Source: an uncultured Hyphomicrobiales bacterium
GTDB taxonomy: Bacteria > Pseudomonadota > Alphaproteobacteria > Rhizobiales > Xanthobacteraceae
Assembly (NCBI GenBank): GCA_964449645.1
Contig: CAYVBN010000353.1
Span: forward strand, 1-31,967
Reading direction: 5' to 3'
Length of the DNA: 31,967 nucleotides
The notes below the pieces were generated by a model. It was not told where the DNA came from and did no database searches. It was given only the letters and a program-made list of their open reading frames with translations. Positions 1 through 31,967 of this stretch are shown piece by piece. How positions within the stretch are numbered: the stretch's first letter is position 1; each line of letters opens with the position of its first letter. The translations under genes were made by a program, and so were the position numbers.

Positions 1-2
1 GT

Positions 3-1382
3 CCCTGGATCGACTGGATCCACACCGCGCGCGACCAGGGCGCGCTGGTGCGCGACTTCACCAAGTGGGACGACCAGCCCGCCTCCCCGGCGGCCGCCCG
101 CGAGGCGCTGCTGCGCGCCGCCTGGATCGCCAACACCACGCCGAAGGGGCCGGTCTACGTCAACCTCGATGCCGAGATGCAGGAGGCGAAGCTCACCGAG
201 GAACTGCCGCCGATCGATGTGTCCCGTTTCATGCCGCAGGCGGACAGCGCAGCGCCCGCCGACCTCCTGCGCAAGGCCGTCGATCTCCTGCGCGGCGCCA
301 AGCGCCCGATCATCCTTTCGGGGCGCGCCTCGCGCGACATCGAGGCCTGGAACGCCCGTGTCGCGCTCGCCGAGACCCTGAACGCCCGGGTCCTGACCGA
401 CCTCAAGATCGGCGCGAGCTTCCCCACCACGCACCCGCTGCACGCCGGGGCTCCCAACATCATGCCGGCCGACGCAATCAAGACGCTGCAGGATGCCGAC
501 GTCGTGCTCAGCCTCGACTGGGTCGACCTCGCCGGCGTGCTGCGGGCGACCGGCCTGTCGGGCGCGAAGGTCATCCACGTCTCGCTCGACCACCGCATCC
601 ACAAGGGCTGGAACATGGACTACCAGGCTCTACCGCCGGTCGACGTGCTGCTCGCGGCCGTGCCGGAGATCGTCGTGCCGGACCTGCTCACGGCTCTGGG
701 CGGGCCCAAGGCCGCGAAGGCGGCCGCCCCGGCCCGGCCGGCGGCGGCCCCCCAGCTCGCTCCCGACCGCCTCACCACCGAGCATCTGGCGCGGGCGCTC
801 CATGGCGCGGTCGGCGGCCGGCCGACCTCGCTGCTGCACATTCCGCTCTCCTGGGACGACAAGTGGTGGCCGTTCGAGCACCCGCTCGACTATCTCGGCT
901 CCGACGGCGGCGGCGGCGTCGGCGGCGGACCGGGAATGTCGGTCGGAGCAGCCCTGGCGCTCAAAGGGTCCGGCCGCCTGCCGGTCGCGATCTGCGGAGA
1001 CGGCGATTTCCTCATGGGCTGCACGGCGGTGTGGACGGCGGCGCATTACCGCATTCCCCTGCTCTTCGTGGTGTCGAACAATCGCTCGTTCTTCAACGAC
1101 GAAGTGCACCAGGAACGCGTCGCGCGCATGCGTCATCGCCCGGTCGAGAACAGGTGGATCGGCCAGCGCATGAGCGATCCGGAGGTCGACGTGGCCGGCA
1201 TCGCCCGCGCCCAGGGCGCGCGGGGCTTCGGTCCGATCACCCGGTCGGACGATCTGCCGGCGGTGTTCGCCGAAGCGATCAAGGCGGTCGATAACGGCGA
1301 GGTGGCGGTCGTCGACGTGCGGGTGGAACCGGGATATACCCCGATCATGATGGCAGCGATGACCCGCAGCAAAGCGGACTAG
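3..1382 (+). CDS. ThDP (TPP)-dependent enzyme, acetolactate synthase/benzoylformate decarboxylase superfamily; 5'-truncated by the window edge
   Basis: Frame is open from base 3 (PWIDWIHTARDQGALVRDFTKWDDQP...). It has the PKGPVYVNL motif and the C-terminal ThDP motif GDGDFLMG...SNN. Confidence 0.9.
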   Translation, partial: PWIDWIHTARDQGALVRDFTKWDDQPASPAAAREALLRAAWIANTTPKGPVYVNLDAEMQEAKLTEELPPIDVSRFMPQADSAAPADLLRKAVDLLRGAKRPIILSGRASRDIEAWNARVALAETLNARVLTDLKIGASFPTTHPLHAGAPNIMPADAIKTLQDADVVLSLDWVDLAGVLRATGLSGAKVIHVSLDHRIHKGWNMDYQALPPVDVLLAAVPEIVVPDLLTALGGPKAAKAAAPARPAAAPQLAPDRLTTEHLARALHGAVGGRPTSLLHIPLSWDDKWWPFEHPLDYLGSDGGGGVGGGPGMSVGAALALKGSGRLPVAICGDGDFLMGCTAVWTAAHYRIPLLFVVSNNRSFFNDEVHQERVARMRHRPVENRWIGQRMSDPEVDVAGIARAQGARGFGPITRSDDLPAVFAEAIKAVDNGEVAVVDVRVEPGYTPIMMAAMTRSKAD

Positions 1383-1419
1383 AATCCGAGTGACGATCGC
1401 GCAAACAGGGTAAGAGCTC

Positions 1420-2298
1420 ATGGACGCCGCATCGATACCGGCGGGGCGACTCGTCGAGAGGGCTTCGTCCGCACCAGCGGGTGACGCCATCCTCGTCGTC
1501 GACGACGTCGTCAAGCGCTTCGACACGCCGGAAGGGACGCTGACGGCGGTCGACCACATGTCGTTCACCGTCAAGCCCGGTGAATTCCTTGCCGTGATCG
1601 GTCCTTCCGGTTGCGGCAAGTCGACCCTGTTCAACATGATCGGCGGCCTGCTCGACGGCTACGAGGGCAAGGTGATGGTCGGAGGCGAACAGATCTCCGG
1701 TCCGCACGCCTCGATCGGAATGGTGTTCCAGGAGGAGTCCACCTTCCCCTGGCGCACCGTGATCGAGAACGTCGCCTTTCCGCTCGAGATCGCCGGCATC
1801 GGCAAGCAGCAGCGGTTCGAGAAGGCCAGGCACTTCATCTCGCTGGTCGGCCTCGGCGGCTTCGAGAACCGCTATCCGTCCGAACTCTCCGGCGGCATGC
1901 GCCAGCGCGTCGCCATTGCGCGGACGCTCGCTTCCGAACCGAAGATCCTCCTGATGGACGAGCCGTTCGCCTCGCTCGACGAGCAGACGCGTCTGCTGCT
2001 CGGCGACAAGGTGCTGCAGATCCAACAGGAGCTGCGGCAGACGACGCTGCTCATCACCCACAACATCACCGAGGCGGTGCAGCTCTCCGATCGCATCCTG
2101 GTCATGACGTACCGACCCGGACGGCTGAAACGCATCGTCGAGATCCACCTGCCCCGCCCGCGCAGCTCGGAGATCGTGTCGAGCGAAGCCTTCGGCCGCT
2201 ACGTCGCGCAGATCTGGAGCGATCTGCGCGAAGAGGCAAGCCGCGGCATGCGGGACGATGAATCGCGCGCGCGGCACAACGCCGAGCAGCGATCATGA
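1420..2298 (+). CDS. NitT/TauT-family ABC transporter ATP-binding protein
   Basis: Walker A GPSGCGKST, signature LSGGMRQ, Walker B ILLMDEPF and H-loop ITHN. Confidence 0.95.
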   Translation: MDAASIPAGRLVERASSAPAGDAILVVDDVVKRFDTPEGTLTAVDHMSFTVKPGEFLAVIGPSGCGKSTLFNMIGGLLDGYEGKVMVGGEQISGPHASIGMVFQEESTFPWRTVIENVAFPLEIAGIGKQQRFEKARHFISLVGLGGFENRYPSELSGGMRQRVAIARTLASEPKILLMDEPFASLDEQTRLLLGDKVLQIQQELRQTTLLITHNITEAVQLSDRILVMTYRPGRLKRIVEIHLPRPRSSEIVSSEAFGRYVAQIWSDLREEASRGMRDDESRARHNAEQRS

Positions 2299-3065
2299 CG
2301 AGCGCGGCGTCGGTGCGTGCCAGATATGCCCCGCTTCTGCTGGGGCTCGGCTCCGTCGTGGTGTTCTTCCTGCTCACTGAGCTTCTCATCCGGATCGGCG
2401 TCGTCAACCGCTACATCGTGCCGATGCCCTCGCAGGTGGCGGAGAGCTTCGAGCGGGTGATCCTCGAAGAGAACATCGTCGCCCGCTTCCGCCTGACGTT
2501 CCTCGAATGCCTCGCCGCCGGCGTCATGATCGCCGCCGTCGGGATCGCCTTCGGCATCCTGCTCTACCGCGTTCAGCTCCTGCGGGCCGCGTGCGAGACC
2601 TGGGTCGCCGCCTTCGCGTCGGCCCCGACCGTGCTGATGTATCCGCTGTTCCTGGTGATCTTCGGCCGCAGCGCCATGACGATCATCATGATGGGATTCG
2701 TCGCAGGGCTCCCCCCCGTCATTCTCAAGACGGTCGAAGGCCTCTCCGGCACGCGCCGCGTGCTGATCAATGTCGGACGCAGCTTCAAACTCACCCCGAC
2801 CCAGCAGTTCATCAAGATCCTGTTTCCGGCGGCCCTGCCGACGATCTTCGTCGGCCTTCGCCTCGGACTGATCTTCACGCTCATCAACGTGGTCGGCGTG
2901 GAGTTCCTCATCAATTTCGGCGGGCTCGGCCAGCTCATCAACGACCTCGCCGAGCGCTACGACCTGGCCGGGACCTACGCGGCGATCTGCTTCGTCATCC
3001 TGGTCAGCGTGTGCTTCTTCGTCGTCACCGAACGGATCGAACGATGGCTGACACCGGTCGACTGA
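2295..3065 (+). CDS. NitT/TauT-family ABC transporter permease
   Basis: Hydrophobic TM segments and an EAA-like loop (LINVGRSFKLT...FPAALP). ATGA overlap with the ATPase gene. Confidence 0.92.
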   Translation: MTSAASVRARYAPLLLGLGSVVVFFLLTELLIRIGVVNRYIVPMPSQVAESFERVILEENIVARFRLTFLECLAAGVMIAAVGIAFGILLYRVQLLRAACETWVAAFASAPTVLMYPLFLVIFGRSAMTIIMMGFVAGLPPVILKTVEGLSGTRRVLINVGRSFKLTPTQQFIKILFPAALPTIFVGLRLGLIFTLINVVGVEFLINFGGLGQLINDLAERYDLAGTYAAICFVILVSVCFFVVTERIERWLTPVD

Positions 3066-3838
3066 GCTACGTACGCGCGCCGACGATCTGGACGCATCCG
3101 ATCACGCAGGTGAGAATCGCCATCATCCTGGCGGTCCTTGTCATCTGGCAGCTCGTCGCCATGTCGGGCCTGCTCTACCGCGATGTCGTGCCCTCGCTGC
3201 TCGCGATCGGCACGGCGCTGGTGAAGCTCCTCTCGACGCCCGAATATTATTGGCACCTCGGCGTCACGGCCGGCGAGATCGGGACCGGACTTTTCATCGG
3301 CGGTCTCAGCGGTCTCGCCGCCGGGCTTCTGCTCGGCATCAACCGGCTGCTTGGCAAGGCATTCGAGCCCTACCTCTACTATCTCGGACCGACGCCGAAG
3401 ATCATCTTCTTCCCGATCATGATCATGTGGTTCGGGGTCGGGGGCGGCTCGAAGGTGGCGATGGGCGCCATCTCCTGCTTCTTCCCGATCGCGCTCTCGG
3501 CCGCCGCCGGCGTGCGGCGCGTCGACAAGGTGCTGATCCGGGTGGGCCACAGTTTCCGCGCCAACGCCTGGCAGATGGCGACCAAGATCTATCTGCCGGC
3601 GATGCGGCATCCGATCATCAACGGTGTCCGGCTCGGCCTCGGCGTCGCCATCATCGGCACGCTGCTGGCGGAGACCAAGCTTTCGAACCGCGGCATCGGC
3701 TTCCTCATCATCCAGGCCTACAGCCTGTTCGACATGCCGCGCATGTACGCCATGCTGATCGTCCTTTTCGTGCTCGCCATCGCGGCAAATGCATTGGTTG
3801 GCCGCCTTGGCGGTCTCGACTCCGTCCGACAATCCTGA
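3044..3838 (+). CDS. NitT/TauT-family ABC transporter permease (second)
   Basis: True start is inside track ORF 2507..3838, at ATG 3044 (MADTGRLSYV...). It has TM segments and an EAA-like loop (LIRVGHSFRAN...YLPAMR). Confidence 0.88.
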   Translation: MADTGRLSYVRAPTIWTHPITQVRIAIILAVLVIWQLVAMSGLLYRDVVPSLLAIGTALVKLLSTPEYYWHLGVTAGEIGTGLFIGGLSGLAAGLLLGINRLLGKAFEPYLYYLGPTPKIIFFPIMIMWFGVGGGSKVAMGAISCFFPIALSAAAGVRRVDKVLIRVGHSFRANAWQMATKIYLPAMRHPIINGVRLGLGVAIIGTLLAETKLSNRGIGFLIIQAYSLFDMPRMYAMLIVLFVLAIAANALVGRLGGLDSVRQS

Positions 3839-3867
3839 ACGCCAGAATCCAAGGGAAGGAACGAACG

Positions 3868-4830
3868 ATGAAACATTTCGCAAGGCTTTCGCTCGCCCTC
3901 GCGGCAGCCAGCCTTCTGACCGCCACGGCGGTCCAGGCCGCAGACACGGTCAAGCTCACGATCGGCCAGCGCGGGAACTGGGACACCGCCGTCCCTCAAC
4001 TCGGCACTAAGGCCGGCATCTTCAAGAAGCACGGGATCGAGCTGGAGATGATCTACACCTCCGGCAGCGGCGAAACCTTGCAGCCGGTGATTTCGGGCAG
4101 CGTCGACATCGGGCTCGCGGTCGGGACGCTCGGCGCGCTGGGTGCCTATGCCAAGGGCGCGCCGGTGCGCATCATCGGGGCTGAGGCGACCGGGGCGGCC
4201 GACTACTGGTACGCCAAGACGAGCTCGCCGATCAAAACTCTGAAGGACACCGATGGCAAGACCATCGCCTTCTCGACCAAGGGCTCCTCGACCGACAGCG
4301 TCGTGCGCGCCTTCATCAAGGAGTTCAATCTCAAGGCCACCCCGATGCCGACCGGCAATCCGTCGGCGACGCTGACCGCGGTCATGACCAATCAGGTCGA
4401 CGTCGGCTGGGCCGCGCCGCCCTTCGGGCTCAAGGAAATGGACGAAGGCAAGATCCGGCTCGTCGCTCGCGCGACGGACGCGGCCATCGTGCGCGGACAG
4501 ACGATCCGGACCATCGTCGCCAACGCGGACACGCTCGCCAAGCGCAAGGACGTCATCGCGCGCTTCATGGACGCCTACCGCGAGACCATCAACTACATGT
4601 ACAGCGACAATCCGCAGGTCATCAAAGACTACGCGGAGTTCGTCGGCATCCCCGAGCCGCTCGCCAAGCGCGTGCGCGACGACTTCTTCCCGAAATCCCT
4701 GGTCTGGCCCGATGAGATCAAGGGACTGGACACCCTGATGCAGGAAGCGGTCGAGCTGAAGTTCATCCCGCGGCCGCTCGCGAAGGACCAGATCGCCGAG
4801 GTGATCCAGATCCAGAAGTCCGCGAAGTAG
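3868..4830 (+). CDS. NitT/TauT (SsuA/THI5-like) ABC transporter substrate-binding protein
   Basis: ATG 3868 follows an AAGGA SD. Sec signal MKHFARLSLALAAASLLTATAVQA, with PBP2 features such as GKTIAFSTKGSST. Confidence 0.92.
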   Translation: MKHFARLSLALAAASLLTATAVQAADTVKLTIGQRGNWDTAVPQLGTKAGIFKKHGIELEMIYTSGSGETLQPVISGSVDIGLAVGTLGALGAYAKGAPVRIIGAEATGAADYWYAKTSSPIKTLKDTDGKTIAFSTKGSSTDSVVRAFIKEFNLKATPMPTGNPSATLTAVMTNQVDVGWAAPPFGLKEMDEGKIRLVARATDAAIVRGQTIRTIVANADTLAKRKDVIARFMDAYRETINYMYSDNPQVIKDYAEFVGIPEPLAKRVRDDFFPKSLVWPDEIKGLDTLMQEAVELKFIPRPLAKDQIAEVIQIQKSAK

Positions 4831-4848
4831 CCGCGGCAGCGCCGACGC

Positions 4849-4934
4849 GTGGGGCGGGTCAGCCGAAGGGGCGTGACCCGCCCCACTTTCAAGACATGCG
4901 ATAGGGCGGGTTGCGCTGCGCTGACCCGCCTTAC
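4849..4934. repeat. Inverted pair of REP-like palindromes (BIME-like doublet)
   Basis: GTGGGGCGGGTCA-gccgaaggggcg-TGACCCGCCCCAC (4849-4886; perfect 13-bp stem). A related copy lies on the minus strand at 4901-4934 (GTAAGGCGGGTCAGCGCAGCGCAACCCGCCCTAT). Confidence 0.8.
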
Positions 4935-5069
4935 AGCCCAGCCAGCCGAGCCCTGCACGGCCGGCAGAACGGCGCGGGCTTCGCCCGGGACACGACGCCG
5001 GATACCTCGTCGCTGCCCACCCTGCTCCGCAGGTTGACGCATCCGCCGCGAGGTGCTGCAAGTCGGTCG

Positions 5070-5987
5070 ATGCCGATCAAGATTCCCGACGATCTGCCCG
5101 CCCGCGCCACGCTCCAAGCCGAAGGCGTGATGGTGATGCGCGAATCCGACGCCGTGCGCCAGGATATCCGGCCCATGCGCATCGGGCTGCTCAACCTGAT
5201 GCCCAACAAGATCAAGACCGAGACGCAGTTCGCGCGCCTCCTGGGCGCGACGCCGCTGCAGGTGGAGCTGACCCTCGTCAAGATCACCAACCACGCGCCG
5301 CGCAACACGGCGCCCGAGCACATCACGTCGTTCTATCGCGACTTCGAGGATATCCAGTCGGAGCGCTTCGACGGCTTCATCGTCACCGGAGCGCCGGTGG
5401 AGACGCTGCCCTTCGAGCAGGTGACCTATTGGGATGAGCTGCGCCGCATCTTCGATTGGACGCAGACGCACGTCCACAGCTGCCTCAACATCTGCTGGGG
5501 CGCACAGGCCGCCGTTCACCACTTCCACAACATGCCCAAGTACGAGCTGCCCGAGAAGGTCTTCGGCGTCTTTCGTCACCGCAACCTCGCGCCGACCTCT
5601 CCATATCTGCGGGGCTTTTCCGACGACTTCTCGATTCCCGTGTCACGCTGGACCGAAGTGCGGCGCGAGGACCTGCCAGCGGATCGCAGCATGCGGGTGC
5701 TGATGGAATCGGACGAGGCGGGTCTGTGCCTGCTGGACGACCCCGCGCACCGGTCGCTTCATATGTTCAACCACATCGAGTACGACTCGACCTCGCTCGC
5801 CGACGAGTATTTCCGCGATCTCGCCGCCGGAAAATCCATCGCCATTCCGCGCAACTACTTCCCTGGCGACGACCCGCGCCGCAAGCCGGACAATCGCTGG
5901 CGCAGCCACGCGCACCTGCTGTTCGGCAACTGGATCAACCAGATCTACCAGACCACGCCATTCGACGTGGCACGGATCGAAAAGTAA
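5070..5987 (+). CDS. metA: Homoserine O-acyltransferase (MetA family), predicted O-acetyltransferase
   Basis: [11 protein letters not shown] start, [16 protein letters not shown], catalytic ICWGAQA and NHIEY, W+[10 protein letters not shown]. The ORF track's upstream extension to 4911 runs through repeats and is unlikely. Confidence 0.95.
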
Positions 5988-6002
5988 TCTCCCGGGTGAG
6001 CG

Positions 6003-6041
6003 GCTATCGACCGGGACAATGTTCCCGGCGTCCTCGATAGC
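6003..6041. terminator. Bulged hairpin downstream of metA, possible terminator
   Basis: GCTATCGA (6003-10) pairs with TCGATAGC (6034-41), and CCGGGA (6011-16) with TCCCGG (6023-28). There is no U-tract. Confidence 0.4.
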
Positions 6042-6205
6042 GTTCCCCGAATGCGGCGCAGCGCGCAGATAAGCATGCGCAGTCCGCGTAAAATTTGATT
6101 GCGTGGTGCGGCGCAGGTCTGGGATCCACGCCGCTGCACCGGAATATTTGGCTCCCGGGCCCGCAGTGCGGTACTCCGCACCGCGCTGCGCCCGGGACAC
6201 GACGC
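6042..6205. repeat. Degenerate palindromic/MITE-like intergenic repeat
   Basis: Imperfect terminal inverted repeat (GCGCAGCGC 6056-64 vs GCGCTGCGC 6183-91), ending in GCCCGGGACACGACGC, which also occurs at 4983-4998. It lies between convergent genes. Confidence 0.55.
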
Positions 6206-6378
6206 TGAGCTACTCAGGCCGCGGTGCATCGAGCCCCTCACCGCGGGGGCAGGCCGTAGGCCGCATGAGCTGAATGCGTAATGCGCCGCTCTTCCGCCAC
6301 GGCCACTGATATGGCGGATGACACCGCGCTCATCCGCCTGCCACGCCCGGAAGCAACCGCCAGGGCACCGACCAATAT

Positions 6379-7365
6379 TTACAGCTTGAACGTCTCGTAG
6401 GTCGCCGGGTGGAACATCTCGTCGACCGAGAGGAGACGCGGCGAGAGCCCCTGGGCATGGTGATGACGCAGGAACGTCTCGAGCGTCTTGCGGTTTGGAT
6501 CGACGCCGTAGGGCCAGAAGTCCTCGCCCATCAATTCGCGCGCGGCCTTGAGCTGCTCCTCGACGAACGGCAACGTGACCTTGGTGGCCGAGGTATCGCT
6601 GAGATGCTCGAGCGCCACGGCCTTCGACTGCTCGAACGCCTTGAGGACCGCGACCGGCAGCCACGGATGCTGCTCGGCCAGCGTCCGGCGCACGCCGATG
6701 AGATGCATGATCGGGAAGATGCCGGTGCGCTTGAAATAATCCTTGGCGGTCGCGGTCGGGTCACGGAACAGCCAGCCGACGTTCGGTTGGCCGCGCATCG
6801 ATGACGGGGGCCGCGGCGCGATGAAGCCGTCGATCTCGCCCTTGATGAGCAGTTCCGAAATGGTCGTTCCCTCGGGGGCATTGTCGAGGCGAACGCCCGG
6901 CGGCAAGTTGACGGTGATCTTCTCCGGGCGCCCGGCGTGCTCGATGCCGCCGCGAATCCAGTGAATGTCTGAGGGCTTGACGCCGTAGTCCTCTTCCAGG
7001 ATGGCGCGGGCCCAGACGTTGGCGGTGAGCTGATATTCGGGCAGGCCGACCTTGCGGCCCTTGAGGTCCTTCGGCTCCTTTATCCGATCGGTGCGGACGT
7101 AGATCGAGGTGTGGCGGAACGCCCGCGAGACGAATACCGGAACGCCGACGTAAGGGCACTCGCCGCGCGCCGTCTTCAGTGTGTAGCTGCTGAGCGAGAG
7201 CTCGCAGATGTCGAAATCCTGGCTGCGGAAGGCGCGGAAGAAGATCTCCTCCGGCGACAGCGTCATGAACACCGGGTCCACGCCGTCGATGCGCACGGCC
7301 CCGTCGATGAGCGGACGATTGCGGTCGTAGTCTCCGATGGCGATGGACAGGTTCAGCTTGGCCAT
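6379..7365 (-). CDS. 4,5-dihydroxyphthalate decarboxylase family protein (periplasmic-binding-protein fold, no signal peptide)
   Basis: MAKLNLSIAIGDYDRNRPLIDG...FDICELSLSSY...PVFVSRAFRH...GLPEYQLTA...FPIMHLIG...DFWPYG. Likely ATG at 7365. Confidence 0.8.
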   Translation of the reverse strand: MAKLNLSIAIGDYDRNRPLIDGAVRIDGVDPVFMTLSPEEIFFRAFRSQDFDICELSLSSYTLKTARGECPYVGVPVFVSRAFRHTSIYVRTDRIKEPKDLKGRKVGLPEYQLTANVWARAILEEDYGVKPSDIHWIRGGIEHAGRPEKITVNLPPGVRLDNAPEGTTISELLIKGEIDGFIAPRPPSSMRGQPNVGWLFRDPTATAKDYFKRTGIFPIMHLIGVRRTLAEQHPWLPVAVLKAFEQSKAVALEHLSDTSATKVTLPFVEEQLKAARELMGEDFWPYGVDPNRKTLETFLRHHHAQGLSPRLLSVDEMFHPATYETFKL

Positions 7366-7592
7366 TTCACACGTGTTCCTCGAACAGAAGCCTGGATTAT
7401 CTGCGGGCGGGGAATTCGCGCCGCCAGAGGGAGAATGCGCCGCAACATATCGACCGCAGACCGTTTGCGCCAGCGCCGGCCTGTGCCGCCGCTCCGTGCA
7501 CAAAACCGTGACGGAGGGAGCCGCCGGCTTGCCCCGGGCCGCGCGATGATATGATGAGCGCGGATTCGCAGATCCCTACGAGGGGGAGCACC

Positions 7593-8060
7593 ATGAACGG
7601 ACAGGTCGACCAGAAGTCCTTGATCATCCCGGGTCTTGCCGGACTCTATTCGTCCCTGGCGCCCTACGGTTATGCGCTGATCCGGTTCAGTGCCGGCGCC
7701 ATTCTCATGTATCACGGCTATGCCAAGCTTTTTAACGGGTTTGCGCCGGTCGTCGCCGACAAGGTGCTTGCCCCGATGGGCTTTCCGGCCCCGCTGGCGT
7801 GGGCCTATTGGCTCGGCATCCTCGAATTCTTCGGCGCCGGCCTGCTGGCGATCGGCTTCCTGACGCGCCCGATCGCCCTCATGCTCGCCGTTGAAATGGC
7901 GATCGTGACCTTCGTGTCGCATTGGGGGAACGGCTATTTCTTCTCGGCGCCGCGCGGCGGCTACGAGTATCCGCTGCTGCTGATGCTCCTCTACATCGGC
8001 ATCTTCATGCGCGGCGGCGGCCGCTGCTCGGTCGACCGGCTCATCGGCAAGGAATTCTGA
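7593..8060 (+). CDS. DoxX family membrane protein
   Basis: ATG follows a GGGGAG SD. Motifs LIRFSAGAILMYHGYAKL, LEFFGAGLLAIGFLTRPIA and GGYEYPLLL. Confidence 0.9.
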   Translation: MNGQVDQKSLIIPGLAGLYSSLAPYGYALIRFSAGAILMYHGYAKLFNGFAPVVADKVLAPMGFPAPLAWAYWLGILEFFGAGLLAIGFLTRPIALMLAVEMAIVTFVSHWGNGYFFSAPRGGYEYPLLLMLLYIGIFMRGGGRCSVDRLIGKEF

Positions 8061-8083
8061 ACAAGGAATTCTGATCACCGCGA

Positions 8084-8193
8084 TGGAGCACGTACCGATC
8101 GACTGAAGCGGAACGTGCTCCAAGACTCCTATCTGATTATTTGGCCGCATTTTCCACGGCGAACCGGTTCCCGCTTTGCCGGAAAATGCTTTG
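8084..8193. repeat. Two-hairpin Rhizobiales-type palindromic repeat (copy 1)
   Basis: TGGAGCACGT...ACGTGCTCCA (8084-8122) followed by GCATTTTCC...GGAAAATGC (8147-8189). It aligns by eye with 20346-20463. Confidence 0.75.
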
Positions 8194-8213
8194 ACTTGGA
8201 TTGGCTCGCCCGC

Positions 8214-8849
8214 TCAGGCGGGGCTTGCCCTCACCCCGAGGCCGCGCATGAAGCGCTCCCGGATCTGGACGGGATCGCGCTCGGTGGTGGCAACGGCGGG
8301 CGCGGAATCGATCCGCGCCGCGATGAAAGTCGGCCCGTCGTTCGCGAGCGCCTCGTCGACCAGGCGTTCGAAATCCGCTTCGTCCGCCGCCCACGCGCTG
8401 TTGGAAAGTCCGGACGCACGCGCCAGCGCCACGAAGTCCGCCCGCGCTGCCGCGGGCGTCGGCTGGTTGCCGGTGATCTGATAGATGCCGTTGTCCATCA
8501 CGATCACGGTGAGGTTCTTCGGAGCCAGCATGGCGATGGTCGTGAGCGACCCGAGCTGCATCAACAGTGAACCGTCGCCTTCGAGCGCGAACACGTGCCG
8601 GTGCGGCTGCGCCAGCGCCACCCCGAGAGCGATCGGCACGGCGAGCCCCATGCTGCCCAGCATGTAGAAGTTCTGCGCACGTCGGCCGGCGGCCCACAGG
8701 TCGAAATTGGTGTTGCCGATTCCGGCGACCACCGCCTCCTCGCGGTGCAGCTTCGCCACGAGCCGCTGCGTCAGCTCAAAGCGGTTGACCACCTTGGCAT
8801 TGTGGAAACCGGCGACCTGAGGCTCTCTGCGGTTCATCTCATGTCTCAC
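8214..8849 (-). CDS. ThDP-binding subunit, sulfopyruvate/phosphonopyruvate decarboxylase beta-like (ComE-like)
   Basis: NFYMLGSMGLAVPIALGVALA and GDGSLLMQLG...MDNG motifs. GTGA overlap with the upstream gene; alternative start ATG 8837. Confidence 0.85.
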   Translation of the reverse strand: MRHEMNRREPQVAGFHNAKVVNRFELTQRLVAKLHREEAVVAGIGNTNFDLWAAGRRAQNFYMLGSMGLAVPIALGVALAQPHRHVFALEGDGSLLMQLGSLTTIAMLAPKNLTVIVMDNGIYQITGNQPTPAAARADFVALARASGLSNSAWAADEADFERLVDEALANDGPTFIAARIDSAPAVATTERDPVQIRERFMRGLGVRASPA

Positions 8850-9394
8850 TGCGCGAACACTTTGCCGCCGGTCAGCAGCGGAGAGAGGATGAAGGTGACC
8901 GGCGCCTGCGTGGCGACGGCCTGCTTGATCGAGCGGTCGACGATGAAGGCAAGCTCGTCATGCCGCGTGATCGTGTGGTGCTCGACAGCAAGCGCGGCAA
9001 GCACGGGCCGCATCGTGCGGCAGACGAGCGCCTGGCCGAGGTTGAACTCGCCGAGCGTGCCGCGCTCGGACACGAACATGAGAAGCGGGATCTGGTAAGG
9101 CACGGCGAGCGAGGCGAGCGCGTTCGGAATGGTGCCGAAGCCGCTCGTCTGCATCAGCATGGCGCCGAGCCGCCCGCCCATCCAGGCGCCGGTGAGGATT
9201 CCCACGGCCTCCTCCTCGCGCGCGGCCGGGAAGGTCGTGAAATAGGCGTCCGCGTGCAGCGCCTCGATCAGAGGCGTGAACACGCGGTCCGGCACGTAGA
9301 CCACGAGATCGATCTTGTTCTCTCGCAGCGTCTCCAGCACCACGCGGTGCCAGGGCGTTTCATCCGGCGCGTTCATCAAGTCCTCGGCGGCCAT
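8846..9394 (-). CDS. Sulfopyruvate/phosphonopyruvate decarboxylase alpha-like subunit (ComD-like)
   Basis: VVYVPD, AREEEAVGILTGAWMGG, MQTSGFG and PLLMFVSERG motifs. Alternative start 9376. Confidence 0.85.
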   Translation of the reverse strand: MAAEDLMNAPDETPWHRVVLETLRENKIDLVVYVPDRVFTPLIEALHADAYFTTFPAAREEEAVGILTGAWMGGRLGAMLMQTSGFGTIPNALASLAVPYQIPLLMFVSERGTLGEFNLGQALVCRTMRPVLAALAVEHHTITRHDELAFIVDRSIKQAVATQAPVTFILSPLLTGGKVFAQ

Positions 9395-9427
9395 TTCACC
9401 CCTGATCGCCGTGCATGTCGACGACCA

Positions 9428-10780
9428 TTATGCAGGCTCCGCCTTCGTTTCCGGCGGCACCGGGCAGAGCAGAGCATGCAGGATGACGAGGGTAAGGCCG
9501 CCGGAGATGACCGGCTGCTCGACCACCAGCCGCAGCATGAGCGGCATCGCCTCCAGCACGTCGGGCCGGATGAACAGCCCGCCAAGCCCGATCAGCAGCG
9601 CGAAACCGGCCACGATGTACTTGCGGTCGTCCCAATCGACCTTCGCCAGGATGTGCACGCCGTGCATGAAGACGATGCCGAACAGCAGCGTGGCGGCGGC
9701 GGACAGCACCGGCAGCGGCACGAGCACCAGCAGCATGTCGAACTTGACGCAACCGCCGAGCACGATCAGCAGCACGCCCGCGGCGAGCGTGGCATAGCGC
9801 GAGGCGACCCGCGTCGCGCGCAGCATGCCGATGTTGTCCGGATAGACGATCGTGCTGAAGCCGCCGACGATGCCGGCAAGCACGGACCCGAGCCCGACCG
9901 CGAACACACCCTGCGACATCCGCCCCGACGAGAGCTTCTCGCCGCCCCAGTCGGCGACCATCTGATACAGGGCCATCGAACCGAACCCGGCGGGAATGAG
10001 CACCAGAAGAAACACGATCACCAGATCGGCCTCGACGCCGAAGCCGAACGGGAACCAGCGCGGGGTGACGATCAGCGGGGCCTGGGCAATGGCGCCGAAG
10101 GAGATCGGTCGGAACACCGCATAGCAGATCGTGCCGGCCGCAAGGCCGAGCAGGATCGCCGCACGGCGCAGAATGCGGCCGCCCCATAGCGTGACGATGA
10201 TCAGCACGGCCACCGCAAGCGCGCCCGCCCCCAGATTGACGACCGGGAATCCGGGACTCTGGCGCAGGCCGATCCAGTTCGGCAGCGCCACGTTCGCAAT
10301 CTGGATCATGACGAACATCACGATCATTCCGGAGATGATCGGCGCGCGCAGATAGCGGGCGAACAGGCCGATGATGCTCCAGCCGCGGATCGGAACAGTC
10401 AGCACGCACCAGATGATCGAAGCGACGAAGAACGACCCGTAGGCGAAGCCGAGCCCGCCCGACTGCAGATGACCAACCGCCAGCAGGGCGGCGAAACTGC
10501 CCGCATAGGGACCTTGCACGATCGGCAGCCTCAGCAGGAAGGCCGACTGGAGAATCGTAATGATGCCGCAGACCGCGAAGGTCATCCCGTACAGATAAGC
10601 GATCTGCTCGGCCGGCAGGTTGAACGCGCGGCCGAGAAGGCCCGGAAACACGAACATTCCGGTCATGCCGAAGATGTTCTGAAGCCCCAGCACGAGAAGC
10701 TGTCCAGGCGGCAGGCGATCGTTGATTCCGACGTCGAAAATGGCCGGCGAATCAGCCTGCCTTGTCGCCTCGGCGTTCAT
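9428..10780 (-). CDS. NCS2/uracil-xanthine permease family transporter with a divergent substrate site
   Basis: ATG 10780 with a GGAGG SD. About 14 hydrophobic segments, LGLQN and PDNIGMLRATRVASR (NCS2 signature-like). Confidence 0.85.
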   Translation of the reverse strand: MNAEATRQADSPAIFDVGINDRLPPGQLLVLGLQNIFGMTGMFVFPGLLGRAFNLPAEQIAYLYGMTFAVCGIITILQSAFLLRLPIVQGPYAGSFAALLAVGHLQSGGLGFAYGSFFVASIIWCVLTVPIRGWSIIGLFARYLRAPIISGMIVMFVMIQIANVALPNWIGLRQSPGFPVVNLGAGALAVAVLIIVTLWGGRILRRAAILLGLAAGTICYAVFRPISFGAIAQAPLIVTPRWFPFGFGVEADLVIVFLLVLIPAGFGSMALYQMVADWGGEKLSSGRMSQGVFAVGLGSVLAGIVGGFSTIVYPDNIGMLRATRVASRYATLAAGVLLIVLGGCVKFDMLLVLVPLPVLSAAATLLFGIVFMHGVHILAKVDWDDRKYIVAGFALLIGLGGLFIRPDVLEAMPLMLRLVVEQPVISGGLTLVILHALLCPVPPETKAEPA

Positions 10781-10817
10781 GAGATCCTCCTGGTTGTTGT
10801 TCGTTTCCCTCACGCCC

Positions 10818-10839
10818 CTTCGTTGCTTATGCAACGAAG
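10818..10839. promoter_or_regulatory. Perfect palindrome upstream of the NCS2-comDE-like operon; candidate operator
   Basis: CTTCGTTGC-ttat-GCAACGAAG, 38-59 nt upstream of the ATG. Confidence 0.45.
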
Positions 10840-10852
10840 CAGCGCGTCAACG

Positions 10853-10947
10853 CTAGTGTCCCGGTTCCGAAGTTCGCAAGACCTTGCAAAAGGCTCCGAT
10901 GCGAACTTTGTCTGAATCGGTGTCCCCATTTTTGGATCATGCTCTAG
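10853..10947. repeat. CTAG-bounded composite palindromic repeat
   Basis: Begins at CTAG (10853) and ends at CTAG (10944-47). Internal IR AAGTTCGCA (10870-78)/TGCGAACTT (10899-907), with a 3' GATCATGCTCTAG end typical of Rhizobiales CTAGAGCAT-type repeats. Confidence 0.65.
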
Positions 10948-11793
10948 GTCGTGTGGACACTTATCGTGTCCATAGCACGATAGCTGCGAGAGTGACGACT
11001 GCGCGGTAATTTCGGGCGGTCTTTTCGAAGCGGGTTGCAACGCGTCGGAACTGCTTGAGCTTACTGAAACAGCATTCCACCAGATGTCGCTGGGCGTAGA
11101 GATGCTTGTCGAGCGGATATTTGAGCGCCCGTGACGGGTTGTTGGGAATCACGGCCAACGCTCCCTTGGCGGCGATGGCTTGCCGCAGGTGGTCCGCGTC
11201 ATAGGCTGTATCGGCCATGACGACCTCGGCGGGCAGTTCCTCGATCAGGGCTGCAGCTTGTGGTGCATCACCCTTCTGACCCGCGGTCAGTATGAACCGC
11301 ACGGGGCATCCCAAGCCTCGAACGGCCATGTGGATCTTGGTGCTCAGGCCGCCGCGCGAACGGCCGATGGCTTGATCTTCAGACCCCCTTTTTTAGCCCC
11401 GGCAGCGGGCTGATGGGCGCGGACGATGGTGGAATCAACGATCAGATATTCGAAGTCCGGATCATCGGACATCGCCTCGAAGATGCGCCACCAAACACCT
11501 TTGGTGCTCCAGCGACTGAAGCGCCGGAAAACGCTGTTCCAATCGCCAAACACCACGGGAAGATCACGCCAGGGCGCGCCCGTCCGCACAATCCATAGGA
11601 CGCCCTCCACGAACATTCGGTTGTCGCGTCCAGTTGATCCCCTTTGGTCGGGCCGGCCGATGATCAGCGGTGCCATCCGATCCCACGCCGCGTCGCTCAA
11701 AACCAAACGGTCCATCACACCCAAGACTGCCTCCCAAAACGCAGTCTTGAATCTGATTTGCCGCTTCAAGGGAATCCCAAGTGTCCACACGAC
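10948..11793 (-). mobile_element. IS5-family insertion sequence (IS427-group-like), 846 bp
   Basis: Perfect 15-bp terminal IRs GTCGTGTGGACACTT (10948-62)/AAGTGTCCACACGAC (11779-93), flanked by CTAG on both sides (10944-47, 11794-97). An alternative reading is 10947-11794 with a TA duplication. Confidence 0.92.
10961..11715 (-). CDS. IS5-family transposase, split orfA/orfB joined by a -1 frame change
   Basis: orfA is MDRLVLSDAAW...WIVRTGAPWRDLP...IVDSTIVRAH. orfB is GRSRGGLSTKIH...MADTAYD...RHLVECCFSKLKQFRRVATRFEK. A6G5 run at the junction (+ strand 11384-11394). Confidence 0.9.
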
Positions 11794-12159
11794 CTAGACC
11801 TCGTTCCGGAACACGAAGCCCCGCGGCCCGCGGTAGAAGCGGCCGGTCAGGGTCCGCCGCAAGGTCCCGGTCACCACGCCGATCTCGACCGAAAAGGCGC
11901 ACACGTGGGCTCTGCCGGGCCGGTCGTGCCGGCAGTCGAATTTGCGCAGTGAGTGTATCTCGAAGCGGTCGGTGCCGGCCTGGCGAACCCGCTCGACGGC
12001 TTCGGCGCCTCCGGTCTCGGCCAGGAAATCGAGCGCGCTCCGAACTCCGTCAGCCAGTGCGGCGGCGAAGGCCCCGCTCATCTCGCGCTCGCTCGGCTCG
12101 TCGGTGGTGACGCCGGTCACCAGACCCAAAAGCACGACCGGCACCACCATCGCGCGCAT
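11794..12159 (-). CDS. Hypothetical exported protein (121 aa)
   Basis: N-terminal hydrophobic stretch and two Cys. Its TAG stop coincides with the IS-flanking CTAG. Confidence 0.65.
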   Translation of the reverse strand: MRAMVVPVVLLGLVTGVTTDEPSEREMSGAFAAALADGVRSALDFLAETGGAEAVERVRQAGTDRFEIHSLRKFDCRHDRPGRAHVCAFSVEIGVVTGTLRRTLTGRFYRGPRGFVFRNEV

Positions 12160-12374
12160 TTCAGCCCCAAAACGCTATTCCGGCAGAGGTGCAATGATGC
12201 CACAGGGGAATTTCCGCCTCGCTGAGCCGATCACTCGCATTTTAGCGATCCCGGAAAGCCTGCTCCGATCTCGGGCACGCGTCCCGAGCACAAAATACCG
12301 AACCATCTGTGGGTTGCCCGGAACCTGGTTCGAGGTTCGCCATCAATGATATAAGGCGAATTCGGAGGCATACG

Positions 12375-12758
12375 GTGCCCGACCGAGGCAAGAAGCGAGG
12401 CTGGAGCCCATTGCGGCGCATCACCGCCTGGGTCGTTGCCTATGCGCTTGTCCTCCACGCCATCCTCGGACTGGCGCCGCTCCACCACGAGGGCGGCCAC
12501 GCCCTCGCAACGGAGTTCTGCGCGGGCACCAGCGGACCCGGCACATCCGGCCACAGCGGCCAGTCGGGGCATTCCGGAAGCTGCTGCGACCTTTGCCTCG
12601 CCTGCGGTTGCGCGGCGTTCGTCGCTCCCGATGCTGTTCGTGCTACATCCGAGCCTTCGGACCCGGATCGCATTCGATGGTCGTCTCTGCATGACGTCGG
12701 GCGGTATCTCCCCGGACTGTTCAAGGAACAAGCCCGAGCACCTCCGCTGACGGCCTGA
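12375..12758 (+). CDS. DUF2946-family leader protein (CruR/CutF-like) with C-terminal RAPP motif
   Basis: GTG 12375 with GGAGG at 12364-68. Basic N-terminus, TM segment ITAWVVAYALVLHAILGL, EFC, CCDLCLACGC, and the end QARAPPLTA. Confidence 0.85.
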   Translation: MPDRGKKRGWSPLRRITAWVVAYALVLHAILGLAPLHHEGGHALATEFCAGTSGPGTSGHSGQSGHSGSCCDLCLACGCAAFVAPDAVRATSEPSDPDRIRWSSLHDVGRYLPGLFKEQARAPPLTA

Positions 12759-12810
12759 CATCGGCGGCTCGCCCGCCCCATTCGCCGTCTCACGCCATCG
12801 GCAGCGGAGG
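12741..12810 (+). promoter_or_regulatory. Predicted SD-sequestering mRNA structure between the DUF2946 leader and the next gene
   Basis: CCTCCGCTG (12741-49; the Pro-Pro-Leu codons) is the exact reverse complement of CAGCGGAGG (12802-10), which contains the SD of ATG 12816. Confidence 0.7.
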
Positions 12811-12815
12811 ACTTC

Positions 12816-13805
12816 ATGTCCATTCGTACGCTCCGCGCAGTCCTGCCGGGACTTGCGCTGATACTGGTTCCAAGCGGAATCCAAGCCCACGAGATCGTGG
12901 GCAAGAGATTCTTTCCGGCCACGCTCGCGATCGACGATCCCGGGGTCAACGACGAACTCGCCTTCCCGACCATCTCCGTCTTCAAGAACGAGGACGATCC
13001 TTCGGCTCGCGAGTTGGACGTCTCGGGAGAGTTCTCGAAACGCATCACCGAAGACTTCGCGGTTTCGTTCGAGCCCACCTGGACTCACCTCCGCGCTCCG
13101 GGCGGGCCGAACGGGACCGACGCATCGGGCTTCCAGAATCTCGAAACGACCTTCAAGTATCGCCTTTATAAAAATCCGACGCACGAGTTCGTGCTTTCGG
13201 CCGGCCTCAACGTCGAGTGGGGCGGCAGCGGCGCTCAGCAGGTCGGAGCCGAAAGCTTCACCACCTACACGCCAACGGTCTTTTTCGGCAAAGGCCTCGG
13301 CGACCTGCCGGAGACGCTGAACTGGGCCCGCCCGTTCGCGATCACCGGTCAGGTCGGCTATGCGATCCCGGGATCGAGATCGAGCACCACGTTCGATCCC
13401 GACACGGGCGATCTCGACTTCGAGCAGCACCCCGATGTCCTGGTCTGGGGCGCATCGCTCCAGTACAGCCTGCCCTATCTGAACGCCTCGGTGGTCGATC
13501 TCGGGCTGCCGGACTTCGTCAATCGGCTGATCCCGATCGTCGAGGTTGCGCTGCAGACGCCTGTCGCCAACACTTTGACCTCGGGCACGCTCACCACCGG
13601 AACGGTCAATCCCGGCGTGCTCTGGGTCGGCGACACTTACCAGGTCGGGCTCGAAGCGATGATCCCGATCAACCGGGCGAGCGGGACCAGCGTAGGCGCC
13701 ATCGCCCAGATCCATTTTTATCTCGACGACATCTTCCCCCATTCGATCGGCCGGCCGATCTTCGCCGTGTCCGACAGCACAGGGAGGCCGAGCTTCGGCA
13801 ACTGA
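12816..13805 (+). CDS. Uncharacterised exported protein, probable outer-membrane beta-barrel with mature N-terminal His
   Basis: Signal peptide ending GIQA|HEIVG. Alternating amphipathic strands such as LDVSGEFSKRIT, FAVSFEPTWTH, LETTFKYRLY, VWGASLQYS and YQVGLEAMIP. Confidence 0.7.
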   Translation: MSIRTLRAVLPGLALILVPSGIQAHEIVGKRFFPATLAIDDPGVNDELAFPTISVFKNEDDPSARELDVSGEFSKRITEDFAVSFEPTWTHLRAPGGPNGTDASGFQNLETTFKYRLYKNPTHEFVLSAGLNVEWGGSGAQQVGAESFTTYTPTVFFGKGLGDLPETLNWARPFAITGQVGYAIPGSRSSTTFDPDTGDLDFEQHPDVLVWGASLQYSLPYLNASVVDLGLPDFVNRLIPIVEVALQTPVANTLTSGTLTTGTVNPGVLWVGDTYQVGLEAMIPINRASGTSVGAIAQIHFYLDDIFPHSIGRPIFAVSDSTGRPSFGN

Positions 13806-13807
13806 CC

Positions 13808-14164
13808 ATGCGCATCACCACTCTCGTCATCGCAACCGTCGCGACCCTGCAGTTGGGAATGGCGGCCGCAAGCGCGCACGCGCATCTCGAGCGCGCCGAA
13901 CCGGCGGTCGGAAGCTCGGTGAAGACTCCTCCGCGCGAGGTCTCGATCCGGTTCACCCAGAAGCTCGAGCCGTCGTTCAGCACGATCGAGGTGACCGACG
14001 CGTCCGGAAAGCGCGTCGACAATGGCCGTGCCCGGATCACCGGCAACACCATGCAGGTCCCGCTCCAGCCGATCGGCGCAGGCACGTATCGGGTGAAGTG
14101 GCACGCCCTCTCGGTCGACAGCCACACCACCGAGGGCGATTTCACGTTCCGCGTCGGCCAATAA
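13808..14164 (+). CDS. copC: Periplasmic copper-binding protein CopC
   Basis: Signal peptide ending ASA|HAHLERAEP, then F...LEP and YRVKWHALSVDSHTTEGDFTFRV. Confidence 0.93.
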   Translation: MRITTLVIATVATLQLGMAAASAHAHLERAEPAVGSSVKTPPREVSIRFTQKLEPSFSTIEVTDASGKRVDNGRARITGNTMQVPLQPIGAGTYRVKWHALSVDSHTTEGDFTFRVGQ

Positions 14165-14195
14165 GCCACCCGCGCGGCAGTCCTCGAGACCACCC

Positions 14196-16151
14196 ATGGA
14201 CAACTTCCCGCTGATCGCCGTGCGCGCGGTCCACTTCGCCGCCACGGCGGTCAGCGGGGGCGTGGTGCTGTTCCTGGTGGCGGTCCTCCGGCCGGCTCTG
14301 GCCGAAACGCGAGAGGCCGAAGCCGACGCGGCAGAGTTTCACGCACGCTGCATCCGGCTTGCCTCTGGGAGCGTCGCGGTCGTTCTGGTGACGGCTCTCC
14401 TCTGGGCCATGCTGGAAGCCGCCGCCATGAGCGGCGAAAGCTTCGGTGCGGCGCTCAGGACCGGATTGCTCTGGACCGTATTGGGGCAGACGACGTTCGG
14501 CCTCTCCACCGATGTCCGGTTCGGTTTGGCCCTGCTGCTCGCCATCAGCCTGGCGCTGACCGGCGCGCACCGCGGCATGCTGTGGCTCGGCCTTGCGGCT
14601 GCCGCCGGCCTGCTCGGCGGGCTTGCCTGGACCGGCCATGCGGCGGCCACGGAGGGGTGGACCGGGACGCTGCACCGGGTTGCCGATGTCCTCCACCTTC
14701 TCGCCGCAGGCGCGTGGATCGGAAGCCTCGTTCCGCTGGCCATGGTCCTGACGATCGCCCGCCGGCGCGCCGATAGCCGCTGGGCCGCGATCGCGCGTGG
14801 CGCCACGGCCCGGTTCTCCACGATCGGCGTCATCAGCGTCGGCACGCTGCTCGCGACGGGAATCGTCAACACGTGGATCCTTTCCGGCACGCTGCCGGCG
14901 CTCTTCGGAACCGGTTACGGACACCTGCTGCTGATCAAGATCGGCCTGTTCGCCGCCATGGTGACGCTCGCGGCGGTCAACCGGCTGCGGCTGACGCCGC
15001 ACCTTGCCGATCCGCAAGGCAGCACATCGTGGCGGCACGCGTCGCACCGGTTGACGCGCAACGCCATCGCGGAGACCGCCTTGGGGCTGGCGATCTTCGC
15101 CGTGGTCGGCGCGCTGGGAATTCTCGTTCCCGGACTGCACGACCAGCCGACCTGGCCGTTTCCATATCGCCTCGCCGGCCAGTTCGCGGGCGATCCCGCG
15201 CTCGACGGCACGACGCTCCTCGCGCTGGGTGTGACCCTCGTGGGCATTTGTCTCATCGTCGGCGGCCTGTTCTGGCGCGAGATGCGCTGGCCGATGCTGA
15301 TCGGGGGCGCCGTGCTGGCCGCCAATTTCGGGACAGGCCTCGGCAGCCTGTTTGTGGAAGCATATCCGACGACCTTCTATGCCTCGCCCACCGGATATGC
15401 CGCCTCGTCGATCGCGCACGGCCGGGATCTGTTCGCCGAGCATTGCGTGGCGTGCCACGGCGTCGGCGGCCGGGGCGACGGTCCGGCCGCCGCCAACATG
15501 GCCATCAAGCCGGCCGACCTCGTTGCCGACCACGTCTACGCCCACACCGACGGCGACCTGTTCTGGTGGATCGGTCACGGCATCGGCACGGCCATGCCGG
15601 GCTTTGCCGCAGTGCTCGACGACGACGCCCGCTGGAATCTGGTCGATTTCATTCACGCGAATGCGGATGCGGCGCACCTGAAAGCGGCGGCCGGAACGGT
15701 CAGCGCGAACGGATATCCGGCCCCGACCTTCTCGGCCGACTGTCCCGATGGGTCGTCGATCTCGATCGAGGACCTGCACGGCCAGATCGTGCATGTGGCG
15801 GTGGGCGTCTTCTCACCGGACCTGATCAATGCCTTCGCGGAGCGCAGCCGCGCGGCCAGAACGGCGGCGATCCTGATCGCCCGTGATCCGCCGGCCGAAC
15901 TGCCTGCCGCGGTTTGCGCCGCCACGGACGAGAATGTCGTCCGCGTATTCGACCTCTACAGAACGATCGGCGCGGCGCCGGAGCGGACAACCGAGTTGCT
16001 GATCGACACCGGCGGATCGCTGCGCGCCCTGTGGTTCAGGGGCGTCCGCCCCGATTGGGCGAATCCTCCTGCTTTCGCACAGGTGGTCGAAACGCTCCGC
16101 GCAACGCCCGCGCAGCCGCGCAGCACCGGCGGCCATGCTCATCATCACTGA
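14196..16151 (+). CDS. copD: CopD-family inner-membrane protein fused to a cytochrome c domain and a redoxin-like domain
   Basis: RAVHF, LAWTGHAA, DVLHLLAAGAWIGSL, RFS, YGHLLLIK and AAVNR (CopD). CVACH (15444-58) plus AMPGF (cytochrome c). PAPTFS...ISIEDLHGQIVHV (redoxin-like). The protein ends HAHHH. Confidence 0.88.
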   Translation: MDNFPLIAVRAVHFAATAVSGGVVLFLVAVLRPALAETREAEADAAEFHARCIRLASGSVAVVLVTALLWAMLEAAAMSGESFGAALRTGLLWTVLGQTTFGLSTDVRFGLALLLAISLALTGAHRGMLWLGLAAAAGLLGGLAWTGHAAATEGWTGTLHRVADVLHLLAAGAWIGSLVPLAMVLTIARRRADSRWAAIARGATARFSTIGVISVGTLLATGIVNTWILSGTLPALFGTGYGHLLLIKIGLFAAMVTLAAVNRLRLTPHLADPQGSTSWRHASHRLTRNAIAETALGLAIFAVVGALGILVPGLHDQPTWPFPYRLAGQFAGDPALDGTTLLALGVTLVGICLIVGGLFWREMRWPMLIGGAVLAANFGTGLGSLFVEAYPTTFYASPTGYAASSIAHGRDLFAEHCVACHGVGGRGDGPAAANMAIKPADLVADHVYAHTDGDLFWWIGHGIGTAMPGFAAVLDDDARWNLVDFIHANADAAHLKAAAGTVSANGYPAPTFSADCPDGSSISIEDLHGQIVHVAVGVFSPDLINAFAERSRAARTAAILIARDPPAELPAAVCAATDENVVRVFDLYRTIGAAPERTTELLIDTGGSLRALWFRGVRPDWANPPAFAQVVETLRATPAQPRSTGGHAHHH

Positions 16152-16285
16152 CGACCGATCGCTCGAGCGAATGCGGCTCGGGGACCGTTGACCTCTTGCC
16201 TGCATCGCCCGCTTGATCCGCGGCCTACAAACCGCCGATAAACCGCGCTCGGGCGCGTTCCGGCGCCCACCGGACGAGGATCTCC

Positions 16286-16876
16286 ATGGCCGCAAAAAAG
16301 AAGCTCACGCCCCGCCTAGCGCCCCCCGACGAGGAGAAGCTGTCTCCGCGTCAGCGCGAACTCATCGACTCGATCCGTTCCGGCCCGCGCGGCAAGGTCA
16401 ATCTCGGGGGTCCGTTCGGGATCTATCTGCACGCGCCCGACTTCGGCGATCTCGCCCAGAAGCTCGGCGCCTTCTGCCGCTATGGGACGTCGGTCCCGCC
16501 GCGCCTGTCGGAGTTCGCCATCCTGGTGACCGCACGGCTCTGGCGCGCGCAGTACGAATGGTACGTTCACGCGCCGATTGCCGAGAAGGCCGGGGTATCG
16601 GCACGCACCATCAGCGACCTCAAGGCCGGCCGCGCGCCCAAATCCGCGCCCAAGGACGAGCGGGCGATTCACGACTTCATCAAGGAGCTCTACAAGAACC
16701 GCCGCGTCAGCGACCGCACCTATGCGCGCGTGCACGCCATCCTGGGCGACACTGGCATGGTCGAGTTCGCCGGGATTCTCGGCTACTACGCGCTCGTCGC
16801 CATGACCCTCGATGTGTTCCGCATTCCGATCGCCGAAGGGGCGGCCCTGCCCTTTTCCGAACCGAAGTCGGCCTGA
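16286..16876 (+). CDS. Carboxymuconolactone decarboxylase (CMD/AhpD-like) family protein
   Basis: GPF..YLHAP, PPRLSEFAILVTARLWRAQYEWYVHAPIA and GMVEFAGILGYYALVAMTL motifs. ATG follows a GAGG SD. Confidence 0.85.
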   Translation: MAAKKKLTPRLAPPDEEKLSPRQRELIDSIRSGPRGKVNLGGPFGIYLHAPDFGDLAQKLGAFCRYGTSVPPRLSEFAILVTARLWRAQYEWYVHAPIAEKAGVSARTISDLKAGRAPKSAPKDERAIHDFIKELYKNRRVSDRTYARVHAILGDTGMVEFAGILGYYALVAMTLDVFRIPIAEGAALPFSEPKSA

Positions 16877-16881
16877 ACACC

Positions 16882-16912
16882 TCCTCCGTCCGCCCGCCGG
16901 GCGGACGGAGGA
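16882..16912. terminator. 14-bp perfect hairpin between convergent genes (bidirectional terminator/stability element)
   Basis: TCCTCCGTCCGCCC-gcc-GGGCGGACGGAGGA; no U-tract. Confidence 0.6.
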
Positions 16913-16923
16913 TATCGACACGG

Positions 16924-17451
16924 TCAGTGCCCCGGCATGTTGCCCATGCTGCCCATGCCCTGCATGCCGGGTTTGGCGGGCGCCTGCGAGTTCTTCGGAC
17001 TTCCGCCGATCCCCTCGACCTCGTATTCGACGTCGACGCTGCCGGCCTTCTCGAATTTCAGCGTGCCCTTGATGTGCTGCCCTTTCTCGAGCGGCTGTTT
17101 CAAGCCCACGAACATGATGTGGTAGGAGCTGTTCGGCCCGAGCTCGACCGTTTCGCCGGGCTTGATTTCGAGACCGCCGGAGACCGGCCGCATCTTCATG
17201 ACGCCGCCGTCCATCTTCATCTCGTGCACCTCGAAACGCTGGGCGACGGCGGACGTGCCGCCGATCAGGCGATCCGGTTCGGTCCCCGAATTGGTGATCT
17301 TCATATATCCGGCCCCGACGCTTGCACCTTTCGGCGTGGCGCGCGACCAGGGGTGAGCGATTTCCAGAGGCCCGACCTTGTATCCCTGGGCGGATGCTGC
17401 GGTCGCGCCGAGCGCGAGCGCTGCCGCGAGAATCACAGTTGCGAATTTCAT
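16924..17451 (-). CDS. Periplasmic Cu(I) chaperone PCuAC
   Basis: ATG 17451 (MKFATVILAAALALGATAASA). HPWSRATP, GAGYMKITN and HEMKMDGGVMKMR...HIM (H-x-M...M...HxM) motifs, plus a Met-rich tail. Confidence 0.93.
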   Translation of the reverse strand: MKFATVILAAALALGATAASAQGYKVGPLEIAHPWSRATPKGASVGAGYMKITNSGTEPDRLIGGTSAVAQRFEVHEMKMDGGVMKMRPVSGGLEIKPGETVELGPNSSYHIMFVGLKQPLEKGQHIKGTLKFEKAGSVDVEYEVEGIGGSPKNSQAPAKPGMQGMGSMGNMPGH

Positions 17452-17458
17452 GTCGTTC

Positions 17459-17555
17459 GATCCCAATGTGAGCCGCCGTGCGCGGCGGCTGGCCTGAACA
17501 GGAGTTGACGTCTGCTTCAGGCGAGCGCAGGCGGGCCGCGCGCCGCATTGGGCTC
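17459..17555 (-). promoter_or_regulatory. Predicted structured leader junction sequestering the PCuAC ribosome-binding region
   Basis: On the minus strand, GAG-CCCAATG-CGG (17555-43) can pair with TCA-CATTGGG-ATC (17471-59). This encloses GCCTGAA/TTCAGGC and AGCCGCCG/CGGCGGCT hairpins. Confidence 0.5.
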
Positions 17556-17888
17556 CCGGCGTGCGGCCTGTCCAAGCGTCCCGGAGAGCACCTCGGGCCG
17601 CAGGACAGCGGAGTGCGGCGTCCGGACGACCGCGGGCGCTGGAGCGGATACGGGCGCGAGCCCGCCCGCGCACATTGGCATGGGACAGAGAAGGCACGCG
17701 TGTTCGACCGGATGGACGCGCCCAGGCGATCCGTCGGACTGCGGACCGAGGTTCGCGGTGCACAAGATGGTGAGCGCGCCGGGAACGGCCGCTTGCGCCA
17801 TCTGGAACGCCCCCAGCGACACCTGGAGCGCCAGCACGTAACAGAGGGCAAGCGCAACCGCGTTCGAGAGAGGCCGACGGGCTGTCAT
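17517..17888 (-). CDS. DUF2946-family leader protein with C-terminal RGPP motif
   Basis: N-terminal TM/signal (VALALCYVLALQVSLG), LTILC, HACLLCPMPMC and the end NAARGPPALA. It lies 65 nt upstream of PCuAC. Confidence 0.82.
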   Translation of the reverse strand: MTARRPLSNAVALALCYVLALQVSLGAFQMAQAAVPGALTILCTANLGPQSDGSPGRVHPVEHACLLCPMPMCAGGLAPVSAPAPAVVRTPHSAVLRPEVLSGTLGQAARREPNAARGPPALA

Positions 17889-17973
17889 GACGGGCAGCTA
17901 TAGGCGCCTGCGAGGCGATCGTCCATTCGCCGCGGCATGGGGCCTTGCAACAGGCGCAAAGGCGTTCGCAGGA

Positions 17974-19521
17974 TCAGTCCCAGTCCCAAGGAGGATAGCG
18001 CCGCTCGAGTTGGTATTGCTCGAGGAAGCACCAGAAGAACTCCGACAGGGGAGATACGGCGAAGCCCCGCGCCCGGTTGGAAGCGGCGACCAGGTAGAGG
18101 ATCCGCTGGTGCTCGAACGTCCGCCGCCAATTCTTCGTCAGCGACAGCCTGGGATCGAACAGATCGAGAGGATCGCCCCCGATCCCGCCGATTTCCAGGA
18201 TGGTAAAATCCTCCCCGCGCGCCAGCGCATCGAGCGAGCGGAAGCGGAGCTTGAACCGGCCGTAGTGAAACTCCGGCAGGTTGCGGGCGATAGCGTCGAG
18301 CTTCGCCTCGAGCTCCGGGGTCAGGCAGCCGGAGCCGTCCTGCGCAGAGCGGTCGGGCGCATCGTGGAGCACCAGCGCAAGAACCTGCCCGCGCGCTTCG
18401 CCGGGACAGCGCGCGTACAGCACGGTCGCCAATCCGGAGCCGGGCGCGTGCGCCTGCAGCATCAGCTTGCTGCCGGCGGGAAAGGCCGCCAAATAGGCCT
18501 GCAGCGCGGCGCGATCCTCGATGACCCGCACGCAACGGCCGTGCGCGCCCATATCGGGCTTTGCGACCAGCGGAAATGCGATCTGCTCCGTTTCGAGCAA
18601 TTGCAACGCGCGGTCCACGTCGAGCGCAAGCGTGGACGGATCGGCCCGGCGCCGCAGCACGACGAAATCGACGATCGAGCCGCGCATGTCGGCGGGCACC
18701 GCCAGGAGCCGCTCGCTCTTCGAATCCGCCCACAGGCCGCCGACCGGAAGCATCGGATTGGCGGCACTCGGCAGAGTGAAGGAACGATAGGCGACAGCAA
18801 GCCGGATCCAGTAAAACAGGACCGGCAGACGCAGGAGCCATGCAGGAACATGATGATGCGCCGCGAACGCGCCGGGGCTGCCGGAGATCGGACGTGGACT
18901 GTGCAATTTCGCACGGCCGGTCGCGCCCTCATCGTTGTCCGGCGGAGTCCTGTCGGTGAACGCCAGCACGCGTTCGCGCACGAACCCGACCGCCGCGAGC
19001 GCACCGAGCAGCGTCGGCCATGCCCACACGCCGAGGCGGTCGTCGAGCGCATCGCCGAAAACCGTGACCAGATAGAGGATGGGCGGCAGGTAGATCGCCG
19101 AGACCAGGAGGCTGGCCGCCGTGAAGCGGACGAGCGATACGCGCGCCCAGCCGCAGGCCACGAAGGCGACGAACACCAATCCGGGCACCAGCCGGCACAG
19201 GGCGACAAGCTCGAAGACGTTTCGCTTGAGCATATCGCCGAACCGGCAGACACGCTCGTCGACCGCGAGCGTTCGCAGCCAAGGCAAGGAGCGCGCTCCG
19301 GCGCCGACCGCATAGAGCGCGAAGTCGCTCACGACCATGCCGCCGTAAATGCTGCCCACCACCATGCCGGCGGGCATCAGATCGTTGACGATGATGTAGC
19401 CGCCCAGAACGATCGCCAGATCTTCGTGCGCGAACGGTAGCGCAACGAGCGAGACCACCTTGGCGAGCCAGGCAAGGTCGAAGCCCACCAGCTTGTGCAA
19501 CGCGGCCACGAAAGTGCCCAC
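17974..19521 (-). CDS. DedA/VTT membrane domain fused to an ATP-grasp-like domain
   Basis: N-terminal FAHEDLAIVLGG...SDFALYAVG...CRLVPGL (DedA). C-terminal FPLVAKPDMGAHGRCV...GRFKLRF...ILEIGG (ATP-grasp-like). Confidence 0.75.
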   Translation of the reverse strand: MGTFVAALHKLVGFDLAWLAKVVSLVALPFAHEDLAIVLGGYIIVNDLMPAGMVVGSIYGGMVVSDFALYAVGAGARSLPWLRTLAVDERVCRFGDMLKRNVFELVALCRLVPGLVFVAFVACGWARVSLVRFTAASLLVSAIYLPPILYLVTVFGDALDDRLGVWAWPTLLGALAAVGFVRERVLAFTDRTPPDNDEGATGRAKLHSPRPISGSPGAFAAHHHVPAWLLRLPVLFYWIRLAVAYRSFTLPSAANPMLPVGGLWADSKSERLLAVPADMRGSIVDFVVLRRRADPSTLALDVDRALQLLETEQIAFPLVAKPDMGAHGRCVRVIEDRAALQAYLAAFPAGSKLMLQAHAPGSGLATVLYARCPGEARGQVLALVLHDAPDRSAQDGSGCLTPELEAKLDAIARNLPEFHYGRFKLRFRSLDALARGEDFTILEIGGIGGDPLDLFDPRLSLTKNWRRTFEHQRILYLVAASNRARGFAVSPLSEFFWCFLEQYQLERRYPPWDWD

Positions 19522-19946
19522 GTCTCATCCCCTCTGCGACGCGCGTCTCTCACGGCCCACATCAATGGGATGCGCTCCGGCGCTTCGGCCGAATTGCGCG
19601 CGCGGGACGCCGATACCGGAACACTTTACCTCGCCGCTTCATCTTGTCTCAGGGTAATCACCCGGACAAGTACGATGGCGACATTCGGCGGCTCGGCCGG
19701 CGCTAAAAAACGCGGCGAAGATTCGGTAAATGGGGACGAATCGACGTATTCAGAAGGGCCGTGTCTGCTGGTATTTTGGCGGCGCCGCGGCGAATCGCCG
19801 CGCCCGGAAAACGGCCCCCCGAGCCATGCCGGATCGCAGCCATTGGAACATTCCGGCCGCAGGTGCCTTGATGCCACGGGCGGTTGCACGCCGGGTAGTA
19901 AAGTGAATGGTCAATTCGGAGCGGCAATGAGCGCCGCGAGACAAGA

Positions 19947-20279
19947 ATGATGCCCGAGGGCTCGCAAACAACAACCGACAAGGCTGGCCGCGTACTTCCG
20001 TTCACCTCGCGCGCGCAACGCGCCGGCGACCGCATGTCCTCGGTCCATCCGACGCGTTCTCCGGTCGAGGACCTCGACAAGTATGCTCGTGGCCCGATGG
20101 ACGACGATTATCGCCACCGCATGATCACCAACGCCATCGCGTTTGCGGTCGTGGTCGTCCTGATTTTCTGCGGGATATGGCTTGCCGACACAATGGCGCA
20201 GATGCGCAAGAGCCAGGACTGCGTGCTCAGCGGAAAACGCAACTGCGCGCCGATCGAGGTTCCGGTCGAAAGCCGCTGA
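19947..20279 (+). CDS. Small single-pass membrane protein of unknown function
   Basis: DDYRHRM followed by one TM segment (AIAFAVVVVLIFCGIWLA) and a C-terminal DCVLSGKRNC. Confidence 0.7.
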   Translation: MMPEGSQTTTDKAGRVLPFTSRAQRAGDRMSSVHPTRSPVEDLDKYARGPMDDDYRHRMITNAIAFAVVVVLIFCGIWLADTMAQMRKSQDCVLSGKRNCAPIEVPVESR

Positions 20280-20345
20280 GCCTTCGCCTTCCCATGCGGC
20301 CGGACGAGAGACGCCTCGCGCCTCCCGTCCGGACAGTGGATGTCT

Positions 20346-20463
20346 CTAGAGCACGTTCCGATTTGATCGAATCGGAGCGCGCTCCAGGACTTCGTATCAG
20401 GTCGCATTTTCCACGGCGAATTCCACAGCGAACCGGTTCCCGCTTCGCTGGAAAATGCTCTAA
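20346..20463. repeat. Two-hairpin palindromic repeat (copy 2), CTAG...CTA bounded
   Basis: CTAGAGCACGTTCCGAT...ATCGGAGCGCGCTCCA, then GCATTTTCC...GGAAAATGC TCTA. Homologous to 8084-8193, and overlaps the rlpA stop codon. Confidence 0.8.
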
Positions 20464-20834
20464 CCGACGATCTGCAACCTGACAGGCGCGAGACCGGAAA
20501 AGCCGAGCCTCCGCGCACCTGCAGGCGTGAGATCGATGACGCGGCCGCGAACGTAGGGACCGCGATCGTTGATCCGCACCACGACCGAACGGCCGTTCTT
20601 CTCGTTGGTGACGCGCACCCGGGTGCCGAACGGCAGCGTCTTATGGGCCGCAGTCAAGCCGCCCGGGCTTGCCCGCTCGCCGTTCGCCGTCTTCTCCCCC
20701 TTGTAGGCATACACCGACGCCACGCCGGTCATGGCGGAAGATCCTGTCGACCTCGCCTTGTGGCCCGCGAATGCGGACCCGCAACCGGCCATGACGAAGC
20801 ACAACGCGACTATCAGTTTTTTAGATCGAATCAT
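20460..20834 (-). CDS. rlpA: RlpA-family (DPBB) septal ring lytic transglycosylase-like protein, short form
   Basis: GVASVY, TANGE, LTAAHKTLPFGTRVRVTN and VVVRINDRGPYVRGRVIDL motifs. Confidence 0.9.
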   Translation of the reverse strand: MIRSKKLIVALCFVMAGCGSAFAGHKARSTGSSAMTGVASVYAYKGEKTANGERASPGGLTAAHKTLPFGTRVRVTNEKNGRSVVVRINDRGPYVRGRVIDLTPAGARRLGFSGLAPVRLQIVG

Positions 20835-21409
20835 TCCCTCTCGCCGAAGCGGAGCTTCGGCGCCCTTGGTTCGAGCTGAATTGTGGGATCGCGCGAGTCG
20901 CTACCCGTCCACACGCTTTCGCGTGGCGCGCGGAATGCCTGCGTAAATTGTCAGGAATTTGGCCGTTATATTGAATTATTGCGGTCAATGATGGAGCAAA
21001 TGAATGTAGAAGATGAGCAACTCAGCCGCATTTGAAAATCCGGCGCGGTACGCTCTTCTTCTTTATTCCTCGATGTGTTTTGTCGCACCAACGGATCGAG
21101 CCGAATCTTCGACAGAGATCTTTGTACCTGACCTAATCCCTGCGTGCAAAATGCCGATTGGCGGCCTTTCGTTTCGGCCGGAGATGCACAGGCATTACAG
21201 GAGGTGCAGCGCCGGTGTCGCGTCTGCGTTCACCGGCTGACCGACCTCGGCGCGCCCACGCGTCCGCGTCCTCGCCGGTCGCCGAACAACGCCGTGGCGA
21301 TCACATTCTGCCGGGACGAGGCCGGCGGCCGATCCCCTCGACATCGACGTTCGACAATCGGAACAGAGGTTTGCGCCGCATCGTGGATTTCCCACAGCAG
21401 CGCCGCGCC

Positions 21410-21438
21410 ATTGCGCTCGCGTGACCTCTTGGCTATAC
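21410..21438 (+). promoter_or_regulatory. Putative sigma70 promoter of the acpXL cluster
   Basis: ATTGCG-N17-CTATAC resembles the alphaproteobacterial CTTGAC-N17-CTATAT consensus, about 100 nt upstream of acpXL. Confidence 0.4.
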
Positions 21439-21538
21439 GAACGCGCACGATGAGACGGCGGCCGGCTCCGGGGACCGGCCGGGGATGCCAGCGCGATCCG
21501 GCGCGGCTCGAAAATCTCCATCCTTCAGAGAGTTGCCG

Positions 21539-21820
21539 ATGTCTGCGACCTTCGACACCGTGGCCAATATCATCGCCGAGACGTGCGATATCCCGCGCGA
21601 CACGATCAAGCCGGAGAGCCACGCGATCGACGATCTCGGCATCGACAGCCTCGACTTCCTTGATATCGCCTTCGCAATCGACAAGGCCTTCGGCATCAAG
21701 CTGCCGCTCGAGCAATGGACACAGGAAGTCAACGACGGCAAAGCGACGACCGAGCAGTACTTCGTTCTGAAAAACCTCTGCGCGCGCATCGACGAGCTTG
21801 TTGCGGCCAAGGGCGCGTGA
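21539..21820 (+). CDS. acpXL: Specialised acyl carrier protein AcpXL
   Basis: [20 protein letters not shown]...[50 protein letters not shown]. Confidence 0.95.
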
Positions 21821-21835
21821 GCTGACGCGGCTTGC

Positions 21836-22312
21836 ATGCGCATCGAGTATTTCCAGCTCATCGATCGCATCGCCGAAATCGACGTTGATGCCCGGCGCAT
21901 CCGCGCCATCGCGACCGTTCCGCAGACCAGCACGATTTTCGAGGGCCACTTCCCCGGCCATCCGTTGATGCCTGGCGTCCTGCTCATCGAGACGATGGCG
22001 CAGACGTCCGGCTGGCTGGTGATCGGGCTGACGCGGTTCGAGCGGATGCCGTTCCTTGCCGCCGTCAAGGAGGCGAAGTTCCGCCGCTTCGTCACGCCGG
22101 GCGAAGTGCTGTCGGTCGAGGCCGAGCTGGTGCACGACGGGTCCGGATTTGCGGTGACGCACGCCCGGATCGTCGCCAACGGAGAGAAGCCCGTTTGCGA
22201 AGCGGAAATCCGGCTGCGGGTCATGCCGTTTCCCAATCCGGACTTCCGTAGCGGCATGCTGGACTACGCCCGACGGCTGCAATTCCCGCTCGGAGCGACG
22301 GCCGATGGCTGA
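21836..22312 (+). CDS. fabZXL: 3-hydroxyacyl-ACP dehydratase of the VLCFA cluster
   Basis: FQLIDRI and FEGHFPGHPLMPGVLLIETMAQ motifs, in the position after acpXL. Confidence 0.9.
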   Translation: MRIEYFQLIDRIAEIDVDARRIRAIATVPQTSTIFEGHFPGHPLMPGVLLIETMAQTSGWLVIGLTRFERMPFLAAVKEAKFRRFVTPGEVLSVEAELVHDGSGFAVTHARIVANGEKPVCEAEIRLRVMPFPNPDFRSGMLDYARRLQFPLGATADG

Positions 22313-23498
22313 CATGGCACGCGAGGCTTGGATCACCGGCATCGGCATTCTGTCCTGCCTCGGCGAAGGGCCGGAGGCGCACTGGCAAGGGCTGATGGAC
22401 GGCAAGCCGCACGTCGACGTGGACACGTTCGCGCCGTGCATCGTCCATCCGCTGCCGACGGTCGATTTCGACAAGCAGATCCCCAAGAAGGGCGATCAGC
22501 GCCAGATGGAGCCCTGGCAGCGGATCGGTACCTATGCGGCCGGCCTCGCGCTCGACAGTGCCGGCGTCAAGGGCCAGGCCGAACTGCTCGCCCGCATGGA
22601 CATGATCGTCGCCGCCGGCGGCGGTGAGCGGGACGTGACGGTCGACGCGGCGATCCTCAGCGGGATGCCGAAGGCCGACAATCCGGACCGGTTCCTCAAC
22701 GAGCGGCTGATGAACGATCTGCGCCCGACGCTGTTCCTGGCGCAGCTTTCGAACCTGCTCGCCGGCAACATCTCGATCGTGCACGGCGTGACGGGCTCCT
22801 CGCGCACGTTCATGGGCGAGGAAGCCGCCGGCTTCGACGCCGTGCGCATCTCCCTCACGCGCATCCTCGCCGGCCAGAGCGACATCGCGCTCGTCGGCGG
22901 CGCTCACAACGGCGAGCGCAAGGACATGCAGATGCTCTACGAGTTCGGCGGGTTCAACCTGAAGGGCGCGTTCCGTCCGGTCTGGGAGCGCGCGCCGCAG
23001 GGCGGCTTTGCGCTCGGATCACTGGGCGCCTTCCTGGTGATCGAGGATCGCGCACATGCCGAGGCCCGCGGGGCGAAGCCGTACGCACGCCTCTGTTCGA
23101 TCGCGACCGAGCGGTCGCACCGTCAGCCGGGAGCGGTCACGGCCGCGCTGCAGAGCCTCTGGGAGAAGATCGCCGGACGGCTGCAGCCCGGACGATGCGC
23201 CATCATTTCCGGCGCGACGGGCGCCGAGCCCGCAACGACCGAGGAGCGGGATTTCCTGCGCCAGCATCCGGATATCCCGGTGCGCGCTACCGGCACGCTG
23301 CTCGGGCACGGACCGGAACCGCAATTCGCGATGAACATCGCCATTGCGGCGCTCGCGGTGAGCCGGGGTAAACTGTTCCCGCCGCAGGACGGCTCGGGGC
23401 TCGAGCAGCCGATGGATGGGCCGATCACCCAGGCCGTGGTGACAGGCGTGGGACATTGGCGCGGTGAAGGCATGGCCCTCGTCGAAGCCGTGCATTGA
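22305..23498 (+). CDS. fabF2XL: Beta-ketoacyl-ACP synthase-like protein lacking the catalytic Cys
   Basis: WITGIG, KKGDQRQMEPWQRIGTYAAGLAL and RPTLFLAQLSNLLAGNISI motifs. TFMGEEAAG stands where active synthases have TACASG. Confidence 0.88.
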   Translation: MADMAREAWITGIGILSCLGEGPEAHWQGLMDGKPHVDVDTFAPCIVHPLPTVDFDKQIPKKGDQRQMEPWQRIGTYAAGLALDSAGVKGQAELLARMDMIVAAGGGERDVTVDAAILSGMPKADNPDRFLNERLMNDLRPTLFLAQLSNLLAGNISIVHGVTGSSRTFMGEEAAGFDAVRISLTRILAGQSDIALVGGAHNGERKDMQMLYEFGGFNLKGAFRPVWERAPQGGFALGSLGAFLVIEDRAHAEARGAKPYARLCSIATERSHRQPGAVTAALQSLWEKIAGRLQPGRCAIISGATGAEPATTEERDFLRQHPDIPVRATGTLLGHGPEPQFAMNIAIAALAVSRGKLFPPQDGSGLEQPMDGPITQAVVTGVGHWRGEGMALVEAVH

Positions 23499-23509
23499 GG
23501 AGAACACCT

Positions 23510-24790
23510 ATGGCAGCGATGCGCGACAAGGCAGGCCGGCCCGTCGTCGCAGTGACCGGCATGGGCGTCGTCACGTCGCTCGGCGCCGGCAAGAGCGAGA
23601 ATTGGAACAGGCTCGTCGCCGGCCAATCCGGCATCCGCGCCATCACGCGTTTCCCCACCGACGGGCTGAAAACGCGCGTCGCTGGCACCATCGATTTCGT
23701 CGCTGTCGACCCGCTCGTGGCCCCGCAGCTCGCCGAGCGGCTGGCCGAGATCGCGATCGAAGAAGCGATCACGGAATCCGCGATCGACACGGCCGGCAGT
23801 TTTCCCGGACCGCTCTTTCTCGCGGTGGCCCCGATCGAGATCGAATGGCCACAGCGCGCCGAACTCGCCAAGGCGTCGGGATCGAACGAGGCCGTGACCT
23901 ACGACCACCTCATCCGCGCCGCCGGCGGCGGGCGCTTTCGCCCGTTTCACGACCGTTTCCTGTTCGGTTCGGTCGGCGACCACCTGGCCGACAAGTTTGG
24001 AACCCGCGGCACGCCCATTTCGCTCTCGACGGCGTGCGCCTCGGGCGCAAGCGCCATCCAGCTCGGGCTCGAGGCGATCCGCCGCGGCGAGGCGGATGCG
24101 GCGCTGTGCGTCGCGACCGACGGCTCGGTCAATCCCGAAAGCCTGGTGCGCTTTTCGCTCCTGTCGGCGCTCTCGACCCAGAATGATCCGCCGGAGGCGG
24201 CCCCCAAGCCGTTCGCCAAGAATCGCGACGGCTTCGTGATGGCCGAAGGCGCGGGCGCCCTCGTGCTGGAGAACTACGACAGCGCCAAGGCGCGCGGCGC
24301 GAAGATTCTCGGCATCATCGAGGGCTGCGGCGAGCTCGCCGACTCCTTCCACCGCACCCGCTCAAGCCCCGACGGAAAGCCGATCATCGGCTGCATGCGC
24401 AACGCGATCGCCGATGCGGGGCTCGAGCCCGACGCCATCGACTACATCAACGCACACGGGACCGGCACGCCCGAGAACGACAAGATGGAATGTCTCGGTG
24501 TCACGACCGTGTTCGGCGAGCGCATCAAGGACATCCCGATCTCCTCGAATAAATCGATGATCGGGCACACGCTCTCGGCCGCAGGCGCCGTCGAGGCGGT
24601 GATCTCGCTTCTCACTCTCGATCGTCAGCGCATTCCGCCGACCATCAACTACAAGGTCCCCGACCCCGCCATTCCGCTCGACGTCGTCCCGAACACCGCG
24701 CGCGACGCGCGCATCACCCACGCGATCTCCAACTCGTTCGGTTTCGGCGGCCAAAACGTCTCGCTCGTGATGGCGCGAGAGCCGGCCTGA
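23510..24790 (+). CDS. fabF1XL: Beta-ketoacyl-ACP synthase (active-site intact)
   Basis: ATG 23510 follows GAGGAG. STACASG, NAHGTGT, KSMIGHTL and SNSFGFGG motifs. Confidence 0.92.
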   Translation: MAAMRDKAGRPVVAVTGMGVVTSLGAGKSENWNRLVAGQSGIRAITRFPTDGLKTRVAGTIDFVAVDPLVAPQLAERLAEIAIEEAITESAIDTAGSFPGPLFLAVAPIEIEWPQRAELAKASGSNEAVTYDHLIRAAGGGRFRPFHDRFLFGSVGDHLADKFGTRGTPISLSTACASGASAIQLGLEAIRRGEADAALCVATDGSVNPESLVRFSLLSALSTQNDPPEAAPKPFAKNRDGFVMAEGAGALVLENYDSAKARGAKILGIIEGCGELADSFHRTRSSPDGKPIIGCMRNAIADAGLEPDAIDYINAHGTGTPENDKMECLGVTTVFGERIKDIPISSNKSMIGHTLSAAGAVEAVISLLTLDRQRIPPTINYKVPDPAIPLDVVPNTARDARITHAISNSFGFGGQNVSLVMAREPA

Positions 24791-25554
24791 TGACATCTGC
24801 TGCCGCTCGGCGCGTTCTGGTGACGGGCGGCGGACGCGGCCTCGGCACCGCCATCGTGCGGGCGCTGGCGCAAGCGGGTCACGATGTCACCTTCACGTAT
24901 CGCTCGGCCGCCGCGGATGCCGAGGCGCTGCTCGCGGAGCTCGGCGCGGCCTATCCGCGGCAGACCTTCGCGGCGCATAGCGTCGATCTCGCCGACAAAG
25001 CGGCGGTGGAAACCTTTGCGAAGGTGCTGGACAGCGAGACGCCCTACTCCGGTTTCGTGCACAACGCCGGGCAGTCCTACGACGCGCTCGCCATGATGAT
25101 GGACCAGGACAAGGCCGAGCAGGCGATGCAGGTGAACTTCTGGTCCTTCGCGCGGATCGCCAGCGTGCTCGTGCGGCCGATGATGCGCGCGCGCGACGGG
25201 CGGATCGCAGCGATCGGATCGGTCACCGCCCTGCAGGCCAACCAGGGCAATGCCGCCTACGCGGCCTCGAAATCCGCGCTTCTCGGCTATGTGCGCACGC
25301 TCGCGGTCGAAACGGCGCGCAGCGGCGTGACGGCCAACTACGTGGCGCCGGGCTTCATCGACACCGCCATGGTCGCGCCTTACGCAAAATATCGCGAGCA
25401 GATGGAAAGCCAGATCCCGGCGCGCCGCTTCGCCCGCCCGGACGAGATCGCCGGGGTCGTCGCCTTCCTGCTGTCGCCGCAGGCGACCTACGTCACCGGG
25501 TCGGTGTTGACCGTTGACGGCGGGCTTTCGGCAGCGATAGGCATCCATCGCTAA
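24790..25554 (+). CDS. SDR-family FabG-like 3-oxoacyl-ACP reductase
   Basis: TGGGRGLG, HNAG, S...YAASK, VAPGFIDT and TGSVLTVDGG motifs. TGATG coupling to fabF1XL. Confidence 0.88.
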   Translation: MTSAAARRVLVTGGGRGLGTAIVRALAQAGHDVTFTYRSAAADAEALLAELGAAYPRQTFAAHSVDLADKAAVETFAKVLDSETPYSGFVHNAGQSYDALAMMMDQDKAEQAMQVNFWSFARIASVLVRPMMRARDGRIAAIGSVTALQANQGNAAYAASKSALLGYVRTLAVETARSGVTANYVAPGFIDTAMVAPYAKYREQMESQIPARRFARPDEIAGVVAFLLSPQATYVTGSVLTVDGGLSAAIGIHR

Positions 25555-25586
25555 TCCCCGACAACGACGCCCGGACACACGATCTC

Positions 25587-26609
25587 ATGCGTGCGCTTAC
25601 CCTTGTCGCCGACCGGAAGCTCGAGTTGCGCGACGTCGAGCCGCCCCCGCCTCCCGGTCCCGGCGAGGTGCAGGTGCGCGTCAAGGCCGTGGCTCTCAAC
25701 CACATCGACGTATGGGGTTTCCGCGGCATGGCGTTCGCGAAGCGCAAGCTGCCGCTCGTGGTCGGCGCGGAAGCCGCCGGCGAAATCGCCGCGCTCGGTC
25801 CCGGCGTCGACGGCTTCGCCCCCGGGGATCCGGTCGTGATGTACGGCGCCATGACCTGCGCGACCTGCAAGGCCTGCCGCGAAGGCCGCGACAATCTGTG
25901 CGAGAACGTCCAAGGCATCATGGGCTTCCACATCGACGGCTTCGCGCGCGACCTGCTCAATCTGCCGGCGCGGCTGACGATCCCGGTGCCCAAGGGCGTC
26001 GCGCTTCGCGATGCCGCGTGCGCGCCGATCGCGTTTTCGACGGTCGAGCACATGCTGTTCGACAATGCCAAGCTCCAGCCCGGCGAGACGGTCCTGGTGC
26101 ATGCCGGCGGCTCCGGCATCGGCACCGCCGCGATCCGCATGGCCAAGGCGATCGGCTGCACCGTCATCACGACGGTGGGCGACGACACCAAGGCCGAGAA
26201 GGCGAAGGCGCTCGGGGCCGATCACGTGATCAACTACCGGACCGACCGGTTCGAGCACCTGGTGCGGAAGATCACTGCCAAGAAGGGCGTCGACGTCGTG
26301 TTCGAGCACGTCGGGGCCGAGACGTTCAACGGCTCGCTTCTGTCGCTCAAGCGCGGCGGCCGGCTCGTCACCTGCGGATCGACCTCGGGCCCGACAACGA
26401 CCATCAACCTGATGCAGCTCTTCCAGCAACAGTACAAGATCTTCGGCTCGTTCGGCGCCTCAATGCGCAACATTCGCGACGCGCTCGCCAAGATGGCGGA
26501 CGGCATCCTTCCGGTGATCGACACGGAAGTCGATCTGGCCGATCTCGAGCAGGGTCTCGCGCGTCTCGAGAGCCGCCAGGTGTTCGGCAAGGTGATCGTG
26601 CGGTTCTGA
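25587..26609 (+). CDS. adhA2XL: Zn-binding MDR-family oxidoreductase of the VLCFA cluster
   Basis: CATCKAC...NLC structural Zn site and HAGGSGIG nucleotide-binding loop, in the syntenic position before lpxXL. Confidence 0.85.
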   Translation: MRALTLVADRKLELRDVEPPPPPGPGEVQVRVKAVALNHIDVWGFRGMAFAKRKLPLVVGAEAAGEIAALGPGVDGFAPGDPVVMYGAMTCATCKACREGRDNLCENVQGIMGFHIDGFARDLLNLPARLTIPVPKGVALRDAACAPIAFSTVEHMLFDNAKLQPGETVLVHAGGSGIGTAAIRMAKAIGCTVITTVGDDTKAEKAKALGADHVINYRTDRFEHLVRKITAKKGVDVVFEHVGAETFNGSLLSLKRGGRLVTCGSTSGPTTTINLMQLFQQQYKIFGSFGASMRNIRDALAKMADGILPVIDTEVDLADLEQGLARLESRQVFGKVIVRF

Positions 26610-26621
26610 CGAGCGGCAACG

Positions 26622-27560
26622 ATGCGCATGAGCTTCAAGCGGTTTGCGCGGCGACTCGCCGCCGCAACCAAGCCGGCGGTGGACGCGGCGGCCGGACGCC
26701 TCGCCGTCGGGCTGCTCGCGGTGATCCGCCGGTTCAAGCGCGAACGGATCAGCGACATTCTCGGCGCCGGGATGCGCAGGATCGGTCCGTGGCTGCCGGA
26801 GCATCGGATTGGCCGCGCCAATCTCGCGGCCGCCTTCCCGCAGATGCCGCCGGAGGAGATCGAGCGGATTCTTGCCGGCGTCTGGGACAACCTCGGGCGT
26901 CTTGCCGCCGAGTTCGCCTTTCTCGACCGGCTGCGCATCCCCGAGGTCCCGGACCAGCCCGCCGCCGTGGCGGACATCACCTACGATCGCGCCACCTACG
27001 ACCGCTTCCTGCGGCTACGCTCCGAACGCAAGCCGGCGCTCGTCTTCGCCGCCCATCTCGCCAATTGGGAGCTTCCGGCGCTCGTCGCCGGCGTGCACGG
27101 GCTCGATGCAGTCGTGCTCTATCGCCGCCCCAATCTCGGCGCGGTGGCCGATGCGGTGATGCAGATCCGGCAGACCAGCATGGTGCAGATGGTGCCGACG
27201 AGCCTCTCGGCGCCGCTGAAGCTGGCACGTGCGCTCGAGGCCGGCCGCCTCGCCGCAATGCTCGTCGACCAGCATTACGTGAAAGGCGTCGAGGTCACGT
27301 TCTTTGGCCGTCGCTGTCTCGCCAATCCGCTGATCGCCGCGCTCGCCCGGCAGATCGAATGCCCGATCTACGGCACGCGCGTCGTCCGGCTGCCCGGCCA
27401 CCGCTTTCGCGCGGAGATCAGCGAGGCCATCCCGCCGGTGCGCGACGCCGAGGGCCGCATCGACGTGCAAGGCACAATGCAGGCGATCACTTCGGTGATC
27501 GAGGGCTGGGTGCGCGAGCACCCCGAGCAATGGCTGTGGCTGCACCGGCGCTGGCGCTGA
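26622..27560 (+). CDS. lpxXL: Lipid A very-long-chain fatty acyltransferase
   Basis: HLANWE, YRRPN, MLVDQ and PEQWLWLHRRWR motifs (LpxL family), at the end of the acpXL cluster. Confidence 0.9.
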   Translation: MRMSFKRFARRLAAATKPAVDAAAGRLAVGLLAVIRRFKRERISDILGAGMRRIGPWLPEHRIGRANLAAAFPQMPPEEIERILAGVWDNLGRLAAEFAFLDRLRIPEVPDQPAAVADITYDRATYDRFLRLRSERKPALVFAAHLANWELPALVAGVHGLDAVVLYRRPNLGAVADAVMQIRQTSMVQMVPTSLSAPLKLARALEAGRLAAMLVDQHYVKGVEVTFFGRRCLANPLIAALARQIECPIYGTRVVRLPGHRFRAEISEAIPPVRDAEGRIDVQGTMQAITSVIEGWVREHPEQWLWLHRRWR

Positions 27561-27598
27561 TGCGCGCGTCCGGCGGACTCGCCGAAAGCGAACATCGA

Positions 27599-28360
27599 TC
27601 AGCCCGCCTCCCGATTCCGCGCCGTCCAGGCCTCCATCAGGTCGACCGGAAACGGAAACACGATGGTCGAGCTGCGCTCCCCCGCAATGTCGAACAGCGT
27701 TGCGAGATAGCGGAGCTGCATCGCCTGCGGCACCGGCGCGAGAATGCGGGCGGCATCGAGCAGCTTCTGTGCGGCCTGCTGTTCACCCTCTGCGTTGATG
27801 ATCTTGGCGCGGCGTGAGCGCTCGGCTTCGGCCTGACGTGCGATCGCCCGGACCATGCTCTCGTCGAGATCGATGCGCTTGATCTCGACATTCGAGACCT
27901 TGATGCCCCAGCCTTCGGTCTGCTTATCGAGCACGTCCTGGATGTCGGCGTTGAGTTTGTCCCGTTCAGCCAGCATCTGGTCGAGATCGTGTTTGCCCAG
28001 GACCCAGCGCAGGGTAGTCTGCGCGAGCTGGCTCGTTGCCATCAGATAATTGTTGACCTGAATGATCGCCCGCTCGGCATCGACGACGCGAAAATAAATC
28101 ACGGCGTTCACCTTGACGGAAACGTTGTCACGCGAAATCACGTCCTGGGGCGGCACCTCGTCGACGACGACCCGAAGATCGACGCGCACCATCTGCTGCA
28201 CGAAGGGCACGAGCAGAAACAATCCCGGCCCCTTCGTTCCGGTGTAGCGCCCCAGCGTGAACACGACCCCGCGTTCGTATTCGCGCAGAATGCGTATGCT
28301 CGAAAATAAAATGACCGACAGGAAAACGACTATGATGGCGATGACCGCGGCAGAGAACAT
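27599..28360 (-). CDS. SPFH/band-7 (slipin/stomatin-like) membrane protein
   Basis: ATG 28360 with a [33 protein letters not shown] and [18 protein letters not shown] motifs. Confidence 0.93.
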
Positions 28361-28389
28361 GGTGTTCCTCCTTCTCGGGAACGGGAGCG

Positions 28390-29781
28390 CTAGGCCGCCT
28401 CGACGATGAGGACGAGACCCTCGCGATCGACGACTTTGATGCGGCTGCCGGACTGCAGCACCCGAGCGGCTCGCGCGCGCCAAATCTCCCCGTTGACCCG
28501 CACCCGCCCCTCTTTGTCCTGCCAGGACACGGTTTCACCTTCGCTGCCGATCAGCCCCTCCTCGCCGGTGATGACGGCCCGCTTGCGCGATCGGAGCAGC
28601 ATCGAAAGCACCAGCACGAAGAAGCCACCGATCACGACGGCAACTCCCATGGCGACCAGCGGGGAAAGCGCGAAGCCGGGCACGCCCGCGGGAAACATCA
28701 TGATTGCGCCGATGACGAACGCCGCGATGCCGGCGAGCCCGACGAGTCCCAAGGCCCCGATGTGGACTTCGGCGACCATAAGTCCGATGCCGAGAAGAAC
28801 GAGCGCCACGCCCGCATAGTTAATGGGAAGCAGATTGAGCGCGTAAAGCGCCACGATCAGGCTGATGGCGCCGACCAGACCCGGCGCGATCATGCCCGGG
28901 CTGAAAAACTCGAAGATCAACCCGAACACGCCGACCGTCAGGAGAATGAAAGCGATGTTCGGCGCGGTGATGACGGCGAGGAATTCAGTCCGCCAGTCGG
29001 GCGCTTGCGACACGACGTCGAGCCCGGCCGTCGCCAGCCGTTCAGGCTTGCCGCCCACCACGACGGTGCGTCCGTCGATCTTGCGGAGAAGATCCGGAAT
29101 ATCGTCGGCAATGACGTCGACGACATTGAGCTTGAGGGCTTCCGGAGCCGGAACGCTCGCGGCGTTGCGCACGGCTTCCGCCGCCCAGTCGGCGTTGCGA
29201 TGGTGGAGGTTCGCCAGCCCGCGGATATACGCCACGGCGTCGTTGAGGATCTTGCGCGACTCGGCGTCAGCGGGCTCGTTCTGACCTTTCGTCTGTCCGG
29301 AATGTTCGCTCGGCTTCCCATTCGGGAACAGAGGACTTCCGCCCAACTGCACGGGCGTGGCCGCGCCGATATTGGTGCCCGGCGCCATCGCGGCGATCGC
29401 GCTCGCATAGGCGATATATGTTCCGGCGCTTGCCGCGCGCGCGCCGTTCGGCGCCACATAGGTCGCAACCGGGACCGGAGATGCCAGAATCGCGGTGATG
29501 ATCCTGCGCATCGAGGTGTCGAGCCCGCCCGGCGTATTCATCCGCAGGATCACGAGCCCGACCTCGCCCGGCTTCACCGTCCGGAGCTCGCGCTCGACAT
29601 AATCGGCAACAGCCGGCCCGATCGCGCCGTCGATTGTGAGCACAACGGCGCGTTCGGCCGCGGCCGCCGGAGTCGAAAGGACCGACAGCGCAGCGATCCC
29701 CGCAATCAGCAGTTCGACGGCGCGCCGGCGCAGTGAGTCACGAAACCGAGAACCGGTCACAGGGCTCGGCGGCAAATGCAT
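28390..29781 (-). CDS. nfeD: Long-form NfeD membrane-bound serine protease
   Basis: [41 protein letters not shown] and a C-terminal OB domain (GEIWRA). Start is uncertain; ATG 29781 chosen. Confidence 0.9.
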
Positions 29782-29952
29782 GGGCCGCCTCGTTTGTGCG
29801 ATTATCTGTTCGCATCTAAGGTCGAGGATGCAACTTTGCAACCCTCGTTGGATCCGGCGAGGGTTGTGCGCGTTTCGGCCACAGGTGTCGGTTGTCTGGA
29901 GAAACAGCCGATGGGGCGAGAACCCGGCCCGCAATCGGCGAATTGCCGCACT

Positions 29953-31065
29953 TCACCGCCCCGTCTTGATCCGTGTCCAGAGCCGATTCATCACGCGCTG
30001 CGTCTTCGGATCGTGCGCGTTGATGGTGTAGAGCCGGCTCATGGTGGCGGCGTCCGGATAGATGGCGCGGTCCTCCAGGATCGCCTTGTCGATGAATTTC
30101 TGGCTCGCGAGATTGCCGTTTGCGTACGAGACGAGATCAGAGTTCTTCGCCGCCACCTCGGGCTTGAGCAGATAATTGATGAAGGCGTGCGCCTCGGCGA
30201 CGTTCTTCGCATCCTTCGGAATGGCGAGATTATCGAACCACATCTGCGCCCCTTCCTTCGGAATGACGTAGCCGATCTCGACCCCGTTGCGGGCTTCGCG
30301 CGCACGCTTCTGCGCCTGCTTGATGTCGCCCGACCAGCCGACGACGAGGCAGATCTCACCGCTCGCGAGCGCATTGAGATATTCGGAGGAATGGAACTTG
30401 CGCACCGATGGGCGCACCTTGGCGATGAGATCGGCGGCGCGTTCGAGCAGAGCCGGATCGGTCGTGTTCGGGTCGAGCCCGAGATAGCGCAATGCCGCCG
30501 GGAGGATGTCGTCGGAGGAGTCGAGCATGTAGACTCCGCAATCCTTGAACTTGGCGAGGTTCTCCGGCTTGAACACCATGTCCCAACTGTCGATGGCAGC
30601 GCCCGGCCCCAGGATGTCGCGCACCTTGCCGACATTATAGCCGATGCCGGTCGTGCCCCACATGTAGTTGACCGCATACTGGTTGCCGGGATCGTAATTG
30701 GCGAGCCGCTCGGCGATCTCCGGCCAGACGTTGACCAGGTTGGGCAGCTTCGACTTGTCGAGCTTCTGGAAAACGCCCGCCTTGATCTGCCGCTGCAGGA
30801 AATAGGCGGTTGGCACGACGACGTCGTAACCGGACTTGCCGGCGAGCAGCTTGGTCTCGAGCGTATCGTTGGAATCGAACGTGTCGTAGCGGACGCGGAT
30901 TCCGGTTTCCTTCGTGAATCCGTCGAGCACCGTCGGATCGATGTAATCCGACCAATTGTAGACATTGAGCGTGCGTTCCTGGGCGACCGAGCCCGGAGCC
31001 ACGGCAGCCATCACGGCGCAGATCAGGGCCGCACCGAAGGCGTATCGCAAGAGAGCAAAGCACAT
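29953..31065 (-). CDS. potF: Polyamine (putrescine) ABC transporter substrate-binding protein
   Basis: LNVYNWSDYI, YDTFDSNDTLETKLLAG.SGYDVVVP, YMWGTTGIGYN, GWSGD and WFDNLAIPKDA motifs. Alternative start 31080. Confidence 0.88.
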   Translation of the reverse strand: MCFALLRYAFGAALICAVMAAVAPGSVAQERTLNVYNWSDYIDPTVLDGFTKETGIRVRYDTFDSNDTLETKLLAGKSGYDVVVPTAYFLQRQIKAGVFQKLDKSKLPNLVNVWPEIAERLANYDPGNQYAVNYMWGTTGIGYNVGKVRDILGPGAAIDSWDMVFKPENLAKFKDCGVYMLDSSDDILPAALRYLGLDPNTTDPALLERAADLIAKVRPSVRKFHSSEYLNALASGEICLVVGWSGDIKQAQKRAREARNGVEIGYVIPKEGAQMWFDNLAIPKDAKNVAEAHAFINYLLKPEVAAKNSDLVSYANGNLASQKFIDKAILEDRAIYPDAATMSRLYTINAHDPKTQRVMNRLWTRIKTGR

Positions 31066-31194
31066 TGATCCGTTCCCCACACGAACATCGCGGCGACGCG
31101 GCCGGTGGCGCCATACGCGGAACGGAAATTAGGGTGGCGCGTCTTCCCTCTCAATGCGGCGATGCGCCCGCCGGCTCCGGAAGCGCCGAGCCGC

Positions 31195-31476
31195 TCAGCG
31201 CTCGTAGGAGCGCGGACGACGCCGCGGCGGCGGATTGTGCTTCGGCGGGACGGACGCGGCGTACGACGGATTGCGATTGCAAATACCCCCGACGCCGCTC
31301 ACCGTGGCCATGCACTGCTCGAACGTGCTGAACCCGCAGTTCGAACCGCCGTACAAATAATAATACGCGCACCAAGGATAGTTGGCGCTCCACCACCAGT
31401 CCCCCGCGTGGGCAGGCCGAGCATCGGCAAGCAGGAGGGCAAAAAGCGCGCCCAGAACAACGCCCGTCATCCGCAT
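31195..31476 (-). CDS. DUF3551-family small secreted Cys-containing protein
   Basis: Signal peptide ending PAHA, then YPWCAY...NCGFSTFEQCMATVSGVGGICNRNP. GGGAG SD before ATG 31476. Confidence 0.85.
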   Translation of the reverse strand: MRMTGVVLGALFALLLADARPAHAGDWWWSANYPWCAYYYLYGGSNCGFSTFEQCMATVSGVGGICNRNPSYAASVPPKHNPPPRRRPRSYER

Positions 31477-31557
31477 CGACATCTCCCGTTGATTCATTAT
31501 CGGCCAGTTTACACGGAACGGGCGCCGGCCGAACCGCAATCGATCATCCTCGGCACG

Positions 31558-31884
31558 TCAGGTTTCGGTCGGATATCCCGCGGCCTTCCAGGCCTTTAGG
31601 CCCCCGGCCAGGTGGGCGTCATAGGCGAGACCGGCCGCCTGGGCGGCCAGCGACGCCGTCACCGAGCGGTTGCCCGAACGGCAGGCGAACACGACCTCGC
31701 GGCCGGCGGGGTCCGGGATCGCGTGCGGATCAAAGGCCGAGAGCGGCAGGATGAACGCCCCCGGATAACGCTCGGCGTCGGTCTCGACCGGCTCGCGGAC
31801 GTCGACCAGCAAGATCCGCCCTGCGGCGAGCCCCTCCGCCACATCCTGGGGGGTGAGGTCGCGCACCTTCGGAGGGTTGCTCAT
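31558..31884 (-). CDS. Single-domain rhodanese-like sulfurtransferase
   Basis: LLVDVREPVE, active loop CRSGNRS and HLAGGLKAW. GAGGAG SD. Confidence 0.9.
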   Translation of the reverse strand: MSNPPKVRDLTPQDVAEGLAAGRILLVDVREPVETDAERYPGAFILPLSAFDPHAIPDPAGREVVFACRSGNRSVTASLAAQAAGLAYDAHLAGGLKAWKAAGYPTET

Positions 31885-31967
31885 CGGGGTCTCCTCGCGG
31901 GCCTTGGTCAGGTCTCTTTACAGCCTGGAGCCCGGATTGCAATTCGGTCGGCCGCACCGCGCCCGAC

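Follow-up and report, generated by a model that had tools for sequence, protein, structure and literature searches.

The window, a stretch of 31,967 nucleotides, carries an NCS2 transporter gene directly followed by two genes for a split decarboxylase, and the question raised by this locus is whether the transporter feeds the enzyme beside it. The first-pass annotation had proposed that it imports a 2-oxo acid, a sulfonate or a phosphonate for the adjacent decarboxylase. The analysis given below indicates that the transporter variant is real and that the ComDE-like pair is the wrong partner.

The transporter and its binding site

The NCS2 gene (9428..10780, minus strand) encodes 450 amino acids from an ATG located behind AGGAGG. 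In profile searches the protein was a member of PF00860 (169.4 bits, cut-off 27) and passed NF037981 (65.8, cut-off 40); it remained under the cut-offs of TIGR00801, pbuX, uraA and rutG. Its AlphaFold model (pLDDT 92.6) showed the 14-TM, 7+7 fold of the NAT/NCS2 family with short strands preceding TM3 and TM10 (residues 89-91 and 310-312), and the top 13 Foldseek matches were SVCT1, UapA and UraA. With these proteins and XanQ (TC 2.A.40, NAT/COG2233) it shares the fold (TM-score 0.73-0.81 by query), the Pfam family, the N-x-G-x4-T-R of TM10 and an aromatic residue preceding this motif. However, it is only about 21% identical to them and it differs from them at the positions that bind the substrate.

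Binding positions were compared in an alignment with UraA, RutG, XanQ, XanP, UacT and YbbY of E. coli. Canonical NATs are defined by three motifs, of which the TM8 Glu is one of the two main contacts with the nucleobase (PMC5972032). In TM1, where the canonical pair is Gln-His, Q34-N35 (10676..10681, minus strand) aligns with Q23-H24 of UraA, His24 being replaced by Asn. In the TM8 segment (9965..9997, minus strand) G267 is found at the position of UraA E241 and L271 at that of H245, which leaves this helix without the substrate-binding Glu and His/Asp. In TM10 (9827..9844, minus strand) Y313-P314-D315-N316-I317-G318 aligns with Y288-G289-E290-N291-I292-G293 of UraA; the N-x-G-x4-T-R is retained, but the motif starts with Pro-Asp, and Asp315 falls outside the set allowed at the first position of [Q/E/P]-N-x-G-x4-T-[G/R/K] (PMC5972032). 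All three changes had been pointed out in the first-pass annotation (His to Asn in LGLQN, an Asp preceded by Pro in YPDNIG, no acid in TM8), and each was borne out by the alignment. Because two of the three canonical motifs (PMC5972032) are broken in a conserved manner, a canonical nucleobase substrate seems unlikely, in agreement with the non-nucleobase reading given there.

Relatives with 72-84% identity occur in Acidobacteriota, Burkholderiaceae, Xanthobacteraceae, Stellaceae and others. Among 196 clade sequences Asn35 was present in 187, Gly267 in 189, Pro314 in 196 and Asp315 in 195, and a Glu at the TM8 position in only one (L078). Being near-invariant across relatives from several phyla, these substitutions define the clade, and their near-fixation argues that the rewired pocket is not a matter of chance. 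The clade has in addition acquired the invariant polar residues Tyr92, Tyr272 (in the TM8 segment) and His373, which are new with respect to UraA, XanQ, UapA and SVCT1. It formed a branch of its own (FastTree support 0.999), apart from every E. coli member tested. Basal members keep Gln-His and/or the TM8 Glu, which suggests that the pocket changed in steps. This branch with a rebuilt pocket is real and widespread, and apparently unstudied. The composition of the gene in this genome gave no sign of a recent foreign origin (GC3 0.86 versus 0.84-0.90 for the neighbouring genes).

The decarboxylase pair beside the transporter

The three genes are intact and co-oriented on the minus strand. The alpha (pyrimidine-binding) subunit of a split ThDP enzyme is encoded at 8846..9394 (182 aa, or 176 aa from the ATG at 9376) and the beta (diphosphate-binding) subunit at 8214..8849, where the GTG overlaps the alpha stop (207 aa from the ATG at 8837). 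The gap between the NCS2 stop and the alpha start measures 33-51 nt and contains no terminator-like site. On the other side, the NCS2 leader includes a multi-copy intergenic repeat (10851..10908) that recurs 12 or more times elsewhere in the genome, followed by an IS5-type element (10944..11797) that was delimited by its inverted repeats and by comparison of the junctions with the conspecific assembly GCA_035548255.1, its family being taken from a reading of the ORFs. The element lies at the CTAG where the upstream aldo-keto reductase gene ends in that assembly, and stands between this gene and NCS2 in the present genome. NCS2 is probably co-transcribed with the aldo-keto reductase and the pair.

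An alpha/beta split ThDP enzyme is a textbook pair, and that such genes directly follow NCS2 had been correctly noted. The designation 'ComDE-like' holds in a loose sense only, since the proteins scored below the cut-offs for ComD (alpha, TIGR03845, 113.7 versus 147.95), ComE (beta, TIGR03846, 163.3 versus 221.5) and phosphonopyruvate decarboxylase (TIGR03297, 68.5 and, for beta, 135.8 versus 312.5). The beta subunit passed the PRK06163 'hypothetical protein' equivalog NF004813 (348.6, above 240). Identity to ComD and ComE of Leisingera, the cluster of which was read as DHPS/sulfolactate genes, amounted to 30% and 43%; the TVPCK of Leisingera ComD is replaced by YVPDR (Pro-Cys to Pro-Asp) in the alpha subunit, and the QN(T/S) of ComDE-type enzymes is QTS. 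The cofactor motifs of a split ThDP enzyme are intact, with a GDG-x(24-27)-N motif (GDG...DN) in beta and the conserved Glu in alpha. In this motif, the alpha glutamates, the division over two genes and the fold, the pair resembles ComDE (EC 4.1.1.79), RhiEF (9iz3/9iz4) and AzcBC (9u8q-s). RhiE and AzcB/C were the nearest folds (Z 11.9 and 11.7) to the alpha-subunit model, which was mediocre (pLDDT 64) and served solely to find fold neighbours. RhiEF is a phosphonopyruvate decarboxylase and AzcBC an alpha-imino acid decarboxylase; the latter shows that split ThDP enzymes may act on substrates other than sulfo- or phosphonopyruvate. On the profile scores, the pair is not a true ComD/ComE and belongs to the uncharacterised PRK06163 family.

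The surroundings of the pair also differ from those of ComDE and RhiEF. Of 90 loci with such a pair, 37 had a divergent TctC receptor as a neighbour, 21 a D-2-hydroxyacid dehydrogenase and 15 an acyl-CoA ligase, whereas oxalyl-CoA decarboxylase, glyoxylate carboligase or BoxB was found in a few. Sulfolactate/DHPS genes were not recognised among the recurrent neighbours, nor was a PEP mutase among the neighbours of the pair. With weak support, we guess that the pair decarboxylates a small 2-oxo acid in connection with C2/C3 acid metabolism.

Absence of co-occurrence of the two gene types in other genomes had been named as a refutation of the proposed link, and the outcome went against the link. 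The pair was adjacent to the transporter in none of 80 NCS2 loci, one of which had a paralogue of the pair (37%/28%) 5.5 kb away on the opposite strand, and NCS2 was present in none of the 90 ComDE-like loci (51 of which extend 600 nt or more upstream of alpha). Judged by the names of homologues, the host is probably a Xanthobacteraceae-type alphaproteobacterium. Among 130 genomes of the host family NCS2 was found in three and an orthologue of ComE in 28; both were present in one, on separate contigs, and 27 of the 28 gave no match to this NCS2. Conversely, the ComE orthologue was found in 12 of 50 NCS2-bearing genomes, all alphaproteobacterial, which is close to the 28/130 background. The sister species is syntenic on both sides, yet has the order aldo-keto reductase-comD-comE without a transporter, as has a second relative, the alpha subunit of which is 90% identical. 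The order with NCS2 between the aldo-keto reductase and comD(-comE) recurred in two more assemblies of this species and was found only in assemblies of this species. The adjacency is therefore species-restricted. The spacer in the sister species weakly resembles the 3' end of NCS2 (a borderline result, as 24 of 500 shuffles reached the score), which could mean that the gene was once genus-wide. The NCS2-ComDE adjacency is considered very probably non-functional; despite its position between them, the transporter probably does not serve the aldo-keto reductase and the pair.

UbiD and molybdenum hydroxylase partners

The conserved partners of the transporter are UbiD and molybdenum hydroxylases. 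A Mo-hydroxylase large subunit was encoded within 7 kb of NCS2 in 62 of the 80 loci, one particular UbiD in 25, and either of them in 67. Our own arithmetic, from the 25 such Mo genes in the 4.48 Mb of genome G000, gives an expectation of about 8% for a stretch of 15 kb. The loci are kin (24 from Burkholderiaceae, about 14 Xanthobacteraceae-like), so that the counts overstate independence. The UbiD was present in 43 of the 50 NCS2-bearing genomes at E<=1e-200 (45 at E<=1e-100), versus 32 of the 130 host-family genomes; all three family genomes that have NCS2 also have the UbiD. As these genomes are kin, no p-value is given, and for Acidobacteria or Burkholderia the family background does not serve as a matched control.

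The layout varied with the host. In Acidobacteriota the order was Mo enzyme, amidohydrolase-2, a lactate-permease-like gene, UbiD and NCS2. The Burkholderiaceae combined NCS2 with two UbiDs, UbiX, CoxLMSG, enoyl-CoA hydratase, aldehyde dehydrogenase, a hydrolase, a CMD protein, GntR, an MFS transporter, porins and sometimes a Rieske oxygenase (AndAc/NagG type, in seven loci); in two of these genomes the two UbiDs, UbiX, CoxLMSG, enoyl-CoA hydratase and aldehyde dehydrogenase were located just outside the 7-kb flank. Alphaproteobacteria had either UbiD-NCS2-CoxL or NCS2 adjoining CoxL, the CoxL of the Xanthobacteraceae-like loci being convergent with NCS2 on the opposite strand. Among distant transporters, one at 51% identity had Mo, UbiD and UbiX as neighbours, one at 43% Mo, CoxG and an amidohydrolase, and one at 38% UbiD. 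Because these members keep Mo and/or UbiD neighbours that are different proteins, the association points to a link in function and not to inheritance of a single block. The closest relative (84%) lacked both UbiD and Mo genes within 8 kb. It adjoins a gene of the isocitrate-lyase/PEP-mutase superfamily (PF13714), the best score of which was that of methylisocitrate lyase, below all cut-offs, and a phosphonate link through this 'PEP_mutase' neighbour was rejected.

In the present genome the cluster is found on another contig (C70), with UbiD (72%), CoxL (69%), an NMT1-like protein (64%), a hydrolase, an isochorismatase-family enzyme, an ABC importer and a second CoxL. A plasmid of Rhizobium jaguaris carries the same gene set with NCS2 included. 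In the sister species the UbiD/Mo cluster is present without NCS2; the transporter is therefore accessory to the cluster, an ABC importer being the likely alternative. That NCS2 is linked to a UbiD/Mo route is held with good confidence.

Candidate substrate and route

UbiD enzymes decarboxylate (hetero)aromatic or unsaturated acids, and enzymes of the xanthine-oxidoreductase family hydroxylate N-heterocycles beside the ring nitrogen or oxidise aldehydes. The neighbouring CoxL proteins had no CSFR-type loop (many had YRGAGR), and an identity as true CO dehydrogenase was rejected. On balance we favour a transporter that supplies an undescribed UbiD/Mo-hydroxylase route with a carboxylic acid that is heteroaromatic and probably N-heterocyclic. 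With its NAT/NCS2 fold, it would be an ion-coupled importer of the elevator type, the pocket of which has been rebuilt for such an acid; the likeliest substrate would be an N-heterocycle, for example a mono- or dicarboxylate of the pyridine type. From the alignment rather than from docking, Tyr313 would stack on the ring of the substrate, and Asp315 and Asn316 would hydrogen-bond to a lactam or to an NH of the ring. Without the Glu/His of TM8, the pocket would lose charge and gain space for the carboxylate, which could be held by the clade-invariant Tyr92, Tyr272 or His373. The acid would enter together with a proton carried by Asp315, the sole acid left at the canonical binding positions. The route thus supplied would comprise the UbiD decarboxylase of about 550 aa with UbiX, CoxLMS-type Mo hydroxylases and amide/lactone hydrolases, encoded here on contig C70.

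That the acid contains a ring nitrogen is slightly favoured. The best PDB matches of the C70 isochorismatase include 4l07 and 3ot4, which we take to be maleamate amidohydrolases of pyridine catabolism, and this favours a pyridine-type ring. The top PDB match of the UbiD, 6h6x/6h6v (E 1.9e-42), is presumably HmfF, a furan-dicarboxylate decarboxylase with a substrate devoid of nitrogen, and is compatible with a furan-type acid. The substrate of the clade might then be a (hetero)aromatic acid without nitrogen, for instance a furan-, thiophene- or hydroxybenzene-(di)carboxylate, that is decarboxylated and hydroxylated along an Hmf-like route. Some clusters contain enoyl-CoA hydratase and CoA-transferase genes, which feature in furoyl-CoA breakdown, and an aromatic-acid MFS transporter, a PcaD-like hydrolase and the CMD protein are also present. 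However, the UbiD match is distant, no CoA ligase was seen in the core cluster, the alphaproteobacterial clusters encode a maleamate-amidase-like enzyme, and a nucleobase scaffold with hydrogen-bonding Asp and Asn fits a ring nitrogen. A nitrogen-free substrate is on these grounds considered unlikely.

Two characterised systems offer precedents for the enzyme logic of the route. The pic cluster of Alcaligenes faecalis JQ135 is set apart by description, as it has PicC, an amidohydrolase, instead of UbiD, and a 2,5-dihydroxypyridine dioxygenase, an enzyme that was not recognised in the NCS2 clusters. It shares with them a three-subunit dehydrogenase, an AndAc/NagG-type Rieske oxygenase, a decarboxylase and maleamate-type hydrolases (10.1101/530550). 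The second is the pterin/lumazine cluster I of Cupriavidus sp. LA-1, which includes LuDH, DHLI and XCDC, and in which a Mo-hydroxylase, UbiD/UbiX, an amidohydrolase-2 and a nucleobase-type transporter are likewise clustered (PMC12391406). LA-1 was compared through a proxy, the pteridine-type cluster on pSymB of S. meliloti, which was only 26% (NCS2), 29% (UbiD) and 30-35% (Mo subunit) identical to ours; this argues against identity with the lumazine cluster, the paired amidohydrolases and deaminase of which were not seen here, and the UbiD/Mo cluster is not orthologous to that on pSymB. In a literature search outside which most subscription journals fell, no paper was found on the NCS2 clade, on NCS2 with UbiD and molybdenum, on the PRK06163 pair in Bradyrhizobium or on an isonicotinate (ina) cluster, considered as a possible match.

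The lumazine cluster, in which enzymes of these types accompany transporters of the purine type (PMC12391406), also bears on the possibility that the Mo enzyme is a nucleobase dehydrogenase and NCS2 still a transporter of (modified) nucleobases (uracil, xanthine, or a carboxylated purine or pyrimidine). In the alignment E. coli YbbY also lacked all three motifs, yet it is reported (unpublished) to be a purine carrier (PMC6308229). Among the basal members with old pocket residues, one is located by a phosphoribosyltransferase and another (L204) downstream of uricase-pathway genes. Yet the TM8 Glu is lost in the crown clade, the adjacent Mo subunits are far under the XdhA, XdhB and PucD cut-offs, and the NCS2 of the pSymB cluster is a canonical Gln-His protein. 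A nucleobase substrate is accordingly regarded as improbable. Least probable is that the adjacent pair is supplied with a sulfonate, a phosphonate or a 2-oxo acid, which would at most be a recent species-level recruitment into an aldo-keto reductase-NCS2-comD-comE operon. The loss of the TM8 acid would suit an anion, but the pocket is the same as in relatives without the pair.

The NCS2-pair locus is thus an operon-like adjacency that fails comparison with relatives, and its interest lies in the clade and the orphan pathway rather than in this operon. The bacterial NATs that have been characterised are carriers of purines or pyrimidines, and of divergent prokaryotic branches the literature says only that their function is unknown (PMC5972032, PMC6308229). 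The clade provides a defined, testable case, with fixed pocket substitutions and with basal members that, having kept the old residues, form a natural series for a switch in specificity; cultured hosts (Paraburkholderia, Caballeronia, Rhizobium jaguaris) hold transporter and enzymes in a single cluster. Its substrate, once found, would also assign a common orphan UbiD family. Tentatively, the clade may represent a NAT/NCS2 subfamily that has fully departed from nucleobases and become the dedicated importer of a prFMN/molybdenum pathway, widespread and so far undescribed, by which a common soil N-heteroaromatic (di)carboxylate is degraded across Acidobacteriota, Burkholderiaceae, Alphaproteobacteria and other phyla. 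If this is true, the subfamily would be a microbial parallel to the vitamin C transporters, reached via different substitutions.

Junction at the insertion sequence

The IS5-type element at 10944-11797 of the window was studied by a comparison of its junctions with the conspecific assembly GCA_035548255.1, in which the two flanks of the element are not linked. There the NCS2 transporter gene is preceded by an aldo-keto reductase gene, and a methyltransferase comes after the 121-aa gene (window 11794-12159). Contig C674 of the window's own genome ends in the aldo-keto reductase gene, about 20 nt before the CTAG at which this gene ends in the conspecific genome, and this genome's assembly contains a single copy of the element. 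The window may be a chimera across a collapsed IS, or it may have been rearranged by the IS.

UbiD paralogues and NMT1-fold proteins

An orphan cluster on contig C70 of the same genome (L183:2466-19813) contains genes for two CoxL-type subunits, a UbiD of about 550 aa, an NMT1-like protein (L183:6238-7224), an isochorismatase, a PcaD-like hydrolase, an ABC importer and an IclR regulator. In the sister species the UbiD is 91% identical to that of C70, and related clusters are found on plasmids of Neorhizobium and Rhizobium. Two further members of this UbiD family, paralogues with 59% and 53% identity to the UbiD of the Acidobacteriota locus L003, lie on contigs C185 and C7 (L188, L189); one of them is accompanied by CoxL/CoxS and an amidohydrolase. 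Up to six paralogues occur per genome in some genomes.

The window has an NMT1-fold gene as well, at 6379-7365, whose synteny is kept in the sister species. No obvious signal peptide was seen in this protein or in the one from C70; both resemble 4,5-dihydroxyphthalate decarboxylase.

Neighbours of the transporter and of the ThDP enzyme pair

The PRK06163 pair directly adjoins benzoyl-CoA epoxidase (boxB) genes in several soil contigs (L104, L105, L106, L119, L120), and in others it lies beside oxalyl-CoA decarboxylase or glyoxylate carboligase genes. Basal relatives of the NCS2 clade (L212-L214, L210, L219; 32-35% identity) differ in context: glyoxalase-aldehyde dehydrogenase-ThDP enzyme-flavin monooxygenase accompanied by MarR, a phosphoribosyltransferase gene or, on a Sodalis praecaptivus plasmid, MarR with an isochorismatase. 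In Acidobacteriota loci including L002, L003 and L215 a divergent lactate-permease (LctP)-like gene immediately precedes the UbiD-NCS2 pair, and is a candidate for a second carboxylate transporter in the same operon.

Follow-up and report, generated by a model that had tools for sequence, protein, structure and literature searches.

Two small genes of this locus, ORF1 and ORF2, probably (at a rough probability of 0.6) encode co-translational copper sensors of the DUF2946 (CruR/CutF) type, which would act through ribosome stalling and, in the first of two modules, through an RNA helix that holds the SD sequence of the next gene. Both lie in the window, that is, the whole 31,967-nt stretch of DNA analysed, with the following features:

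12375-12758, plus strand: ORF1, DUF2946/CruR-type leader peptide of 127 aa, C-terminus QARAPPLTA before the stop (Pfam PF11162 and leader profile)
12420-12476, plus strand: hydrophobic export signal or signal anchor of ORF1, residues 16-34 (maximum 19-aa Kyte-Doolittle window 2.07)
12519-12611, plus strand: cysteines of ORF1, the first being C49, with the cluster C70 C71 D L C74 L A C77 G C79
12735-12746, plus strand: RAPP arrest-motif codons CGA GCA CCT CCG, then three sense codons and the stop
17517-17888, minus strand: ORF2, DUF2946-family leader of 123 aa, C-terminus AARGPPALA before the stop (leader profiles)
17529-17540, minus strand: RGPP codons of ORF2, then ALA and the stop

ORF1 starts with GTG, with the SD sequence GGAGG 7 nt before it. 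The export signals were judged by hydrophobicity (19-aa window) and a basic n-region only: the hydrophobic N-termini ITAWVVAYALVLHAILGLA (ORF1) and AVALALCYVLALQVSLGAF (ORF2) have a mean Kyte-Doolittle value of about 2.1, the basic stretch KKRGWSPLRR precedes the hydrophobic segment of ORF1, and the signal peptide of ORF2 is predicted to end between ...AQA and A. The cysteines of ORF2 are C43 and C65xxC68xxxxC73 (17670-17696, minus strand). In both peptides exactly three residues (LTA and ALA) separate PP from the stop. R[AG]PP occurs five times in the 46,584 six-frame residues of the window, and it is C-terminal in just two of the 280 six-frame ORFs, namely ORF1 and ORF2. The two small ORFs with a hydrophobic N-terminus, a Cys cluster and a terminal RAPP or RGPP that the first-pass annotation had reported are thus present where it placed them, and the distances it gave to the copper genes are borne out as well, with 57 nt from the ORF1 stop to the next start (12816) and 65 nt from the ORF2 stop to the PCuAC start (17451). 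The genes that follow the two leaders are:

12816-13805, plus strand: 'barrel', secreted all-beta protein of 329 aa from an abundant uncharacterised family, first putatively regulated gene of module 1
13808-14164, plus strand: CopC, periplasmic copper-binding protein (PF04234, E = 1e-24)
14196-16151, plus strand: CopD, inner-membrane copper protein of 651 aa, fused to cytochrome c and an unassigned C-terminal part (PF05425, PF13442, PF00034)
16286-16876, plus strand: CMD (AhpD-like) family protein, convergent with PCuAC (PF02627)
16924-17451, minus strand: PCuAC (PcuC-type), periplasmic Cu(I) chaperone whose tail is rich in Met and His (PF04314, E = 4e-38)

The 'barrel' protein has more than 6,000 homologues, with no Pfam match among the 120 listed, and searches of the protein itself in Pfam, NCBIfam and the PDB gave no match. 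Its structure model, all-beta at a pLDDT of only 36, is poor, so that the barrel nature of the protein is unproven. The CopD portion matches NF033808 at 226 bits over residues 5-312, and tblastn matches of relatives reach only about the first 310-330 residues of the fusion. The PCuAC protein ends in ...PGMQGMGSMGNMPGH. Pfam and NCBIfam uphold the identities previously assigned to PCuAC, CopC and CopD, whereas the supposed barrel-copC-copD fusion resolves into three separate ORFs, the true fusion being that of CopD with cytochrome c. A domain search found no CueR-, CsoR- or CopRS-type regulator in any gene of the window, as had been noted before.

Profile searches support the assignment of ORF1 and ORF2 as DUF2946/CruR-type leaders carrying a RAPP-class arrest motif. 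ORF1 matches Pfam PF11162 over its full length (1-117/117) at 23.8 bits, against a cut-off of 23.7, whereas ORF2 reaches 12.7 bits (E = 0.23) and stays below the cut-off although its alignment is also full length. The HMM confirmation of DUF2946 that the first-pass annotation had proposed was thus obtained for ORF1 at the Pfam cut-off but not for ORF2, which is linked to the family through profiles of homologues: a profile of 72 barrel-operon leaders matches ORF1 at E = 9e-13 and ORF2 at 3.5e-7, and a PCuAC leader profile matches ORF2 at 7.7e-8. Two independent HMMs built from unrelated leaders match ORF1 and ORF2 alone among the 280 window ORFs, and 41 of 48 sampled homologous leaders match PF11162 themselves (E <= 0.01). 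An export signal or N-in/C-out anchor, present in >95% of the DUF2946 family, is predicted in both ORFs by hydrophobicity. The CXXC expected about 45 residues from the C-terminal motif lies 46 residues from it in ORF1 (between C71-D-L-C74 and Arg121) and 48 in ORF2 (from C65-L-L-C68 to Arg), and the motif with its tail reads RAPP plus LTA and RGPP plus ALA. In addition, each ORF is the first gene of a copper-homeostasis operon, with CopC/CopD and PCuAC downstream on the same strand, and this leader-first arrangement is kept in 80/80 barrel-operon and 44/72 PCuAC loci.

Of 81 related operons with a putative barrel gene, CopC and CopD, 79 have an R[AG]PP leader; exactly three codons lie between PP and the stop in 76 of these 79, Ala directly precedes the motif Arg in 77, and the Arg, Ala/Gly and Pro codons of the motif vary synonymously, while the residues flanking it are subfamily-specific (SNAQ-A, PKL-A or HQPxxS). 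Among metagenomic PCuAC loci, 44 of 72 have a leader ending in ...R[AG]PP plus 2-4 residues. Cys49, Cys71, Cys74, Arg121, Pro123 and Pro124 (ORF1 numbering) are invariant among 48 leaders, and the spacing from CxxC to Arg is 43-48 residues in nearly all CxxC-bearing leaders (one outlier at 27), in agreement with the CruR family rule that CXXC lies about 45 residues before the C-terminal motif (PMC9426467). Otherwise the leaders are poorly conserved, with a mean column identity of 36% and pairwise identities of 17-31%. These patterns support strong peptide-level selection on the motif, on its distance to the stop and on the CxxC spacing.

Comparison across loci further supports a covarying, SD-sequestering helix in module 1, of the SecM/CutF style that translational control would need. 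Its elements are:

12741-12754, plus strand: 5' arm of the helix, CCUCCGCU + GACGGC (duplex energy, MFE fold, covariation)
12763-12777, plus strand: GC-rich hairpin GGCGG-CUCGC-CCGCC, enclosed by the long-range helix (MFE fold)
12784-12810, plus strand: 3' arm of the helix, GCCGUC ... AGCGGAGG, including the SD sequence GGAGG of the next gene at 12806-12810 (fold, duplex)

The final 14-17 nt of ORF1, from Pro-Pro to the stop, pair with the SD region of the barrel gene. A ribosome that stalls while Pro1 occupies the P site would cover the 5' arm. The window duplex of 12741-12754 with 12784-12789 and 12803-12810 has a predicted energy of -25.1 kcal/mol. In the free mRNA the SD sequence of the barrel gene is predicted to be paired in the window (unpaired probability 0.00-0.02) and in 71 of 78 loci, and the GGCC/GGCC counterpart of the enclosed hairpin is 93% paired across loci. 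The core helix has 79% of cells paired, as against 32-45% when the register is slid, and four of its pairs show compensatory changes; a three-helix model of the ARAPP subfamily, which includes the window, has 83.7% paired vs 30-47% slid, with 25 double-sided changes, attained in 0/500 shuffles; the structure was drawn by eye from the same sequences and is therefore favoured in the slide control, and sequence relatedness inflates the shuffle control. Moreover, UGA and UAA stop codons covary with C and U in the pairing partner within this subfamily, and cognate arms pair at -15.9 kcal/mol vs -12.5 kcal/mol for non-cognate ones (0/5000 permutations). The helix was not found by RNAalifold when run on MAFFT alignments, and the single-sequence fold z-score of module 1 is an unremarkable -1.6. 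An mRNA structure hiding the downstream SD sequence, a feature of RAPP-class leaders, is thus found in module 1 as the covarying helix, and its opening in silico is modest: under equilibrium folding, masking the footprint of the stalled ribosome raises the mean predicted SD accessibility from 0.12 to 0.24, with values above 0.5 in three loci only. In the window the value stays at about 0.01-0.02, because the SD sequence is predicted to pair instead with CUCCGC, which lies in codons 6-7 of the barrel gene.

Module 2 (ORF2, then PCuAC) appears from its peptide to carry the same kind of leader as module 1. Its leader and target are separated by one element:

17452-17516, minus strand: 65-nt spacer before PCuAC

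The spacer region can form the hairpins GCCUGAA/UUCAGGC (17522-17516 with 17498-17492, minus strand) and GCCGCCG-CGCA-CGGCGGC (17489-17472, minus strand), followed by a weak PCuAC SD sequence, UGGGAU (17465-17460, minus strand). The MFE fold of this module is not significant (z = -1.07), and the anti-SD/stop-codon pairing UCCUGAC/GUCAGGAG typical of PCuAC leaders is absent from module 2 of the window.

From these features we infer how the leaders would work. The nascent chain of the exported leader would hold the Cys cluster, with RAPP or RGPP three codons before the stop, and the ribosome would stall when R-A/G-P occupies the P site and Pro-tRNA the A site, thereby covering the last 15-17 nt of the leader ORF. 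In module 1 the occupied nucleotides, 12741-12754, would be the 5' arm, whose partner arm (12784-12810) holds the SD sequence of the barrel gene; upon prompt termination the helix would re-form and turn barrel-gene translation off, and Rho-dependent polarity on the untranslated mRNA may contribute to the shut-off. When copper is scarce, the stall would allow the downstream genes to be expressed, and copper bound to the Cys cluster would release it and switch the operon off. This logic, ON at low and OFF at high copper, is the most likely one, because the downstream genes serve copper acquisition and cuproenzyme loading and the leaders are built like CruR; by analogy with CutF, the direction could also be the opposite. 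Arrest at RAPP/RGPP is robust and is not relieved by EF-P, and RAPP by itself is insufficient, as upstream context matters (PMC12992588).

The prototype of DUF2946 is CruR (Bp2923) of Bordetella pertussis, which depends on RAPP and whose arrest is relieved by copper (Roy et al. 2022, PMC9426467). Like CruR, the window leaders are small exported proteins encoded at the head of a copper-acquisition operon, with a semi-conserved first Cys and CXXC. However, a 162-nt spacer separates CruR from its TonB-dependent transporter, and CruR acts by Rho-dependent termination, whereas the window spacers measure 57 and 65 nt, the last codons of the module 1 leader pair with the SD sequence of the next gene, and the immediate target of module 1 is the uncharacterised secreted beta protein, followed by CopC/CopD. 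In CutF of Rhodobacter capsulatus, a stem-loop that shields the SD sequence is melted by stalling (Öztürk et al. 2021, 2023, 2025). DUF2946, an export signal (Sec in CutF, predicted in the window leaders) and a Cys motif are common ground, as would be C-terminal proline stalling that opens SD-shielding RNA in a short spacer. The CutF subtype differs in having CxxxC and an EF-P-dependent PPP, whereas ORF1 and ORF2 have CxxC and RAPP/RGPP with two prolines only; in copper-induced stalling that serves the detoxifying oxidase CutO rather than uptake and chaperone genes; and in that the coding sequence itself forms the 5' arm in window module 1. With ApdA/ApdP, SecM (RAGP) and the RAPP/RGPP uORFs, the window leaders have in common that a small secretory protein carries R-A/G-P-P close to its C-terminus and is followed by a co-directional gene, and with SecM they would share the unmasking of a downstream SD sequence. 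ApdA/ApdP and SecM, in contrast, monitor Sec/YidC activity and precede sec genes, whereas ORF1 and ORF2 have metal-binding-type cysteines and are followed by copper genes, with no Sec/YidC pathway gene downstream; they share the motif class and working principle yet are not members of the Apd/SecM family.

In Bradyrhizobium relatives of the locus a second RAPP leader is followed by a TonB receptor, and in L053 and L076 that receptor is followed by PCuAC, by another periplasmic protein and then by a gene resembling CopC/CopD. This order fits pcuABCDE, the copper-starvation operon of Bradyrhizobium japonicum/diazoefficiens that Serventi et al. reportedly described in 2012 (cited in PMC6669012 and in bioRxiv 2025.09.05.674415). 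Judging from synteny and from the operon order, PcuA would presumably be the DUF2946 leader. The window differs from pcuABCDE in that it lacks a TonB receptor and that PCuAC is the only gene behind its leader; the window PCuAC has the Met/His-rich tail of PcuC.

Several other readings bear on these leaders. Since CruR, with the same architecture (CXXC, ~45 residues, RAPP, three residues), has been shown to be Rho-based (PMC9426467), and footprint masking opens the SD sequence only modestly in silico, the leaders might work mainly through Rho termination before the next gene, with the stalled ribosome blocking Rho, copper releasing that ribosome and the SD helix secondary. We regard this as possible but doubtful, as the short spacers of 57 and 65 nt carry GC-rich hairpins, against 162 nt in CruR, and a pure Rho model does not need a covarying leader-end/SD helix; the two mechanisms are not mutually exclusive. 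It is unlikely that copper instead induces or prolongs stalling, so that high periplasmic copper turns the genes on for detoxification or sequestration. Copper does induce stalling and open the SD-shielding stem-loop in CutF, and CopC/CopD were originally named copper-resistance proteins (Pfam description), but the CutF stall is an EF-P-dependent PPP whereas ORF1 and ORF2 have CruR-type motifs refractory to EF-P, and the CopCD are importer-type and accompanied by a PcuC-type Met/His-tail chaperone, targets that are tied to copper limitation in Bradyrhizobium.

A quite improbable reading is that ORF1 and ORF2 persist in the periplasm as copper-binding proteins with their own function, as a chaperone or a PcuA-like component, and that the RAPP tail and helix provide translational coupling without sensing. 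Their export signals and conserved cysteines would suit such proteins, and PcuA of the pcu operon is said to be annotated as periplasmic. However, conservation beyond the three Cys and the RAPP tail is very low, as given above, and whole-database searches yield almost no relatives, which fits leader peptides rather than folded proteins; CutF is undetectable in cells, and RAPP-like motifs are otherwise purged from proteomes (PMC12992588). As for chance ORFs with a fortuitous C-terminal motif, spurious ORFs are numerous in GC-rich genomes, and the sister assembly does not call ORF1 as a gene. This explanation is refuted by conservation of the leader in 79/81 and 44/72 loci with synonymous codon change and by the Pfam matches of homologues, and chance is rejected because C-terminal R[AG]PP is limited to two window ORFs and the HMMs select the same two.

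The reading of ORF1 and ORF2 as co-translational copper sensors has precedents. Operons that begin with a cruR homologue include PCuAC, ScoC, YcnI and CopC (Roy et al. 2022, PMC9426467), PCuAC-like chaperones are among the commonest neighbours of CutF-like genes, behind OEP and together with TonB-like proteins (Öztürk et al. 2023, PMC9973294), and genes for PCu(A)C, YcnI and TonB receptors are enriched downstream of RAPP/RGPP uORFs (Fujiwara et al. 2025, PMC12992588). The first-pass annotation knew of no such control over a copCD-type operon, but these studies, with Öztürk 2025, already place DUF2946/RAPP leaders before PCuAC, CopC, YcnI and TonB receptors; the locus is a good fresh example of the published leaders, not a new kind of system. 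More tentatively, a CruR-type sensor may here be wired to a SecM-type switch, with the last 14-17 nt of the leader as 5' arm, as an unrecognised regulator of the abundant beta protein-CopC-CopD operon and probably also of pcuABCDE, the two leaders setting two copper thresholds. If so, the 5' arm in the leader end would explain why exactly three codons are kept after PP, the switch would govern an operon that is uncharacterised and very abundant among soil Xanthobacteraceae and Bradyrhizobium, and the differing Cys sets of ORF1 and ORF2 would set separate thresholds for uptake and cuproenzyme loading.

The paired arrangement, which had been seen as a unit, is not supported as one, since leader-PCuAC/CMD is found without the barrel operon in close syntenic relatives; in the convergent twin layout two modules that are also found apart have come to lie side by side. 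CMD is convergent with PCuAC also in L081, L096, L100, L113, L123, L125, L153, L154 and L159 and is a conserved partner of the leader-PCuAC unit. Where PCuAC lies near a barrel operon, its usual place is behind copD, on the same strand. A second leader is present in only 7 of 80 barrel loci, in tandem or divergent orientation, and in all six readable ones its downstream gene is a TonB receptor.

The copper region, in a Xanthobacteraceae MAG, spans 5.5 kb and is made up of two converging transcription units, with the following features:

12375-12758 (+): ORF1, leader, 127 aa; GTG start 7 nt after GGAGG
12735-12746 (+): RAPP codons of ORF1
12816-13805 (+): 'barrel', a 329-aa secreted protein without family assignment
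13808-14164 (+): CopC
14196-16151 (+): CopD with a cytochrome c domain and an unassigned tail, 651 aa
16286-16876 (+): CMD/AhpD-like protein
16924-17451 (-): PCuAC
17517-17888 (-): ORF2, leader, 123 aa
17529-17540 (-): RGPP codons of ORF2

The spacers of 57 and 65 nt that the first-pass annotation had placed between the leaders and their next genes are borne out, as is its statement that no copper regulator is present, since a metal-regulator domain was found in no gene of the window. Its 'barrel-copC-copD fusion' is rejected: the ORF coordinates give three separate ORFs downstream of ORF1, and the sole fusion is that of CopD with cytochrome c. The cytochrome c domain occupies residues about 400-490 of this protein, and a further part of ~160 residues is unassigned. 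A tblastn search with the fusion against 80 related loci gave matches spanning just its first ~310-330 residues, and the fusion is also present in a sister assembly (MAG GCA_035548255.1), whose proteins are 99% identical to those of the window. A scan for sigma-70 promoters found none, a terminator scan gave matches no more frequent than background, and an Rfam search returned nothing at the gathering score and chance-level matches alone at E <= 1.

ORF1 and ORF2 are almost certainly genuine DUF2946 leaders, ORF2 being a divergent one, because of the motif conservation among their relatives, HMM matches, PF11162 matches and invariant alignment columns. The 46,584 six-frame ORF residues contain R[AG]PP five times, and it is C-terminal only in these two ORFs. 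Their N termini are alike, with a basic stretch followed by a hydrophobic one, and each has an isolated Cys (C49 in ORF1, C43 in ORF2) and then a CxxC cluster, at a distance to the Arg of 46 residues in ORF1 and 48 in ORF2. The DUF2946 membership proposed earlier is confirmed by different routes: ORF1 barely reaches the Pfam threshold, and ORF2, which scores 12.7 bits and falls below it, is matched by both of two HMMs built separately from barrel-operon and PCuAC leaders. With these profiles, ORF1 and ORF2 are the sole matches among 280 window ORFs (E-values of 9e-13 and 3.5e-7 with one, 9e-8 and 8e-8 with the other, respectively). PF11162 is matched by 41 of 48 sampled leaders, and six alignment columns are invariant among the leaders: three Cys, the Arg and the two Pro.

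Word-indexed protein searches yielded no relative of ORF1 and a single one of ORF2, and a full HMMER scan with ORF1 gave just five. The leaders evolve too fast for direct protein search, and relatives were therefore sought via the adjoining genes, in 80 genomic loci fetched via the barrel protein and 80 metagenomic loci fetched via PCuAC. The gene order barrel-CopC-CopD is identical in all 80 barrel loci, and the ORF immediately 5' of the barrel gene carries a terminal R[AG]PP in 79 of 81 loci (window counted), with exactly three residues after the motif in 76 of these 79 leaders. Of the PCuAC loci, 72 extend far enough upstream, and in 44 of these a leader ending in R[AG]PP plus 2-4 residues precedes PCuAC. 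Among the barrel-locus leaders, synonymous variation is seen at all four motif codons (CGA/CGC/CGT/AGA; GGT/GGC/GGG or GCG/GCT/GCA; CCT/CCG/CCA/CCC), thus selection acts on the peptide. Judged by this conservation, both leaders are real and well conserved. Gene callers systematically miss leaders of the ORF1 kind. In the public annotation of the sister MAG the ORF1 homolog is not called as a gene, and a 656-nt annotation gap stands before the barrel gene (L162:4682-5337); a database search with the exact ORF1 sequence gave zero matches. The motif codons, both in the window (12735-12743) and in the 80 barrel loci (L001-L080), look unusual for genomes of ~65% GC: among the 79 leaders, Arg is CGA in 35, Gly is GGT in 25, and the first Pro is CCT in 36 or CCA in 16. 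Within the ARGPP class, the string CGA GGU CCU CC holds an SD-like GAGGU directly before an anti-SD CCUCC.

The codons of the ORF1 tail also form part of a predicted RNA helix. [quoted passage not shown] The predicted duplex has an energy of -25.1 kcal/mol and encloses a small GC hairpin (12763-12777). RNAalifold on MAFFT alignments did not recover this helix, its structures being absent or unconvincing, and bulges displace the pairing register from one subfamily to the next; pairs were therefore counted explicitly, and cognate duplexes were compared with non-cognate ones without an alignment. Across 75 loci, 79% of core helix positions pair, compared with 32-45% in slid registers, for a structure drawn by eye from the same sequences, and compensatory changes are found, such as a second Pro codon CCG/CCA matched by C/U before GGAG. 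In the ARAPP subfamily (30 sequences, window included), a three-helix model that starts at the first Pro codon and takes in the stop codon, likewise drawn by eye, is 83.7% paired versus 30-47% in slid registers. Its double-sided changes number 25, a count reached by none of 500 shuffles of these mutually related sequences, and the stop codon UGA/UAA covaries with its partner C/U. In the alignment-free comparison, cognate arms give -15.9 kcal/mol versus -12.5 for non-cognate ones, and none of 5000 permutations was as low. Single-sequence folds of both modules gave weak, non-significant z-scores.

With the first Pro in the P site, an arrested ribosome would shield about +13 to +16 nt, exactly the extent of the 5' arm. 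Since the tail codons would thus be the anti-SD arm lying under the stalled ribosome, the fixed three-codon tail is plausibly explained, and the rule of three residues after RAPP plausibly has a structural reason. When the footprint was masked in equilibrium folding to mimic the stalled ribosome, mean SD accessibility rose from 0.12 to 0.24, a weak opening. A second anti-SD, CUCCGC (12831-12836, +; barrel-gene codons 6-7), is the predicted SD partner once the leader arm is masked, and the SD stays paired in silico.

In the commonest subfamily of PCuAC leaders, the last sense codon and stop (UCCUGAC) pair with the SD (GUCAGGAG). Cognate duplexes give -14.7 kcal/mol and non-cognate ones -12.3, and none of 5000 permutations was as low. 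Pairing of the UCCUGAC type was sought at ORF2 of the window and is absent there. Instead, the ORF2 stop codon lies inside a predicted hairpin, GCCUGAA/UUCAGGC, and a second GC hairpin comes after it. For the weak SD of PCuAC, UGGGAU, the predicted partner is CCCAAUG, located 12-18 nt before the first Pro codon of ORF2. The fold z-score of module 2 is -1.07, from one sequence alone whose only close relative is 99% identical.

What copper does to such a switch is best approached through its targets. In Bradyrhizobium japonicum, the operon encoding PcuB and PcuC is induced by copper starvation and PcuC is required when copper is limiting, according to the citing passages in PMC6669012 and bioRxiv 2025.09.05.674415. 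CruR of Bordetella pertussis has the peptide architecture closest to these leaders, and its arrest is RAPP-dependent, relieved by copper, and acts via Rho (Roy et al. 2022, PMC9426467). Because the targets serve copper acquisition and loading and copper releases CruR, we favor a logic in which scarce copper would lead to stalling and expression, whereas copper would release the stall and turn the operon off, with Rho polarity as a possible reinforcing layer. CutF of Rhodobacter capsulatus, whose stalling opens an SD-shielding stem-loop (Öztürk et al.), offers a model for the opposite polarity of the copper response, which we consider improbable here given these target functions and the likeness to CruR. 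For the full mechanism as stated, with stalling and expression under copper scarcity, our estimate is a probability of about 0.5-0.6.

The main ideas of the first-pass annotation are correct, and its claim to novelty is not, as they have already been published by Roy, Öztürk, Fujiwara and colleagues. In the CruR family, spacing is conserved, an export signal is found in > 95% of members, and operons headed by cruR homologs include PCuAC, ScoC, YcnI and CopC (PMC9426467). Among the neighbors of CutF-like genes, TonB-like proteins and PCuAC-like chaperones are the most frequent after OEP (Öztürk et al. 2023, PMC9973294). RAPP and RGPP cause the most robust arrest, refractory to EF-P, and in small secretory uORFs that precede the genes for PCu(A)C, YcnI and TonB receptors they are enriched at the C terminus (Fujiwara et al. 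2025, PMC12992588). Two aspects may be modestly new: the target family, an unannotated secreted protein heading CopC/CopD operons, and the combination of a CruR-type peptide and an SD helix of the SecM/CutF type in which the tail of the leader itself serves as the 5' arm.

The paired arrangement highlighted in the first-pass annotation did not hold up in the synteny survey. The sister MAG has the same convergent layout, spread over two contigs. Two metagenomic loci, L123 and L125, match the right-hand context of the window (acpXL lipid A cluster, small membrane protein, leader-PCuAC, convergent CMD) and have no barrel operon adjoining leader-PCuAC. A second leader was searched for in the 80 barrel loci and was not found in 73, and in ~30 of the 80 PCuAC is co-directional, just after copD or between copC and copD. 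The twin layout as a conserved unit is rejected: leader-PCuAC and the barrel operon each occur without the other, and the convergent pair is therefore a juxtaposition of two independently existing modules, not a conserved two-part system. The seven second RAPP/RGPP leaders, all in Bradyrhizobium, are:

L031:12402-12800
L053:12398-12796
L060:12399-12797
L061:12906-13379
L076:8248-8658
L067:9023-9514 (-)
L066:1286-1684 (-)

The gene read downstream encodes a TonB-dependent receptor of 750-860 aa in six of these loci, the L066 contig being too short. In L053 and L076, PCuAC, a further periplasmic protein and a CopC/CopD-like gene come after the receptor, a layout that we take to resemble the copper-starvation operon pcuABCDE and that suggests that PcuA is presumably a DUF2946 leader. 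A CMD/AhpD-like gene is convergent to leader-PCuAC in the window (16286-16876, +) and in L081, L096, L100, L113, L123, L125, L153, L154 and L159, which points to a functional link, perhaps in thiol or peroxide chemistry.

The barrel family is large, with at least 6,146 homologs at E <= 1e-5 among 8,000 candidates scored, the top matches being in Pseudolabrys, Bradyrhizobium and Nitrobacter; soil metagenomes hold > 6,000, and the hits in genomes number 442. Profile searches against Pfam, NCBIfam and PDB returned no relative. Its AlphaFold model is all-beta at low confidence (pLDDT 36), too poor to justify a fold search; the alignment shows no variation in the mature N terminus HEIVG or in an IDDPGV motif. 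As its first gene has no annotation, the barrel-CopC-CopD operon is invisible to annotation-based surveys. The family is almost always headed by an R[AG]PP leader, and a recently described mode of copper sensing, in which a nascent exported peptide stalls the ribosome that makes it, would thereby extend to an operon type headed by an unannotated gene, which opens no new category of regulation. The same arrangement is present in cultivable strains of Bradyrhizobium and Nitrobacter, among them B. macuxiense (L023), B. cytisi (L053) and Nitrobacter sp. JJSN (L058), which makes the model easy to test.

Around the copper region, an IS5-family element (10961-11790, -) adjoins module 1. It has two ORFs, a DUF4096 N-terminal part and then a DDE transposase, which a frameshift probably joins, and it is missing from the corresponding site of the sister MAG, where different genes are found. 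On the other side, a gene for a 515-aa protein with a DedA/VTT membrane domain and a RimK/ATP-grasp-like C-terminal half (17974-19521, -) precedes ORF2 on the same strand with 85 nt between the two, making co-transcription possible, and is missing from the corresponding site of L123 and L125. Farther away, a cluster of acyl carrier protein, FabZ, two ketoacyl synthases, SDR, Zn-ADH and lipid A acyltransferase genes (21425-27560, +), of the acpXL-lpxXL type by which Rhizobiales typically make lipid A with very-long-chain fatty acids, has no relation to the copper leaders and fixes the taxonomic neighborhood.

Follow-up and report, generated by a model that had tools for sequence, protein, structure and literature searches.

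Among the described systems that come closest to the locus analysed here, CruR (Bp2923) from Bordetella pertussis is a copper-responsive upstream ORF of the DUF2946 protein family and the first gene of a copper-acquisition operon (PMC9426467). Both its RAPP motif and its CXXC motif have been shown to be necessary, the downstream genes are expressed only if the ribosome arrests at RAPP, and copper relieves this arrest; in the CruR family the distance between CXXC and RAPP is 45 +/- 1-2 residues, and RAPP lies three residues before the stop codon (PMC9426467). CruR works through Rho-dependent termination with a 162-nt spacer and without a reported shielding of a Shine-Dalgarno sequence (SD), and the genes downstream of it encode a TBDT and a PepSY_TM protein. 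CutF from Rhodobacter capsulatus is an exported DUF2946-like leader with a CXXXC motif and a PPP motif that is counteracted by EF-P; copper induces its stalling, stalling melts an SD-shielding stem-loop downstream and the regulation of the detoxifying oxidase CutO is translational and in cis (PMC9973294; bioRxiv 10.1101/2025.02.05.636593). The anti-SD of CutF (CTTC) is located in an intergenic stem-loop apart from the stall codons. Metal sensing by nascent DUF2946 peptides is a recent subject, and its two model cases seem to differ, CruR acting via Rho and CutF via the intergenic stem-loop. RAPP- or RAGP-type motifs also occur in SecM, MifM, VemP and ApdA/ApdP, which monitor Sec or YidC activity, are released by translocation force and have sec or yidC genes as targets, the stalled ribosome disrupting an SD-sequestering stem-loop and inducing the next gene (PMC7897499, PMC10987492, PMC10951233). 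In the RAPP stall the third motif residue (Pro1) is in the P site (PMC10951233, PMC10987492). No report was found in the literature on these peptides of arrest codons being the anti-SD. In the leader attenuators of erm and cat resistance genes a stalled ribosome occupies one hairpin strand and frees the SD of the next gene; these attenuators depend on a drug and work through a relay of alternative hairpins, whereas here a single hairpin would be opened directly.

The window, that is the whole stretch of 31,967 nucleotides analysed from contig CAYVBN010000353.1 of an uncultured Hyphomicrobiales bacterium, contains a leader ORF (uORF1) just upstream of three genes on the same strand (Table 1). 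Its reading frame is open from 12309, and translation from the GTG at 12375 yields a protein of the same length as an ATG-started orthologue (L030:2559-2942). The match of the window leader to PF11162 lies marginally above the cut-off of 23.7 bits (23.8 bits, E 7.8e-5), and the L030 leader scores 49.4 bits. The translation has a hydrophobic N-terminal segment (residues ~17-35), and upon inspection the hydrophobic stretch RRITAWVVAYALVLHAILGLAPL is visible as a candidate export signal or N-in/C-out membrane segment. Within the Cys cluster, CXXC occurs as C71-D-L-C74 and as C74-L-A-C77, and from C71xxC74 to R121 there are 46 residues; this spacing is 44-47 residues in 70 of 73 orthologues. The C-terminus consists of R121-A-P-P124 followed by L-T-A and the stop codon, with CGA GCA CCT CCG CTG (12735-12749) encoding R-A-P-P-L in frame, and a tail of three residues follows the arrest motif in 70 of 73 junctions. 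On sequence grounds, uORF1 is a CruR-type DUF2946 leader in which the succession of Cys cluster, RAPP, three residues and stop matches the geometry of CruR. A PPP motif of the CutF type is absent from uORF1, which has two prolines in RAPP, and the Cys cluster is ambiguous as it can be read as C70xxxC74 or as CXXC. Judging from structures and toeprints of RAPP stalls, the arrested ribosome is predicted to have CCT (12741-43) in its P site and CCG (12744-46) in its A site.

Table 1. Coordinates of the leader ORF, the hairpin elements and the downstream genes in the window.
Feature	Position	Strand	Basis or remark
Shine-Dalgarno GGAGG of leader ORF	12364..12368	+	6 nt 5' of GTG 12375; sequence read
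Leader ORF uORF1, CruR-type DUF2946 protein, 127 aa	12375..12758	+	Pfam PF11162 match and translation
Cys cluster CCDLCLACGC (C70, C71, C74, C77, C79), putative Cu-binding site	12582..12611	+	translation
RAPP arrest motif codons CGA GCA CCT CCG	12735..12746	+	sequence; stall position inferred from PMC10951233, PMC10987492
Helix H1 5' strand = anti-SD CCUCCGCU (Pro1, Pro2, two Leu-codon bases)	12741..12748	+	MFE, centroid; fixed-register pair counts in 93 junctions
Helix H2 5' strand GACGGC, tail codons	12749..12754	+	MFE, centroid; tail helices covary in orthologues
Leader stop codon TGA	12756..12758	+	GA pairs with UC 12782-83 in MFE
Apical G+C hairpin GGCGG/CCGCC	12763..12777	+	RNAfold; homologous GGCGGCC-N-GGCCGCC 94-97% paired in orthologues
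Helix H2 3' strand GCCGUC	12784..12789	+	sequence, RNAfold
Window-specific insert between H2 and H1 3' strands	12790..12802	+	side stem GCC/GGC, 12794-96 with 12800-02; absent from aligned orthologues
Helix H1 3' strand AGCGGAGG, holds SD GGAGG of 329-aa gene	12803..12810	+	sequence, MFE, centroid
Alternative local hairpin capturing SD and AUG (GCGGAGGAC / GUCC.AUUCGU)	12804..12827	+	predicted to form once anti-SD is covered
First regulated gene, 329-aa exported beta-rich protein, unnamed family	12816..13805	+	>6000 homologues
copC, 118 aa	13808..14164	+	Pfam CopC E 1.2e-24; start read from sequence
copD fused to c-type cytochrome domain, 651 aa	14196..16151	+	Pfam CopD 1.8e-24, Cytochrome_CBB3 1.5e-12

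The initial annotation had claimed that the RAPP codons are themselves the anti-SD of the downstream gene. Indeed, CCTCCGCTG (12741-49) and CAGCGGAGG (12802-10) are exact reverse complements of each other, and the latter contains GGAGG at 12806-10, followed by the 5-nt spacer ACTTC and the ATG at 12816. The two inner helices proposed along with it, GACGGC (12749-54) with GCCGTC (12784-89) and GGCGG (12763-67) with CCGCC (12773-77), are also exact. A simultaneous pairing over 9 nt was too generous, as G12749 is shared by two helices and pairs with C12789 in the minimum free energy (MFE) structure, leaving an SD helix of 8 bp (12741-48 with 12803-10). When 12735-12818 was folded with RNAfold, the claimed helices were obtained in both the MFE and the centroid structure (-36.5 kcal/mol, z = -2.86, 2/200 shuffles as good), and with wider flanks z was -1.6. 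The probability that the SD core is paired with the Pro-Pro and first tail codons is 1.00 in the window and 0.68 on average over 73 junctions. Taken alone, a hairpin in one GC-rich sequence is only suggestive, and across the whole window Rfam at the gathering threshold gave no match.

A comparison with orthologues was more informative. The hairpin is kept in nearly all of 80 orthologous genomic loci and 18 metagenome junctions, amounting to about 90 related bacteria, the 5' arm consisting of the Pro-Pro, tail and stop codons and the 3' arm ending in a GGAG Shine-Dalgarno. A search for R[AGS]P[PG]-tail-stop matched 78 of the 80 loci, the remaining two being the variants RASP (L062) and TGPP (L060). 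In the 73 junctions analysed (72 loci and the window), the spacer has a median length of 58 nt (IQR 57-59) and Pro1 and the SD are separated by a median of 66 nt. In an alignment of 56 junctions based on a covariance model, 81.7% of the cells were paired, compared with 32-52% when the partners were slid, double changes were found in 19 of 22 pairs and the covariation score was 0.272 versus 0.172 +/- 0.009 (0/500 shuffles). Two plain MAFFT alignments of clades gave 80.7% and 80.2% paired, compared with 27-51% upon sliding. When all 72 junctions were aligned with plain MAFFT, RNAalifold recovered the apical hairpin only, because bulges differ between clades and the arms were misaligned, a problem that was solved by the clade-wise alignments (A3, A5) and the covariance model (R1, A4). 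The amino acids of the tail vary freely (LTA, LFV, QLT, RFA, YGV, HAV) and the 3' arm follows them; own arms pair with -17.7 kcal/mol versus -14.3 kcal/mol for swapped arms (0/5000 permutations). With the register fixed (n = 93), the G's of GGAG are paired with the Pro C's in 91-93 junctions, in 73 the base 5' of GGAG is the partner of the Pro2 wobble base (G-C 62, A-U 4, G-U 7) and position 1 of the first tail codon is paired in 71 (0/5000 permutations); in about half of the orthologues there is a mismatch opposite the A of GGAG. For 23/73 junctions the main predicted partner of the SD lies elsewhere. A search by tblastn for more distant DUF2946 junctions from plasmids gave no match.

Such data bear on the simplest objection, that the complementarity is due to chance, since in a GC-rich genome three of the four pairs between Pro-Pro codons (CCNCCN) and GGAG are to be had at no cost. 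Peptide and SD consensus dictate the CC/GG pairs, z values for the single sequence are modest (-1.6 to -2.9) and the SD is paired with a probability of 0.84 in the real junctions and already of 0.76 when the upstream sequence is shuffled, which means that SD occlusion as such is weakly specific in GC-rich RNAs. This probability being a weak statistic here, partner identity, covariation and opening energies were relied on instead. Covariation is seen in the tail helices and in the pairs next to the forced core, in counts that already contradict chance, own arms beat swapped ones, the spacer length is fixed and the mean MFE z over the 73 junctions is -2.46. As judged by this comparison, the predicted hairpin is lifted above chance, and coincidence is hardly credible as an explanation. 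Lack of the pairing in orthologues had been named beforehand as an outcome that would count against the idea; instead, the pairing is present and covarying.

The same annotation had suggested that the choice of CCT-CCG is under dual selection, for the peptide and for the RNA. At Pro2 this agrees with the data, as CCG, which pairs with the C 5' of GGAG, is used in 80% of the junctions here, compared with 14% in a sister class, which has its anti-SD in tail and stop codons and not in Pro-Pro (Fisher p = 4e-16), and with 49% in the background. For Pro1, CCU is used in 45% versus 12% in the background, but the sister-class control reached 47%, and the CCU excess was rejected as proof of dual selection. 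As CCU is equally enriched in the sister class, SD pairing alone is insufficient to account for it, and a further cause must contribute to the choice of codons at the arrest site. The sole positive sign at Pro1 is the co-occurrence of GGUG SDs with CCA.

We consider it likely that the locus is a leader-peptide translational switch which is opened by arrest. In the free mRNA, a long hairpin would have the last 18 nt of uORF1 (Pro-Pro, three tail codons and stop) as its 5' arm and the GGAGG SD of the 329-aa/copC/copD operon at the end of its 3' arm, and initiation would be blocked. A ribosome arrested at RAPP would hold roughly 12729-12757 in its mRNA channel, which is the whole 5' arm; with the stall position taken from PMC10951233 and PMC10987492, the anti-SD strand falls inside the footprint, as had been proposed. 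The SD, 65 nt downstream, would be freed and distant enough for a second ribosome to load. Release of the arrest would lead to termination three codons on, the ribosome would leave and the hairpin would re-form. When the footprint of the arrested ribosome was masked, the mean predicted energy for opening the SD-AUG region decreased from 10.0 to 6.8 kcal/mol (p = 3e-12), suggesting that arrest could expose the SD. In the window itself the predicted decrease is only from 12.4 to 11.7 kcal/mol, because the local hairpin at 12804-27 can recapture SD and AUG. With an MFE of -12.3 kcal/mol this hairpin, which is not conserved, is the second strongest of 73, and in the model it weakens the predicted ON state of the window. 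Opening of the hairpin might also result from passive translational coupling, in which any ribosome that reaches the end of uORF1 melts the hairpin and no regulated arrest is involved. Coupling by unfolding is common in operons, and with the stop codon and the tail in the 5' arm terminating ribosomes must open the hairpin. However, R[AG]PP and the Cys cluster are conserved, as are the spacing between them and the tail of three residues, and none of these is needed for coupling alone, making this explanation very unlikely.

In the arrest-operated switch, the sign of the copper response would follow from peptide and operon. uORF1 heads a copper-related operon consisting of the 329-aa gene, copC and the copD-cytochrome c fusion, an order also found in L030, whereas CruR precedes TBDT and PepSY_TM genes. 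Searches of NCBIfam and of Pfam, even with E relaxed to 10, and a profile search of the PDB gave no match for the 329-aa protein, and its AF2 (AlphaFold) model is poor (pLDDT 33). No sec or yidC gene was found directly downstream of uORF1. A PCuAC gene is located near the operon in the window, and in Bradyrhizobium the operon adjoins a DUF2946-TBDT unit resembling the Cu-starvation-induced pcu operon. CopC/CopD (PMC7558416) and these neighbours point to copper acquisition as the function of the genes. In analogy to CruR, arrest would be the default in low copper and Cu bound to the Cys cluster, 46 residues upstream, would release it; under scarce copper the copper-acquisition genes would be ON, and with sufficient copper they would be OFF. 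The switch is therefore probably ON in low copper, and the predicted polarity of the initial annotation, with stall as ON and release as OFF, agrees with the gene content and with a motif geometry of the CruR type. Its further suggestion that copper assists release by pulling during export found no support here, and the export signal of CruR from B. pertussis is dispensable (PMC9426467).

The same mechanism might operate with the opposite, CutF-like polarity, copper prolonging the stall and copper excess inducing the operon for resistance. CutF works in this way with an SD-shielding stem-loop (PMC9973294; bioRxiv 10.1101/2025.02.05.636593), and a stem-loop of this kind is also found here, in the MFE structure and by covariation. 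CopC and CopD were named as resistance proteins and CCDLC can be read as CXXXC as well. However, uORF1 carries RAPP, which is in itself a strong arrest module, and not the EF-P-dependent PPP of CutF, the spacing from Cys to RAPP and the tail of three residues follow CruR and the neighbours are of the acquisition type (PCuAC, TBDT and CopCD importer; PMC7558416). Such an inverted polarity seems unlikely.

With respect to the output, CruR-type transcriptional polarity could be the main effect, the arrest shielding a rut site or blocking Rho; upon release, Rho would terminate transcription before the 329-aa gene, and a secondary role would be left for the hairpin, for instance in pausing or stability. 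The motif geometry of the leader is that of CruR, CruR of B. pertussis has been shown to depend on Rho (PMC9426467), the spacer is C-rich and G-poor (GC skew -0.35 at 12740-12799) and no intrinsic terminator was found in 11900-13000. A sigma-70 promoter was not found in this stretch either. On the other hand, rut sites need unstructured RNA and the spacer of 57 nt is strongly structured, compared with 162 nt in B. pertussis, and covariation keeps the SD in the basal helix in junctions of the 329 type, the TBDT type and a second TBDT-linked type, which a pure Rho model does not require. Rho polarity as the main output is thus unlikely, and it can coexist with SD shielding.

The locus is proposed to be a compact, new form of a known switch type, combining the peptide design of CruR with an output of the CutF/SecM type. 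It would be the most compact form possible, as the ribosome-binding site of the next gene would be hidden by the stall codons themselves, in contrast to CruR, with its long spacer, and to CutF, whose anti-SD is not coding. The switch would also explain the three-residue tail, whose length is fixed and whose sequence is free. A second DUF2946 leader in the window, on the minus strand upstream of the PCuAC gene, was tested for such pairing and is without it, and the design is therefore not universal in the DUF2946 family. We tentatively extend the reading, with somewhat less than even confidence, to a large alphaproteobacterial branch of CruR/DUF2946 leaders in which the mRNA segment that the arrested ribosome encloses, beginning at the Pro codon in the P site and ending shortly after the stop, would be the anti-SD strand, in at least two registers. 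The first comprises one TBDT type and the 329-aa/CopCD operons, where the Pro-Pro codons would mimic 16S CCUCC and pair with GGAG; in the second, comprising pcuA/pcuB-like TBDT operons, the last two sense codons and the stop would pair with AGGAA. If this is true, selection at the RNA level acts on the poorly conserved tail and on the choice among synonymous codons in the arrest motif, and many CruR-type operons are controlled at translation initiation, instead of or besides Rho. The locus offers a sequence rule that predicts which DUF2946 operons are translationally controlled, and phenotypes are predicted for purely synonymous changes in the arrest motif. The switch would be of relevance for the way in which soil and symbiotic Bradyrhizobium and Pseudolabrys acquire copper.

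The leader passes the Pfam DUF2946 model marginally (23.8 bits, threshold 23.7), and its Bradyrhizobium orthologue scores 49.4 bits. Its translation has a hydrophobic segment at the N terminus and a cysteine cluster (CCDLCLACGC) in which C71xxC74 lies 46 residues ahead of R121, and it ends with RAPP (residues 121-124), three further residues and the stop codon. The 329-aa protein encoded next is unmatched in Pfam, NCBIfam and PDB; its family is well conserved, with more than 6000 homologues and about 70% identity across genera, and the nearest database protein comes from a Xanthobacteraceae MAG. It is predicted to be all-beta and carries H-E-I-V-G after the signal-peptide-like N terminus, and its gene is always the first behind the leader, before copC and copD. 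Zero Rfam families were matched across the whole window, and a promoter search of 11900-13000 found nothing sigma-70-like. The IS5-family transposase upstream is split in two ORFs (DUF4096 and DDE domains), and it may have displaced or supplied the operon promoter.

Features of the window, and junctions of the sister leader class (L-numbers denote orthologous or related loci)
Feature	Coordinates	Strand	Remarks
IS5-family transposase	10961-11790	minus	about 590 nt upstream of the leader
Leader ORF	GTG 12375, TGA 12756-58	+	127 aa; most likely start; GGAGG 6 nt upstream
329-aa gene	12816-13805	+	first gene downstream of the leader
copC	13808-14164	+	same strand as leader
copD fused to cytochrome c domain	14196-16151	+	same strand as leader
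Second DUF2946 leader	17888-17517	minus	123 aa
PCuAC copper-chaperone gene	17451-16924	minus	behind second leader; spacer 17516-17452
Sister-class junctions	L030:5772-5890, L015:5776, L061:5762, L063:5764, L065:5761, L069:5827; L081-L138

The initial annotation had proposed that the RAPP codons themselves are the anti-Shine-Dalgarno (anti-SD) sequence of the downstream gene, and its sequence elements were all recovered: CGA GCA CCT CCG CTG at 12735-49 encodes R-A-P-P-L in frame with the leader, CCTCCGCTG (12741-49) and CAGCGGAGG (12802-10) are perfectly complementary to each other, and GGAGG (12806-10) stands 5 nt ahead of ATG 12816. Both the minimum-energy (MFE) and the centroid structures from RNAfold gave the described architecture, and there is no mismatch in the inner pairs GACGGC/GCCGTC and GGCGG/CCGCC, but the SD helix claimed to have 9 bp is reduced to 8 bp (12741-48 with 12803-10), because G12749 pairs with C12789 in the minimum-energy fold. 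The segment 12735-12818 folds at -36.5 kcal/mol (z = -2.86, equalled by 2/200 shuffles), and with wider flanks z is -1.6. As a single GC-rich sequence can only be suggestive, the case rests on the comparison of orthologues.

Alignment of the 329-aa protein yielded 80 loci, each from a different species of Pseudolabrys, Bradyrhizobium or their relatives, and in 78 of them a same-strand ORF fitting R[AGS]P[PG]-tail-stop lies just upstream of the 329-aa gene, the tail being the residues between the arrest motif and the stop codon. The remaining two carry RASP (L062, 2920-3006) and TGPP (L060, around 700-860); both retain the RNA pairing, in L060 with 8 bp (CUCCGCAC/GUGCGGAG), and either a naturally weakened arrest or errors of assembly may explain them. 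Among the 73 junctions analysed (72 loci and the window), the tail has three residues in 70, the spacer has a median of 58 nt (IQR 57-59) and the distance from the first proline of the motif (Pro1) to the SD a median of 66 nt; the Cys-to-R spacing of the orthologous leaders is 44-47 residues. A three-tier hairpin is common to every clade. Its basal tier joins the two proline codons and the codon that follows them to (N)GCGGAG or CGGAG, the middle tier is formed by the tail and stop codons with the sequence immediately 5' of the SD strand, and the cap is GGCGGCC-N-GGCCGCC. The tail peptide is unconserved, yet the 3' arm tracks it, as seen for LFV (cuuuucguc/gacgaaaa), QLT (caguugacgug/cacgucaac), RFA (uucgc/gcgaa), YGV (uacggc/gccgua) and HAV (cac/gug). 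Relative to the orthologues, the window carries an insert of 12 nt in this arm.

Covariation across orthologues, proposed at the outset as a check, showed that the pairing is kept, with compensatory double changes in all three alignments. In plain MAFFT alignments, 80.7% of cells were paired in the Bradyrhizobium-type clade (slid controls 31-51%; 12 pairs with double changes) and 80.2% in the Pseudolabrys-type clade, which includes the window (slid controls 27-44%; 11 double-change pairs; 0/500 shuffles). When 56 junctions were aligned to R1, a covariance model of the junction, 81.7% were paired (slid controls 32-52%), double changes were present in 19/22 pairs and covariation was 0.272 vs 0.172 +/- 0.009 (0/500); this structure-fitted alignment is biased towards the structure, a bias of which the two MAFFT alignments are free. 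In an alignment-free test, own arms formed stronger duplexes than swapped arms (-17.7 vs -14.3 kcal/mol, 0/5000 permutations), and the MFE z averaged -2.46 over the 73 junctions.

In the 329-aa operon class the RAPP codons are the anti-SD. The underlying count used one fixed register for 93 distinct junctions, drawn from the 73 junctions above, a further 18 obtained by scanning metagenomes, and six distant junctions. Position 2 of Pro1 and positions 1-2 of the second proline (Pro2) face the three G's of GGAG and are paired in 91-93/93, as forced by the peptide and the SD. The Pro2 wobble base pairs with the base 5' of GGAG in 73/93 (G-C 62, A-U 4, G-U 7), and the first base of the next codon pairs with the position two bases 5' of GGAG in 71/93 (C-G 45, G-C 7, U-A 5, U-G 11, others; 0/5000 permutations). 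The Pro1 wobble base is paired with the A of GGAG in 46/93 (U-A 41, A-U 4, G-U 1), the four A-U cases combining an unusual GGUG SD with Pro1 = CCA in two lineages (L027 and L150/151/155/157). In a register variant (L026, L034, L039, L043, L068), the CUCCGC strand comes from Ala GCU and Pro1 CCG. By partition function, the SD core lies on the Pro-Pro/next-codon segment with a mean probability of 0.68 (above 0.5 in 50/73; window 1.00). SD occlusion in itself is widespread among these RNAs: the SD pairing probability is 0.84 for real vs 0.76 for shuffled upstream sequence.

The choice of CCT-CCG codons had been ascribed to dual selection on peptide and RNA. Background Pro codons at the same loci are CCG 49%, CCC 28%, CCU 12% and CCA 11%, and of the first codons in other Pro-Pro pairs 8% are CCU; at the motif, CCU reaches 45% at Pro1 (naive binomial p = 3e-12) and CCG 77% at Pro2. 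A sister class of leaders separates the two halves of this proposal. It consists of a second DUF2946 leader in Bradyrhizobium loci, R[AG]PP-x[FLIV]S-stop, 83-96 nt upstream of a pcuA/pcuB-like TonB-dependent receptor, and comprises 58 distinct junctions after the metagenome scan. Here the SD, AGGAA, finds its partner in the stop codon, the two sense codons before it and two further bases (UUCCUGACG/CGUCAGGAA; mean probability 0.88, above 0.5 in 52/56), and its probability of pairing with the Pro-Pro codons is 0.00. Pro2 is CCG in 73/91 (80%) of the 329-aa class vs 8/58 (14%) of the sister class (Fisher p 4e-16), where CCU takes 53% and the bases lie outside the anti-SD; the CCG half of the proposal is thus consistent with RNA selection. 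The CCU half is not, since Pro1 is CCU in 37/91 (41%) and 27/58 (47%), respectively (Fisher p 0.5), and this equal enrichment makes the CCU bias a feature of these arrest motifs that does not depend on the partner of the SD. This rare codon might influence arrest through its tRNA or its decoding, and the GGUG/CCA co-variation is the sole positive sign of RNA constraint at the Pro1 wobble base.

A third leader type, RGPP-ALT or RGPP-GLI, precedes another TonB-dependent receptor (L053:1207-1294 and L039, minus strands). Its Pro-Pro codons pair with the SD (L053 CCUCCGG/CCGGAG, L039 CCGCCCGG/CGGGAA), the SD differs along with the Pro2 codon, and the covariance-model match is 30.8 bits. The second leader in the window ends in RGPPALA-stop (codons CGC GGC CCG CCT); a search for Pro-Pro/SD pairing before the PCuAC gene found none (fold z -0.89). 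Its stop codon lies inside a GCCUGAA/UUCAGGC hairpin, followed by a GCCGCCG/CGGCGGC hairpin.

If arrest places CCU 12741-43 in the P site, the ribosome would cover roughly -12 to +15, or about 12729-12756, and with it the entire 5' strands of the SD helix and of the adjoining helix 12749-54/12784-89, which would leave the SD at +65 free and distant enough for a second ribosome. When the footprint was modelled as unpaired in the 73 junctions, the mean cost of opening SD to AUG fell from 10.0 to 6.8 kcal/mol (p = 3e-12), with a drop of at least 3 kcal/mol in 37. For the window the predicted gain is only 0.7 kcal/mol (12.4 to 11.7), because SD and AUG can be recaptured by a local hairpin at 12804-27 (GCGGAGGAC/GUCC.AUUCGU), in which the SD and spacer are joined to the first four codons of the 329-aa gene. 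This hairpin (MFE -12.3, second strongest of 73, median -6.1) is not conserved and could provide a tight off state for the window operon or an extra layer of control. We infer that the operon is ON in copper scarcity and OFF once copper releases the arrest, given the CruR-like geometry, the intrinsic strength of RAPP as an arrest module, the importer role of CopC/CopD (PMC7558416), the PCuAC gene 3 kb away and, in Bradyrhizobium, the adjacent unit that resembles the pcu operon induced by Cu starvation.

In CruR of Bordetella pertussis, CXXC is followed by about 45 residues, RAPP and three residues, and regulation acts through Rho across a 162-nt spacer (PMC9426467). The window leader has the same peptide design; its output is predicted to differ. 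The Rho-dependent polarity demonstrated for CruR may also act at the window operon, where the spacer composition is C>G and no intrinsic terminator was found in the spacer. Owing to the covariation, the proposed combination of a CruR-type sensor with a SecM/CutF-type output, the arrest site doubling as anti-SD, is well supported by the sequence comparison. In CutF the anti-SD is an intergenic CTTC apart from the PPP stall site (PMC9973294), whereas in the window leader arrest site and anti-SD would be the same nucleotides. A full-text literature search gave no report of a DUF2946 leader whose arrest codons, or whose tail and stop codons, serve as anti-SD. The opening of an SD-shielding stem-loop by a stalled ribosome is already established for SecM, MifM, VemP, ApdP and, within DUF2946, CutF; what would be new here is a predicted arrest site that is itself the anti-SD.

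Follow-up and report, generated by a model that had tools for sequence, protein, structure and literature searches.

The gene at positions 12816-13805 (P0001; forward strand, as are all features described below) of a 31,967-nucleotide stretch of DNA from an uncultured Hyphomicrobiales bacterium (Xanthobacteraceae; contig CAYVBN010000353.1, assembly GCA_964449645.1), hereafter referred to as the window, was delimited from its open reading frame and homologues, and its 329-aa product is a predicted 12-stranded outer-membrane barrel of an unannotated family. In our judgement there is a slightly better than even chance that this barrel is a copper-repressed, TonB-independent entry point in the outer membrane, which supplies CopC, and through it CopD, with Cu(II). 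The barrel probably represents a step of bacterial copper uptake, at the outer membrane, that had not been described before.

Of all the steps in the copper homeostasis of bacteria, the crossing of the outer membrane is one of the less well understood, and in a 2020 review porins, TonB-dependent receptors and chalkophore uptake are the only established routes (PMC7558416). The barrel model also proposes a source for the copper which CopC receives. Carriers of the family include nitrogen-fixing, nitrifying and methane-oxidising bacteria, which depend on copper enzymes.

The barrel family and its predicted mature N-terminus

A ribosome-binding site, GGAGGA (12806-12811, read from the sequence), lies 4 nt 5' of the ATG of the barrel gene, and the open reading frame is not a chance one, because its product has homologues in more than 6,146 clusters at 90% identity and 1,824 clusters at 50% identity. 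Scans of the protein against Pfam and NCBIfam gave no match, searches of PDB sequences with phmmer and with a profile returned chance matches only (PorM, Shaker low-complexity regions), and the RefSeq homologues carry the label 'hypothetical protein'. The family is unnamed in Pfam, NCBIfam and RefSeq, and our literature searches on copper, CopC/CopD, DUF2946 and COG4313 found no paper on it. It is present in Bradyrhizobium, Nitrobacter, Methylocystis/Methylosinus, Paraburkholderia and Cupriavidus, and in the sample searched approximately one in nine CopC-bearing Pseudomonadota genomes has a member. Eight longer homologues (334-500 aa) have extra parts in which no Pfam domain was found, and the extension of one of them, P0268, looks like read-through from a CDF-like gene.

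Residues 1-24 (12816-12887) form a predicted signal peptide with a basic n-region, a hydrophobic core of 12-14 residues and I-Q-A at positions -3 to -1, and in the AlphaFold2 model this region has low pLDDT and a helix at residues 3-14. The family consensus at the junction is A-x-A/H-x-x-x-G-x-R-x-F-P (slash, cleavage), and the sole cleavage which fits is the one before His25 (codon at 12888-12890). The original prediction that processing at GIQA/HEIVG exposes an N-terminal histidine, His1, is borne out by this sequence rule and by the family-wide junction, from which the mature protein is predicted to start at His25. The parallel that had been drawn with the adjoining CopC also holds, as the CopC junction, A-H-A/H, likewise gives a mature His1. 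The proposal had staked itself on conservation of this histidine, and we observed it in 120/120 of the closest cluster representatives and, when clusters at 50% identity were considered, in 61 of the 80 representatives that could be aligned.

The N-terminal segment ahead of strand 1, residues 25-46 (12888-12953), was delimited by conservation and is the best-kept part of the family, with His25, Gly29, Arg31, F-P-x-T, D-D-P and D-E conserved in it, and pLDDT is 94-95 across residues 31-50 of the AlphaFold2 model. This segment is probably the equivalent of a plug, and four of its residues (27, 29-30 and 32) belong to the CopC interface predicted below. The buried charged residues Arg31, Glu124, Glu243 and Glu280, together with D-D-P and D-E, are kept even in members without the histidine or CopC.

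The predicted fold is an outer-membrane barrel

The AlphaFold2 model (pLDDT 90, pTM 0.85) has 12 long strands, and the amphipathic beta-strand patterns that had been pointed out from the sequence are thus real. All top fold matches to the model were outer-membrane barrels. The best was FapF (5o65), with Z 21.7 over 243 residues in VIA-align and a Foldseek E of 7e-9; by VIA-align the COG4313 channel (4rl8) gave Z 20.5 with an rmsd of 2.9 over 233 residues, and PcoB (7pge), also a 12-stranded barrel, gave Z 12.1. These alignments begin at residue 30 of our protein with FapF and at residue 38 with COG4313, and in the ESM Atlas the barrel matched a PF13557 cluster with a TM of 0.72. Structure prediction combined with Foldseek, the check suggested at the outset, hence returned a 12-stranded barrel of outer-membrane type and not a soluble fold. 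The signal peptide, the 12 strands and a C-terminal aromatic feature in the family are those generally seen in outer-membrane beta-barrels; many members end in G-K-P-x-F, and the window copy has a 13-residue tail past that Phe.

With its 329 aa and 12 strands the protein is, as had been argued, too short for a TonB-dependent receptor, and it has no match to PF07715 or PF00593; from its length and the lack of a Plug or receptor domain match we therefore conclude that it does not belong to these receptors. The crystal structures of FapF and COG4313 are both plugged. Since these closest folds are plugged, and hydrophobic molecules are the presumed cargo of COG4313, the fold does not in itself imply an open path for ions.

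We also considered that the barrel might be a divergent Phenol_MetA_deg protein and rejected this, as hhalign gave a probability of 5.5% over 97 columns against ten PF13557 proteins of related genomes, a small target alignment. The barrel itself had no match to PF13557 at E <= 0.1, while a genome-wide scan matched another gene, on contig C386, instead; among 61 family members two had weak matches (best E 0.0025). There may be a very remote kinship with PF13557. Sequence kinship was detected neither with COG4313 nor with FapF.

A CruR-like leader precedes the barrel gene

Upstream of the barrel gene lies a CruR-like leader ORF of the DUF2946 type (12309-12758; true start codon uncertain), recognised by its motifs. 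Its score against Pfam DUF2946 was 23.2 bits, just under the cut-off of 23.7 (E 1.3e-4), and the alignment is full-length (1-117). The ORF has a hydrophobic N-terminal segment, a cluster of cysteines (12582-12611) with CDLC (12585-12596), a CLAC motif, and RAPP (12735-12746) followed by three codons, L-T-A, and the stop, all read from the sequence. The spacing to RAPP is 46 residues, or 43 when counted from the second cysteine motif. CruR is recognised by CxxC, RAPP three residues ahead of the stop, about 45 residues between them and an N-terminal export signal (PMC9426467), and the CxxC, the RAPP, the spacing and the N-terminal segment were all found in the window leader. The leader ORF ends 57 nt ahead of the barrel ATG, which together with these hallmarks upholds the observation that the barrel gene is the first one after a putative leader switch, although CruR operons usually have a long intergenic gap and the one seen here is just 57 nt.

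At 82 of 95 loci a motif search detected an ORF upstream of the barrel gene that closes with R[AG]PP, the arrest motif of CruR. When the window leader was used in tblastn across related loci there were almost no matches, because such leaders are poorly conserved. Rfam had no match over the whole window, which therefore contains no known riboswitch. DUF2946 leaders can in principle work in either polarity (cf. R. capsulatus CutF). In the case of Bordetella CruR the operon is switched off by copper (PMC9426467).

The barrel gene is associated with copC and copD

The order of the operon is leader, barrel, copC and copD-cytochrome c, the barrel being the first structural gene. CopC (13808-14164) matched Pfam CopC (PF04234) at E 1e-24, and its mature His1 (residue 24), Asp104 and His106 are almost invariant among 21 partners, which places it in the CopC family; as it has no Met-rich motif, it is therefore of the Cu(II)-only type. 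The next gene (14196-16151) encodes an inner-membrane CopD to which a cytochrome c domain is fused, extended at the C-terminus by some 160 aa, as identified by Pfam (CopD, E 1.8e-24; Cytochrome_CBB3, E 1.5e-12) and NCBIfam (copper_CopD, 226 bits). The genome, which is 92.8% complete, has a single CopC, and neither an OprC-type receptor over the cut-off nor CopB was found in it. The sequencing runs listed for the stretch are DNA runs of soil and plant metagenomes, with no RNA run among them.

Using a search seeded with 14 closer barrel sequences, we observed the barrel followed by CopC in 83/83 close loci, and in nearly all of these CopD came after CopC. Among distant members, in raw counts that ignore relatedness, CopC came next in 16/18 that have the histidine (P0163, P0210, P0222 and P0201, for instance, are each followed by it) and in 0/5 that lack it, so that the presence of His1 tracks CopC adjacency, in keeping with the original reading. 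In a 401-genome sample of the phylum CopC was found in 11/11 barrel-bearing genomes as against 93/401 overall, and of the 11 matches retrieved from the 10 other genomes with a barrel, 10 had the barrel-CopC order. Plasmid copies in Nitrobacter and Paraburkholderia also have the barrel followed by CopC and CopD. CopC-profile matches at HMM positions below 165 in two loci, L085 and L098, were dropped as alternative-frame ORFs overlapping the barrel gene.

Common neighbours of the barrel loci are PCuAC, SCO and TlpA, all of which deliver copper to respiratory enzymes. The plasmid copy of Nitrobacter hamburgensis has no DUF2946 leader and adjoins an RND efflux pump, copper-binding proteins and DUF411; this locus looks like a resistance-type island, and uptake is therefore not the sole possible direction of transport. 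Two His-type members lie among CDF-like efflux genes, without CopC. The barrel can also stand beside a receptor instead of taking its place, as seen at the distant locus L099, where genes for TonB and for a TonB-dependent receptor belong to the same cluster and lie 1.7 kb upstream.

Predicted barrel-CopC complex and a candidate metal site

Furthermore, we predicted the complex of the barrel with CopC and obtained a score of 0.71 (runs 0.70-0.73), as compared to 0.00 for the best control; at this mark 58/80 solved complexes and 2/110 mismatched pairs pass, a calibration that is rough here as our own alignments were used. The runs share at least 97% of their contacts and pLDDT of the partner is at least 88. 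We know of no comparable complex, and hence the score is unlikely to reproduce a solved structure. On the barrel side the predicted interface comprises residues 27-32, 121, 220-233, 273, 304-305 and 308-309, and on the CopC side residues 24 (His1), 26-36, 104-106 (with the Asp and His ligands) and 108-112. Contacts with the lowest predicted error join barrel residues 223-228 to CopC residues 26-36 and 110-112, and the core of the predicted docking surface is a helix with its loop on the periplasmic side, which connects strands 8 and 9 (residues 220-233; 13473-13514). In the model the Cu(II) site of CopC is thus predicted to be set against the periplasmic face of the barrel, beside the N-terminal segment.

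Asp305 is the position which best tracks His25, for 96% of the His-type members have it as compared to 13% of those that lack the histidine; the two-by-two table of His25 against Asp305 in representatives of the 50%-identity clusters reads 56/5/3/16. A tree test placed losses of His25 in a minimum of 5 to 8 lineages; Asp305 changed in the same sense in 3-4 of 5 independent pairs and never in the opposite sense, an underpowered result (p ~0.125). Residues conserved specifically in His-type members include those at positions 220, 226, 228 and 305, and these four are within the predicted CopC interface. The Asp304-Asp305 pair (13725-13730), singled out by conservation, co-variation and the predicted interface, lies just past the last strand on the periplasmic side, and both His25 and Asp305 are on the periplasmic face of the barrel. 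Their co-variation and their nearness to the modelled interface suggest that His25 and Asp305 are close to one another, and the candidate site that they make up may bind Cu(II).

Proposed mechanism and alternative explanations

We propose that, by analogy with Bordetella CruR, the arrest peptide (CxxC ... RAPP) would allow expression of the operon only when periplasmic copper is scarce. His25 and Asp305, with Asp304 and Asp40/41 near, would then make up a 'histidine brace plus carboxylate' site for Cu(II). Periplasmic CopC would dock there, turn the Cu(II) site formed by its own His1, Asp and His towards the candidate site, take the metal from the barrel and hand it on to CopD. The original interpretation, in which a small TonB-independent barrel takes the role of a TonB-dependent transporter and His1 passes copper to CopC, is supported in part: everything in it that could be computed (the fold, His1, the leader, CopC docking and the unannotated family) came out as predicted; copper binding by His1, passage of copper through the barrel, independence from TonB, uptake as the direction of transport and replacement of a TonB-dependent receptor are the parts that we infer. 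If the model is true, the N-terminal-histidine copper site is extended to a membrane barrel. The model is concrete and testable, as it names two residues and one partner, and cultured carrier strains exist.

Transport might be in the opposite direction, the barrel being an exit duct or resistance component like PcoB/CopB that leads copper from CopC outward or lowers periplasmic copper otherwise. In classical cop/pco resistance operons, too, CopC and CopD are accompanied by a barrel of the outer membrane, the 12-stranded PcoB matches our model (Z 12.1), and the efflux surroundings of the Nitrobacter hamburgensis plasmid copy and of the two members flanked by CDF-like genes would suit such a role. 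Against this, a CruR-type leader is found at 82/95 loci and copper shuts the operon off in the studied case, the operon has no multicopper oxidase, the frequent neighbours PCuAC, SCO and TlpA speak of copper delivery to respiratory enzymes, and the barrel has no match to CopB PF05275. Systems of the CopCD/YcnJ type are moreover described as importers, and we consider an exit duct unlikely. Slightly less probable still is a barrel that conducts nothing and serves as a docking site or tether, keeping CopC beneath the outer membrane near general porins, or as a copper-sensing gate with a metal-responsive plug. It is true that both closest folds are plugged in crystals and that the strongest signals all fall on the periplasmic face, at the CopC contact, and none on the pore lining; however, a 12-stranded barrel is a costly anchor, and the retention of the acidic N-terminal segment and the buried charges in members without the histidine or CopC suggests a conserved function of the lumen.

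The two remaining alternatives follow from the closest folds themselves. Given the similarity to the COG4313 channel (Z 20.5), the PF13557-cluster match in the ESM Atlas (TM 0.72) and the weak PF13557 matches of 2/61 family members, the barrel could import a copper chelate or hydrophobic ligand through a lateral opening, CopC obtaining the copper after its release. We regard this as improbable, since no sequence kinship was detected with ten true PF13557 proteins (hhalign probability 5.5%), no chalkophore biosynthesis genes were found in the loci examined, and the predicted direct contact with the metal site of CopC fits transfer of the bare ion. That the top fold match is FapF (Z 21.7) could also be taken to mean that the barrel is a polypeptide pore, through which CopC or some other small protein would reach the cell surface and there scavenge extracellular copper; this appears very improbable indeed, as the FapF-type N-terminal coiled-coil is missing, the mature N-terminus is just 22 residues ahead of strand 1, and the predicted complex has folded CopC on the periplasmic face, not threaded. 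CopC is also a partner of inner-membrane CopD, to which it is fused in YcnJ-type proteins. Our preferred reading remains the uptake of copper through the barrel to CopC.

Comparison with known systems

The barrel resembles the COG4313 channel (Pput2725, 4rl8; PF13557) in being a monomer of about 300 aa with a 12-stranded barrel, in which the stretch that precedes strand 1 lies inside or beneath the lumen, and by this comparison with the model its own N-terminal segment may be placed in the lumen. COG4313 members are, however, linked to hydrophobic substrates and do not share His1, the acidic N-terminal motif or the copper operon context. FapF is likewise a 12-stranded plugged barrel and the best fold match, but identity is about 10%, the barrel has neither the coiled-coil N-terminal domain nor a fap operon, and the substrate of FapF is an unfolded polypeptide. 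PcoB/CopB (PF05275) shares with it the encoding of an outer-membrane barrel alongside copC and copD in copper operons; yet no match to PF05275 was found in the barrel or elsewhere in the genome, the structural similarity is generic (Z 12.1), and PcoB is copper-induced and pairs with the multicopper oxidase PcoA, whereas the barrel pairs with CopC behind a CruR-type leader.

Among the copper TonB-dependent transporters, which include OprC/NosA and Bordetella BfrG under CruR, the presumed task is the same, namely to bring copper across the outer membrane when it is scarce, and the barrel holds the same position in the operon, first after the DUF2946/CruR leader. Those transporters have a Plug and a 22-stranded barrel in at least 600 aa, in contrast to the 329 aa and 12 strands of the barrel, which has no Plug/TonB-box domains and therefore could act only passively. 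With CopC, LPMO and PmoD it has in common that cleavage by signal peptidase, which in the barrel is predicted, directly before a conserved histidine frees the amino group and the imidazole together; it differs from these histidine-brace proteins in its membrane barrel fold and in its candidate partner ligand, Asp305, which takes the place of a second His. We suggest tentatively, at somewhat less than an even chance, that the family constitutes a fourth, TonB-independent outer-membrane copper route, made up of a plugged barrel, a His1/Asp305 exit site leading to the histidine-brace of docked CopC, and an arrest-peptide switch.

Results

A barrel protein with a predicted N-terminal histidine

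The barrel gene (12816-13805, +) comprises 329 codons and has a ribosome-binding-type GGAGGA 4 nt upstream of its ATG. It is a real gene, with homologues in more than 6,146 clusters at 90% identity and, in an exhaustive search (E ≤ 0.001), in 1,824 clusters at 50% identity. At its N-terminus the protein shows the tripartite layout of a Sec signal peptide, which ends in I-Q-A and is followed by His25 (codon 12888-12890; residue numbers count the signal peptide). In the 61-member family alignment (32-74% identity) the consensus is A-x-A immediately preceding the histidine, which lies always 4 residues ahead of an invariant glycine in the motif H-x-x-x-G-x-R-x-F-P-x-T. Sequence pattern and family alignment thus predict a cleavage that leaves His25 as the mature N-terminus. 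The CopC gene (13808-14164, +) starts 3 nt past the barrel stop, and the original prediction of an exposed His1 in the barrel, as in the adjacent CopC, drew a correct parallel, since the CopC junction reads A-H-A/H and that of the barrel I-Q-A/H (slash, predicted cleavage).

Searches of Pfam, NCBIfam and PDB sequences with the barrel protein gave no match, and its named database copies, RefSeq plasmid copies included, are all labelled 'hypothetical protein'. With the 61-sequence alignment as input, AlphaFold2 returned a confident model (pLDDT 90, pTM 0.85) of twelve long strands (residues 47-57, 65-76, 81-93, 103-120, 125-135, 150-160, 174-185, 207-217, 238-251, 261-271, 275-284 and 294-302). 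The best structural matches were outer-membrane barrels without exception, with Foldseek in agreement: FapF (5o65; Z 21.7, 243 residues aligned), the COG4313 channel (4rl8; Z 20.5, 233 residues aligned), NanC/KdgM (Z about 17), autotransporter barrels (Z about 15) and PcoB (7pge; Z 12.1). The beta-barrel pattern proposed from the sequence was therefore borne out in the model, as a predicted outer-membrane-type fold with 12 strands. Three unnamed ESM Atlas clusters have the shape of the model (TM 0.88-0.90); TM was 0.72 for a PF13557 cluster. Membership of PF13557 was rejected, as the Pfam model matches another gene of the same genome and not the barrel gene, and hhalign against ten true members gave a probability of 5.5%. 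There being no demonstrable sequence kinship with PF13557, the barrel proteins form a family of their own that has the small plugged-channel fold. In FapF and COG4313 channels the lumen is plugged by a segment equivalent to barrel residues 25-46. These 22 residues ahead of strand 1 show the highest conservation in the family, and the model is highly confident there; the structural alignments to FapF and COG4313 start at barrel model residues 30 and 38.

Association with copper genes

Among close relatives (57-76% identity) CopC directly follows the barrel gene in 83 of 83 loci, which come from Pseudolabrys, Bradyrhizobium, other Xanthobacteraceae, Methylocystaceae and two betaproteobacterial MAGs; CopD then follows in nearly all, and PCuAC is often next. 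When 401 genomes were drawn evenly from the phylum, the barrel was found in 11 and CopC over cut-off in 93, and all 11 barrel-bearing genomes had CopC. From the 10 other carriers of this sample 11 barrel matches were retrieved, 10 of them with CopC as the following gene; the exception, G283, keeps His1 and has its barrel gene between two CDF efflux genes. We also examined the neighbourhoods of more distant members individually. With a histidine at the His25 position (His-type), P0163, P0210, P0222 and P0201 neighbour CopC and P0268 neighbours CDF-like genes; the non-His members P0175, P0252, P0236, P0161 and P0206 have no CopC neighbour. Outside the close relatives, CopC adjoins 16 of 18 His-type cases (the 11 phylum-sample matches, the five members just named and two plasmid copies) versus 0 of 5 non-His ones; kinship being uncorrected, this split is to be read as a pattern rather than as a statistic.

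In locus L086 the ORF following P0252 (1554-1907, +) encodes 117 aa that match cupredoxin weakly (E 0.02) and include a type-1-copper-like C-x-H-x-H-x-x-x-M motif, so that, as far as sequence indicates, a copper link may exist even for members without His1. A His-type subgroup with the mature end H-G-I-A-G-N-R (L098, G283:C9; L119, P0268) is flanked by CDF-type cation-efflux genes instead of CopC, and the metal link of the family may therefore be wider than copper. In genome G269 CopC (L090:5937-6296, +) would mature to an N-terminal cysteine (A-R-A/C-A-L-L), and the barrel beside it retains His1. The conjugative plasmid 2 of Nitrobacter hamburgensis X14 (L117; NC_007960.1 42454-55455) carries the barrel-CopC-CopD trio, with no DUF2946 leader annotated, behind an RND efflux pump, two 'copper-binding protein' genes and a DUF411 gene; the trio is evidently able to travel within a resistance-type island.

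The window genome, 92.8% complete, has only one CopC, no OprC-type receptor over cut-off and no CopB, which fits a stand-alone role of the barrel. The proposal that the small barrel replaces a TonB-dependent receptor agrees with this genome and does not extend to all loci: in L099 a TonB gene and a TonB-dependent receptor gene lie 1.7 kb upstream of the barrel in the same cluster, so the barrel is not always a receptor substitute.

Operon and arrest-peptide leaders

The operon runs from a leader ORF (12309-12758) over a 57-nt gap to the barrel gene, copC and a copD-cytochrome c fusion. Against DUF2946 the leader reaches 23.2 bits, just below the cut-off of 23.7; it has every CruR hallmark defined for Bordetella, including the hydrophobic N-terminal segment and CxxC (CDLC), and carries RAPP three residues ahead of its stop. 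In Bordetella, ribosome arrest at RAPP keeps the operon on without copper; with copper, CxxC sensing releases the arrest and Rho then ends transcription (PMC9426467). An upstream ORF ending in R[AG]PP plus 2-5 residues, with its stop about 60 nt before the barrel gene, was found in 82 of the 95 loci with enough upstream sequence.

A second copper module (16924-17888, -) is convergent with the first, and two arrest-peptide-headed copper units thus face each other in the window. Its Cys-containing leader of 123 aa (17517-17888, -) ends in RGPP, three residues and the stop; next in this module comes the gene for a PCuAC copper chaperone (about 16924-17445, -; Pfam E 3.8e-38). The ORF after the non-His P0175 (L085:2847-3194, +) ends R-A-P-P-A-L-stop and, by its sequence, resembles a further arrest-peptide leader; it lies after the barrel and before a 528-aa gene whose family is unknown. 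CopD (14196-16151, +) contains a fused periplasmic cytochrome c domain (residues about 400-490) and beyond it a tail of about 160 aa without family match; that of most relatives is about 320 aa and has no such fusion. We speculate that the haem domain could reduce Cu(II) ahead of import. About 0.5 kb upstream of the operon, two adjoining ORFs of 122 and 148 aa (10961-11790, -) look by eye like the halves of a frameshift-split IS5-family transposase.

A candidate metal site and a predicted complex with CopC

A comparison within the 61-member alignment, 46 His-type against 15 non-His sequences, gave Asp305 as the best tracker of His25 (96% versus 13%), with Asp228, Asp40, Pro220 and Val226 next. 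Among 80 alignable representatives of 50%-identity clusters, Asp305 was present in 56 and absent in 5 with His25, and present in 3 and absent in 16 lacking it. On a tree made without the trait columns His25 was lost at least five times (well-supported branches) and up to eight; Asp305 shifted the same way in 3-4 of 5 independent pairs and never the opposite way (sign test p about 0.125, five pairs being too few for significance). The N-terminus of an outer-membrane barrel is on the periplasmic side, and in the model Asp304-Asp305 is placed there too, as it comes directly after the last strand. The candidate ligands (amino terminus, imidazole, carboxylates) would be suited to Cu(II). The window CopC has His1, Asp104 and His106 and lacks the Met-rich motif; we take it to be of the Cu(II)-only type.

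In one subgroup of the alignment, residues 26 and 43 (12891-12893 and 12942-12944) co-vary as a Cys pair, H-C ... D-D-P-C, with about 11 cases of both, one of only 43 and none of only 26; the window's copy has Glu and Gly. The pair suggests a disulfide, or extra thiol ligands beside His1, and its co-variation indicates that the N-terminal segment folds back on itself, bringing His25 near the D-D-P motif.

One controlled complex prediction of mature barrel and mature CopC, each with its family alignment, scored 0.71 (three runs, 0.70-0.73) versus 0.00 for the best of three controls. At 0.71, 58 of 80 solved complexes and 2 of 110 mismatched pairs pass, which are rough counts here since our own alignments were used. 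At least 97% of contacts were common to the runs, and partner pLDDT was at least 88. The modelled interface comprises barrel residues 27, 29-30, 32, 121, 220, 223-228, 230, 233, 273, 304-305 and 308-309, by strand order exclusively periplasmic turns, N-terminal segment or C-terminal tail, and CopC residues 24 (His1), 26-30, 33-36, 50-51, 104-106 (Asp and His ligands) and 108-112. As His1 and the 104-106 ligands lie in it, the CopC Cu(II) site is predicted to be placed against the barrel region bearing His25 and Asp305. Four positions with conservation restricted to CopC-linked members (220, 226, 228, 305), an observation independent of the model, fall within this interface. The prediction supports binding of CopC to the barrel.

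Discussion

We consider it somewhat more probable than an even chance that the barrel is a copper-repressed, TonB-independent outer-membrane entry point. Copper would repress the operon, Cu(II) would enter through the barrel without TonB, the His25/Asp305 site on the periplasmic face would present the ion, and docked CopC would take it from there and feed CopD. We infer the uptake direction from the CruR-type leader, from neighbours that provide respiratory enzymes with copper (PCuAC here; SCO and TlpA in Paraburkholderia), and from CopCD/YcnJ systems, which are regarded as copper importers.

The Nitrobacter plasmid island and the CDF-flanked family members speak for the opposite direction, an efflux or resistance duct like PcoB, which we regard as unlikely. 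Slightly less likely again is a non-conducting docking site or gate. That the barrel imports chelated copper or a hydrophobic ligand, in the way of COG4313 channels, appears improbable, and a FapF-like polypeptide pore very improbable.

Our literature search found no paper on the barrel family. The established outer-membrane copper routes are porins, TonB-dependent receptors and chalkophore uptake, according to a 2020 review (PMC7558416). The fold and the pathway are already known; for the barrel family, for the pair of N-terminal His and Asp in it and for the way it pairs directly with CopC, our search found no earlier description.

Follow-up and report, generated by a model that had tools for sequence, protein, structure and literature searches.

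The closest described relatives of the gene considered here are CopD proteins of the type found in Methylosinus trichosporium OB3b, in which the transporter core is followed by a cytochrome cbb3-type domain and a Sco1/thioredoxin-like C-terminal domain. It has been reported that about 4% of proteobacterial CopDs, including that of OB3b, share this three-part architecture, and the published mention amounts to one sentence, without topology, conservation analysis or mechanism (PMC11923076, Commun Biol 2025). The same work reported that H135 and H154 of YebZ, the CopD of the Escherichia coli AZY copper importer, are required for copper uptake in that organism (PMC11923076). Copper-handling domains outside the cytoplasm are also joined to other CopD cores that serve under copper limitation, for example in YcnJ of Bacillus subtilis (CopC-CopD-YtkA) and CtiP of Corynebacterium glutamicum (CopD-CtaG); their accessory domains differ from those described below, and a redox cofactor is present in neither. 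The oxidation state of copper during CopD import, and the point of bacterial uptake at which Cu(II) becomes reduced, are unsettled in the literature, and no known reductases are associated with YcnJ. The bacterial cupric reductases named in the literature surveyed are CcoG and NDH-2, neither of which is a periplasmic haem protein.

The window analysed here, a contig of 31,967 nucleotides from an uncultured Hyphomicrobiales bacterium, carries an intact gene whose product has, in order, a CopD core, two extra transmembrane (TM) helices, a class I monohaem cytochrome c and a thioredoxin-fold domain. The three domains of the CopD, cytochrome c and Sco/thioredoxin-like subfamily thus stand in the right order on one polypeptide, an architecture identical to that of the OB3b type, and in both cases the gene adjoins copC and a PCuAC gene is often near. 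The fusion itself is therefore already on record, and the value of the present analysis lies in mechanism and operon context, not in discovery of the architecture. The features to which the following paragraphs refer are these:

12309..12758, + strand: CruR/DUF2946-like leader ORF; CxxC motifs, RAPP arrest motif at the C-terminus, start codon uncertain
12816..13805, + strand: predicted outer-membrane beta-barrel of 329 aa, first structural gene (AF2, Foldseek)
13808..14164, + strand: periplasmic CopC of the Cu(II)-site type, directly upstream of the fusion gene (Pfam CopC, E 1.2e-24)
14196-16151, + strand: fusion ORF, intact, 651 aa
14196..15143, + strand: CopD core, aa 1-316, 8 TM helices (NF033808, PF05425, BLASTP to YebZ)
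15210..15356, + strand: two extra TM helices, TM9 and TM10, about aa 339-387 (hydropathy, positive-inside rule, AF2)
15387..15686, + strand: class I monohaem cytochrome c domain, about aa 398-497 (PF13442, PF00034, phmmer, Foldseek)
15699..16112, + strand: thioredoxin-fold domain, about aa 502-639, without CxxC or CxxxC (AF2, Foldseek, profile search)
16131..16148, + strand: C-terminal tail G-H-A-H-H-H, aa 646-651, with a conserved HxH, predicted to be disordered
16924..17451, - strand: PCuAC copper chaperone gene, convergent with the operon (Pfam PCuAC, E 3.9e-38)
17517-17888, - strand: RGPP leader ORF preceding the PCuAC gene

A sequence-only reading of this stretch had divided 14196-16151 into the parts listed above, and every sequence feature that it named is present. 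The CopD region, which it placed at about aa 1-315, matches the NCBIfam equivalog NF033808 copper_CopD (aa 5-312; 226.5 bits against a curated cutoff of 195) and Pfam PF05425 (aa 203-307; E 1.8e-24, 86.5 bits against 32.1), and it aligns end to end with the 8-TM core of YebZ at 29% identity (BLASTP, E 2e-19). YebZ H135 and H154 correspond to H148 and H167, both invariant in 60 of 60 homologues, and together with H13 and D164 these two histidines make up the conserved residues of the periplasmic face, while H315 and W320-P321 are invariant directly after TM8. YebZ stops at this point and lacks TM9-10, the haem domain and the redoxin-like domain. The extra TM segments proposed earlier are two in number by hydropathy (about aa 339-360 and 365-387) and by AF2 (helices 338-359 and 361-385), so that the 8-TM core with both YebZ-essential histidines is extended to 8 + 2 helices; an invariant linker, A389-x-P391-T392, follows TM10, and the AF2 model (pLDDT 89.5, pTM 0.82) pairs residues 324-326 after TM8 with 386-388 after TM10 in a small sheet. 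Across the 10 helices the family-mean number of K+R residues is 16.5 in the predicted cytoplasmic loops versus 3.7 in the periplasmic loops, from which, by the positive-inside rule, an N-out/C-out topology follows that would place the haem and redoxin-like domains in the periplasm. A cytoplasmic CxxCH domain would have spoken against the earlier proposal; the predicted location is extracytoplasmic, as Ccm-dependent haem attachment requires. Taken together, the protein is an inner-membrane member of the CopD family and of its known three-part subfamily, and a predicted copper importer like its relatives.

The cytochrome domain matches PF13442 (E 1.5e-12) and PF00034 (E 2.3e-11). The haem motif CVACH (aa 417-421) and the distal methionine of the AMP motif, both pointed out in the sequence-only reading, were borne out by conservation: C417, C420, H421 and M467 are invariant in sets of 47 and of 60 homologues, and CxxCH together with Met-Pro (M467-P468) occurs in 60 of 60, which indicates that haem function is under selection. 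CxxCH with a distal Met ligand is the signature of class I c-type cytochromes, and haem binding is predicted accordingly. The nearest structures by phmmer against the PDB are those of cytochrome c552 (9vr0/7o9u, E 1.5e-16), and by Foldseek the domain is 44% identical to c552 of Thioalkalivibrio paradoxus over about 99 residues (TMt 0.77), with M467, in TAMPGF, aligned to the axial Met103. Both proteins share CxxCH, the axial Met and the His83/His87 patch, and c552 also has His-rich termini. The nearly invariant surface patch of the fusion, D441-L-x-x-x-H446-x-Y-x-H450-x-D-G-D-L, is of particular relevance, in that the contact patch 79-88 of c552 with its His83 aligns with residues 441-450 (D-L-T-x-x-H446-x-x-x-H450) and H446. 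With an Em of about +160 mV, T. paradoxus c552 serves thiocyanate dehydrogenase (TcDH), a tri-copper enzyme, as its electron partner. It accepts electrons from that enzyme as a soluble protein standing alone in the periplasm, whereas the domain described here is joined to a transporter.

The C-terminal domain is modelled by AF2 with a pLDDT of about 90. Its start, PAPTFS...SIEDLHGQIV, had been described as thioredoxin/AhpC-like and lacking CxxC, and this description stands: Foldseek finds the thioredoxin fold, matching BsSco, ResA, TlpA, Prx and Tpx at TM 0.5-0.62 (BsSco 1xzo, E 1.2e-3, TMt 0.56; Bradyrhizobium japonicum ScoI 4wbj; the Prx-like 2ywn), and a sequence profile against the PDB matches the AhpC/TSA protein 5enu (E 3e-4), in strand motifs only. 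Sco1/SenC, TlpA/ResA and the peroxiredoxins share with it the fold, the N-terminal beta-hairpin and the strand motif LIDxxGxLR, but their active sites are missing. There is no CxxC in aa 500-651 and the WCGPC loop of TlpA/ResA is deleted in the Etrx alignment; the Sco copper ligands, CxxxC and a distal His, are absent family-wide, with no Cys after the strand VHVAV, and an hhalign alignment with genuine Sco stops just before the Sco Cys motif; and no Cys stands at the peroxidatic position of the peroxiredoxins, which combine a PxxxT/SxxC Cys with a catalytic Arg. D604 and R610 are invariant. The only cysteines of the domain, C516 and C574, lie away from these active-site positions and occur both together in 31 of 60 homologues and otherwise neither is present, so that they most likely form a clade-specific disulfide. 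A Sco-like copper site of the family made from this pair and the His tail was considered and rejected, since sequences without the pair keep the HxH tail, and the SPD that follows VHVAV was rejected as a counterpart of Sco CPDVCP, the likeness being treated as coincidence given that SPD is not conserved among homologues. The terminus GGHAHHH is present as the sequence-only reading gave it. That reading took the redoxin-like domain and the tail for a scaffold or metal buffer; the tail is a conserved motif and no incidental buffer, since HxH ends the protein in 56 of 60 homologues and H649 is found in 46 of 47. Residues 645-651 have a pLDDT below 50 in the AF2 model.

Upstream of the fusion gene lies the rest of a conserved operon, a predicted copper-starvation operon, in which the fusion is the last member after a CruR-like leader, an outer-membrane barrel and CopC. 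The leader, which ends in EQARAPPLTA, has the hallmarks of CruR (DUF2946) operons, namely a first ORF with CxxC and RAPP that heads copper-related genes, and control by copper is predicted on this basis; CruR is known to turn its own operon off when copper is present (PMC9426467). An upstream ORF with CxxC and R[AG]PP was found at 38 of 64 related loci, and at 35 of the 44 loci that have the barrel gene. The barrel is 12-stranded, with an invariant mature N-terminal His25. It has no match to a Pfam or NCBIfam family; its homologue in locus L082 matches PF13557. Its AF2 model (pLDDT 89.1) is all-beta and resembles FapF (5o68; Foldseek E 8e-10, TMt 0.7) as well as NanC and KdgM. The barrel gene precedes CopC in 47 of 80 related loci, and CopC precedes the fusion homologue in 73 of 80. 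The start of CopC was corrected to the ATG at 13808. Its identity to E. coli YobA is 34%, the Cu(II)-site motifs of YobA, an N-terminal AHAHL and D-x-H, recur in it, and its mature form contains a single Met; the expectation that the partner CopC would be of the Cu(II)-only kind is thereby supported. The YebZ partner YebY (DUF2511) is absent at the fusion locus. A scan for promoters and terminators at 11800-18000 gave nothing above shuffled expectation, and the downstream CMD-family gene at 16286-16876 was rejected as a module member because it recurs in 0 of 80 related loci. An operon of CruR-like leader and outer-membrane barrel is not described in PMC11923076.

Relatives of the fusion fall into at least 661 protein clusters and at least 226 species genomes, and no sequence found exceeds 54% identity to the protein of the window. 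The hosts of the subfamily are soil Alpha- and Betaproteobacteria, methanotrophs (M. trichosporium) and Methylomirabilota, and the architecture was found across Alpha-, Beta- and Deltaproteobacteria, Methylomirabilota and Rokubacteria. Since it is kept as a whole down to about 31-35% identity across these groups, its features are, on the evidence of sequence conservation, more than chance. Among the matches were also some apparent variants that did not hold. A 766-aa protein (P0098) that looked like a PCuAC-CopD-cytochrome Rosetta stone fusion was rejected, because its PCuAC part has its own signal peptide after a garbled C-terminus, which points to read-through or a frameshift of two adjacent genes; an apparent stand-alone TM9-10, cytochrome and thioredoxin protein (P0143) was rejected likewise, since CopC is split and the CopD region broken at its locus, which points to a frameshift-laden assembly. 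Most other short matches are fragments on contigs of 1-3 kb.

We infer that these observations are best explained by reductive import, in which the haem would reduce the Cu(II) of CopC during uptake, and to this explanation we assign a probability of roughly 50%. Cu(II) would enter through the outer-membrane barrel and be captured by the Cu(II)-only CopC. An electron donor from outside the protein, for example a soluble c-type cytochrome of the periplasm, would keep the haem reduced. The haem would in turn reduce copper at the CopC/CopD interface, and because CopC has no Cu(I) site the reduced metal would then be released. From there Cu(I) could either move on by way of the CopD channel or be taken over by Cu(I) chaperones of the periplasm (PCuAC, Sco). 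In such an arrangement the c552-like domain would be tethered directly above the periplasmic copper-entry site at His148/His167, while the redoxin-like domain would most likely serve as a docking or scaffold module and not as a thiol oxidoreductase, and the HxH tail would be an additional arm that helps to capture copper. What links the haem domain to copper is the correspondence between the copper-enzyme contact patch of c552 and the nearly invariant patch of the fusion, together with the recurrence of a cytochrome of this type in fusions to CopD-YtkA and, at loci with Sco and PCuAC genes downstream, to CopD. A role in uptake is supported by the conserved CruR-type leader, CopC (73/80), the outer-membrane barrel (47/80) and the Cu(II)-site type of CopC, and it counts in favour of a reductase role that none is known for the CopD protein YcnJ. 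The narrower proposition, that the c552-like domain is a dedicated periplasmic cupric reductase stripping Cu(II) from CopC at the mouth of CopD, is put forward tentatively, with somewhat less than an even chance of being right; a search of the literature turned up no earlier proposal that CopD reduces Cu(II) by means of haem. The reduction of copper before or during transport or use is also the logic of the eukaryotic Fre1/Ctr1 and STEAP/Ctr1, each a haem metalloreductase with a Cu(I) permease, and of the bacterial CcoG and NDH-2, but these are analogies only: all have unrelated folds, Fre and STEAP contain transmembrane b-haems that draw on NAD(P)H of the cytoplasm, the Fe-S protein CcoG faces the cytoplasm, and a periplasmic c-type haem would, unlike the haems of Fre and STEAP, need a periplasmic electron donor.

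Several points weigh on reductive import. The sequence-only reading spoke of a self-contained importer, which goes too far, as the operon encodes no electron donor for the haem. About 96% of CopDs are without a cytochrome domain and yet import copper, so that reduction is no general requirement of CopD transport; B. subtilis data favour a hand-over of Cu(II) from CopC to CopD; and in M. trichosporium OB3b, whose CopD has the three-part architecture, copCD was reported from a mutant to be not critical for Cu uptake. Sequence does not reveal which way the electrons flow. Furthermore, Cu(II) bound tightly by CopC should have a lower reduction potential than free Cu(II), for which reason a haem at about +160 mV may be a poor reductant if its reaction is not coupled to the capture of Cu(I).

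A different role, which we consider unlikely but which accounts for part of the evidence, is that of a platform for cuproenzyme assembly. CopD would handle copper, and the cytochrome c and Sco-like domains would dock on cytochrome oxidase, on another periplasmic or membrane cuproenzyme, or on Sco or PCuAC, so that copper is handed over locally for CuA/CuB and the haem serves for docking or for keeping the acceptor reduced instead of driving import. This would agree with the fusion of other CopDs to oxidase-assembly domains, YtkA in YcnJ and CtaG in CtiP, and with the existence of CopD-YtkA-cytochrome c variants; a PCuAC gene lies near the fusion gene here and near its homologue in 10 of 80 related loci, a genuine Sco gene is found immediately downstream in 5 loci and after a variant without the thioredoxin domain in L083, and the C-terminal domain matches the BsSco fold. 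However, the Sco ligands and the TlpA/ResA CxxC are missing throughout the family, so that neither a Sco nor a TlpA function is open to the domain, no oxidase genes were found within the window, and the operon is laid out as an uptake pathway of outer-membrane channel, CopC and CopD.

It is improbable, in our estimation, that the haem senses the redox state of the periplasm or of the respiratory chain and switches CopD on or off without passing electrons to copper. Redox gating of this kind would suit the rigid tethering of the cytochrome to the transporter, as suggested by the conserved linker and the pTM of 0.82, and would require no dedicated electron donor, of which none is encoded; the invariant haem ligands fit any haem-dependent role. 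On the other hand, class I cytochromes with His/Met ligation are typical electron carriers and not sensors, and the conserved patch matches the interface through which c552 exchanges electrons with a copper enzyme. Least probable of all is detoxification, with the haem taking electrons from Cu(I) as a cuprous oxidase and CopD acting in resistance or export: c552 does physiologically accept electrons from Cu(I) centres, such as those of TcDH, and older annotations read "copper resistance protein D" and "putative copper export protein", as do JGI homologue names (copper export/resistance), but YebZ-type CopDs are importers, the CruR-type leader in the characterised case switches genes off with copper, and no CopA/CopB, multicopper oxidase or Cus genes were found nearby.

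The widespread natural fusion of CopD with a periplasmic c-type cytochrome strongly hints that CopD function and reduction can be coupled, and it offers a single polypeptide on which such coupling could be examined. Copper supply limits methane oxidation and respiration in the hosts of the subfamily. If the cupric-reductase reading is true, the protein would be the first example of a bacterial copper importer tied to a haem-dependent Cu(II) reductase in the periplasm, CopD would transport Cu(I), and leader, barrel, CopC and CopD-cytochrome would together form a complete redox-driven copper-acquisition pathway spanning the envelope.

The 651-aa reading frame at 14196-16151 (+) is unbroken, and its product, the CopD-cytochrome c-redoxin-like fusion protein P0001, represents a conserved family and not a one-off. 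In Pfam, aa 203-307 match CopD (E 1.8e-24) and aa 406-487 match two cytochrome c models that overlap each other (E 1e-12 and 2e-11), the NCBIfam copper_CopD equivalog spans aa 5-312 (226.5 bits against a 195-bit cutoff), and no model of either library matches aa 495-651. The motifs singled out by the sequence-only reading, namely CVACH (417-421), TAMPGF with M467, PAPTFS...SIEDLHGQIV and the terminal GGHAHHH, were all recovered. A full-length search returned at least 661 related protein clusters, nearly all of the best 120 being 620-680 aa long with the same CopD/cytochrome c annotation, and the nearest relative among the matches listed was just 54% identical. A pattern scan sampling a single genome for each species found relatives in 226 species, with carriers in Xanthobacteraceae, other Hyphomicrobiales, Stellaceae, Acetobacteraceae, Casimicrobiaceae, other Burkholderiales, Methylomirabilota, Rokubacteria and Deltaproteobacteria. 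The three-part architecture has been recorded previously and is hence not new: a CopD-cytochrome c-Sco/Trx-like arrangement is mentioned, with no function assigned, in PMC11923076. Residues that never vary among 47 aligned full-length homologues include H148, D164, H167, H315, W320, P321, C417, C420, H421, M467, P468, L602 and D604; when the comparison is widened to 59 genomic homologues and the query, with identity down to about 31-35%, H148, H167, K248, N262, H315, W320, CxxCH, M467, D604 and R610 are unchanged, and H446 and H450 are conserved in 58/60. It is established which domains are present and that the haem ligands and the CopD histidines are conserved.

Residues 1-312 align with E. 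coli YebZ (29% identity, E 2e-19), H148 and H167 corresponding to YebZ H135 and H154, and it has been shown that mutation of either YebZ histidine lowers or abolishes copper uptake (PMC11923076). Hydropathy and the AlphaFold2 model of the fusion (mean pLDDT 89.5, pTM 0.82) indicate ten helices, the eight of CopD and two extra at about aa 339-387. The YebZ histidines lie on the periplasmic face in the model of that paper (PMC11923076); taking their equivalents as periplasm-facing places the N-terminus of the fusion outside, in strong agreement with the positive-inside rule, since the five predicted cytoplasmic loops carry a family-mean K+R count of 16.5, versus 3.7 for the periplasmic loops. 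The chain would then leave TM10 on the periplasmic side, so that both the cytochrome and the C-terminal domain are predicted to be periplasmic, a location of the CxxCH domain that favours the sequence-only reading, which had named a cytoplasmic location as refuting it.

By both Foldseek and phmmer, the nearest solved protein to the haem domain is cytochrome c552 of Thioalkalivibrio paradoxus (44% identity over ~99 residues, TMt 0.77, E 1.5e-16). This monohaem cytochrome resides in the periplasm, has an Em of ~+160 mV and His-rich disordered termini, and acts as electron acceptor for the tri-copper thiocyanate dehydrogenase (PMC9456337). The likeness extends from the fold to the axial ligand, M467 aligning with c552 Met103 (HMMER), and to a surface patch. 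On binding of the copper enzyme the largest shifts occur at c552 residues 79-88, and His83 has been implicated in electron transfer (PMC9456337); this stretch aligns with aa 441-450 of P0001 (15516-15545), H446 and H450 corresponding to His83 and His87. It carries D-L-T-x-x-H-x-Y-x-H-x-D-G-D-L, and no other surface motif in the haem domain is as strongly conserved. By this analogy the patch offers the best indirect evidence that the fused haem domain may communicate with a copper site, although the match does not give the direction of electron flow.

The genes surrounding the fusion gene are as follows.

12309-12758, (+): CruR/DUF2946-like leader ORF with Cys motifs, ending RAPPLTA, heading the barrel-CopC-CopD operon
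12816-13805, (+): predicted outer-membrane barrel, 329 aa, upstream of CopC
ATG at 13808, (+): CopC, 31 nt upstream of the fusion gene
16286-16876, (+): carboxymuconolactone decarboxylase family gene, between the two convergent copper modules
16924-17451, (-): PCuAC chaperone, convergent with the operon, with a Met/His-rich C-terminal tail (...PGMQGMGSMGNMPGH)
17517-17888, (-): CruR/DUF2946-like leader ORF ending RGPPALA, heading the PCuAC gene

The structure of this operon is established. CopC lies upstream of the fusion in 73/80 related loci, and the barrel gene upstream of CopC in 47/80; of the 64 loci that extend far enough, 38 have an upstream CxxC and R[AG]PP leader, as do 35 of the 44 having the barrel gene. 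The Cys motifs and RAPPLTA end of the first leader are the CruR signature, and Bordetella CruR turns off downstream genes in the presence of copper (PMC9426467). Given this leader and the conservation of CopC, barrel and leader, the fusion gene is the last of a conserved envelope-spanning copper operon, which by analogy is expected to be on under copper starvation. Two features of the window CopC recur in E. coli YobA, the AHAHL start of the mature protein and the D-x-H motif belonging to the Cu(II) site; the mature CopC also contains only one Met. This bears out the earlier proposal of a Cu(II)-type CopC. The 329-aa protein matches no family in Pfam or NCBIfam; its AlphaFold2 model (pLDDT 89.1) is a beta-barrel nearest in Foldseek to the 12-stranded FapF (E 8e-10, TMt ~0.7) and to NanC and KdgM, its mature N-terminal His25 (A/HGF) is invariant, and a homologue at another locus matches PF13557. 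A 12-stranded outer-membrane barrel of the FapF/NanC/KdgM type is the high-confidence prediction for this protein, a candidate outer-membrane copper channel. Less constant neighbours of the fusion are a PCuAC gene (10/80 loci), a genuine Sco gene directly downstream (5 loci) and, also downstream (6 loci), a small, possibly CusF-like protein with a Met-rich MTMGF motif; the decarboxylase family gene occurs in 0/80.

Structural neighbours of the C-terminal domain (Foldseek, TM 0.5-0.62, 12-22% identity) include B. subtilis Sco, ResA, TlpA, PrxQ, Tpx and 2-Cys peroxiredoxins, and in the PDB its profile picks up an AhpC/TSA protein (E 3e-4) as well as Etrx thioredoxins (E 0.02), with a gap opposite the Etrx WCGPC loop. 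When aligned by hhalign with the genuine Sco of a related locus, only the N-terminal hairpin matches, ending ahead of the Sco Cys motif. The active-site Cys is absent from every member examined, including distant ones labelled AhpC-TSA by Pfam, so that "degenerate redoxin" was an accurate description: the fold and its missing redox cysteines are established, and the domain does not belong to Sco, TlpA/ResA or Prx, whose defining residues it lacks. In the wider family C516 and C574 occur in 31/60 sequences, never one without the other, and sequences lacking them still carry the tail; a metal site at this pair was dropped, a clade-specific disulfide being the economical reading of this distribution. 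An HxH at the C-terminus, predicted to be disordered, is conserved in 56/60 sequences, and copper capture is our guess at its putative role, prompted by the His-rich termini that c552 carries and by the tail of the window PCuAC.

A search with aa 390-651 alone returned mostly contig-end fragments, together with CopD-YtkA-TM-cytochrome c proteins and CopD-cytochrome c proteins that stop after the haem domain (related locus L083, 5001-8067; homologues P0176, P0177 and P0180). Downstream of one such redoxin-less gene lie separate genes for Sco and PCuAC, and it adjoins a TonB-dependent receptor with ExbBD-TonB. These variants make the cytochrome the constant accessory of this CopD branch and the redoxin-like domain an optional one, which may have descended from a neighbouring Sco gene. 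An apparent CopD-cytochrome-PCuAC fusion (P0098, metagenome, 766 aa) is an artefact, since PCuAC carries a separate signal peptide and the C-terminus of CopD is frameshifted. In the homologous operon of a long-read MAG (L082, 2006-5915), CopC is split and the CopD region broken, and its separately called 304-aa "cytochrome" gene most likely reflects assembly frameshift errors.

With regard to function, CopC would deliver Cu(II) and the fused haem would reduce it, freeing copper from CopC, a protein without a Cu(I) site, to pass either through CopD or to Cu(I) chaperones. Haem-driven reduction is a plausible mechanism, to which, with both destinations included, we assign a probability of about 0.5. 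The sequence-only reading stands in its anatomy, topology and Cu(II)-type CopC, but not in calling the importer "self-contained", since the operon encodes no electron donor. It has been reported that the oxidation state of copper in YebZ import is not assignable (PMC11923076), and a 2026 B. subtilis study states that YcnJ has no known reductase and takes up the need for a localised cupric reductase, citing CcoG. No proposal of haem-dependent Cu(II) reduction by CopD-cytochrome fusions was found in the literature searched, of which coverage is incomplete. Weighing against reduction are, besides the missing electron donor, the lack of a haem domain in most CopDs, the thermodynamic penalty for reducing Cu(II) that is tightly bound, and the mild phenotype of the Methylosinus trichosporium copCD mutant, a review having reported that neither copper uptake nor the copper switch depends critically on copCD. 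The main rival, a platform for cuproenzyme assembly or hand-off, draws on the YtkA, CtaG, Sco and PCuAC associations, and we hold it to be somewhat unlikely. Redox gating is improbable and a Cu(I)-oxidising or detoxifying role slightly more so, both less likely than haem-driven reduction or an assembly platform. Through this family, the site and manner of Cu(II) reduction in bacterial copper acquisition become directly accessible to experiment.

Elsewhere in the window, an IS4/IS5-family transposase, split over two ORFs (DUF4096 and DDE domain; 10961-11790, -), lies just upstream of the copper region, and a 515-aa protein (17974-19521, -) has an N-terminal VTT/DedA domain and a C-terminal half with weak ATP-grasp-like matches. 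Two ketoacyl synthases, an SDR, a zinc alcohol dehydrogenase and a lipid A acyltransferase are grouped at 22305-27560 (+), in what looks like a rhizobial very-long-chain fatty acid lipid A cluster, suggesting a Hyphomicrobiales-type host.

Follow-up and report, generated by a model that had tools for sequence, protein, structure and literature searches.

A predicted copper-sensing arrest leader in front of a PCuAC gene in an uncultured Hyphomicrobiales bacterium: conserved arrest motif, unconserved Shine-Dalgarno complement

How a short upstream reading frame could control the gene for a copper chaperone is the question raised by one locus of an uncultured Hyphomicrobiales bacterium. The window, the whole stretch of DNA that was analysed, is 31,967 nt long. 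Its PCuAC gene (16924..17451, minus strand; PF04314, E 3.9e-38) encodes a periplasmic copper chaperone, serves copper acquisition, and is the putative regulated target. The PCuAC start (ATG at 17451) is called identically by NCBI in a MAG that is 99.8% identical. Leader 2, an ORF of 123 aa plus TGA (17517..17888, minus strand), precedes PCuAC on the same strand and is separated from it by a 65-nt spacer. A scan of the leader 2-PCuAC interval for a sigma-70-like promoter and for an intrinsic terminator found neither. The sequence-only reading of this DNA proposed that a ribosome stalled near the end of leader 2 frees the PCuAC ribosome-binding site by opening a 7-bp long-range helix, and that leader 2 and a second leader in the window, leader 1, represent independent or long-diverged solutions to the same task.

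Leader 2 has all the sequence features of a diverged CruR/CutF (DUF2946-like) arrest leader and probably belongs to this family. A putative signal peptide or membrane anchor is provided by a hydrophobic N-terminal segment read from the translation (AVALALCYVLALQVSLGAFQMAQA, residues ~10-33, 17790..17861), which on inspection of the translation alone ends in AQA. The consensus of the N-terminal segment across the leader alignment is ALxAAYxxALQALL. A putative copper-binding cluster, H63-A-C65-L-L-C68-P-M-P-M-C73 (17670..17702), combines a CxxC motif with a third cysteine. The CLLC of this cluster is followed after 48 residues by R117-G-P-P120, encoded by CGC GGC CCG CCT (17529..17540), then by three codons (ALA) and the stop. 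The corresponding spacing from CxxC to R-x-P-P is 47 residues in the ortholog L001 and 46 in leader 1; the value of 48 is near the published window but slightly outside it. In an alignment of 71 PCuAC-linked relatives, R117, P119, and P120 are invariant (71/71), C43 is also invariant, and C65 is nearly so.

Family assignment by profile gives a consistent, graded picture. The sole Pfam match of leader 2 is DUF2946 (PF11162), at a sub-threshold score (E 0.23, 12.7 bits, gathering cut-off 23.7 bits), and the alignment is full length, running from residues 13-120 to positions 3-117 of 117. PF11162 is matched by 29 of the 71 PCuAC-linked relatives (E<=0.01). Leader 1, with 23.8 bits against the cut-off of 23.7, sits at the threshold. 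It is encoded on the plus strand with its end at 12758, reads CCDLCLAC, 46 residues, RAPP, LTA, stop, and is followed by a 329-aa gene and then by copC and copD-cytochrome c. When a profile of the 71 PCuAC-linked leaders was compared with leader 1 by hhalign, the probability of a match was 96.7%. Leaders 1 and 2 are therefore best viewed as diverged paralogues of one family, given this profile match, the 29 DUF2946 matches, and the invariant R117, P119, and P120, and the suggestion of independent solutions does not hold.

Leaders of this kind have precedents. Among arrest motifs, RGPP and RAPP rank as the most robust, and uORFs that carry them are enriched upstream of PCu(A)C (PMC12992588). 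Three surveys list PCuAC among the typical downstream genes (PMC9426467; PMC9973294, where it is one of the top three neighbours; PMC12992588). A RAPP or RGPP leader before PCuAC is thus a bioinformatic class already in the literature, to which this locus adds a diverged RGPP-type member. The arrest of CruR has been shown in vitro, and mapping of ApcA, ApdA, and ApdP, together with toeprinting of CruR, placed codon 3 of the motif in the P site and codon 4 in the A site (PMC12992588).

The relatives at hand were collected by a PCuAC protein scan that gave 74 genomic and 80 metagenomic loci, mostly from Xanthobacteraceae and other Hyphomicrobiales. An upstream ORF that ends in R[AG]PP with a tail of 1-5 residues is present at 90 of 155 loci, the window counted (78 RAPP, 12 RGPP). 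The tail is three residues long in 47 of the 90 leaders and two residues long in 38. In a collection of 5.8 billion proteins the leader 2 protein has a single cluster, from a contig that is 99.8% identical and offers no informative substitution. Eight soil or plant metagenome runs contain the same sequence over the region with zero variants in it, and two runs of unspecified kind contain only fragmentary contigs, one of which spans 17275-17524.

It could be argued that there is no relay at all, and that the ORF specifies a small copper-binding protein that functions in the periplasm or membrane and is co-expressed with PCuAC, with RGPP merely slowing the last codons and the hairpins of the spacer serving as stabilising or spacer structures. 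The PCuAC ribosome-binding site is indeed predicted to be open with or without arrest, with a Shine-Dalgarno (SD) sequence that is weak but unmasked, and CutF was first taken for a chaperone (noted in PMC9426467). However, the related leaders share just 17-36% identity elsewhere, yet none departs from R-x-P-P or from its distance of 1-5 residues to the stop codon. Ordinary proteomes strongly exclude RAPP-like motifs (PMC12992588), and neither CruR nor CutF can be detected as a protein, both acting solely in cis (PMC9426467, PMC9973294). A protein product without a relay is consequently very improbable. We are fairly confident that leader 2 is a copper-sensing arrest leader that acts in cis on PCuAC, as predicted from these comparisons; arrest, copper response, and co-transcription at this locus are all things that we infer. 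This part of the sequence-only reading stands: the RGPP leader very probably controls PCuAC in cis. The helix that was offered as the switch is not supported.

The complementarity behind the proposed helix is real. On the minus strand, CCCAATG (17552-17546) occupies the Pro-Asn-Ala codons that precede RGPP, at -18..-12 from the arrested P site. Its exact complement, CATTGGG (17468-17462), sits 11-17 nt ahead of the PCuAC ATG, over the only SD-like element, the weak GGGA (17464-17461) located 9 nt before the AUG, so that the 3' arm read from the sequence as CAUUGGG(A) extends over 17461..17468. The flanking extra pairs that had been reported are present as GA..UC after one mismatch, and the duplex has a predicted energy of -12.1 kcal/mol; no other upstream segment pairs better with the SD window. 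After dinucleotide shuffling of the 65 upstream nt, 1.8% of the sequences had an SD-window duplex at least this strong, and with positions restricted to -24..-1 the figure was 0.4%. Among the upstream regions of 80 related loci, 7.5% reach -12.1 kcal/mol or better with the SD window. The 7-bp complement is therefore only weakly beyond chance, at a level of ~2-8% expected by chance, and it is suggestive but not compelling because any complement to the ribosome-binding site could have been picked.

Folding does not support the helix as the resting state of the RNA. In a 192-nt context each of its pairs has a probability of about 1e-5 and forcing the helix costs 6.8 kcal/mol, with the reservation that the folding energies of multibranch structures are approximate. 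The probability is at most 0.012 in a longer context, and the full-length RNA does not contain the helix in its equilibrium ensemble. A competing hairpin within the coding region (17534..17568, minus strand), GGCCGC.CGCCG - loop - CGGCG.GCGGCC, holds CCCAAUG in its loop and has the Ala-Ala-Arg-Gly codons as its 3' arm; it is part of the minimum-free-energy (MFE) structure in every context that includes it. When the RNA starts at -30 or later, which makes the competing hairpin impossible, the 7-bp helix becomes dominant (0.55-0.99) and closes a four-way junction. In these models the 7-bp helix is a legitimate alternative fold, not the predicted ground state.

Conservation points in the same direction. 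Orthologous loci share a gene order of a VTT-domain gene, the leader, PCuAC, and a CMD-family gene on the opposite strand, and they fall into three lineages: the window with the 99.8%-identical MAG (L155), L001 with L156, and L157 with L158. In the other two lineages the 5' arm is CCGAACG, the result of synonymous changes in the Pro (CCC>CCG) and Asn (AAT>AAC) codons. The 3' arm region in orthologs is CAUCCAGGA, and the 3' arm itself reads CAUCCAGG in the other two lineages. As a result, 5/7 pairs of the helix are broken, without compensation, in every other distinct ortholog sequence. A blastn search with the 241-nt region against all 154 fetched loci returned no match; outside the three ortholog lineages, the spacer has diverged too far to be aligned as nucleotides.

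Taken as a mechanism, the helix would work as follows: CCCAAUG/CAUUGGG closes a four-way junction that hides the weak SD, and when a ribosome stalls at RGPP, its partial coverage of the 5' arm opens the helix and exposes the ribosome-binding site. The exact complementarity with its flanking pairs, its rarity relative to chance, and its dominance when the competing hairpin is deprived of its 5' arm all favor this mechanism, and the resulting junction resembles a conserved four-way junction found in a clade of related leaders (clade A, described below). A ribosome footprint that reaches -15 or further would abolish the helix. These points are set against its near absence from the predicted ensembles, the uncompensated loss of its pairs in both other ortholog lineages, and an equilibrium model in which arrest leaves the accessibility of the ribosome-binding site unchanged. 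SD masking by this helix is thus a doubtful explanation for the locus, and the helix would be at most a lineage-specific add-on. Mutational proof should come before it is accepted as the mechanism, and the value of the present analysis is in this respect mostly corrective.

The location of the 5' arm poses a further difficulty. The anti-SD arm coincides with the ribosome's trailing edge during arrest, which is not where CutF-type unwinding by an arrested ribosome requires it. Whether arrest would break or promote the helix depends on the 5' boundary of the ribosome, and the boundaries used here come from general knowledge. A footprint that extends to -15 or beyond prevents the helix. With a boundary at -12 or nearer, the helix probability instead rises to 0.66-0.99, since the ribosome displaces the competing hairpin, and the accessibility of the SD zone drops from 0.48 to 0.33. 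In a scan across ribosome positions, the helix appeared for P sites near -39..-33 and at +3 and nowhere else.

The last results allow an inverse logic, in which arrest would tie up the 3' arm of the competing hairpin under the ribosome while -18..-12 stays free, so that the SD is masked and PCuAC translation is turned off. The rise of the helix with a near boundary, and likewise with the P site at +3, is what such a switch would show, and the logic would be physiologically sensible if copper promoted arrest, as in CutF (PMC9973294). However, the inverse logic rests on the same unconserved helix. In structures of the 30S subunit with mRNA, the mRNA contacts the subunit to about -15. Contact of this extent would block 3-4 of the 7 pairs. 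In both studied members of the family, arrest turns the downstream gene on (PMC9426467, PMC9973294). We regard the inverse logic as the least probable of the explanations weighed here. A related proposition, that the anti-SD has shifted in this lineage from the leading edge of the arrested ribosome to its trailing edge and there competes with a hairpin whose 3' arm is the arrest codons, is itself improbable. If it were true, the ribosome-binding site would be closed whenever a ribosome stood ~35-40 nt upstream or had just passed the arrest site and otherwise open, and arrest could close the PCuAC site, depending on the 5' footprint, which would amount to an inverted family switch.

The two local hairpins named in the sequence-only reading are better supported, and both were recovered where they had been placed. 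The hairpin over the stop codon, H1 (17492..17522, minus strand), is formed by GCCTGAA (17522-17516) and TTCAGGC (17498-17492) and is extended by CAG/CTG. The second hairpin, H2 (17471..17490, minus strand), is an 8-bp GC hairpin, AGCCGCCG-cgca-CGGCGGCT, that begins 1 nt past H1, ends 2 nt before CAUUGGG, and has its sole copy in the window at this site. H1 and H2 were seen in all MFE folds run. All H1 pairs are kept in every ortholog. H1 comprises 9-10 bp in L001 and L157, and its extension differs between these two by a compensatory change, U:A versus C:G. H2 varies more. L001 has a GC hairpin of different sequence at the H2 position; in L157 H2 can be drawn by eye, but the MFE structure pairs this stretch with the start region. 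Most of the related spacers contain a GC hairpin just upstream of the SD. An Rfam search gave no family match.

The 5' arm of H1 begins at +12 from the arrested P site, and ribosome helicase studies place the point at which duplex RNA meets the mRNA entry channel at about this distance. H1 is thus located where an arrested ribosome would be expected to sense it. In the folds, H1 and H2 leave the SD untouched, and neither hairpin masks the ribosome-binding site. The accessibility of the ribosome-binding site in the free and arrested states of the equilibrium model is 0.63/0.63 for the window, 0.54/0.53 for L001, and 0.44/0.46 as the mean of 44 loci. The lineage of the window and its orthologs therefore keep a ribosome-sensed helix, H1, but one that is uncoupled from the ribosome-binding site. 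Two ways of coupling H1 to initiation were considered and rejected. The 3' partner of H1, UUCAGGCC (UCAGGC), lies ~40 nt upstream of the AUG in the window and in the orthologs; it is not an SD, and as the SD of a hidden start codon it fails because there is no start codon within range. A switch of three elements would have the 3' arm of H1, once released, pair anew with H2 or the ribosome-binding site; there is no complementarity for this, and the predicted accessibility of the ribosome-binding site stays unchanged.

The related loci show where an SD-masking element is usually found. The 10-nt windows of each locus were scored against the SD window of the same locus and aligned on the arrested P site. 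The pairing energy has its minimum at +6..+12, with a mean of -7.9 kcal/mol against a background near -4. The best SD partner lies between -9 and stop+3, under the arrested ribosome and mostly toward its leading edge, in 49 of 80 non-redundant loci, and the window is the only one of the 80 with its best anti-SD at the 5' trailing edge, which counts against the 7-bp helix as a switch of the family type. The arrangement is clearest in clade A (RAPP-I-x-S-stop; 22 sequences, e.g. L012 and L140), which folds into a four-way junction. UCCUGA, formed by the last codon and the stop (+12..+17), takes UCAGGA in the SD as its partner, a second duplex joins the Arg-Ala codons to the AUG and the second codon, and two hairpins lie inside the junction. 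The duplexes vary by locus yet stay complementary (CCGUCCUGAC/GUCAGGACGG, UCUCCUGACC/GGUCAGGAGA, and others), and a CutF-type design is therefore common in front of PCuAC. RNAalifold on the 27 sequences of clade B gave no consensus because the alignment is poor.

The explanation that we favor, with somewhat better than even confidence, is that a CruR/CutF-family leader arrests at RGPP and that the relay from arrest to PCuAC is most likely CruR-like. The nascent leader 2 would sense copper through its CxxC cluster. By analogy with published work on relatives, the P site of the arrested ribosome is expected to hold the Pro119 codon (17534-17532) and the A site Pro120. The arrested ribosome would span roughly -15..+15, with its leading edge abutting H1 at +12, and the arrested state would raise PCuAC expression in cis. 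An arrested lead ribosome may keep the transcript coupled and protected, allowing transcription to pass through the structured spacer into PCuAC, and copper-triggered release may uncouple the transcript so that Rho or polarity acts. Given the role of PCuAC in copper acquisition, copper is expected to switch it off, as with CruR.

The least certain part of this explanation is how arrest is passed on to PCuAC. A CruR-like relay appears most likely because no conserved structure masks the SD and because the ribosome-binding site is predicted to be open regardless of arrest. Base composition and gene arrangement add little. Over 74 loci the C-G bias is +0.055 in the leader linker, +0.070 in the spacer, and -0.017 in PCuAC; in the window it ranges from +0.04 to +0.12 in 78-nt windows between 17807 and 17548, and the spacer itself is folded into H1 and H2. 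This C>G bias is mild, and Pro/Ala-rich coding may be its sole source. Together with the lack of an intergenic promoter or terminator in the scan, it is weakly compatible with a CruR-like route. The Rho route is not obviously favored, since the spacer has 65 nt and is structured and that of CruR has 162 nt with an unstructured C-rich rut. Moreover, clade A leaders clearly use SD masking, which makes the translational route the norm among the nearest PCuAC-linked relatives. The best explanation also has to accommodate the position of leader 2 on its own below the Pfam threshold, its spacing of 48, and a 7-bp helix that is rarer than chance.

To our knowledge, no leaders outside the CruR/CutF family are known to detect a metal by means of the nascent chain. 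The two studied members of the family reach the downstream gene by different routes. CruR (Bp2923) of Bordetella pertussis senses copper through the CxxC motif that defines the CruR family, whereupon arrest is relieved and Rho terminates transcription before the next gene (PMC9426467). In CutF of Rhodobacter capsulatus, copper prolongs stalling, and a stem-loop that masks the cutO SD opens (PMC9973294; bioRxiv 10.1101/2025.02.05.636593).

Leader 2 resembles CruR in being a small leader with an N-terminal export signal (putative in leader 2), a CxxC motif, and an R-x-P-P exactly three residues before the stop. Like CruR, it is the first gene before a copper-acquisition gene, PCuAC is listed in CruR operons, and the 3' half of both leaders is C>G-biased, mildly so in leader 2; the expected logic, in which copper relieves arrest and the downstream gene goes off, is also the same. 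Unlike CruR, leader 2 has RGPP rather than RAPP, a spacing of 48 rather than 45, and only a sub-threshold match to DUF2946. Its 65-nt spacer with two hairpins differs from the 162-nt spacer with an unstructured rut region in CruR, and its downstream gene is PCuAC instead of a TonB-dependent transporter. With CutF, leader 2 shares a Sec signal (putative in leader 2), a Cys motif, a proline-rich stalling motif at the C terminus, a spacer of <100 nt with stem-loops, and, as we infer, action in cis. However, CutF has CxxxC and an EF-P-sensitive PPP-type motif, and it controls a copper-induced detoxifying oxidase. The anti-SD of the CutF stem-loop masks the cutO SD, whereas the leader 2 locus lacks a conserved SD-masking structure.

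Arrest peptides outside the copper family provide a more distant comparison. SecM, ApdA, and ApdP are likewise small exported proteins with an arrest motif of this class close to the C terminus (PMC7897499, PMC10951233, PMC10987492), and in these cases too the arrested ribosome remodels the downstream mRNA. They sense translocation and control sec or yidC, whereas leader 2 has a Cys cluster and a copper-chaperone target.

The closest comparison is with clade A, which has the same gene pair, the three-residue tail, two spacer hairpins, and a helix whose 5' arm lies at +12. In clade A the helix at +12 masks the SD, whereas H1 in the window masks nothing. We know of no prior description of this rewiring of the stop-codon helix in the lineage of the window, or of the four-way junction of clade A. 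The comparison of ~80 PCuAC-linked loci is a more useful result than the single locus. Within one gene pair, the arrest relay is rewired between loci, and these loci therefore form a natural set for testing whether CutF-type (translational) and CruR-type (transcriptional) control are interconverted.

A four-way junction forms in the PCuAC-linked leaders that end in RAPP-I-x-S-stop (alignment A3, comprising L012, L140 and 20 other loci). One long-range pairing joins the Arg-Ala codons GCGCA, at positions -5 to -1 counted from the arrested P site, to UGCGC, which consists of the AUG and the second codon. The other joins UCCUGA, the last codon and stop at +12 to +17, to UCAGGA of the SD, and two hairpins lie between the two pairings. 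The stretch that an arrested ribosome covers thus masks the AUG as well as the SD. Leader 1, the plus-strand ORF ending in RAPP-LTA-stop, carries a complementarity of its own (window 12735-12818, plus strand): across 9 nt, its Pro-Pro-Leu codons CCUCCGCUG are perfectly complementary to CAGCGGAGG, a stretch that includes the SD of the gene after leader 1. This helix is absent from the single-sequence MFE structure of 12700-12835.

Leader 2 (window 17517-17888, minus strand), which contains the RGPP arrest motif, matches just one protein cluster in a collection of 5.8 billion proteins. Gene catalogues are almost blind to it, despite the encoding of a leader of its type at 90 of 155 related PCuAC loci. 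The gene upstream (17974-19521, minus strand) encodes a protein with a VTT/DedA-like domain at its N terminus, followed by a long C-terminal extension; the gene ends 85 nt before the leader 2 ATG. Its synteny is kept in all three ortholog lineages (the window and L155-L157), and it may share a transcription unit or a functional module with leader 2. Downstream, a 250-nt contig from run X20, a run of unknown kind, matches window 17275-17524 without differences and covers the PCuAC 5' end, the entire spacer and the leader 2 stop. If the run is RNA, the spacer and PCuAC lie on one transcript.

A short C/A/U-rich, G-poor motif recurs in the loops of the stop-codon hairpins (window 17499-17515, minus strand; L001; L157) and in the equivalent spacer in clade B, a group of related leaders. 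Its instances, GUCAAC, CAUCAC and CGUCAAUUCAUC, could reflect shared descent or serve as a contact for a protein or Rho. Within clade B, leaders ending in RAPP-A-A/V-stop (for example, L030, L031, L038 and L024) have a tail and stop complementary to the 5' arm of the spacer GC hairpin, as in GCGGCCUG versus CAGGCCGC. The sequences are GC-rich and may pair by chance, but the complementarity suggests mutually exclusive pairings of the attenuator type.

Follow-up and report, generated by a model that had tools for sequence, protein, structure and literature searches.

The acpXL-lpxXL cluster in the window

The window (31,967 nucleotides from a Rhodoplanes-like MAG) carries a well-conserved seven-gene VLCFA operon and its annotation is routine (Table 1). 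All seven ORFs were intact and arranged on the plus strand in a single tight block, with spacings of 32 nt or less or with overlaps. The six canonical genes were all found in canonical order, and AcpXL, FabF2XL, FabF1XL and LpxXL exceeded the cut-offs of their family-specific NCBIfam models. AcpXL, the FabF2XL/FabF1XL pair and a co-directional LpxXL, by which an acpXL-lpxXL cluster is recognised, were each present. The seventh gene, SDR_XL, is the intact FabG-like SDR with TGxxxGxG and YxxxK motifs that the original prediction had placed between fabF1XL and adhA2XL. The translational coupling claimed for it with the KS gene was also seen, as the fabF1XL/SDR junction reads GGCCTGATGACA, where the stop codon TGA (24788-24790) and the start codon ATG (24790-24792) have the single base 24790 in common (TGATG). 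A scan of positions 20800-27900 found no terminator-like sites and a promoter scan across the cluster found no site.

Table 1. Genes of the acpXL-lpxXL cluster in the window.
Gene	Position	Strand	Product and supporting match
acpXL	21539..21820	+	Dedicated acyl carrier protein, 93 aa; NF005079, 182.6 bits (cut-off 83)
fabZXL	21836..22312	+	3-hydroxyacyl-ACP dehydratase paralog; Pfam FabA/FabZ domain, 3.4e-21
fabF2XL	22305..23498	+	KS-like, chain-length-factor-like; NF005084, 596.9 bits (cut-off 320)
fabF1XL	23495..24790	+	Condensing beta-ketoacyl-ACP synthase; NF005076, 755.3 bits (cut-off 629)
SDR_XL	24790..25554	+	NADPH-type FabG-like reductase, 254 aa; adh_short_C2 (PF13561), 7.6e-50
'adhA2XL' MDR	25587..26609	+	Candidate enoyl reductase without catalytic-zinc ligands; ADH_N + ADH_zinc_N
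lpxXL	26622..27560	+	Lipid A VLCFA acyltransferase; NF005120, 383.7 bits (cut-off 273); Pfam Lip_A_acyltrans

The start of acpXL was set at 21539, with the NF005079 profile beginning at residue 19 of the longer ORF from 21485, and the acpXL of relatives showed 90-97% identity. FabZXL scored 97 bits with the FabZ models, which is under their cut-offs. Both KS domains were detected in FabF1XL, and the active-site Cys was missing in FabF2XL, where EEAAG aligned to TACASG of FabF1XL. The adhA2XL product has LNHID and GAE in place of the C-H-x-D and GHE of Zn-ADHs, retains the four-Cys structural site, and has quinone, acryloyl-CoA and crotonyl-CoA reductases as its NCBIfam neighbours; enoyl reduction by this zinc-less MDR is plausible from its sequence. 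The cluster thus holds a candidate for each elongation step, with FabF1XL as the KS and FabF2XL as its likely chain-length-factor partner, SDR_XL as KR, FabZXL as DH and the MDR as a plausible ER. The original prediction had described a complete private elongation cycle; the part that stood is the presence of a candidate enzyme for every step, and the overall interpretation was partly supported.

Sequence and fold of SDR_XL

The motifs of SDR_XL were T12-G-G-G-R-G-L-G19 and Y157-A-A-S-K161. In the tetrad N116-S144-Y157-K161, N116, Y157 and K161 were invariant among 45 orthologs and S144 was at least 90% conserved, and SDR_XL therefore has both features of a classical SDR (Rossmann TGxxxGxG and N-S-Y-K tetrad). 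The best NCBIfam match was TIGR01830 (3-oxoacyl-ACP reductase) with 202.6 bits, under the cut-off of 297.75 that defines the FabG equivalog, whereas true FabGs in relatives scored 314-327 bits. This score was dropped as an argument for specificity, as the same genomes hold many unrelated SDR paralogs with equally high scores. Given the score below the cut-off and the equal scores of these paralogs, sequence alone does not mark SDR_XL as a KR. Among aligned sequences, the NADPH-type residues R16 and R38 were each present in eight of nine, and the Y-R-S motif after beta-2 corresponds to TYRS in the best PDB match, 2nm0, deposited as a probable 3-oxoacyl-ACP reductase. R/K135 and a basic residue at 177 or 178 were found in all nine; these presumably align with R129 and R172 of E. 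coli FabG, which we take to be the ACP-docking residues.

Almost all of the top PDB profile matches were 3-oxoacyl-ACP reductases, with acetoacetyl-CoA reductases next. The AF2 model of SDR_XL (pLDDT 89.8) matched FabG, PhaB and MabA in Foldseek with TM 0.81-0.87 and 29-40% identity. The predicted fold is of the FabG type, with many FabG structures at TM 0.81-0.87, and acetoacetyl-CoA reductases fitted it no worse than FabG; the top match was 4k6f, a putative acetoacetyl-CoA reductase. Judged by its motifs and modelled fold, SDR_XL belongs among the NADPH-type beta-ketoacyl-thioester reductases (FabG, MabA, PhaB).

The lead of 4k6f in Foldseek would also suit an acetoacetyl-CoA/ACP reductase making a 3-hydroxybutyryl donor, by which SDR_XL would supply or modify a tertiary substituent (3-hydroxybutyrate, 3-methoxybutyrate or 3-O-acetylbutyrate), and Methylobacterium (Methylorubrum) extorquens carries stoichiometric amounts of 3-O-acetylbutyrate esterified to its VLCFA (PMC10052234). 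However, the MAG of the window already has a separate PhaB-type reductase (a label from sequence reading) with 32% identity to SDR_XL, and the linkage of the SDR is tightest to the KS gene and not to lpxXL or any acyltransferase. SDR-less rhizobia also still have 3-hydroxybutyrate on their VLCFA, and overall this role is improbable.

SDR_XL shares fold, catalytic tetrad, NADPH-type motifs and a PGF(I/V)DT motif with housekeeping FabG, but the two form separate clades and coexist in five relatives. The most identical structural matches were entries of MabA (FabG1), with 39-40% identity and TM 0.80-0.81. In mycobacterial FAS-II, MabA is likewise a FabG paralog dedicated to very long chains together with a special ACP (AcpM) and dedicated KSs (KasA/KasB). 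MabA differs in being essential and in having its gene alongside that for InhA and not next to those for the KSs. SDR_XL, in turn, can be dispensed with in many lineages, and the ER working with it would be an MDR and not an SDR. Other cluster-dedicated FabG paralogs are FabG3 of xanthomonadin synthesis (PMC6859482), CylG (PDB 9cly), FlxB (NF053542) and NodG (NF009547), each a FabG-like KR encoded in a specialised lipid cluster (type II FAS/PKS-like) that has an ACP and a KS of its own. CylG, FlxB and NodG appeared among the SDR_XL matches with their models under the cut-offs, but all four differ from SDR_XL in orthogroup and product.

Distribution and history of SDR_XL

The six-gene acpXL-lpxXL clusters of Rhizobium, Sinorhizobium, Agrobacterium and Brucella and the five-gene clusters of Bradyrhizobium and Mesorhizobium have been studied, and compared with these the window has the SDR as one further gene. 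In a sample of 401 genomes of the order, 97 had FabF2XL, and 46 of these 97 carried SDR_XL orthologs (43-82% identical) in the slot after fabF1XL. Clusters from other alphaproteobacterial orders had an SDR_XL ortholog in the same slot in 10 of 15 cases. The slot was held across at least 20 GTDB families and several orders, and Rhodoplanes, Xanthobacter, Azorhizobium, Methylobacterium, Microvirga, Bosea and Phreatobacter were among the named carriers. A family-level search aimed at M. extorquens gave 42 of 101 genomes, and the SDR was seen in named Methylobacterium species other than M. extorquens. The SDR was missing in all 11 sampled members of the family with Mesorhizobium-type clusters (f28), and its presence differed within three genera (g47, g51 and g87).

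An SDR in the acpXL cluster is therefore ordinary and not unusual, and the view of it as an unusual insertion did not survive the survey. The claim that the standard cluster has no ketoreductase stood for f28, but the SDR is extra only relative to Rhizobiaceae/Brucella-type and Bradyrhizobium-type clusters. The seven-gene layout of the window is that of Azorhizobium oxalatiphilum (L067) and of a second locus (L007), which we take to be A. caulinodans ORS571. The passage of PMC11901934 that cites Choma et al. 2017 gives the A. caulinodans cluster 'up to seven ORFs', which comes close to the condition under which the original prediction would fall, an SDR routinely found in described clusters. 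No specific mention of a named fabG or SDR in acpXL clusters came up in literature searches.

The position was conserved. In each of the 8 relatives, each of the 80 genome-contig loci and the survey loci, the SDR came directly behind fabF1XL, with the two genes overlapping or separated by a short gap, and it lay in this slot at every locus where the contig permits the reading. In the Phreatobacter-MAG genus adhXL-lpxXL is inverted upstream, yet the SDR was still 9-12 nt behind fabF1XL. For phylogeny, 40 SDR_XL rows formed a single clade (100% SH-aLRT, branch 0.62) that excluded FabG and PhaB and whose groupings parallel the KS tree, and the dN/dS of 0.035-0.155 was as in the KS genes.

These results bear on whether the SDR could be a bystander neighbour carried with the operon and lacking a VLCFA role, as its dispensability in many lineages and a FabG-model score that many unrelated SDR paralogs equal would allow. 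The same slot in so many families and orders, the occurrence of all 46 whole-genome matches of the order sample in FabF2XL-bearing genomes, the position within the cluster wherever neighbouring DNA was read, the groupings parallel to the KS genes and equally strong purifying selection all stand against this, and it is very unlikely.

Placing presence and absence of the SDR on the KS tree required at least 11-13 changes, in unrooted trees in which loss and gain are formally inseparable. The phylum-level sample gave no FabF2XL match outside Alphaproteobacteria and hence no more distant outgroup for rooting. The single clade and the groupings parallel to the KS tree make SDR_XL look like an old component of the cluster that was lost repeatedly. 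The direction of change would then be loss rather than gain, and the SDR-bearing version of the cluster is probably older than the SDR-less one.

Probable role of SDR_XL in VLCFA synthesis

Five SDR_XL-bearing relatives each had a separate FabG above the TIGR01830 cut-off. The search for a housekeeping FabG in the MAG of the window (93% complete, 748 contigs) gave nothing above this cut-off and a best match that reads as PhaB; this is attributed to incomplete assembly because a genome of the same genus (G001) has one.

Overall, SDR_XL is probably a dedicated NADPH-dependent 3-oxoacyl-AcpXL reductase, frequently lost because FabG can stand in for it. This reading draws on the observed integrity of the gene, its KS coupling, orthology, position and purifying selection, its fold and motifs, and the separate FabG of the five relatives. 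The proposed substrate is 3-oxoacyl-AcpXL, and SDR_XL would act on intermediates carried by AcpXL, reducing their beta-keto group after every FabF1XL/FabF2XL condensation. Dehydration by FabZXL would follow, and the resulting enoyl intermediate would be reduced by the zinc-less MDR. The seven-gene cluster would thus be a self-contained type II elongation module, from which the finished (omega-1)-hydroxy VLCFA would be passed to LpxXL. Housekeeping FabG is capable of the same chemistry, and redundancy with it would explain the repeated loss of the SDR and the SDR-less textbook six- and five-gene clusters. Rhizobium, Agrobacterium and Bradyrhizobium have SDR-less clusters and yet make (omega-1)-OH VLCFAs (PMC11901934, PMC5613085), so that the pathway can in general run without the SDR. 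Against a dedicated 3-oxoacyl-AcpXL reductase, free-living Azorhizobium was reported without 27-OH-28:0 (PMC5644692, PMC11901934), and the Azorhizobium cluster carries the SDR in A. oxalatiphilum and probably also in L007.

Another reading makes SDR_XL omega-1-specific, by reduction of the primer only or by interconversion of (omega-1)-oxo and (omega-1)-hydroxy groups on the finished chain. In a VLCFA of even chain length, the (omega-1) position corresponds to the beta-carbon of the product of the first condensation, and for this reason a beta-ketoacyl reductase is the expected source of the hydroxyl. In the primer version, acetoacetyl-AcpXL would be reduced to (R)-3-hydroxybutyryl-AcpXL, which would escape dehydration and become the (omega-1)-hydroxyl. 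The equal match of acetoacetyl-CoA reductases to the SDR_XL fold and the natural occurrence of both 27-OH and 27-oxo forms (PMC5644692) are in keeping with an omega-1 role, and the NADPH-type motif favours reduction over oxidation. However, the production of (omega-1)-OH VLCFAs from SDR-less clusters means that no special enzyme is needed for the hydroxyl, the oxo forms are reported from Phyllobacterium (PMC5644692), and M. extorquens has ordinary 26:0(25-OH) and 28:0(27-OH) (PMC10052234) with the SDR seen in other species of its genus. In addition, the nearest solved relatives use thioester-proximal and not distal keto groups. An omega-1 role is thus rather unlikely, and the alternative raised originally, that the SDR sets the omega-1 redox state and gives a different VLCFA, found no support in this analysis. 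The sequence and fold results would fit a general cycle reductase and a primer-only reductase alike. Somewhat more doubtful still is the combined proposal that SDR_XL installs the omega-1 hydroxyl on the primer and that the seven-gene cluster is ancestral, with the six- and five-gene clusters as reduced, FabG-borrowing forms; if SDR_XL does install this hydroxyl, the origin of that group would become directly accessible to study.

VLCFA-modified lipid A gives a stiffer outer membrane in rhizobia, Brucella, Bartonella and many free-living Alphaproteobacteria and is relevant to symbiosis and chronic infection. The model of the VLCFA pathway comes from a few Rhizobiaceae, and we know of no enzyme assigned to the ketoreduction step there. 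About half of the sampled clusters come with a FabG-like reductase of their own, which provides a concrete candidate for this step, and the genera g47, g51 and g87 offer natural presence/absence pairs that bear on its substitution by FabG.

Gene layout of the cluster

The VLCFA cluster consisted of seven co-directional ORFs at window 21539-27560, among which the FabG-like reductase SDR_XL was followed by an MDR-type gene (adhXL). From acpXL to lpxXL the genes were closely packed: a 15-nt gap came first, the next three junctions overlapped by 8, 4 and 1 nt, and the last two gaps were 32 and 12 nt long. One base was common to the fabF1XL stop and the SDR_XL start in CCTGATGACA. A scan of 20800-27900 found no terminator-like sites. 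The original prediction of an intact SDR, joined by a TGATG overlap and placed between fabF1XL and adhA2XL, was right in every detail.

Genes of the cluster and its flanks in the window
Feature	Place	Window position	Strand	Identification
RlpA-like DPBB lytic-transglycosylase-domain gene	upstream flank	20460-20834	-	
acpXL	first of cluster			NF005079, over cut-off
fabZXL	second of cluster			Pfam/NCBIfam
fabF2XL	third of cluster	22305-23498		NF005084, 596.9 bits
fabF1XL	fourth of cluster			NF005076, 755.3 bits
SDR_XL	fifth of cluster	24790-25554	+	classical SDR, 254 aa (Pfam and NCBIfam)
MDR-family 'alcohol dehydrogenase' (AdhA2XL)	sixth of cluster	25587-26609		Pfam and NCBIfam
lpxXL	seventh of cluster			NF005120, 383.7 bits
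SPFH/Band 7 plus NfeD membrane-protein pair	downstream flank	27599-28483, 28390-29934	both -	

Distribution and descent of SDR_XL

Whole-genome searches of 40 relatives produced a clean split, as nine carried an SDR_XL match with 59-82% identity and an E of at most 1e-70, and the others had none at 1e-40. The match lay between fabF1XL and the MDR gene of an acpXL cluster in all eight loci retrieved. A profile of these SDR proteins scanned against one genome per GTDB species confirmed 270 relatives, and in the best 80 the SDR occupied this position whenever the contig was long enough to show it. Carriers included several Rhodoplanes species, Astrobacterium, Xanthobacter, Azorhizobium oxalatiphilum, Aquabacter, many Methylobacterium, Microvirga, Bosea, Phreatobacter, Microbaculum, Tepidamorphus and Undibacter, and the closest relatives of the window were Rhodoplanes-like Xanthobacteraceae MAGs.

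For an order-level denominator, an even sample of 401 genomes was used, in which clusters were retrieved from nearly all FabF2XL carriers and annotated with the window proteins. FabF2XL exceeded its family cut-off in 97 genomes, and an SDR_XL ortholog was present in 46, all within these 97, with SDR_XL clusters spanning at least 13 GTDB families. Outside the order, FabF2XL was found in 15 of 399 sampled alphaproteobacterial genomes, and a phylum-level sample of 401 genomes contained no FabF2XL beyond the Alphaproteobacteria. With the SDR in the same slot in 46 of 97 clusters within the order and 10 of 15 outside it, its predicted unusualness was not borne out.

The SDR-less clusters of the order sample comprised 34 classic six-gene clusters, seven five-gene clusters also lacking the MDR gene (a single genus with 7-9 Mb genomes, fitting the Bradyrhizobium cluster described in PMC5613085), eight also lacking fabZXL (one from a 1.5-Mb genome, the others of the Mesorhizobium type in PMC7663294) and two interrupted by contig ends. 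SDR presence also varied within genera (two of three genomes in g47 and in g51, one of three in g87), and fabF1XL-to-MDR distances in their SDR-less members were 31-144 nt.

The SDR gene was tightly joined to the condensing-enzyme gene and stayed so when adhXL-lpxXL was relocated. In the genus of the Phreatobacter MAG (g50; L126-L141, L053), adhXL and lpxXL were inverted upstream of acpXL and the SDR was kept as the final gene of acpXL-fabZXL-fabF2XL-fabF1XL-SDR. In most clusters of other alphaproteobacterial orders (L206-L218), lpxXL was immediately upstream of acpXL and the cluster ended with SDR-adhXL.

Several loci had further variations. A second fabF2XL-fabF1XL pair was present in L142, L144, L147 and L156 (one genus of family f25), L143, L152 and L208, together with another SDR, unrelated to SDR_XL (30-34% identity) and transcribed divergently 0.7-0.85 kb upstream of acpXL; L152 had both KS pairs and this upstream SDR, and SDR_XL was absent. 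The SDR-adhXL gap was 360-2316 nt, compared with the usual <100 nt, in L157, L158, L164, L166, L168, L059, L063 and L072, which belong to the family with Methylobacterium and Microvirga. In L202, the SDR was followed by three small ORFs (50, 125 and 104 aa), none of which had a Pfam match. Methylobacterium hispanicum (G425) had two SDR_XL matches on separate contigs (C11:54119-54862 and C13:130279-131028), which may represent a second VLCFA cluster copy; two acpXL copies are given for Xanthobacter sp. SoF1 in an EFSA dossier (PMC13746265). In L219 (G650:C3), fabF2XL and fabF1XL matched only as several short pieces, and one in-frame TGA was recorded in the whole-genome search; this cluster appears to be in decay.

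The 40 SDR_XL sequences analysed formed a single clade (100% SH-aLRT), with a long branch between this clade and both housekeeping FabG and a PhaB-like protein. Groupings within the clade agreed with the KS tree (f20 + f36 + f24-g136; f9 + f24-g51; f25 + f34 + f52), and families f48, f23, f47 and f60 were each separate in both. When mapped on the FabF2XL+FabF1XL tree (90 clusters), the presence of the SDR required at least 13 changes, 11 of them forced by well-supported branches. The simplest reading is a single origin and vertical descent with the cluster, followed by many losses; both trees are unrooted, and we infer loss rather than gain, a direction that the occurrence of the SDR in distant orders supports. 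The dN/dS of the SDR in eight close pairs (0.035-0.155) equalled the range of the KS genes, showing normal purifying selection where the gene is retained. That SDR_XL is a passenger gene with no pathway role is unlikely.

Predicted function of SDR_XL

Residues N116, Y157 and K161 were invariant and S144 nearly so. SDR_XL had NADP(H)-type features, namely a GGGRGLG loop and a Y-R-S motif after beta-2, both shared with the best PDB match, 2nm0, whose entry describes it as a probable 3-oxoacyl-ACP reductase. The PDB profile search returned 3-oxoacyl-ACP reductases almost exclusively, with acetoacetyl-CoA reductases close behind, and the AlphaFold model (pLDDT 89.8) had a TM of 0.81-0.87 to FabG, PhaB and MabA. 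Basic residues occupied the columns that probably correspond to R129 and R172 of E. coli FabG, which we take to be its ACP-docking residues. The score of SDR_XL was under the FabG equivalog cut-off and was equalled by many unrelated SDR paralogs in the relatives, therefore the functional argument comes mainly from context.

A true FabG was encoded elsewhere in all five SDR_XL-carrying relatives examined. The window's own MAG (93%-complete) had no FabG over the TIGR01830 cut-off, and its top match (L089 267-992) read as a PhaB-type acetoacetyl-CoA reductase; the absence is probably an assembly gap.

FabF2XL lacked the nucleophilic Cys (EEAAG where FabF1XL has TACASG) and one His (ATGAEP where FabF1XL has AHGTGTP), and at the motif level resembles a chain-length factor paired with a KS. 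AdhA2XL is probably an enoyl reductase, because the catalytic-zinc Cys and His are replaced by LNHID and GAE (the four-Cys structural site being retained) and the family models closest to it are those of quinone, acryloyl-CoA and crotonyl-CoA reductases. The cluster thus supplies candidates for ACP, KS/CLF, KR, DH, ER and acyltransferase. The predicted complete private elongation cycle is plausible on this basis, as each step (KS/CLF, KR, DH, ER) has a candidate.

We favour, with moderate confidence, SDR_XL as a dedicated 3-oxoacyl-AcpXL reductase that would reduce this substrate, with FabG taking over in lineages that lost the SDR. In a VLCFA of even chain length, the (omega-1)-hydroxyl is the same group as the beta-hydroxyl formed in the first elongation cycle, and would therefore be produced by a KR that acts on acetoacetyl-AcpXL. 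A role specifically at the omega-1 position, such as in the first cycle only, overlaps chemically with the favoured reading, and action in all cycles or only the first looks alike on present evidence. Such a special role is nevertheless doubtful, since bacteria that lack the SDR also produce (omega-1)-OH VLCFAs (PMC11901934, PMC5613085) and the VLCFAs of M. extorquens are the ordinary 26:0(25-OH) and 28:0(27-OH) (PMC10052234), the SDR being seen in other Methylobacterium species. Synthesis of a butyrate-type tertiary substituent by SDR_XL is unlikely.

Relation to described clusters

The seven-gene variant is already on record, with a seven-ORF cluster of Azorhizobium caulinodans mentioned in PMC11901934, which cites Choma et al. 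2017 for it, and the layout was found here in Azorhizobium oxalatiphilum (L067). FabG paralogs dedicated to special lipid clusters are likewise a familiar theme (MabA, FabG3, CylG, FlxB, NodG). Three points found here are absent from the literature searched: how frequent the SDR gene is, that it reaches into other orders, and that the clusters of the model organisms resemble the reduced state. The finding is a modest comparative point and no new kind of system.
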